Source of the DNA: Chiloscyllium plagiosum
Lineage: Eukaryota
NCBI RefSeq assembly: GCF_004010195.1
Contig: NC_057719.1
Span: 35,981,041 to 36,017,968 of the forward strand
Direction of reading: 5' to 3'
DNA: 36,928 nucleotides
Below are positions 1 to 36,928 of the stretch, piece after piece. Positions within the stretch are counted from its first letter, which is position 1. Each line of letters begins with the position of its first letter. Below the pieces are notes generated by a model. That model had not been told where the DNA came from. It did no database searches and was given only the letters and a program-made list of their open reading frames with translations. The translations under genes and the position numbers were made by a program.

Positions 1-261
1 TGCTTAATACCAATGTGGTGAGGGTGGTACCTTGGTGTCATAAATGTGCATTGTAGGTCTGCAAAGTAGGCAGATTTTGAACTCAGTCACTGTGTAATAC
101 TGATTTGACATACTACCATTCTGGATATCATATCTCCAGTAAACCATTGGTCCCGACAACCATTTAACATGCACACACCTTGCAAGCATTCAGCAGCAAG
201 AAGGCTTCCTTCACCAATATCATGTAAATGGATTATCAATGTCAAGAAAAGATCTAACGAA

Positions 262-455
262 GAAGAACAGAAATTGTTGGAAAATCTCAGCAGATCTGGC
301 ACGTTTGTGGGGAGTAATCAGAGTTAATGTTTTGGGTCCAGTGACCCTTCTTCAGCGCTAGAGAAGGTGCATTGCTCTTTTCGACCCTACTGAAATTTTC
401 CTGCAGTTACTGTTTTTGTTTTTGATTTCCAGCATCCGTAGTTCATTTGGTTTTC
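262..455 (+). mobile_element. Old Penelope-derived fold-back mini-element (family B)
   Basis: Left arm AACAGAAATTGTTGGAAAATCTCAGCAGATCTGGC...GGGTCCAGTGACCCTTCTTCAG; decayed inverted right arm, then tail TTTCCAGCATCCGTAGTTC. Same family as 5300-5385 and 22118-22385. Confidence 0.65.
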
Positions 456-1057
456 TTGTTAATGTTTAATGAATATGCAGATGAGCCTCTGAAGCAAACT
501 GTGGTGTCACTGTGACCACAGGAGTAATGTATTAAGGTTCTTCTCAGAGTTTGGGCCTTGTGCAGTACAGAGCATGTTGGTGTTCTGTAGCCACTATCAT
601 GCACAGTGCAACAACAAACAATGGCCCAGATTGACTGATAGCTAAAAAGTTGTTATTCCAGCATAGATGGGAATTGTGTGTGGTGAAACTTTGGAATTCC
701 CATCATAGCAGAAGCCAGAGAATTCCCCAGGAATTTGAAGATTCCACGAGGCAATTACCTTAACGTCTGAAACTGTCAGAAGTTATCCATTTAAAGTGAA
801 GTATTTGGAGCATGCCAATGAAACTGAATAAGTAGTTTCTCACAAAAAGCCAGACTATTATATACATAAGGTGGTAAGGAAAAGCCAGGGAATGATAGAC
901 CGGTGAGCCTGACATTGGTGGTGGGAATCCTGAGGGACAGGATGTACATGTATTTGGAAAGACAAAGACTGTGCGTGGAAAATCATGTCTCATGAACTTG
1001 ATTGAGTTTTTTTGAAGAAGTAACAAAGAGGATTGATGAGGGCAGAGTAGTAGACGT

Positions 1058-1372
1058 GATTAGATTAGATTACATTACAGTGTGGAAACAGGCCCTTCGG
1101 CCCAACAAGTCACACCGACCCGCCGAAGCGCAACCCACCCATACCCCTATATTTACCCATTACCTAACTCTACGGGCAATTTAACATGGTCAATTCACCT
1201 AACCTGCACATCTTTGGGATTGTGGGAGGAAACCGGAGCACCCGGAGGAAACCCACGCAGACACGGGGAGAATGTGCAAACTCCACACAGTCAGTCGCCT
1301 GAGGCGGGAATTGAACCCGGGTCTCAGGCGCTGTGAGGCAGCAATGCTAACCACTGTGCCACCGTGCCGCCC
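1058..1372 (-). mobile_element. HE1-type tRNA-derived SINE, full length
   Basis: Minus strand starts GGGCGGCACGGTGGCACAGTGG (A box), has GGTTCAATTCC (B box), a LINE-like 3' end GGGCCTGTTTCCACACTGTAA and a (TAATC)n tail; splits the LINE sequence GACGTGAT|CTATATGGAC. Confidence 0.93.
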
Positions 1373-1700
1373 ACACCTATATGATCTATATGGACTTCAG
1401 TAAGGTGTTCGACAAGGTTCCCCATGGGAGACTGGTTAGCAAGATTAGGTCACACAGAATAGAGGGACAACTAGCCATTTTGATACAGAACTAGTTCGAA
1501 GGCAGAAGACAGAGTGTGATGGTGGAGGATTGCTTTTCCATCGGGAGGTTTGTGACGAATGGTGTGCCACAAGGCTCGGTTCTGGGTCCACTGCTTTTCG
1601 TCATTTATATAAGTGATTTGGGTGTGAACATAGGAGGTATAGTTAGTAAGTTTGCAGATGACACCAAAATTGGAGGTGTGATGGACAGTGAAGAAGATTT

Positions 1701-2037
1701 GGGGCAGCACGGTGGCTCAATGGTTAGCGCTGATGTCTCACAGCGCCAGGAATCGAAGTTCGATACTAATCTCGGGCGACTGTCTGTGGGGAGTTTGCAC
1801 ATGCTCCCCGTGTCTGTGTGGGTTTCCTCCCACAATCCAAAGATATGCAGGTTAGGTGAAATGGCCATGCTAAATTGCCCATAGTGTTCAAGGATGTGTA
1901 GGTTAGGTGCATTAGGAAGGAGTAAATATAGGATAATAGGGTGGGGGAGTGGGTCTGGATGGGTTACTCTTCAGAGGGTCGGTGTCGACTTGTTGGGCCA
2001 AAGGTCCTGTTTCCACACTAGGGATTCTATGATTCTA
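1701..2037 (+). mobile_element. HE1-type SINE, older subfamily
   Basis: GGGGCAGCACGGTGGCTCAATGGTTAGC head, GGCCATGCTAAATTGCCCATAG core, GATTCTATGATTC tail; inserted in the LINE RT after MDSEED. Confidence 0.9.
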
Positions 2038-2681
2038 CTTCAGAGTACAATATGATCTTGATCAGATGGGCCAATGGGCTGAGGAGTCACAGATGGAGGT
2101 TACTTTAGATAAATGCAAGGTTCTGCATTTTGGAAAAGCAAATCAGAGCAAATCTCTTGGGGAGTGTTGCTAAACAAAGAGACTTTGAAGTGCAGGTTCA
2201 TAGCTCCTTGAAAGTAGTGTCGCAGGTAGATAGGATAGTGAAGAAGGCGTTTGGTATGCTTTCCTTTATCGGTTGGAGCATTGAGTTTAGGAGTTAGGAG
2301 GTCATGCTGTGGCTATACAGTTCATTGGTTTGACCACTTTTGAAATATTGTGTGTAGTTCTGGTCTCCTTCCTATTGGAAGGATGTTGTGAAACCTAAAA
2401 AAGTTCAGAAAAGTTTTACAAGGATGTTGCCAAGGTTAGAGGATTTGAGCTATAGGGAGAGGCTGAATAGGCTGGGGCCGTTTTCCATGGACCGTTGGAG
2501 GCTGAGGGGTGATCTTATAGAGATTTATAAAATCATGAAGGGCATGGGTAGGGTAAATAGACAAGGTCTTTGTCCCGGGGTGGGTGAGTCCAGAACTAGA
2601 CAGCATAGGTTTAGGGTGGGAGGGGAAAGATATAAAAGGTACATAATGGGCAACCTTTTCATGCAGAGGGTGGTGCGTGTA

Positions 2682-3162
2682 TGGAATGAGGTGCCAGAGG
2701 AAGTGGTGGAGGCTGGTACAATTGCAGGATTTAAATGACAGCTGGATGGGTATATGAATAGGAAGAGTTTAGAGGGATATGGTTCAAGTGCTGGCAAATG
2801 GGATGAGATTGGGCTGGGATATCTGGTGGGCATGGACAAGTTGAACCAAATGGTCTGTTTCCATGCTGTATGTCTCTATGACTCTGTGACATAACCTATG
2901 GCTTCTCTGCAGCCATAACACAATGTTATGGCTGCAGAGAAGCCATAGGTTATGTCACAGAGTCATAGAGACATACAGCATGGAAACAGACCATTTGGTT
3001 CAACTTGTCCATGCCCACCAGATATCCCAGCCCAATCTCATCCCATTTGCCAGCACTTGAACCATATCCCTCTAAACTCTTCCTATTCATATACCCATCC
3101 AGCTGTCATTTAAATCCTGCAATTGTACCAGCCTCCACCACTTCCTCTGGCACCTCATTCCA
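2682..3162. repeat. Perfect inverted repeat, 239-bp arms, 3-nt loop
   Basis: 2682-2920 is the reverse complement of 2924-3162 with no mismatch seen by eye; loop CAA at 2921-2923. Confidence 0.95.
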
Positions 3163-3341
3163 GAGTCATAGAGACATACAGCACAGAAACAGACCCTTCG
3201 GTCCAACTTGTCCATGCTGACCAGATATCCCAACCCAATCTACTCCCACTTGCCAGCACTTGGCCCATATCCCTCCAAACCCTTCCTGTTCATATACCCA
3301 TCCAGATGCTTTTTAAATGTTGCAATTGTACTAGCCTCATC
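3163..3341 (-). mobile_element. CR1/HER1-like LINE 3' end, 5'-truncated
   Basis: GAGTCATAGAGACATACAGCACAGAAACAGACCCTTCGG; encodes TIATFKKHLDGYMNRKGLEGYGPSAGKW. Confidence 0.88.
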
Positions 3342-3394
3342 TAGCACTGATCTCACATCTTTCCCCATATCGATACTCACCATTGCTATCCAAA

Positions 3395-3900
3395 ACAAAT
3401 GATGCTGTCTTGAATGCTTCAATCGAATTTCCTCCACTACATTTCCAGACAATGCATTCCATACAGTAACTACCGCTGTGTGGAAAAGCGTTTTCTCACC
3501 TCACTCTTGCTTCATTTGCTTTACTTCATTACAGTTATACCTTCTCATTGCAGTTTCTTTTTCAGGCAGAAATAATTTCACCCTGTCTACTGTGTCCAGC
3601 CTGCTCATGATGTTGAAAACTAAAATCTGTCACCTTTTTCTCTCCAGGGAGAACAGTCCCAACTTCTTCAATCTGTCCTCAAAACTGAAGTTTCTCATTC
3701 CTAGAACCATTCTTGTAAATCCCTTCTGCACTATCTTCAGTTTATTCACATCCTTCCTACAATGTGGCACCCACAGCTGTACACAATATTCCAGCTGAGG
3801 TCTGACAAATGTCTTGTACAAGCTCAACATCACCTCCTTCCTCTTGCACCTTATGCCCCAATCTATTAAACCAAGAACACTGCATGCTTTACTTCAGTCT
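3395..3900 (-). mobile_element. Older CR1-clade LINE ORF2 C-terminal fragment
   Basis: LYKTFVRPQLEYCVQLWVPHCRKDV...FEDRLKKLGLFSLERKR (3630-3833). Confidence 0.88.
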
Positions 3901-5299
3901 TTCCAGGTACGTCAGCTTTTATCAAAAGAAGATTGGACAGCATTTTGTGAAGATTTCTTACAGCTTGCTTTGTCTACTGAGGTTCCATGTTGAAAAGATT
4001 GGATAGCACTTTGATCAGCATTATGAGCCAGATTATGAGAAAATAAGCCTCTCTCTTCTTTAAGATCTAACCAGGAACCATAGCCAGTGGGCGAACCAAC
4101 AAAATGCTACTATTACACCTGATTTTTGTAGTTTCAAGAAGTAAATCCTGTGGTACCTGACTCTTCAGTATTTGGTGCGGAACATCATTCTTCCTCTGAT
4201 ACTCTTCCAAATCAGAGTGTGCAGAATTCTTCACCCAGTCCTGTAGTGAAGCTCATTTGTAATGCTAATGAAGATGAACCCACTGTCTTTATTGAAGCAG
4301 TGAAGTTCTCTTTGTTCAGCATTACAGGATGGCCACAATGGTCTTTCATTGAGCAGCTGGTATGCTTGACCTTTTGCTCAAGAACATAGAGAACCGGAAA
4401 CTCAGTGGAGACTGGAAACCTCTTCAGCAATACAGAAGCATGAGGATGAAGTTCGATGTTTATATGAAAGTCCAGAAAATAGCCCTTTTGTTTTTCCAGA
4501 GATGTTGCCAGATGTGATATTAGGAAATGCTGGGAAATGCTGAGGTTCATCTATTCTTCTCTTTTTAACGCAGAAAGTTTTATGGTGGCTTCAGATGGTG
4601 GCTTCAGATGCAGTCTCTGAATAAGAAGTTTCTGATGAAAGCTGCAGACTCTGAAAACATTTTTGTTGACTTTATGTAGTTCCTGTGTGAAACGTTTGAA
4701 GAAGTGAATTCTGCAATCTTCACTCATCTCTTTGTCCTATACTTGAGAATAAGATGCAAGAATCTCAAGTTGCCATTGTCCTGAAATTGTCCTGAATGGT
4801 GTGATGAGTATTAGGAAAGGAAGGTGATTGAGTCATTGAGGCAGTCCATGATGGAGTGACATTTGGGAGTTTCAATGTCAGATTGGCAAAGTGAGGAATT
4901 ATGATCCTTTGTGAACTTTATTGAGATTTGATAACTATCCTGCCATAAACAACTGTGAAATTGCTGAGAACATTGTGGGATCTGTCTTGGTTGCATTTGT
5001 TATTTGATGTGGTATATTCAATTAGGTAATTCCCTATATTGTCACAATGTTGGAATGTTAGCTGCACACATATTGTAGACCTTATTAGTGTCCTACCATT
5101 GAATAGAAAAATATTTTGTTGTTTATTTAAACCATGGCATCTTGTGGATTTATTCTCTAGAAAGTCCCTTGGAACTCTCACTTCATTTCCTGTAAAAACT
5201 AAAATAAATGATTAACCTCTAGCCATGTAAAATAAACGTGACACTCTGGTCTGGAATTGTAATATAATCTGGGGAGTGTTGGTGGGTTTGACTCTTGCT

Positions 5300-5385
5300 G
5301 GTCAACCTGAAATATTAACTTTGCTTTTTCTCCACCGATGCTGCCAGACCTGCTGAGCTTTTCCAGCAAGTTTTTTTTTGTTATC
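5300..5385 (+). mobile_element. Single arm of Penelope-derived family B
   Basis: CTGAAATATTAACTTTGCTTTTTCTCCACCGATGCTGCCAGACCTGCTGAGCTTTTCCAGCAA aligns with 22270-22335. Confidence 0.7.
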
Positions 5386-6256
5386 TCTGAATAGTGTACA
5401 TTAATCACATATTGTGATCCTCTTACCTTATTTTGGGGGTTGTCCAATTTAGTTTTGCCAAGGTTTCAAATATGGGTGTGAATTGCAAAATAAGGTTGAA
5501 TATTTTCTTGAAATGTGGTTTGGTCAGATTAAAATTAAATTAAAAGAAACAAGAAAGTAAGGAGTCATTAATGGAGAATTTCCTGTTGTCTCTGTGGAGG
5601 GAACCATTCTACCTCTGTTAGGCCAGAAAGTGTAGGCCTAGACTGATATGGCTAAAGCCTTTGGACTCCCAATAAAGCTTAAGAGTATTACTGGAGTTTA
5701 ACTAGTTTAGACACTATAACCAGTCTAAGGCATTGTTGCAGTTATATATTTGTCTGATCAGAACTATTTCACCCTATGGACCACTACCTCCAAGGATGCC
5801 CAGTGTAAGAAATTCAGCATCTAATGATAAATAATCTCTTTAAGCTTCATTAGTGAGTCAGGCTGGCTGTTTAATCATTACAGTGCCTTTCATCACTGAA
5901 GATCTATCTGACTCATGAATAGGATTACCAAGTCTGTCATTGCAAGGTCCAAACATCTGTTGCAGTGTCCATCTCCTTGGTGCTTAAAGTGCCTCCACCT
6001 GGTTCCTCGTGGAGCAGTGATCCTAAGTGAATGGAAAATGATATTATGTGACATTTAAATGTATTATAATATTGAAATGAAACTCTGCATTCTTTCTTTC
6101 TCTCTGAAGGTCCTTCACCCTGATTGAAGTAGTTGCAAGAAAGCCCGTAGATGACCATTCAGTCCTCCCACCAATTGAGGAACTTAAGGACCTCATCCTA
6201 ATGCCTCTGGTATAAACTCAGCAGCAGGTGGGGGACCTGCTATGGGAGGAACACAA

Positions 6257-6342
6257 CTTGCGAACCCTGGCAGGTTTGTTTTTAGGTACAAAGTGGGCCC
6301 TTGCAAACCCTGGCAGGTTTGTTTTTAGGTACAAAGTGAGTC
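6257..6342. repeat. 43-bp tandem duplication
   Basis: CTTGC(G/A)AACCCTGGCAGGTTTGTTTTTAGGTACAAAGTG... at 6257 and 6300. Confidence 0.92.
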
Positions 6343-7453
6343 CTTCATTCAAAGACACTCCATGCATCATTAAGAAAATTGACAAAGGGCAGTGTGTGGG
6401 GAGAGGGATTGTGTAGAATGGCATCAATCTTACCTTGCTGCCAGCCCCCACAATGCCTTTCCTGTTATCACCCATCTGTGCCAGGATTACTCCTTGACCT
6501 GAGGCATCAGATGGGTGAAGTAACAGCAGAAGCCACTGCCACCTAGGTGGCACCACTGAGTACAGAGGAATGTTGGCCTCTGGGTGGTCAGGACACTTAT
6601 CCCATCAGTCCTCGACCATGGAGGATGGCCAGCTACATGCTGTCAGGCATTCTTGAAAGTTGGTAATGTGGGGGTCTTGATGGTTTCCTAGCCAACAGCC
6701 CTGTTGCCATTGTAAGATTCTGCCCACCATTTAATGGATTATAACTGCACTGTGTGGTAAACTTTAAAACCTGTTCCACCTAAGTCTTTGGAATGGTAAA
6801 TATAGGGAGTGTGATGGGGTGATGAGCTTGTAGACAATTTACAAAAGACAATTATTCTTTTTCTAAAATGCTCTTGATTGAAATAAGATTTTTGCATGCT
6901 TTATTATTTTTTTCCTACTTTTTAATAAGTAAAAGCTCTAAAACTATGATGAATATTTATAGTTGAGAATCGTCACCTTACAAGATTTTCCATGCTTTTT
7001 ATTACACTTGTTCACAGTTCATCTGACCTTGTTCTTTCTCACAGTTTACAATAATTGCAGCAGTGTTCCAGGTCTTGATGGAAATGTACCCAGGAGCTAA
7101 TGACTGAATTTATCAAATGGATAGTAAAGAGCACTCTTGCTCACAATAATCTCAATCTCAAGAGTGGTATCTGATTTATACTAGGGAGAAGGGCTTTGTG
7201 TAGTCAAGGCTTTGCCAGCTTTCAGCATACAGTATTTATAATTTCTATTGTGCCATTAAATAATGTGTGCACCGTGTAGCCCCATTAGTAAAAATTTGCT
7301 AGATTTTATCTCATTAAATGCCTCATTAGCCACTTAACAAATGGTTGAGCGTTACTATTGCTGGTACATTTCAATTGGCTAAATTATTTACTATTTTGAA
7401 TAAAATTGATTTTGCAATATCTGCATTTTACATTCTGGCATATTCCTGTGAGT

Positions 7454-7670
7454 GGGAGAAAGTGAGGACTGCAGATGCTGGAGATCAGAGTCGAGAGTGT
7501 GGTGCTGCAAAAGCACAGCAGGTCAGACGGCATCCAAGGAGCAGGAGGATCGACATTTTGGGTATAAACCCTTCATCAGGAATGAAGAATGGCTTATGCC
7601 AAAACTTCGAATCTCCTGCTCCTCGGATGCTGCCTGACCTGCTGTGCTTTTCCAGTACCACACTCTCAAC
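7454..7670 (-). mobile_element. Penelope-derived fold-back mini-element (family A) with 15-bp TSD
   Basis: Starts GAGAAAGTGAGGACTGCAGATGCTGGAGATCAGA; inverted arms; CATATTCCTGTGAGT repeated at 7439-7453 and 7671-7685. Confidence 0.85.
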
Positions 7671-7816
7671 CATATTCCTGTGAGTTCCAGAGATACTGAC
7701 TGATGAACAGTTAATATGCTCATACAAGTGTATTACTTAATAAAGGTTGTTAACAAGTTTAAGATAAGAAAGAATTGAAGTATCAGCGAAAGTGGATTCA
7801 GTTCTGTTATCCATAT

Positions 7817-8735
7817 GAAGGAACTGAGGGCATTCTAGCTAAGTTTGCAGATGATACAAAGATAGGTAGAGAGACAGATAGCATTGAGGAGGCAGGAGAC
7901 TGCAGAAGGATTTGGACAGTTTAGGAGAGTGAGCAAGAAAGTGGCGGATGGAGTACAATATTGGAAAGTGTGAGGTCATGCACTTTGGTCGGAAGAATAG
8001 AGGCATGCATTTTTTCTAAATAGAGAGAAAGTTAGAAGTGCAAAGAAATTTGGGAGTTCTAGTCCAGGATTCGCTTAAGGTAAACTTGCAGGTTGAGTCA
8101 GATGGAAAGCAAATGCAATGATGGTATTTATTTTGAGAGAACTCGAATATAAAAGCAGGGGTGTATTTCTGAGACTCAGTAAGGCTGTGGTCAGACCATG
8201 TTTGGAGTATTGTGCACAGCTTTGTGCCCCACATCTCAGGAAGGATGTACTGGCCCTGGAGTGTGTTCAGAGGAGGTTCACGAAAAGCTTAACATATATA
8301 AGGAACATCTGAGAACTCTGGGTCAATAGTTGATGGAGTTTAGAAGGATGAGGGGGATTCTAATAGAAACTTACAGAATACTGAACGGCCTGGACAGAGT
8401 AGATGTTGGGAAGATGTTTCCATTGGTAGGACAGACAAGGACCTGAGGGCAACCCTTAGAACAAAGGAACACCCTTGAGAAGGGAAGTAAGGAGAAACTT
8501 CTTTAGCCAGCGATTGGTGAATCTATGGAATTCATTGCCACATAAGGCTGTGGAGGGCAGGTCATTCAGTATATTTAAGACTGAAGTAGATGGCTTCTTG
8601 ATTGTCAAGGGGATCAAAGATTACAGGGAGAAAGCGGGAGAGTGGAGTTGAGAAACTTAACAGCCATGCTTGAATGGTGGAGTCAACTCAATGGGCTGAA
8701 TGGCCCAATTTCTGCTCCTATGTCTTCTGGTTTTA
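7817..8735 (+). mobile_element. CR1-clade LINE 3' fragment
   Basis: GCTAAGTTTGCAGATGATACAAAG (KFADDTK), VRPCLEYCAQLCAPHLRKDVLALECVQRRFT, 3' end GGCTGAATGGCCCAATTTCTGCTCCTATGTCTT. Confidence 0.9.
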
Positions 8736-8849
8736 TTGCAACAGGTGCTAGCTGCTGGTATTGACAACAGTAATTTGTAGGTTACATTCTCAGTTCTATT
8801 TTAGAATAAATGTACAGTTTGACCCACATTCAGTTATTTTGTTTGGACC

Positions 8850-10680
8850 TTTAACTTGGTGGGGGAAATAATGCACTCCAGCCCCTGAGTGCGCACCTCT
8901 CTCTGAAAGAGTACAGTATTGGTGGACACTGTGTGTTTCCTCTCTAAGGACACCCGAGCATGAACATAGCTATGGGGATGAGGGGTAGGCAGACAGCAGC
9001 TATAGCTCTCTTCAAGGTCCACTACCTGAACCTAATAGGACCCAGCTCTTTTATTACTATATCTTTTCTATATCTAGAGATGGTTTTATGCACCATTGCA
9101 TCTTTTTTCCCAACACCAAATCATCTTTTTTTTCCCTTTTATCTCCACCACTGAATCACTTGTGTTTGTAATGAAGTGACCAATTACATGCGAAGTCTGT
9201 CGGGGCAGTGTAATGACAACAAAAGTGAGGGAAAAGTAGGGTGATAGGGAGGGGACTAAATCAAAATGGAGTTGGAGGAGGAAATAAAGCATTCCACCCT
9301 GCATGGCACTCAGACTCTCATGACATGAAGAATAAGGACCCAACTCTTCCTTTCTCTTTTCCTTGTTTTGTATCCAGGAGTGTTCTTGCACATATCTGAA
9401 CATTTTTCTCACCACCAAACCACCTGTCTAACTTTTCATCTGTTATCTACCATTACTATATCCTAGGTGTTTCTAATTACTTGTCTCGCAAAGTCTATTA
9501 AGGGCAGTGCAATAACATAGAAGGTGAGGAAGGCATCGGGAGACAGTTGGTGGAATTAAATCAAAATGGATTTGGAAGGGCAGATAAAGCACTCTTACCC
9601 ACCTGTCTCTAAAGGCATTAAGAGTGTTGGTGAATACGGTGTGATCCATCTCAAGGACTGCCATGCATGAATGTAACTGCAGAAGGGGGACAGACATTGG
9701 CAATTCTAACCCCAACTCCACTGCCTGATGCCTGGACCTGTTCATTGCCACTTTGCCCAGGCCAAAAGCACAACAACAAAGAGGTCCTTTGACTTGCTTA
9801 ACCCACTCTGGTCTGGATGCCCAAAGGTCAAGAGTGTGGTACTGAAGAGTGACCGAAAGCACAACAAAATATTTAAGAAATGACTGTAAAGAGAGTGCAA
9901 CCACCCATAACCAATGTATGCTTGGTCCATGGGCTTCACATCACTGCAAAATAAACAGATGGGCTGAAGAGGACCCAACTCTTTTTTGTTATATCCAGAG
10001 GTGCTTTCATACACGACTGAAACAGCTTTTCCCCTCTCACCAGTGCTACTTTTCATTTATTACTCACCCATCATTAAACACCCATATTTTCAATTAATCA
10101 GTTTATGTGCAAAGACTGTCAAAGGCACTGCAGGCCTTCAGATTAAGAGAAGACTAGGGAGACAGGAAGGACACAACAGTTTTATTGAAAGCAACCTGTT
10201 CAGAGATATTATTGCATACTTCTGGAGTAGATGGGACTTGAATCTAGGCCTTCTGGCCCAGGTGAAAACACTACTACATCACAAAAAGCCTTAAAGAACG
10301 CAGCTTTTTAAAAAAATTCTTACATCCAGATGTGTTACTACAACAAAATGGCTTTTTCTGACCACCAAATCACCCATGGTATTTACAATTATTAACTACC
10401 ATTAAATCAGTCAATACATTAATTGATTAATTTACATGCAAAGTCTATTAAGGGAAATTCAGGAATGCCAAAAGTGTGGATCAGGGAGAGAGAAGGAGGG
10501 GATTAAATCCTTTTTCAATATCTAGAAGTGCTCTTACACACGACTGCAGTTTTCTTTTCCATCACCAAATCACCCATGGTATTTTTCATCTATAACTATC
10601 ACCACTAAATCTCCCACGTTTCCCAGTGAATCAAATTACATGCAACACCTGGCAAAGGTAATGAGGACACAGCTCTTGGG
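8850..10680. repeat. Degenerate tandem array, about 5-6 units of 200-430 bp, unknown identity
   Basis: Recurrent anchors: GGAC(C/A)CA(A/G)CTCTT at 9038, 9336, 9971, 10665; TAAATCAAAATGGA at 9257, 9557; GCAAAGTCTATTAAGGG at 9488, 10438; CACCAAATCACCCATGGTATTT at 10363, 10563. Confidence 0.85.
10190..10291 (-). mobile_element. Short tRNA-derived SINE-like element inside the array
   Basis: Minus strand AGAAGGCCTAGATTCAAGTCCCATCTACTCCAGAAG...ATCTCTGAACAGGTTG with B-box-like ATTCAAGTCC; homologous to 11205-11272. Confidence 0.6.
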
Positions 10681-10866
10681 TACAAAGGCCAATGAGCATC
10701 ATCTACTGTTGATCAATTCTGCAGCTGTTTTTGTTTGATCTAGGAACCTGGTTAACTCACTGGGCTGGACAGTTGCATTGCGATGTAGAGTAGGAGTACA
10801 CTTCCCACACCAGCTAAGGGTGCGTTGGAGATCCAACCTTCCCAAACTTGACCCTTAAGTTAAATG

Positions 10867-11110
10867 GAGAAAGTGAGGACTGCAGATGCTGGAGATCAGA
10901 GCTGAAAATGTGTTGCTGGAAAAGCGCAGCAGGTCAGGCAGCATCCAAGGAACAGGAGAATCGACGTTTCAGGCATGAGCCCTTCTTCAGGAACCTTCCT
11001 GAACCTTCTTCAGGAACCTTCCTGAAGAAGGGCTCATGCCTGAAACGTCGATTCTCCTGCTCCTTGGATGCTGCCTGACCTGCTGCGCTTTTCCAGCAAC
11101 ACATTTTTAG
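10867..11110 (-). mobile_element. Penelope-derived fold-back mini-element (family A), young, 15-bp TSD
   Basis: Near-perfect arms of about 95 bp (10901-10994 and 11019-11111); CCCTTAAGTTAAATG at 10852-10866 versus CCCTAAAGTTAAATG at 11111-11125. Confidence 0.9.
11019..11055 (+). ncRNA. Candidate minimal type I hammerhead ribozyme; mirror copy on the minus strand at about 10958-10993
   Basis: CTGAAGA-A-GGGC-TCAT-GCCT-GAAAC-GTC fits CUGANGA/stem II/GAAA/NUH; stems I and III are very short; activity untested. Confidence 0.6.
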
Positions 11111-11204
11111 CCCTAAAGTTAAATGCACCACCAGTTGTCTCTCTCTCTCTCTAATGAGAGACTAGCCCTGTGTCCCTCTGGAACTATGATGACTTTACTT
11201 TGAA

Positions 11205-11272
11205 TCAAGAGGCCTGGGTTTAAGTTCCACCTGCTCCAGAGCTGTGTAGTAACATCTCTGAACAAATTGACT
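11205..11272 (+). mobile_element. tRNA-derived SINE-like fragment
   Basis: GAGGCCTGGGTTTAAGTTCCACCTGCTCCAGAG...ACATCTCTGAACA, homologous to 10190-10291. Confidence 0.55.
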
Positions 11273-11617
11273 AGAAAATATATTTTGGTTTACCCTGAAA
11301 GGAACCTGCATTTCTAATGTTGACATTGGAAAGTGCTAAACTAGCAATATCTCTGCTGTTTTGACCTTTTCTCCCTGAATGAACTTGCTTCTGAAAGTCT
11401 GTTTCTCTGTGTTGTAAAATTCCAGTCAGCAAATACCTTACCTATTTATCTCCCTGGAGCTTGCTTGTCATTTAGCTAAAATCACATGATTTCTTTTAGC
11501 TCACTGATGCAAATTATTTTCTGGCCATTTTTATAAAGAATCACTTGCACTGCTTTGAAATTCAGATTCCATATATCTTCTTAGAACCTGTGTATAGTGA
11601 TAATTATATTGAGCCTT

Positions 11618-12087
11618 CACACAGAAGGTGGTACAGGTCTCGAATAAGTTGCCAGAGGAAGTGGTGGAGGCGAGTACAATTGCAACATTTAAGAGGCATT
11701 TGGATGGGTTATATGAATAGGAAGGGTTTGAGGGGTATGGGCCGGGTGCTGGCAGGTGGGACTAGATTGGTTTGGGATATGATTAGATTACTTACAGTGT
11801 GGAAACAGGCCCTTTGGCCCAACAAGTCCACACCGACCCGCCGAAGCGTAACCCACCCAAACCCATTCTCCTACATTTACCCCTTCACCTAACACTACGG
11901 GCAATTTAGCATGGCCAATTCACCTAACCCCTGCACATTTTTGGATTGTGGGAGGAAACCGGAGCACCCGGAGGAAACCCACACAGACACGGGGAGAATG
12001 TGCAAACTCCACACAGAGAAATCTGGTCGGCATGGATAGGTTGGACTGAAGGGTCTGTTTCCATGCGGTACATCTCTATTACTCTAT
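11618..12087 (+). mobile_element. CR1/HER1-like LINE 3' end interrupted by a SINE
   Basis: CCAGAGGAAGTGGTGGAGGCG...TTGGGATAT | CTGGTCGGCATGG...GGGTCTGTTTCCATGC and CTCTAT tail. Confidence 0.88.
11781..12017 (-). mobile_element. HE1-type SINE, 5'-truncated
   Basis: GATTAGATTACTTACAGTGTGGAAACAGGCCC tail as at 1058; tRNA-like head absent. Confidence 0.9.
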
Positions 12088-12279
12088 CTAACAGCATTAC
12101 AGATTTTCACCTCCTTGCATCCAATCTAGCTACCCAGCTGACTCTCTTTATACTCTATTTGAATATCAGCTAAACAAATGGACAAAGTAACTCATTTTGC
12201 CATTCTTTATATTTGCTCTCAATGTTGAATCAAACAATCCTCATCACATATCTTATGAATAATGGCATATTTGGTAGTT

Positions 12280-12863
12280 ATAGAGTCATACAGCACAGAA
12301 ATAGGCCATTCGGTCCAACCTGTCCATGCTGACCAGGTATCCTAAACTGGACTAGTCCCATTTGCCAGCATTTGGTCCATATCCAATTCATGTATCTGTT
12401 CAAATGTCATTTAAATGTTGTAACTGTACCTGCATCCACCATTTTCATAATGGCACCACTCTCTGTGTGAAAAAGTTGCCCCTCAGGAAAATGTAAAATC
12501 TTTTCCCTTTCACCTTAAACCCATGCCCTCTACTTTTGGATTTCCATACCCTCGGAAAAAGACTTTGGCGATTTACCTTATCTATGCCCCTCATGATATT
12601 ATAAACCTCTATAAGATCACCCTTCAGCCTCTGATGCTGAAGGGAAATAAGTCCCAGCCTATCCAGACTCTTCTTATAACTCAAACCGTCCAGTCCCAGC
12701 AACATCCTTTTAAATTTTTTCTATACCTTTTCCAGTTAAATAACCTCCTCCTTACAGCAGGGTGACCAGAACTGTAAGCAGGATTCTAAAATTGGCTTCT
12801 GCAATGTCCTGTACAGCCGTAACATGATGTCCCAACTCCTATACTTGTTGGTCTGACCAATGA
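12280..12863 (-). mobile_element. CR1/HER1-like LINE 3' fragment
   Basis: LSYKKSLDRLGLISLQHQRLKGDLIEVYNIMRG...RGNFFTQRVV (12445-12705); tail ATAGAGTCATA. Confidence 0.9.
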
Positions 12864-13892
12864 ATAGTGCAATGGTGGTCACCTGTAATGTGACATGAAC
12901 CCAGGGTCCCGGTTGAGGCCCTCCCTATGAGTACTGAACTTAGCTATCAGCCTCTGCTTGGCCACTTTTTGTTGCTGCCTGTCCTGAAGTCCGCCTTGGA
13001 GGATGGTCACCCGAAGGTCCGAGGTTGAATGTCCTGGACCACTGAAGTGTTCCCCAACTGGGAGAGAACACTCCTGTCTGTTGATTGTTGTGCTATGACA
13101 ACGGATGAATGGACACCGCATAAGGTGACCACCATTGCACTATACACACACACACTCTCACACACCCACCCACACACAGGCACTCCTATACATACATACA
13201 CACTGACACACATATACACAGACACGCACATCGACACCCACACACATCCTTACAGACACACACACTTCCACAATCACACATGCACCCCCTCACAGACTTA
13301 AGACACTCTACACTCACTACACACACACATACACTTTCTCACATTCACAGCCCCCAACCCAGACAAACACACACACACAGACAGACAAAGACCCACATGC
13401 ACACATATATTTTGTGGGGTGAATTTGTACTTGCAGGGTTACATTGTACTTTGCTCAAAAACTGCATGAATTCATGTAAAACTCCGTTATCTCACTTTTT
13501 AGATTAGAATCAATTGAAACATCATGGCAGAGAACACAGGGGGCTAACACCTTCAACATATTGTCTAGCTATCACCATTGTTAACAGCTAACCTGAGAAT
13601 GCAACTTTTTAAAAAAATGTTTTGTGATTTACACATGAAAGAAGTGAAACTATCATGGTATTCAAAGAGATGAAAGACTTAACAGACAATCAATTTTTCA
13701 ATGTATAATTTCAGTTACATCAGACTGTAAATTTTTGCTATAAATTCTGTGTTAGGATTGAGCCCTCCACTACCACCTGATAGTCGCTCTGAAAGCTAGT
13801 ATGCTTCCAATTAAACCTGTTGGACTATAACCTGGTGTTGTGTGATTTTTAACTTTGTACACCCCAGTTCAACACCGGCATCTCCAAATCAT
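12864..13892 (+). mobile_element. Penelope-like element remnant: rearranged GIY-YIG C-terminus plus pseudo-LTR
   Basis: TTINRQECSLPVGEHFSGPGHSTSDLRVTILQGG...LIAKFSTHREGLNRDPGFMSHY on minus 12879-13093; CA-rich 3' region; damaged hammerhead CTGAT...GAAAGCTAG at about 13777-13800; end ACACCGGCATCTCCAAATCAT. Confidence 0.85.
13141..13405. repeat. Degenerate (CA)n-rich tract in the Penelope 3' region
   Basis: Directly visible; explains the H/T-rich and C/V-rich spurious ORFs. Confidence 0.92.
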
Positions 13893-16800
13893 GACTCTAA
13901 TTTTATACATGCTACTTTTTTGAGGATAGGAAACCTGCTCAATAAGAATACAGCTATCTTTGATGTAACTCAATATCATCAAATCTGAATTTCTTTAGTT
14001 AACAAAATCAGTCTGTCTTATTCTTAGAATTAACATTTTATATAGCAACTACTGATATTTGTGGAGGACAATTCTCAAACTGTTAGACCCTTTTAGCATG
14101 GACATGTGCCTCATGTGGCATATTGAGTCGATGCAGTGGCTAGTTACTACAGTAAATGTGCAGTAAATACAACCGCTACTGATATCTTGGTGCTACAATG
14201 AAAGCTCAGACAACAGTTATGGCTTTGTTGCCATTGTTATGATCTCCAAGTTGATCCAGAGTCCAAAACAAAACCCAAATGATGAAATTACTGTACAATA
14301 TTTCACTTTTCATGACTTTTACTTTAACATGAATCAGAATCAATGCAAAAAAGCAGATTATCAGACTTATCACAGTTGAAATGAAGTACAAATTACATGT
14401 GGAATGTCAGATAAAACATTATGGTATCTCCTGGATCTTCTAGACAGCTATTCCATTTGTAAGACGCTGCCATCAGTCACACAGTTCTTACAAGCTTGTA
14501 TCTTCATTGTACGCAATTTTAAACCCTTTCCTTCAAGGACTTAGCTATTTCCCTGTAGACAGCAGCATCCACGTAATTAGGGCTTCACCCTATTCTTCCA
14601 TACAATAGGGCATTTTTTTCTTGAGCTTTCTCAATTGTCAATCCCTGCTGGTCATGGTAGTGTGGATCTACCAGAAGCACCTTTATGCAGATAGGGTAGT
14701 TTTGAAACCAATCACTTGTAAGTTAAACCAATGGCAGCAACAGGTTAAATGTGCTTTCTGATTGCTCAGGAATTCAGCTGTCTGACTTGGCTTGCTAACT
14801 GTCTCCTCTCTCCAGCTTTCCTCCTTTGTCTTGGTTTGTCTTCATGTGGCCTTTGAATTTTAACATCCTTCCTATTTCCAGGTCAAAATTCATCAGATCA
14901 CATGGAGCTAGAGTTTCTTATTTTTGCAAAATTATAATTGGTTTATTTACAATTGATGCATACTCCTAGAAGTCCTTTCCAAATGTCTTTAAAAGCAATC
15001 ATAGATACCCCAGATTTTCCTTACTGTTACTATTTCTGGCGTAAAGGAAATCACACAATGCGGCCTGTCATTTTTATCATCATGGGTACGGATCTCAGTA
15101 TACAAATGAGCTTGTGTGATCTCACAGCATCTCAGCAATCCTTCCTCCAACAAGGTTGGTTTTGCATAAAAAATCGTTAGGAGAGGCAAAGCCATCCATT
15201 AGCTGGGTGCTCAGGCAAAGCTCAGGGCTGATTTATTTATTTATTTTTGTTTCTATAATTGAATGTGCTGGTGGATGATAATATTACAGAAATTATTTTG
15301 TGGCTTTTATTGCAACAACTTGGTGAAGGAGATGGACTCCAAGATGGATGGGAAGTCAATGGATAATGAACCGATGATGATAAATGAATGACCTCTTGAG
15401 CAAAACAAAGTCCACTTAAATAGCCTTGAGCAGCTTGTTTAGGAGTTCTGGATATCTACTCCCTGCCAGAACGGTGGGCTGCCATCATAATCCAATCACT
15501 GTTAACATTTGCGCTGTACACATGGTAACCTGTGCTAGGAATGTGTCTCTGATAGGGCATCTCGCACACCATGCCAGATATGTGTTGACTATCATTTACT
15601 TATTTTGAAACTCCCAAAGTTCATTAGTTTACAATCAAAGCTACTTCATGGGTAAGTAGAAATTCAGAATCCAGCAGGAAGAGAAGAGGATTGATCATGA
15701 GTTATTGTGAAAATCAACGTGATGCTGAATGAATGCTGTTGAAGAAGATTGGATGCTTGAGACTAAGCTGTCACCAGATGAAGAAAGTAATAAGATCTTT
15801 ACCTTGAATAAGTCTCATAGACTTGGATGGGAAGTTTATAATTGGCTATTACATTCTCACTAAACTTTTATGCTCTGTGCTTCAGTGCTTTATTTATGAA
15901 TTTGCTTCCATATTGTGTCCAGTCTGCCCATTCTGTGGTAATCTTGAACTGAACAGTAATGCTGCTGCAATGGTTAAACTGATGGTGATATTATCTTGAT
16001 AAATTGTTTTTAATGTACTACTGTTCCTGTCTAATATTGGCTCACTTAGAAGCATGAAAGTGTCAGATAATGCCTATAATATTGACATACTTCTTTGTTA
16101 TTATTGAGTTTGACTTTTTGAAATCTTGGATATAAATTCAAGTCAAATAAAAGTGATAGTGGCTACATTTGGAATCTTATTTCATATCCTAGGCAAACTT
16201 AAATTCTGATGTCTCATTTCCAAAAGATTTAATTGGCTAGATGTTTACACATAATCCTATGGTGATGGTTTAAATTTGTTACAGCAAATTTAAATATAAT
16301 AATAAAGGAAAAACTAAGACCACAGCAACTAAAATGTCTTGTTTAGTTTTCATGTTTTCTCTTTCATCAAAAAATAACTCTCTTGGAATGTTGGAATTTA
16401 TGAACACTTGTAGCTTCCAAAGAAAGCATGATTTTGAACAAAATGTACCATACGTAAATATCAAAACTGGTGGTTGACTAAAACGTTTCAAAGCTACTGG
16501 TTAAAAGAATTCAGACTAATGCTAAGAGCCTTTCTGATGGTGCCTAACTTTGAAAATATAAATGGAATTTTGATAACAGGATGTCTGACAAAAAAACATA
16601 CATTTAAGAACAAGTTACAATTATTAATAAATGGACCTGAAAGTGCAAGATTTGTACTGCTGTAGAAGGGCTTTGAAAGACTCAATTACACACAGAGAAA
16701 GGATTCATTGCGGTTGTCACATATTATCAGGTGCCAAAATATCATCATACTTAATAATCTGAAGAGAAAGATGCGTGTCAATTTCCATACAACCTAGGGC

Positions 16801-18111
16801 CTGTTCTCATTAAATATGTTGATAAAACAAATGCTTAGTTATGTTGTTGCTGAATATGTGCAAGATTAGCAACTCCTAAAATAACCTTAACGTACTGTTC
16901 TCATTTCCTTATTAACAAGCATAACAATTAAAAATAGTACAAACCTAGCCTTCTTTTAACTGGTGAACACTTGTGGATTAAATGAAAGCCTCAAATGACC
17001 TATTCTGGCATAAAGAGAATAAAATGCTTATCTTTAAGATCTCTGGCTTTTTACAATAAAGGGATATTGTGAAACAAAATTAAGCTTTGAATCACAAGTA
17101 TGTTAGCCTCATTTGACCTACTGGAAATAAAAGGCAAGTGTTAGACATCTGAACTTTTTGTAACATAATCCTACTTTAAATTAGAACTTAATCAGATTCG
17201 ACAGGAGATTTGTGTCAAATCACGCTATATATAAAACTGTAATTTTGTAACATTGCTGGATTTATGGCACCCAAGGAAAGCATTATTGGATTAAGGAGCA
17301 CCAGAGAAAAATATAAATTTTTTGTTTAGCTATGTATAACTGTTACTGAACTCACAATTTATTTATTCTAAAAAAACAAAGCCAACATATCCTTATTTGG
17401 CTTACTGAAAAAAACTGAAGGTCAATATTTATAGGAAAGAATTCTGCTGCCTCCGACTGGTCAGTAGGCACTTCCTGGCAGGTTCAGATGGGAAACTGAT
17501 AGGGCCCTTGCAGACTAAAGTGTTAAAATCTGCTGGGTCTCACTGTGCATTAGGCTGGGTTATTTCCTGTCCACCTTGGTCTAACCAGCATGGCTTCTTT
17601 CAGGGATATAGTTTCAGCTAATCTGTTTACTGTTCTGCAGTACAGGGCAAGATTTTAACCCATTCAAAACTTGTCCACTTTCACAGTGTTGAAATTAGGC
17701 TGAAAGCAACTGGATAAATTATTTCCCCATAAAAGACCAGATCCTATTAAAAAGTACTTGACCAAATCAAGCATTGCTTTGCATTATTAAACAGTGTGCA
17801 TGTTAATATCCATATTTTGATGAATTTTAAAATGTTGGGTATGATCCATGACTGTCAATTGCTTAAATGCCAACCTGACTCACATCAAATTCTCTTTGGG
17901 CAATTGTTTTGCACAACTAAATGAGTAAAACAACAAACATCTCCATAATTCCAAATACATTGAATAGATTTTTAAGATATTCAAATATGAATCACACCAA
18001 ATGCTTTGGACATTGATACTATTTACCATTTTGTTGTCTGCTCATGTCAAATGACCATTTCCTTCAATAGTGTTTTCAATTTTGTGCAGTTTAATTGGCT
18101 GATTATATCAT

Positions 18112-18460
18112 AAGTCCCACTCTGGAAAATCAAAGCTGTGCAGAGCACTGTTGAAACTCTCATTTTTCAGTTGAGGTGCTAAACCAAGGTCCTGTCAGTA
18201 CTGTCAGGTGGACATAAAAGATCGCATGTCTCTATTTTAAAGTAGAGCAGAGGAGTTATGGTAACCTGCCAATGATTATCTCTGAATCACTCACAAAAAT
18301 AAATTATTTAAGTCATTTTCACATTGTTATTTATTGGAACTTGGTGTGTTTCCTCTGCTGCAACAATGACTACACTACAAAAATACACTGCAAAATAAAA
18401 AGGACTTTGGGAAGTTTGGAGGTAGTAAATGGAGCTTTCTAAATGCAAGGTTTTCTTTTT
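18112..18460 (+). mobile_element. DeuSINE (SacSINE1/AmnSINE1-related) relic
   Basis: Deu-domain-like TAAACCAAGGTCCTGTC...TCAGGTGGACATAAAAGATCGCATG...AGAGCAGAGGAGTT; 3' ACAATGACTACACT...TAAATGCAAG. Confidence 0.75.
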
Positions 18461-19043
18461 ATAAGAACCTAAAGAGCTTAGAGAAAGGCTAAGGGCCAAG
18501 CTTATTAGACATTGTAAAAACTCCCCTTTCAGGGGCTCAAAACAAATGTATTTAAATTTTCTACGGAAATGATTTGTCTAATTTCACCAGATCACACAAG
18601 ATAATAAAGATACTTCGTAATACTTACTGTCGGTATTTCGTGAGTTCAATAATAGAATGAGAGGAAATTATTCAGGAATATTTGGCTACTTCAGGTCATA
18701 ATTATCCCTTTATCCTTCAAACTGTTTCAAACCAGAGATGCTTTTCTGAAGGAGTTAATCGACTGAGCATTCGGAAGTATACCAAAAATTCTAATTTTTA
18801 CCTAACATTTGATCTTGATTAAAACCTGTTCAGTTTATACTTCTCTAACTCTATGATTGCAGACTTATTTATATAACGTCCTTGCATCTACATTACCTAT
18901 AATCTCTTCCTACCTGAAAAGCCTGGATAATGGCCTTCGTTGGGATTTTTAAATAAACATCCAAAAATGGACCTGTTGATTGCAACTTTTTTTATTAAGC
19001 ACTAGCTCATCCATTTATCTCTCTGACAATAACGGAAACATTG

Positions 19044-19219
19044 AGGCCTTGAATTTTGCAAATCTTCCAATATCCCACTATAGTTTTTTTTGGAGACTGA
19101 CAAGCAAAGTCTTCCAGGGAAATGGAAAATGGTAATCTTAAGCTGTCTCTCTCATTTCCATGAGGGCTACTGCCAGTTATAGTAAGAAAGAAGGAGAATC
19201 CCCTAAGAATTTCAGGGTC
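19044..19219. mobile_element. Degenerate MITE-like palindromic element
   Basis: Imperfect terminal inverted repeats GGCCTTGAATTT / AATTTCAGGGTC and internal inverted blocks GGAAATG / CATTTCC and CTATAG / TTATAG. Confidence 0.45.
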
Positions 19220-20384
19220 TGTGAACCACGATTCAGTTGTCTGTGAGTAAATGCCAGATGAGTCAATTAATTTCCATGGATGTTCTTGGCTGGTGATGGA
19301 GTGGGGGTGTGAGAGGGCAAGGAGAGGTTTTGTTTAGTATAAGTGAGGAAGATTGTAACATAGTAACATTTACTGGCAAGGTTATTAGCTAATAATGATG
19401 TGAAAGTATTAGAGAAACAGCACATAGAATACAAACATGCTGCTGATGAAATCTGTGTCACAGGTCAATATTTATCTATGACGCTGATGCTGGTGGAGTA
19501 AAATTAGTCAGTCCTCTTGCTGTGTAGATTTTTCCGCTTACAATGTTAGTATTTAGAGGCACATCAAATTTTCATATTGTGAATGCCGCAGTACTTTATT
19601 TTCTTTTGATAGAACATGGTTTAATTCAGCAGGCACATCTTTTACAAGGATTGTTCAAATTAAACACAAAAAGCCACATAAGGACACAAGGTTGAGACTT
19701 AGTGTCACCTGTTTGGTAATCAGCAAAAAGCTGCTTTGTGCTCCACTGACCCTGTAGCCCTGAAAAGGATTATGAAACAAAGGTTTTCTCAGGTAATCTG
19801 TGGTTCATCCAGGTTTTAACGAAGTTAATACCTTTCATTGAAACACTGATAAATAAAGAAATCTGGAGAATCTGGTTCCACTCTAGTTCTTTAAAATGAG
19901 TTAAATGATGTTTTATAAAGTTCACAATATTTTTATCTCAGTTTATGAGCAGAGGAAACTAACTCACCCTCATTTCTGAGATCTAAATGTTAAAAGTGTT
20001 TTAATTGATTATTAATTAATTAAAAGTATTAATTGATTGTGTGTTCAAATTTTTAAAGCAAAAATGAAGATTGCACTCCATCTGCAATAAAATCTGGCTG
20101 GAGGATTTGGTGCATCAGCCGTTTACTGTGCAGGTTGAAAAGAACAGCTCAGGCTGAGGCATATGACATAACTAAAGCTGATAACACAAAAAAAGACTCA
20201 AAGGAAGCATTTTGCTTAACAATTAGAAGCTCTCGGAAAGAAATGGAGCTCAGACGTGATGTGAAGAAAATTTACACTCAATGTAATTTTTGTTACTTTG
20301 TTTTCTATCTCCCCCTTTTTTTCTCTTGCTCCTCACGAACTCCTCTCTTGTGTCTACCTCAAATTTGGTCAGTGATTAGGGACA

Positions 20385-21070
20385 AGAGGGTGTGCCGATG
20401 ATTGAGGCAGGAAGAGGAATCCAGGAGGTAGTGCTGACAGACCCTTGGGCTTGTCTACCGAGTTTGGGATTCTTGCTCCCTGCGTAGATGAGAGTGAGGG
20501 CTGAAGGAAGGTGGCAAACGGACCGTATCCTGGTACGGGGAGCCATTGAAGAGGGGGCTAAAAAGAGAACTGTAATTACAATCAGGGATAGTATAGCCAG
20601 GGAAATGGACTCTGTTCTCTGTAGCCCGATTCGAGAGTCAAGGCTATGTTGCCTGCCTGTTACTAGCTAAGCCAAGGGCAAATTTACAGGGTCAACAAGC
20701 TTAAAGATGTAAATGTGTAGCTCAAAGATTGATATGGGATAAACAGTTTAAATTCATGCGACGTGGACACCAGTACTGGGGAAGGAGGGAGTTCTTCTGA
20801 TGGGTCAGGGGACTGCAGATGAGCTTGGAGGGGGAGGGGAAGATCCAATTGTTATGGCCCACGTAGGTACAAGTGATATCAGTAGAAAGAAGAATGAAAT
20901 TCTGCTGAGGGAATATGAGCAGCTAGGAGCTAAAGTAAAAAGCAGAACCAAAAAGCAATAATCTCTAGGTGGCTACTTGAACCACGAACAAATTGGCACA
21001 GGAGGTAAATGCTTGACTCAAAGATTGGTGTGGGATAAGTGCGTTTAAATTCATAGCACATCGGTACCAG
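20385..21070 (+). mobile_element. CR1 LINE ORF1 (SGNH esterase-like) decayed fragments
   Basis: VITIRDSIAREMDSVLCSPIRESRLCCLP resembles the GDS(I) block of CR1 ORF1; further motifs AHVGTSDI and LLREYEQLGAK. Confidence 0.75.
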
Positions 21071-21072
21071 AA

Positions 21073-21160
21073 ACAAATTATTGCAGGTGCTGGAATCTGA
21101 ACTGAAAACAAAAAAATGCCAAAGATCACAGCAGGTCAGGCAGCATCCATGGAGAGAGCA
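21073..21160 (-). mobile_element. Single arm of a related Penelope-derived element
   Basis: TGCAGGTGCTGGAATCTGAACTGAAAAC...CACAGCAGGTCAGGCAGCATCCATGGAGAG shares the CAGCAGGTCAGGCAGCATCC core with family A. Confidence 0.65.
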
Positions 21161-21334
21161 TTCTATTATTACTATTGTAACAGCCAATATACTGCCTCGA
21201 AGTGTACCATCTCCTTTCGTGACATCTCCATAGTTTTGCATTTTATGAAACAGAGGGATTGTTGATAGCAGTTAGATAGGCATTTAGCCAGTAAATTCCA
21301 GATTTTTTTGTCATCCCCACATGGATTACATTAG

Positions 21335-21920
21335 TTAAAGTGTACAGCACAGAAACAAGTTATTTGAACCAAGTGGAAATTGCGGCATTTATATTCCACG
21401 TGATCCTTCTTCTGGCATAATCCGTCTAACTCAATCAGTGTATCTTTCCATTCCTTCTCCCTTCTTTAGTTTCCCCTTAAATGCATCAACTGTTTGCTTC
21501 AACTGTTTCGTGTGAAAGCAGGTTCCATATTCTAACCACCTCCAGGTAAAAAGAACATTTCTCCTGAATTTCCTACTGCCTGTATTAATGAATGTCATGG
21601 ATTTATAAGTTTTAATTTAGAACTCTCGTAGATGGAAATATTTTATTGATGTTGATTCCAACAAACTCTTAATTATCTTGAAGGTCTCCATTAAATCATT
21701 GCTGAGCTTCAACAGCAGTGGGCCTAGCACATTTCGAACTCTATATCCTACTTTTGCCAACTGAGTAGACACCCTTAAACCTTTGTTTTCTGTTTTATAG
21801 TCAGCTTTTTATCTATTGTGCTACCTTGCCAATGAAACCACATGTTTTGCCCTTAGTTCTGAAGCTGTGTGGTACCTTACTGAAGACCTCTTGAAAGTTC
21901 AAATGTATTACATCCAATGC
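21335..21920 (-). mobile_element. Ancient CR1/L2-type LINE 3' relic
   Basis: TACAGCACAGAAACAAG tail; GGTTCCATATTCTAACCACCTCCAGGTAAAAAG is the reverse of the FFTQRVV..WN-type block. Confidence 0.55.
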
Positions 21921-22117
21921 TGGCTTTATTACATTTTCTTTGTTTCTATATTTTCCCTAGTTCCATTCTCCTTCCTACAAAATTAGCAATTTTTCTAATC
22001 TCTTGCTTTGGTCTTTGTCTTATTGTGTATTTCTTAATTATTGGTTTTATATCTTATTATGTTATGATTGTTGTTACCTAGATGTTATGCTATATTTATT
22101 TCTCTGGATTTTTTTTG

Positions 22118-22385
22118 GGAAAGCACAGTAAATGTTTCGAGTCCAGTGGCCCTTCTTCAGAAATGAATTCTGAAATATAAATATATGTTCTGAAGATAAA
22201 TTCATGACAGTAACTGACAGATTTTTGGTCCTAAGGGAATTGAGTTCTGAAGAAGAAACACTAGGGTCTTGAAACATTAATTCTGCTTTTTCTCCACAGA
22301 TGCCACCAGACCTGCTGAGTTTCTCCAGTAATTTCTGTTTTTGCTTGGTTCAGATCTCCAGAATCCGCAAGTTCCTTGTTTTATT
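22118..22385 (+). mobile_element. Penelope-derived fold-back mini-element (family B) with captured DNA in its loop
   Basis: Left arm ATGTTTCGAGTCCAGTGGCCCTTCTTCAGAA; right arm TTCTGAAGAAG...GAAACATTAATTCTGCTTTTTCTCCACAGATGCCACCAGACCTGCTGAG; tail CTCCAGAATCCGCAAG. Confidence 0.78.
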
Positions 22386-22764
22386 ATATCAAAATAGTCA
22401 AATTATTTCTCTTTATTACTGTTATCTAAAATAAAACTTGTTTCTTCAATGAACTCAAAAATAATTTGAAATAACTTATTCTTGTGGCTAGAAATCCTTT
22501 AGCATATAGACCTATCTCTTTAAAACCAAGTTGCTCCTGCAATTAAAGTCATACACTGAATTTCTTATTTCTCTTAAAAGCTTTGCTCATCTCCTTTCCA
22601 AAGTTGCTTGTTTTTCAGTGGACAGCAGGTGGCTTACAGCATTCAATAAACTGTTGGCTTCACGACCACATGTTAAAAACTTTCAAAATCAGAGAATATA
22701 CAAATAGTTCAAAATCTTCCAGATCTTCCAGCTAGTTCTTAAATATAAATATACATTCTGAACA

Positions 22765-22955
22765 TATTGAATATATTCATGACAGTGATTGACAGATTTC
22801 TGCGTACTAAGGGAATTGTGGGAAATTAGAGTAGAGTAGGAAGGTATAGCTGAAGTAGAATATTAATCATGATCTTCGTAAATGGTACAGCAGGCTCCAA
22901 GGGGAAACCAACCACCTTCTACTCCTTTTCTTGTATTCCTGTGTCCTATATTCTT
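22765..22955 (+). mobile_element. Old CR1 LINE 3' end
   Basis: GAATATATTCATGACAGTGATTGACAGATTT...CATGATCTTCGTAAATGGTACAGCAGGCTC. Confidence 0.65.
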
Positions 22956-23156
22956 ATTGGCCTTCTTATCCACTGGGTACACTTCATATGTATATATGAG
23001 CCCTCTGCAGCTACATTCCTAACCTATCTAACTGCATTTTCTGGGATGTAATTGCAAATTCTGATGAGAGAATTACAGGGCAGTGTGAGGTAAAGTCTTA
23101 TTCTTGACCTGCAGGAGGCAGGTCATTGGGAATGGGAGACATGTGGAATGGAGTGA

Positions 23157-24245
23157 ACACAGAATATAGAACATAGAACACAGAATATTACAGTACAGTT
23201 CAGGCCTTTTGGCCCTAAATTGGCTATGCAATTACTCATAGTGTCCAGGGATATGCAGGTTAGGTGGATTGGCCATGCTAAATTGCCAATCGTGTCCAGG
23301 ATGTTGCGCCAACCTGTGGAACCAATCTGAAGCCCATTATTCCTACACTATTTCACTTTCATTCAGATGTTTATCCAATGACTATTTAAATGCCCTTAAA
23401 ATTGGTGAGTCTACTACTATTGCAGGCAGTGCATTCCATGTTCCTATTATCCTCTGAGTAAAGAAATTACCTCTAACATCTGTCCTATATCTAACACCCC
23501 TCAATTTAAAGCTACGTCCCCTTGTGCTAGCCATCACCATCCAAATAAAAAGGCTCTCACTGTCCAATCTATCTAACCCTCTAATTGTCTTAAATGCCTC
23601 AATTAATTCACCTCTCAACCTTCTTTTCTCTAATAAAAACAGCCTCAAGTCCCTTAGCCTTTCCTCATAAGACCTTCCCTCCATACCAGGCAACATCCAA
23701 GTAAATCTCCTCTGAACCCTTTGCAAAGCTTCCACATCCTTCCTTTAATGTGATGACCAGAACTGTACTCAATACTCCAAGTGTGGCCGCACCAGAGTTT
23801 TGTCCAGCTGCAGCATGACCTCATGGCTCTGAAATTCAATCCCTCTACCAATAAAAGCTAACGCACCGTATGCCTTCTTAACACTCCTATCAACCTGGGT
23901 GGCAACTTTCAGGGATCTATATACATGGACAATGAGATCTCCCTGCTCGTCTACACTACCAAGAATCTTACCATTAGTCCAGTACTCTTTATTCCTGTTG
24001 CTCTTTCCAAAGTGAACCACCTCACACTTTTCCGCTTCAAACTCCTTTTGCCACCTCTCAGCCCAGCTCTGCAGTTCATCTATGTCCATCTGTAACCTGC
24101 AATGTCCTTCAGCACTATCCACAACTCCACCGACCTTAGGTCATCCACAAATTTACTAATCCATCCTTCTGCGCCGTCATTTAGGTCATTTATAAAAATA
24201 ACAAACAGCAGTGGCATCAAAACAGATCCTTGCGGTACACCACTA
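23157..24245 (-). mobile_element. CR1-clade LINE RT and 3' fragment
   Basis: SGVPQGSVLMPLLFVIFINDL, ISKFVDD, LVRPHLEY, QRVQRRFT, RGNFFTQRII; (AGAACAT)n tail. Confidence 0.93.
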
Positions 24246-24548
24246 AGAGAGATGTCAATAACAGAAGAAACCATACAGGAACTACAAAGTTTATACATTC
24301 ACTGTAAATCCTTTAATGAAGAGGAACAGGACCTTGGAACCCAGTCAAATAACTAGTGTATGTATGGTTTTGTATATCAGTTTTATCACTCACATGCACC
24401 TGTTGTGTGCTTCCCATTCCCTGCCTCCTCATGCTCAGTGCTCCCTCCTTTCTTCCTGCACCCCTCTGCCCCCATTCACTTCACTGCTCGCCCTTCCCCC
24501 AGTCCATGCACATTACCATTTGCTGCTGCTTGTGCTTACACCTCTCAC

Positions 24549-24968
24549 GGGCAACACAGTGCCTCACAGCACCAGGGTTTGATTCCACCCTCAGACAATT
24601 GTGTGGAGTTTGAACATTCTCCCCATGTCTGTGAGGGTTTCCTTCAGGCGCTCTGGTTTCCTCCTACAGCCCAAAGATGTGTAGATTAGATGGATTGGCC
24701 ATGCTGAATTACTCATAGTGTCGAGGGATATGCAGGCTAGGTGGATTGGCCATGCTAAATTGCCCATAGTGTCTAGGGATGTGCAGACTAGGTGGATTGG
24801 CCATACTAAATTGCCCATAGTGTCTAGGGATGTGCAGGCTAGGTGGGTTAACCATGGGAAGGATTATAAGGAAAGGGTGGGTCTGGGTGGGATGCTCTTT
24901 GGAGGGTTGATGTGGACTTGAACGGTCAAATGGCCTGCTGCCTGTAGGGATTCTATGATTCTATGATT
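24549..24968 (+). mobile_element. HE1-type SINE with expanded internal 51-bp repeat
   Basis: Decayed head GGGCAACACAGTG...GGGTTTGATTCC; units start at 24676, 24727, 24778, 24829; (GATTCTAT)n tail. Confidence 0.9.
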
Positions 24969-25100
24969 CAATCCTAAATTCCCTCACCCTTCTCATTATA
25001 TTCAGGGAGCAGAGGGTAGGAGTGGAGGGAGTGGGAAGGAATGGGATGTTGTGAAGGGAGCATTGAAGAGATGGCATAATTTGCCTTGGTTAAATCTGTG

Positions 25101-25258
25101 AGGAGAAAGTGAGGTCTGCAGATGCTGGAGATCAGAGATGGAAATGTGTTGCTGGAAACACATTATGAAGAAGGGCTAATGCCCGAAACGTCGATTCTCC
25201 TGTTCCCTAGATGCTGCCTGACCTGCTGCGCTTTTCCAGCAACACATTTCCATCTCTT
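25101..25258 (-). mobile_element. Penelope-derived fold-back mini-element (family A), 16-bp TSD
   Basis: CTTGGTTAAATCTGTG at 25085-25100 and 25259-25274; short left arm, long right arm with ATGAAGAAGGGCTAATGCCCGAAACGTC. Confidence 0.88.
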
Positions 25259-25749
25259 CTTGGTTAAATCTGTGCCATCTTTGATGTGTACAGCCACCTG
25301 GGTTGTTGCTGTCCATGAAGCACAGGCATTCACTGCAACAGCACAGGAAATTTGGGTGACAGTAAATGTGACTATTTTTAAATGGAAACTTTCTATCTAA
25401 ACCCATTATTTTGCAGTGCACCCTTCCTATCAGTAGTGATGCTGTGTAAGCTAGATTTCCTCTCACAGTTTTCCAGCAGAGAAACTCACACTTATTTCAT
25501 TATCTGCTTTTTGCACTTGCTGCAAGTTTAGATGTTTAATATAGGCAATTAAATATATCAATAAGATTATAGATAAAGAGAAGATTTGAGTTTCATATAG
25601 TTCTTATATACTACTTTTGAGCAGGAGAGGTGAACAAAGGAACTCAAGACTCATCTGATCACTGTGAAAATGGATGGTAGGAAAACCTCATCACTTCATG
25701 CCCATATTCCATGAAAGGAAAAAGAAAGACAAACGATATCATACAATTT

Positions 25750-25905
25750 TATGATCATTATTACATTATTGTTTTGTGGAATCTGGCTGTGTACAATTGA
25801 CTCTTACAACAGTGACAACATTTCAGAATTACTTCATTGACTGTAAAGCATTTTGAGAGATCCAGTAGTCATGAAAAGCAAATATAAATTATCATCTTTA
25901 TTTGT
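25750..25905 (+). mobile_element. DeuSINE (SacSINE1-like) 3' fragment
   Basis: TTACAACAGTGACAACATTTCAGAATTACTTCATTGACTGTAAAGCATTTTGAGA...TGAAAAGCAAATATAAAT. Confidence 0.7.
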
Positions 25906-26904
25906 TTTTTTCATAGGAGAATTTACATCTTATGTTATCTGCCTATTTATTTTTTAAAATCGCACTGCTCCTAAAGCCTTGCTTTCTGACCATACTTCCC
26001 CTGAAGGCTACGCTTTGCACTTAATTCACAGATGGATTAACTTAAGTAGATGTAGTTGTGTTAAATTGTAATATTTTGAATTATTGCAAAATGTTGGTTT
26101 GCCTATATAAATTTAGAGTAAAATCTCCCAAGTATTGGCCAAGAATAGGAGTCTTCAGTAGCAAGGCCAACATTCATGAGTGTCTGACTGGATTAAAGTG
26201 GTAAACTCATGTGGAGTTGATATTTACAGTGCTGACTGAGTCAAACATGTATGTGATAAAACATTCATATGTGAGTTTAGTGGCAGCTATCACTTGATCC
26301 ATATGGGGAAATAGAAATCTTGTCAGTTGAGGTAAATTGGCATGAATTTGGATGAGCTTCATATGAAATTGCTATAATTATATTTCAGCATTGATATGTT
26401 TAAATTCAGATGAAGGCAGCTGAATCTTAACTATGATTTTTGCCTATTGCCTCATATAAGATTAATTGTGCAAGACCGCATTGAATTCTTTTGCATTGAT
26501 CTCAGAATGAAATGTTTGCATAGGGATCGGGTTATGGGAGGTCAGTGTTTGGGAAATAAAGTCTTGAGTTAAAGAATTGGGCAGGAGTGGTGGAAGCTCA
26601 GAATTGATGGGATTGACAGTGTGACAATCATTACAAGAAGGAAAGAACCATGAAAGTTTCCCTAGATTACCAAGCTGAGTCTGTGACACACTCTATAAAG
26701 TGTGAATTTTTTTTTCTGCCCTCCTATGCATCTGAAACACAAATGTACAATGGAAGCAGAAAACAGTTGTAATTGCAATCACGATGGGTGGGATAAGTAT
26801 TTTAGTTTTTGTTTACCTGCGAATGCAATGATGCCCATCAAAATCAATTGCATTTATCAGGCACTTAGAAAGTATAGATTAATGACATTTATAATCATCC
26901 TGTC

Positions 26905-27080
26905 CACTGAACTACTTTTGATGTATGGTTATTATTGTAATGTTGGAAATGTGAAACCAATTCATGGACAGCAAGTCCCATAAAAGACAGTAATATATGA
27001 TCAGATAATCTGTTACATTAAGGTTATTTGAGGGTTAAAGGTTAGTTGAGACCAAGACATTGGGAATAACTCTCTAGCTT
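26905..27080 (-). mobile_element. DeuSINE (SacSINE1-like) fragment
   Basis: TTGTAATGTTGGAAA...CAGCAAGTCCCA...ATGATCAGATAATCTGTT...TTGAGGGTTAAA matches the reverse of the Deu/3' region. Confidence 0.62.
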
Positions 27081-27441
27081 GCCATTTGTTAGCACACTTT
27101 ATTGATGTCTTGCTACATTTGGCTATGGACTGCCTTAGTATCTGAGGAGAATGGCTTGGTAATCTCTGCAGGTGACAGAGTCAGTGTGTTGTGCCATATG
27201 CCTCACAGATATGTAGAGATGATGTGGTCCAGGTTTGATATCTGAATAGGAGTTTATTTAGTTTGTTAAAATGGCTGGTCTCCTGGTGTTTTCCTACAGC
27301 TTAGTTTCCCTTTCTCAGACAGAATTTTTGGATCTGAGTGACGTGGGCAATGGTGAGATTTGTGGCAATTTGTGAGAAGTCTGGCAAGGTCCATCTTGAT
27401 ATTGAGGGAAACTTGCCCAACTTTTGTACTTCTGCCAAGCA

Positions 27442-27690
27442 GAAGCGCAACTCACCCATACCCCTACATTTACCCCTTCACCTAACACTACGGGCAATTT
27501 AGCACGGTCAATTCACCTGACATGCACATCTTTGTGACTGTGGGAGGAAACCGGAGCACCTGGAGGAAACCCACGCAGACATGGGGAGAATGTGCAAACT
27601 CCACACAGACAGTCGCCTGAGGCGGGAACTGAACCCGGGTCTCTGGTGCTGTGAGGCAGCAGTGCTAACCACTGTGCCACCATGCCACCC
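27442..27690 (-). mobile_element. HE1-type SINE lacking its 3' tail
   Basis: Head GGGTGGCATGGTGGCACAGTGGTTAGCAC and GGTTCAGTTCC; similarity to 1058-1372 stops at GAAGCGCAAC. Confidence 0.9.
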
Positions 27691-28125
27691 ATTGATCATT
27701 GAGAGTAGACTGATGGGGTGGTAATTGACTGGTTTGGATTTGTCCTGCTTTTTGTATACAGGACATATCTGGGCAATTTTCCACGTGGTTGGGTAGGTAC
27801 CAGTGTTCTAACTGTACTGGAAGAGCTTGGCTGGGCATGCGGCAAGTTCTGGAGCACAAGTCTTCAGTATTATTGCTAGAATGTTGTCATAGCCGTTGCA
27901 GTGTCCAGTACTTCCAACAATTTCTTGATATCATGAGGAGCAATAAATCAAATTGGCTAAAGACTGGTATCTGTGATTCTGGGACCATTGGAGGAGGTCA
28001 AGATGGATTACCACTTGGCACTTCTGGCTGAAGATTGATGCAAATGTTTCAGCCTTATCTCTTGCTCTGAAATGCTGGGTTCTCCCATTATTGAGGATGA
28101 GGATGTTTACGGAGCCTCCTCTTTC
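27691..28125 (-). mobile_element. LINE (CR1/L2 group, second family) RT N-terminal fragment
   Basis: Minus strand encodes TWKIAQICPVYKKQDKSKPVNYHPISLLS. Confidence 0.85.
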
Positions 28126-28169
28126 ATTAAGTAATATTTCTAAATTTTAAATCCTAATTAGTTACATAA

Positions 28170-29590
28170 CACCCTAAAGAAATGTCAGGACAGGTGATGA
28201 GTTGCAATTTTAGCATGTGGGAGCTGGTGGACATCAGTATGATCCATGGTAACTATGTCTGCAGTAAGTGTATACAGGTTGATGAACTTTAAATTGGAGT
28301 TGATAAACTATTATCTGAGCATTGGACATTATGATGCAACAAAGAACGTGATCTGAACATCAAACATTACAATATCTGAGCCATGTGCAAAATGTCATCG
28401 GCTAAATGAGACCAGAGATTTAAATGCATGCTTCAGATATTGGCGCAGGAGAGATCAATTTTGAGGTATGGACTACTGGCATCAATGCTGGGGGACTTGT
28501 ACTGTTGGGATGCTTTAAATTCGACCCTAGTTGGATCTGCATACTGGTGAATTCCAGAACTAGAACTTTAAATGACATAGTTATTGATAGATTCTAACCG
28601 CGATAGTCAAACAGAAACTAAGATACATAGAATTTCGTTATGAAGAGAATTTATTGACTGTATTAATTGAGCAGTTCTTTCTCTCTGATCGAGCTGTTTC
28701 CACTTTCTACATTCAGACATCAAAAAAAAATTAACAGCTATTAACACCCTTTTTCTTTTCTAACCATAATAACTTGTATATTAATATCTTGGGGAGGAAG
28801 ATGTCACATATGGAGAGATGTATAAAATTAATGAGGAAGGACAAGACAATAATGTAAGGTAGCAATGTGAAGAGTGGCAATCAGAAAAAGACAGAGCATA
28901 CAACCACCAGCAAATAGGGTCAGGTGAGGAAGAGTGGTAAAAGGACAGAAATAAAGACAGTCATTCAGTTGCAGACAGCACTAAAGACAAAGGATGACTA
29001 CAAATAAGTAAAGAAGAAATTTGAGTCTGACAGCAACCCTGCAGAAAAAACGTAGAAACAAACAATAAAAGCTTTTACATGTACACTAAATAAGAGAGAG
29101 TAGCAAAAGTACACATTGATGCCTTACAGTATGAGGCTAGGGAATTAACGGTGGGAAACAAGGAAAGGGCAAATGTATTGAAGAAATATTTTGTATTCAT
29201 CTTCATGGTAGAAGACTCAAAAAGTATCCTAATATAAAAATAATAATGATAATTCCAAAAGGAATGAAAAACTAAAATAAGGAACTTTTGTCTCAGCAGC
29301 ATAGGGCCTTACTGAGATTTGGAGTACTGTGTACAGTTTTGGTCTCCTTGCTTAAAGGATGAAATTGCATTAAAAGCAGTTCAGAGAGGGCTCAAGCAAC
29401 TGATTCCTGTTTGGAAGGAAAATTTGAACAGGTTGAGCCTAGAGATTCAAAGAATGGGGGTGACCCTATTATAATATGTAAGGTACTGAGGGGACTTGAC
29501 AGGGTACAAGCTGGGAGCAATTTTCCACTCATGGGTGAGAACTGGGTGAGGGGACACAACTTAATAATAAAACATCTCCTATTTAGAACA
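28170..29590 (+). mobile_element. Highly decayed CR1 LINE (ORF1 Cys-finger through ORF2 pieces)
   Basis: GQVMSCNFSMWELVDISMIHGNYVCSKC at about 28189-28272; LEYCVQFWSP at about 29320; GGGGTGACC block at 29457. Confidence 0.72.
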
Positions 29591-29985
29591 TTTGCACCAC
29601 TCAAGTCCCAGGCAATGGCCATTTCCATCAAAAGAGAATCTAGCCATTGTCCTTGAAGTTCTTTGACATCACTGAATTCCCCACTAACATCCTGAAGTTT
29701 ACCATTGACCAGAAACTGAATTGCACTGGCCATCTTAGTACAGGAGTTACAAGTCAGAGCCTAGCAATCCTGCAGCCTCTAGGTCCTGACTCCCTAAAAC
29801 TTTTGGACTGTCACAAAGTGCAAGTCAGGAGTCTGATGGAATAGCCCCTGCTTGCATCAATGAGTGCAGCTCCAAAAACAGTCCAGAAGCATGGTACCAT
29901 TCAAAGCATCTGCTTGTGTAACAGCACATTCGCAAACTTTAACTCTCTCTCCCGTTAACACTCAGTGGCAGTAGTATGTACAGTT
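29586..29985 (+). mobile_element. LINE (CR1/L2 group) C-terminal fragment
   Basis: TFAPLKSQAMAISIKRESSH, TIDQKLNCTGH, KVQVRSLME. Confidence 0.72.
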
Positions 29986-32156
29986 CTCTTGGTAGTGGGA
30001 AGGAAACACTGCTCAGCTTAATTCAAAGAACTTAGTTCTCCAGTCATGGCTGTAATGCAACAAAAACCTCACTAGACTTGTCAAGATAAGAAACATAACT
30101 CTTACCTCAAAATCTAAAATCTGCACCACCTAAGTCTATACTTCCACATTCACTTCACTACATTCCTGGAAGCGATATCATACAGGGCCCCTTCACACCT
30201 TAACAAAATGTGTTGAAGCAGGCTTGGAGAGCTGACGGGCCTGTTCCTGTGCTGTAATATTCTTTGTTCTTCTATGTTTTTCGCTTTTGTCTCAACCTAT
30301 ACATTGAATATTAGAGTTTGCAAGAAATAAAAATGGCCGATTAAAGAATAGAGAAATTGAAGAAGACTGTTTAAATGATTTTATTTGTTCATTTTCAGCT
30401 TTTTTATTGATTTACTTCTCCTCTGACGATTGCTCCACAGTCCTAATGCAGGTTTCTGAGCATGGTACTTGGATCATCAGTTGCCAAGACATTTGCATCT
30501 AAGAAAGTTGGTCTGCATAGTGAGACATGGGAAACATGACAGACAGAAAGTTCAAATGGAAAAGTTTCATTCTACATGTACAACTACAGAAGAAGTAAAA
30601 AGTCCCAAATAAATTATGTAAGCAAAATTTTCCTTTATTATGTTTGATTGGCATTCCCATAGAAGATGTTAACTTTTAGTGGTAAAGTAAAAAAGGCCTC
30701 TAAAATGATTAGGTAATTTAATTCTAATGAATCACAACCTTGAATAAGGAAATTGTGCAACTCAAATATAAGTGGTGCTTATTGTGTTATGATGCATGAC
30801 ATTTATAAAATAAATCGAGGGTAGAATTTTGCATTTGTTGGTAATTTTAACACCCACTTTGTGCCATTTAGAAAAGTCACTTTATGGCAGCTAAGAATCA
30901 TTACTACTAATCTTAAAAACATAAAGTTCATGAAGTTAAAAGCTGCAGTATGACCAATTATTGAATTGTAGACTGCTTTGAAAGTTATAAAGTGTTGTTT
31001 TATTATTCACTGGAAGGCAAATTGAATAATGGAATAAAGATCGAAATTATCATGAAGTGGGAAATAAAAAGAATGCTTTGCCACAAGCACCTACTGAGGC
31101 AGAAAAGAAAAGTAAGCAAGTATTTGAAATTAAAATAGTATATGGATTTAAGGAAAAGATAGAGAAATGGTATGGGAGTAGACAGTTTCAGTTAAAGAGG
31201 TAACAGTGGTGGAGGTACAGTACCAAGTGTCCTTCATCTGTGCAGTAAATATCATGGTCTGTGTTTCACAAACTCCAAAATCCTTAATGCCATTATAAGT
31301 TATTTTCCACAAAGAATTTTAATTAATTTGTTGAAATACTGCTGGCTTTTCTATGTTGTTATGTGACCCAATTTGTTTTTAGCTTGGACATTCATTATTC
31401 AATGAGGAAATGATAATGGTCTCTCTTGGCCACACAGAATGGTTGCACAGTGAGGTCTACAATGAATGAGTGGATTTCAGCTGACTCTGAAACCTGCACT
31501 CCAAACTCACTCCTGAACAAAGGTTCCTGTTTTCTCTTCATTGTCCTGTCCTTGTTCAGCTCAACTGGTTTCTTGCAAGCTAATTAATCAATTTCTTAGT
31601 CTCCATCTTTATTTTTGATTCTCTCTACAGCCTGAAAATGTTATCCAATCATATTTTCCACCTTGTACCTTCATTGATATGGAATTACATCGTATTCTTT
31701 GCTCTCTGCATCTTATCATGGTTAATTTTCTATGCCATGCACTCGAGTTTATTTTTCAAAACTACTTTTCATTCCTGCCTCTTTATGAGCTTTCAGAATC
31801 CTCTTTAAAGCATTCAACTGCCTTCAGTCTTCTCCCAAATTCCTTAACATTTTGCTCACTGTTCTTTCTTCACTTGCAAAGTGCTCTGAGATATTACTTT
31901 CCATGAAAATGTAAGTTGTTAAAATAAATGTTATTATTCTAATTGTTTGGAACCTGGATATTCAAAAACTAGGTAGCTGAGGAAAATGACCAATTTAATG
32001 TATGAAAGATTCTGCCAAAAGTCATCAGCACCAATAAATTTATGCCTTATCATCCAAACATCAGGACTAAATTTTACATTTGTTTATGCTAATAATGGTG
32101 CATAATCCAGGTGGAATTTTGGATAAGATTTGGAAATTTTAAACTTAGTTTCCATT

Positions 32157-32732
32157 TGTTATGGACCAGGCCAGATCCTCTCAAAATATTTTAAGAAGGT
32201 AGCCCAGACCACAACTTTTTATTATTTTACAGGCAGATGTGAAGTGGATATTCAGGAGTGATACAGCTGGTCAAACCACTCAGCTTCAAGCAAAACAGAA
32301 TTTATTTAAACAGTATGGTTAAAACACAAATAAAAGAAAACAGAATTTAGAATAACTTATTTGATAACAAAACTGACTCTATTGTAACTTAACAAAGCTG
32401 TTCTAATTCCCGCAACATCTCATAAACACTCCTCTTGGCAAAAGGTAAGTTCTTACAGGCAGGAGAGATGCAAAAGAGAAATTTTAGGCAAGACCTCTGT
32501 TGAAGAATGGACCTCTTTTCACTGTAGCTGTTTTCCTAAGTCCCCAGCAGTTTTTTGACTGCTTGCTAAAAACAGACCAAACTAGAAAAAAACCTGAACT
32601 GGGAATACTGGCCATTCCTCTGCCATTTTTCAAAGTAACCATTTCCAGATAAATTGGTATCTCTGCCTTTACGACCTCTCTTGAAAAAACCAAAGGACAA
32701 CGTAACCTTGTTGAAGGGGTAACATCGTCAGA
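32157..32732 (-). repeat. 3' LTR of the Gypsy/Gmr1-like element
   Basis: Minus strand ends ...CCATAACA at 32157 and is preceded by purine tract AAGGGGAGACG (32733-32743); the expected 5' TG reads TC, so that boundary is approximate; no second LTR in the window. Confidence 0.68.
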
Positions 32733-32913
32733 CGTCTCCCCTTAAAAAAAGGACCATCAATATACAAATATGACAATTTTAAAATGCCTTATTCTTACAC
32801 TGTTAATACACTATTATATATAGATATAAATTACATTGACTATAACTACACACACATGCATGACTACATTCTATTTCAGTCTGTTTACTCTTGCTACCAA
32901 ATGCCTCCATTTC

Positions 32914-34560
32914 TCATCCAAGTCTCGATAATGCATTGGCAATTATGTTTTCTCTCCCTGCCATATGCACAATTTTCAAATTGAATGGCTGTAATAATAA
33001 GCTCCATCTAAACAGTCTGGAACTTTTGTCCTTAAATTTCTCCAAAAACCTTAATAGGTTATAATTAGTATATATAATTGTCTTCACTCTTTTGATTAAT
33101 GGCACCTGCTAAAATCCTGTAAGTCCAACTTGGAAATATAAGTTGCTTGTCCCACCTTTTCAATACGGTCATCTAAGCATGGAATCGGATATGAATCAGA
33201 CTCATTTGTGGGCGGTGGAATCGGATATGAATCAGACTCATTTGTGGGCGGCACGGTGGCACAGTGGTTAGCACTGCTGCCTCACAGCGCCAGAGACCAC
33301 AGTCCAAAGATGTGCAGGTCAGGTGAATTGGCCATGCTAAATTGTCCGTAGTGTTAGGTAAGGGGTAAATGTAGGGTTATGGGTGGGTTGCGCTTCGGCG
33401 GGTCGGTGTGGACTTGTTGGGCCGAAGGGCCTGTTTCCACACTGTAAAGTAATCTAATCTAATCTAATTACTGGCAACATAAATATTGAAATGTTGCAAC
33501 ACCAACACCAAGCTTAAAATCTCCTTCTCAATTGTCGAATATTTCTGCTAATGAATGCTCAGTTTCCTGGAAAGATCTTTCCATCTTCTCACCATCTTCC
33601 CGTAAGAGTACAGCACCGACACCCACATCACTCACATCGATAGCCACCTTGAATGGCTTTGTATAATTAGATGTGGCTAACACTGGGGCAGTGGGTTAGC
33701 ACAGTATTCAGACTATCAAATACCATTTGGCAGTCTGCTGTACACTGAAACTTCCTGCTTTTCTTTAGTAATTCAGTGAGTGGAGCAGCTATACTGCCAA
33801 ATTAGGTACAAAATTCCAATAAAACTCAGTCAATCCCTGCAAATGTAGTACTGCTCTTCTTCGATGATAAGGGAAACTCCCCAGTAACCTTAGTTTTTAT
33901 ATTTTGTGGGGCCAGCTGTCCATGTCCAATAACATGGCCCAGGAAGTTAAATTCACTCTTAGCCAGGTTATCATCAAATCTGCCTCCCAAAATTGATTGA
34001 ATAATTCTGATAAATGCTATAAATGTTCCTTCCATGTGTGACTAAAAGTCACCAGGTCATCAATATAAACCACACAACTGGATAATCCAAAAATTATTTC
34101 ATTGGTTAGTCTTTGAAATGTGGCTGACACATTTTTCATACCAAATGGCAAGACTTTAAATAGATACAGTCCATTTGGTGTTACAAAAGCCAAAGTTGTC
34201 TTCACTCTTTTGATTAATGGTACCTGCTAAAATCCTGTAAGTCCAACTTGGAAATATAAGTTGCTTGTCCCGCCTTTTCAATACAGTCATCTAAGCATGG
34301 AATTGGATATGAATCAGATTTTGTGACTGCATTAACTTTGTGATAGTCCACACATAACTATTGGGTACTGTGTGGTTTTGGTACCATTATGGGTGAGCTC
34401 CAGTCACTGCAACTCACCTTGATTATGTTGACTCGGAGCATGCGTTCAATCTCTTTTTGAACCTGTGTCAACTTTAGAGGGCTAAGTCTATATGGATGTT
34501 GCTTAATTGGAACAGCATTTCCTAAATCTACATCATGCATAACTAAGTTAGTACTTCCCA
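32914..34560 (-). pseudogene. Gypsy RT-RNase H remnant
   Basis: PIKQHPYRLSP, AFVTPNGLYLFKVLPFGMKNVSATFQRL, VVYIDDL, FLGHVIG, RLFRWSLLLQPF...AGRENIIANALSR. Confidence 0.9.
33246..33468 (+). mobile_element. HE1-type SINE with internal deletion, inserted in RNase H
   Basis: GGGCGGCACGGTGGCACAGTGG head joined directly to ACAGTCCAAAGATGTGC (B box lost); (TAATC)n tail. Confidence 0.92.
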
Positions 34561-34729
34561 GCTTACTTCAACATATCTCCCCATGTGATAGCAATAGCTC
34601 TTTTAGGTCATTTCGATTTTCCTCTGGAAGGTAACTCAGTAATTTATCCCAATTTTTGACAACTTCCTCGTTGTCCAATTTAATTTGAAGAATGTCCAAT
34701 TCAGAATCCTCTGAACTTGGTTCTTCACT

Positions 34730-36041
34730 CTATGTTGTAACTAGTAATACATTCTCCTTTTGCTTTTCTCCCCTATCAAAATACCTTTTGAGCATATCCA
34801 CATGACATACTCCATGAGATTTCTTTCTGTTTCGAGTCCTTATCAAACAGTTCAATTCACTCAATCTCCTTTTAACTTGGTAAGGTTCACTAAACCTTGC
34901 TTTTAAAGGTTCACCTGTCACTAGAAGTAACACAAACAGCAAAATTGCAAGATTTTGATTTCTTGTTTGCTTCCTGTTTCATTGTATGCTGTGATATTTT
35001 TAAATGCTGTCTAGCCAACTTCCTCCCTCTATTTAATCATTCCCTAAAATTTGACACATAGTTCAAATATGTCGTTTCGGATTTATGATTTATCAATTTC
35101 TCCTTAATCAATTTTAGCAGTCCTCTCACTTCATGCCCAAAAAATGAATTCAAATGGACTGAATTTGGTCAATTCATTTGGTGCATCGCTGATTGCAAAA
35201 ATACAATGGAATTCCCTTATCCCAATCATCTGGATGGCTTTGACTATACGCCCTCAACGTGGTCTTTAAGGTCTGATGCCACCTTTCTAGCACTTCCTGC
35301 AACTCTGGATGGTACGCAGTGAATTTGAATTGCTTTATTCCTAAAAGCTGTCCATTACTTCCTTGAATAATTTAGATATAAAGTTTGACTCTTGATCTAA
35401 TTGTATCTCTGTTGGTAGTTTGTATCTAGTAAACATTTGAGTAACTCTTCTACAATCCTTTTAGCTGTGATACTGCATAATGGAATGGCCTCTCGAAATC
35501 TAGTGGACAGATCCATTATTGTCAACAAATACTGATTTCCACTTTTTGTTTTAGGTAGGGGCCCTACACAATCAATTAAGACTCTTGTAAAATGTTCCTC
35601 AAATGCAGAAATGCGTTTTAAAGGTGTAGGTTTTATTACTGCCTGTGGTTTTCCAATTACCTGACATGTATGAAATGTCTGGCAAAATTCAACTACATCT
35701 TTGTGCAGTCCAGGCCAGTAAAAATGTTTTTGTATTTTAGCTTGAGATTTTCTTACCCCTAAGTGACCTCCTACTAAGCGTTCATGTCCTACTTGGAACA
35801 CTTCCTTTCTATAACCCATTAGTAATATGACTTGATGAATATCTATCCACTTCTCATCTGCCTGAATATATGATGATCTCCATTTCCTCATTAAGACATC
35901 ATTTTTAAGATAGTAGCACTCAGGGATACACTCAGATTGTTTTTCTGTGTATGCTTTTTGATACAACTGCTTAAGTATTTCATCTTTCTGTTGCAATTCA
36001 GTTAAGTTTTCTGAGCTAAAGTAATTTATGTTGTCCTCCAC
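34730..36041 (-). pseudogene. Gypsy integrase remnant
   Basis: Zn-finger region HERLVGGHLGVRKS...CQTFHTCQ; core VLIDCVGPLPKTKSGNQYLLTIMDLSTRF; C-terminal PLKARFSEPYQV. Confidence 0.92.
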
Positions 36042-36384
36042 TTATTCCTGTTTTGTCTCAATTATTCAATCAAATATGATCTCGCATAATTCTACTTCAC
36101 CTTTCTTATCTGTATTCTTTGATTTCTCATCCTGTTTCAGCTGGTGAGTTTGTGACCTTGTTACCACACAGTCAGGAAAAATGCCAGGATGTGTTTCCTT
36201 TAATATCTCAGTTGCCTGATTTTCTACTGGCTTGTCAACCACACTTGGCACTTCTTGTCTCACTGAGAATTCCATGTACTAGCACCTTTTTTTCTGTCAA
36301 TAGTCCTTCTGAGTTACACATCTCCTCATTTCTCAACATCAAAAAGTTCAGAGGAAAAAACACCCGTACCTTGTGCTGGGTAAT

Positions 36385-36520
36385 ATTATTTTTAAACATA
36401 TTTTTATTGAAAAATACATGTTTTAATATTACAACAAATACAAAACAATACAATTCAAAACAAAACAAAGAAAGAATTAAAAAAAAGTCAAAATAAAATC
36501 AACCCGCCATCATGTACAAA
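36385..36520 (-). mobile_element. Probable 3' end of a polyadenylated (L1/Tx1-type) LINE
   Basis: Plus-strand TTTTTATTGAAAAA gives minus-strand AATAAA followed by an A-rich tail and preceded by a TTTG-rich tract. Confidence 0.4.
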
Positions 36521-36521
36521 T

Positions 36522-36928
36522 GTCATAGAGTCAGAGAGATGTACAGCATGGAAACAGACCCTTCGGTCCAACCCGTCCATGCCGACCAGATATCCCAACC
36601 CAATCTAGTCCCACCTGCCAGCGTCCGGCCCGTATCCCTCCAAACCTTTCCTATTCATATACCCATCCAAATGCCTCTTAAATGTTGCAATTGTACCAAC
36701 TTCCACCACATCCCCTGGCAGCTCATTCCATACACGTACCACCCTCTGCGTGAAAAAGTTGCCCCTTAGGTCTCTTTTGTACCTTTCCCCTCTCACCCTA
36801 AACCTATGCCCTCTAGTTCTGGACTCCCCGACCCCAGGGAAAAGACTTGTCTATTTATCCTATCCATGCCCCTCATAATTTTGTAAACCTCTATAAGGTC
36901 ACCCTTCAGCCTCCGACACTCCAGGGAA
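36522..36928 (-). mobile_element. Young CR1/HER1-like LINE 3' end, runs off the window
   Basis: RGERYKRDLRGNFFTQRVVRVWNELPGDVVEVGTIATFKRHLDGYMNRKGLEGYG; CpGs retained. Confidence 0.93.

Follow-up and report, generated by a model that had tools for sequence, protein, structure and literature searches.

How did three short insertions in one stretch of shark DNA come to share a terminus and an unpaired tail on one side only, and to differ at every apex? We addressed this in a window of 36,928 nt from Chiloscyllium plagiosum (contig NC_057719.1), by which we mean the whole stretch of DNA that was analysed. The first-pass annotation had entered positions 7439..25274 as one feature made of Penelope-derived fold-back mini-elements; this 17.8-kb span is not a single unit and comprises three separate insertions, here called E1, E2 and E3. 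The reading that we favour, with a probability of roughly 0.6, is that they are independent dead-end insertion products of an endonuclease-bearing Penelope-like element (PLE) with ~10^5 end copies, and that each was built by two primings at insertion. The insertion geometry suggests that the element was copied from both cut DNA strands at once.

Anatomy of the three insertions

E1 (7454-7670), E2 (10867-11110) and E3 (25101-25258) measure 217, 244 and 158 nt, respectively, and their coordinates and direct repeats hold as originally described. The putative left target-site duplication (TSD) of E1 (15 nt, 7439..7453) recurs without mismatch at 7671..7685 (15/15), that of E2 (15 nt, 10852..10866) with one mismatch at 11111..11125 (14/15) and that of E3 (16 nt, 25085..25100) without mismatch at 25259..25274 (16/16). 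These flanking repeats are beyond chance: of 3000 random boundary pairs drawn from the window, 1 had a flanking repeat of at least 15 nt with no more than one mismatch. The 31-nt head of the elements occurs exactly three times in the window when up to nine mismatches are allowed (0, 0 and 1 mismatches). All three elements have an inverted end copy with a one-sided tail in the 30-40-nt class, located on the minus strand at 7454..7489 (E1), 10867..10901 (E2) and 25101..25133 (E3). Counted from the TSD edge these unpaired tails are 36, 34-35 and 33 nt long, and counted from GAGAAAG they are 34, 34-35 and 31 nt long. The tail that had been called fixed is thus confined to a narrow range (31-36 nt) but is not constant.

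The arms meet differently in each element. In E1, the tail-bearing arm (7490..7587, minus strand) reaches 6-8 nt upstream of the hammerhead core, the core C being at 7579, and overlaps the tail-less arm (7583..7670, plus strand) by 3-5 nt at a natural hairpin. In E2, the tail-bearing arm (10902..10993, minus strand; core C at 10990, stem II closed by G-U) and the tail-less arm (11019..11110, plus strand; core C at 11022) both have intact hammerhead boxes and are separated by an apex (10994..11018) with a 23-nt duplication (10981-11026) of a snap-back junction. E3 combines a short tail-bearing arm of 25 nt without a hammerhead (25134..25158, minus strand) with a 92-nt tail-less arm (25166..25257, plus strand) which begins one base inside the hammerhead core, the first C being lost. 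The 7 nt of filler between them (25159..25165), placed by sequence and DNA fold, either arose by a small snap-back that copied the arm or are an eroded remnant of the sequence upstream of the core. The proposed fold-back shape therefore needs qualification for E3, which is not symmetric: only 25 bp are paired, and the tail-bearing arm ends after ~58 nt whereas the tail-less arm runs for 92 nt. Such asymmetry could also reflect a later deletion within a palindrome. Divergence between the two arms is greatest in E1 (16 differences over 89 columns), slight in E2 (2 over 92) and absent in E3 (0 over 25), and the elements therefore differ in age. That their apices all differ was correctly noted at the outset (3/3 distinct). 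The arm starts cluster, five of six young arms beginning in the interval from about -8 to +2 relative to the core C and three older arms also within about 8 nt of the hammerhead core. E1 and one older copy have TCATTC or TCATTT at the arm start, which may be an initiator; the same bases also form hammerhead stem I. The elements had been described as lacking an ORF; open frames of 83-117 aa do cross them, and the three that were scanned, one per element, had no match in Pfam.

On the evidence of its sequence, the end repeat of E1-E3 carries a predicted minimal type I hammerhead. Stem II (3-4 bp, with variable loops) is present in all five young arms that reach the core, and in one older relative it has 5 bp. 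Both boxes are intact in two of these five arms, namely those of E2, which has both core boxes and stem II on either side and is the only element to retain both boxes. The E1 tail arm keeps its first box and has a mutated GAAA box, both boxes are broken in the E1 tail-less arm, and E3 has lost one box. Rfam returned no hammerhead match (13 matches, all of hairpin type and all below the gathering score). The RNA folds of six arm pieces were no more stable than shuffled sequences (z -0.6 to 1.4), and therefore give no energetic support for structure beyond stem II. Architecture and minimal hammerhead together sustain the Penelope origin that had been proposed. The suggestion of a retrozyme-like family is not supported, because the two ribozyme copies are inverted rather than tandem and both core boxes persist in E2 only. 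None of the nine rows compared contained a run of at least two same-sense tandem units with complete hammerheads.

Copies across the genome and in related organisms

Read depth reached 53,048 at position 10904 against a mean of 0.37 in seven hand-picked low bins, which corresponds to about 10^5 copies of the end module. The tail end is a sharp boundary: 7,702 reads stop at the E1 tail end (agreement 0.34) and 22,450 at 10866 in E2 (agreement 0.36), in each case against unrelated, AT-rich flanks, which are random-like in all ten rows (agreement 0.33-0.36). At the E2 apex, 15,997 reads depart at 10993 and 8,503 at 11019, mostly into a common upstream body. The loose ends beyond the apex agree at 0.68 and 0.57, and therefore ~37-66% of those reads have the common body. 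A sharp tail boundary combined with arms that continue into a body identifies E1-E3 as the ends of a longer element rather than as a palindromic family, with a fixed 3' end (the tail boundary) and variable 5' truncation (the body past the apex). In the window itself, none of the six young arms runs into the body, compared with about half of the reads, and body motifs of 14 and 17 nt had no match there.

More than 3,500 joint types were recorded, and the apex joints among those listed are supported by no more than 10 reads each of 164,958 aligned. No apex was common to many loci and a few low-level recurrences remain. With most arms entering the longer body, this supports the earlier idea that the apices form at insertion. 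The joint 10944-11019 was seen in six reads of organism A, and an identical 11-letter insert was present in both runs of organism B; its contig depth is 211-299 against about 10-20 for unique flanks, depth here not being copy number. In reads and contigs, tail arms cut at 7485, 10925, 10933, 10937, 10944, 10956, 10981, 10989 and 10990 are joined to a tail-less arm beginning at 11019-11033, in a joint table biased by a reference tail-less arm that itself begins at 11019. A possible trace of partial tandems, from which pLTRs would form, is a single head-to-tail-type joint, 10866-11019, which was supported by 15 reads and by 14, 4 and 4 contigs and was spanned by no long record. The top joints (7484-7496 to 7655-7666) were discounted, being attributable to reads that switched between the two diverged arms of E1 during mapping.

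The flanks also carry a target motif ~15 nt from the tail end, which lends genome-wide support to the fixed cut geometry first proposed from the constant tail and TSD lengths. In the flank consensus, five of 10 rows have a C following a G at exactly 15 nt ahead of the head and seven of 10 have it there or at most 1 nt off, with the motif missing from 3 of the 10 and the rows not all independent. The TSDs in the window start at -16, -14 and -17, each at G-N|C (chance about 6e-5). A subset of copies that have a common continuation could account for part of the -15 motif.

No empty site was seen at E1-E3 in three runs of two related organisms (B and C). E1 is filled in organism B, where 31 letters lie inside the element, and its right junction is also present in contigs of both organisms. 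At the left junction of E2, organism B offers 22 letters only, too short to count as bridging, and an organism C contig departs at 10843, leaving 46 letters unplaced. A DNA search for an autonomous partner with these termini gave no match in viral contigs, metagenome contigs or prokaryote genomes. A protein search with a profile of arm translations found only two isoforms of one C. plagiosum gene model with an exonised arm. This model ends in a lone tail-less arm flanked by a repeated five-residue word (about 15 nt). An arm translation in another frame had no protein match. Among representative proteins there were three matches, comprising one short protein that ends in the arm translation and two repetitive chance matches, and no protein search with arm translations read through into RT or EN. 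RT/GIY-YIG ORFs do exist in bamboo sharks, but they are of another family.

A proposed twin priming and the alternatives

We infer the enzyme, the two primings and the RNA start as follows. In AT-rich DNA, at a G-N|C site for which there is a weak preference, the two target strands would be nicked with a stagger of about 15-16 nt. Reverse transcription would be primed by one nick at an internal position ~90 nt away from the start of the RNA, and by the other nick 31-35 nt further on, giving rise to the tail. The two primings are modelled on Poseidon, a PLE protein of Anolis carolinensis, which in vitro cuts and extends both strands and initiates RT at two internal sites, the stretch between them being the tail (PMC11167929; here and below, PMC numbers refer to the accessible parts of the texts). 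Each cDNA would either terminate prematurely or extend as far as the RNA 5' end, which would lie immediately ahead of the hammerhead. The two cDNA 3' ends could then be joined via microhomology or a short snap-back, with gap filling producing the TSD. Longer copies may result from the same priming at the downstream pLTR of a read-through RNA. In L1 twin priming, the second target strand likewise primes a second cDNA, which yields an inversion inside one TSD, and the second primer lands upstream at variable positions. The shark model differs in that the second primer would sit 31-35 nt downstream at a fixed site, so that the two cDNAs would overlap and form a palindrome.

A single priming could also be envisaged for a PLE, if the cDNA from the tail end reached the RNA 5' end, folded on a small hairpin, copied itself and was resolved, by cutting or joining, 31-35 nt before its start was reached. 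Self-priming at junction palindromes (PMC3846280) and endonuclease resolution of the tail (PMC8557442) have both been proposed; the E1 apex is a natural hairpin and the E2 apex a snap-back with a 2-nt loop. The stem II base common to both E2 arms and absent from E3 fits as well, but two primings on one RNA would explain it just as readily. We consider this route unlikely because a second arm made by self-copying cannot contain sequence that the first arm lacks, and the tail-less arm of E3 has ~67 nt that are missing from the tail arm. The joints of cut tail arms to the tail-less arm at 11019-11033 argue in the same direction, unless these and the E3 case are all later deletions, as does the gene model that ends in a lone tail-less arm with a ~15-nt, TSD-sized repeat (a protein-level inference). 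Hairpin-primed insertion as the sole route, one of the options first offered, is thus not supported, given E3 and several read joints in which the tail-less arm is longer than the tail arm. An improbable variant of twin priming would make the ~125-nt leader (RNA start, hammerhead and two priming sites) a PLE-dependent, SINE-like RNA with an internal promoter, twin-primed at a fixed 15-nt stagger and forming a new palindrome at each jump. If true, the mobile unit of this non-autonomous retroelement would be half its genomic form, and the origin of PLE inversions and tails would be documented on the scale of a genome by the 10^5 copies.

Improbable as well is a self-propagating non-autonomous family, SINE- or retrozyme-like, in which the ~125-nt leader or the whole palindrome would be transcribed and re-inserted by the PLE enzyme. 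The very high copy number, the stereotyped size, the few recurring apices (joint 10944-11019), the internal promoter of D. virilis Penelope (PMC2377424) and the PLE-derived retrozymes of vertebrates (bioRxiv 2026.07.22.740005) would all suit such a family. It is opposed by the diversity of joint types and low read counts of the recurrent apices, by the different apices of E1-E3, by hammerheads that are inverted and not tandem, and by the rarity of head-to-tail joints (15 reads at 10866-11019). Furthermore, the anole PLE requires ~54 nt of RNA beyond its distal start site (172 versus 111-118), which stumps would not supply if the analogy holds. By-eye inspection for a counterpart of the D. virilis downstream promoter element gave no in-register match. 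Long inverted-pLTR insertions might instead have collapsed later, cruciform cutting and repair removing the middle and leaving a short palindrome. Long bodies do exist among family copies, and the 23-nt apex duplication of E2 and the filler of E3 resemble repair products; collapse should, however, scatter the end points, whereas in five of six young arms and in three older ones the start is no more than about 8 nt from the core, and we regard collapse as highly improbable. A foldback DNA transposon or MITE with long inverted repeats would also be short, non-coding and abundant, with inverted arms and a flanking duplication. This reading is largely refuted and barely credible: one terminus has 31-36 unpaired nt in 3/3 elements and the inverted repeats are therefore not terminal, and the arms bear a hammerhead, extend into a longer body and are also found alone.

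Relation to known elements

An inverted pLTR with a tail and a TSD is an already published PLE insertion pattern. Pen2a_Av has inverted pLTRs with a 31-bp tail on one and a TSD of 8-10 bp (PMC3846280), PLE insertions are described with a 30-40-bp tail (PMC8557442) and D. virilis Penelope with a 34-bp repeat (PMC2377424). Insertions of endonuclease-bearing PLEs and E1-E3 have in common head-to-head inverted end copies, one with a 31-37-nt extension, a direct repeat (in E1-E3 a putative TSD) round the whole unit, a junction palindrome and a hammerhead in the end repeat. The shark elements differ in having no ORF between the arms, a unit of only 158-244 nt and arm starts clustered at the hammerhead edge, and their TSDs are 15-16 nt compared with 8, 9 and 10 bp (PMC3846280, PMC8557442, PMC2377424). 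Metazoan dual min-HHRs on opposite strands, about 100-700 bp apart, have been taken as truncated PLEs (PMC4209133) and are probably the same kind of object as E1-E3; the accessible text of that account gives no TSD, tail or apex analysis and mentions no sharks. Non-LTR retrozymes are likewise short and non-coding, with a type I hammerhead and kinship to PLE pLTRs (PMC7229834; bioRxiv 2026.07.22.740005), but they are head-to-tail tandems that give circular RNA, whereas E1-E3 are head-to-head pairs with mostly broken cores.

Poseidon and E1-E3 have in common AT-rich targets and, if the model holds, a tail-delimiting interval between two sites. The Poseidon start sites lie about 111-118 nt from stem II, versus 89-93 and 125-126 nt from the core for the proposed sites of the shark elements, and the Poseidon ORF begins at stem II whereas in the shark elements the frame opened by the corresponding ATG ends ahead of the tail. 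Inverted copies and TSD length are not modelled in the accessible part of that account, which describes the later steps of the in vitro system as unvalidated (PMC11167929), and the origin of PLE inverted ends and tails has been described as undefined (PMC8557442). A literature search, with most subscription papers outside its reach, found no paper that deals with these shark elements or that applies twin priming to PLEs. In themselves the insertions are ordinary PLE debris, and their worth lies in the test that the shark copies make possible: ~10^5 short, complete insertions constitute a large natural data set on PLE integration, in which TSD length reads the cut stagger, tail length reads the spacing of the priming sites, and unequal arms tell twin priming apart from fold-back. 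If the two-priming model is true, both DNA strands serve as primers for PLEs, at two fixed internal sites, and in many cases the 5' leader is all that becomes integrated.

The only PLE protein piece in the window, a GIY-YIG fragment at 12882-13139, was rejected as the autonomous partner because its family has a different end repeat (about 13780-13899). At six further pieces, either older or close by, a TSD search turned up a single weak, AT-rich candidate. An older, decayed related piece at 260..460, with a 5-bp stem II and a tail-like stretch, had no TSD that we could find. An older related two-arm insertion at 22120..22375, whose arms both begin ~6 nt before the hammerhead core, has the possible TSD (13/15; 22096, 22403).

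Inverted-arm insertions and their hammerhead ends

The window is animal DNA rich in repeats, and the three short insertions that the first-pass annotation described were confirmed on its sequence at 7454-7670 (E1), 10867-11110 (E2) and 25101-25258 (E3), together with their flanking direct repeats (TSDs), which match at 15/15, 14/15 and 16/16 nt. In a null test, a flanking repeat of at least 15 nt was seen in 1 of 3000 random boundary pairs. The unpaired tail, counted from GAGAAAG, measures 34, 34-35 and 31 nt. A symmetric fold-back shape holds nearly for E1 (16 differences between the arms in 89 columns) and E2 (2 in 92), but not for E3, which pairs across 25 bp only; here a tail arm of ~58 nt is followed by a 7-nt filler and then by a 92-nt tail-less arm. 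None of the open frames scanned, one per element, gave a Pfam match.

Every arm, read one way, opens with a minimal type I hammerhead motif, in which the first core box and a single unpaired base lead into a stem II of 4 bp, followed by GAAA and the palindrome CGUC; it agrees with the minimal motif of Penelope-like elements (PLEs) described in PMC4209133. Both boxes are intact in both arms of E2, and one or both are lost in the arms of E1 and in E3; an older relative at ~260-460 has a different, perfect stem II of 5 bp. Measured from the hammerhead reference base (core C), the end of the tail-less arm lies at 89, 89 and 93 nt, that of the tail at 126 and 125 nt. Arms start at about -8 to +2 from this base in five of six young arms and at about -6, -6 and 0 in three older ones, a clustering which, judged from sequence, suggests run-off at the RNA 5′ end. 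TCATTC or TCATTT occurs at such starts (0.0018 per position in the window) and resembles an initiator, but the same bases form hammerhead stem I. An internal promoter within the end repeat (pLTR) is described for D. virilis Penelope in PMC2377424. An Rfam scan yielded no model detecting these motifs, and RNA folding energies of the arm pieces were unremarkable.

E1-E3 are real insertions of a kind that is already known. The PLE literature describes inverted pLTRs that carry a 31-bp tail, together with palindromes at the junctions and TSDs of 8-10 bp (PMC3846280), a 30-40-bp tail (PMC8557442), inverted pLTRs with short extensions (PMC8969392), and minimal hammerhead pairs on opposite strands, 100-700 bp apart (PMC4209133). 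In contrast, retrozymes are tandem, according to PMC7229834 and bioRxiv 2026.07.22.740005; E1-E3 are not, and the suggestion of a retrozyme-like family therefore fails on its defining feature. Our literature search found no account of this shark family or of twin priming (reverse transcription primed from both target nicks) in PLEs. The aligned reads add evidence on the copy number, on the existence of a longer body, on a fixed-distance target motif and on unequal arms, and the twin-priming model for PLE inversions thereby becomes testable.

Copy number, longer body and target site

Reads or contigs from 4 of 22 listed runs were aligned to 7200-11450, with E1 and E2 covered and E3 outside: raw reads of C. 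plagiosum, and contigs of two related organisms, B (two runs) and C (one run). Depth in C. plagiosum is 53,048 at 10904 against ~0.37 in 7 hand-chosen low bins of 30, a ratio that gives ~1e5 copies (0.8-1.4e5 for an assumed 3-5 Gb genome). Alignment to the reference breaks off at the tail end for 22,450 reads (10866) and 7,702 reads (7455); because their flanks agree at only 0.34-0.36, this is a true element end at many loci. Beyond the apex, where the two arms join, 15,997 and 8,503 reads depart into one common sequence with agreement of 0.68 and 0.57, and thus ~37-66% of these come from copies with a longer body. The joints fall into more than 3,500 types, with at most 10 reads for each apex joint among the 15 listed. 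From the departures and the joint diversity it follows that E1/E2-type elements are the ends of an element that is longer and very abundant; the diversity and the low reads per joint also mean that no apex is a family-wide feature, which supports the idea that these structures formed at insertion. One apex recurs weakly (6 reads of C. plagiosum, and an identical 11-letter insert in both B runs). Separately, one extra A at 10904, in ~9% of reads (4,985/53,048), marks a subfamily of the E2-type end.

A C lies exactly 15 nt upstream of the head (the outer end at the tail side) in 5 of 10 flank consensus rows, two counted by script and the others by eye; it lies 14 or 16 nt upstream in two more, and is absent at 14-16 nt in three. 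Where present it comes after G, the rest of the consensus being AT-only. The three window TSDs have their first base 16, 14 and 17 nt upstream of the head, and all read G-N|C. As a flank consensus and not a direct TSD histogram, this fits a model in which the second nick falls at a preferred site and keeps a constant distance from the first, in line with the earlier suggestion that constant TSD lengths constrain the cut geometry. A continuation common to a subset of copies could contribute to the -15 motif.

E1 is occupied at the same site in B, whose contig extends 31 letters into the element, and is probably present there in relative C, on 25 letters. The left junction of E2 is seen in B over 22 letters only; a contig of relative C departs at 10843, and its remaining 46 unplaced letters may or may not represent an empty site. 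The contigs of B and C thus demonstrate no empty site for E1 or E2.

Origin of the second arm

In work with the purified PLE protein of the anole, both strands are cut and extended, and reverse transcription begins at two internal RNA sites bracketing the tail (PMC11167929). When this is mapped onto E1-E3, the top strand runs out of the left TSD as an antisense copy beginning at the tail end; the bottom strand runs out of the right TSD, likewise as an antisense copy, but beginning 31-35 nt closer to the RNA start. Two primings would account directly for this layout of arms and tail. We regard it as unlikely that a single cDNA instead folds back on itself to yield the second arm. A second arm made in this way cannot hold sequence that the first is without, yet the tail-less arm of E3 holds ~67 nt with no counterpart in its tail arm, and joints in the aligned reads and contigs connect a full tail-less arm with tail arms whose lengths vary widely. 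Moreover, a C. plagiosum FUBP3-like gene model (P0017/P0018) terminates in an exonised single tail-less arm of this family, which extends from the core as far as the usual end point and is flanked on both sides by a repeated 5-residue word; the protein sequence thus points to a putative TSD-sized repeat without a tail arm. Folding back keeps some probability because later deletion within palindromes could imitate part of the unequal-arm evidence.

Search for a Penelope-like partner, and neighbouring repeats

DNA scans of viral, metagenome and prokaryote sequences and protein searches found no ORF tied to the termini of E1-E3, so PLE membership rests on architecture and hammerhead. Bamboo sharks encode PLE proteins with RT, zinc-finger and GIY-YIG motifs (in 2 of 8, Pfam GIY-YIG scores below its cut-off). 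A translated arm matches the FUBP3-like gene model of C. plagiosum described above. Exonised GIY-YIG pieces are present in other shark gene models. A PLE in pieces at 12862-13899 was rejected as the partner, since its end repeat differs. It contains the GIY-YIG ORF end of another PLE family (12882-13139, minus strand), matching Chiloscyllium punctatum proteins at 89-93% and those of Hemiscyllium, Scyliorhinus and Mustelus less closely. This inverted piece is joined, with ~20-nt overlap, to its own 3′ region, which lies on the plus strand and consists of an AC-rich stretch and then an end repeat whose hammerhead is deleted; the arrangement looks like an L1-type 5′ inversion, and no TSD was found around it.

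At 2682-3162, in what we take to be CR1-like LINE sequence, a 239-bp inverted repeat pairs perfectly around a 3-nt loop; it is either an assembly artefact or a fold-back of very recent date. No TSD was found there, nor at 5308-5379 and 21069-21154, each of which is a single, decayed arm from an older, related end repeat. An integrase fragment of an LTR retrotransposon lies at 35397-36041 on the minus strand (Pfam Integrase_H2C2, E 4e-16). SINE copies, presumably resembling shark HE1, occupy 1075-1373, 1702-2019, 11792-12016, 24600-24947, 27454-27691 and 33243-33447, the fourth containing 3.4 tandem 51-nt units (24676-24846). Finally, a 123-nt direct repeat of 97% identity is found at 33078-33200 and 34196-34318, with a spacing of 1,118 nt.
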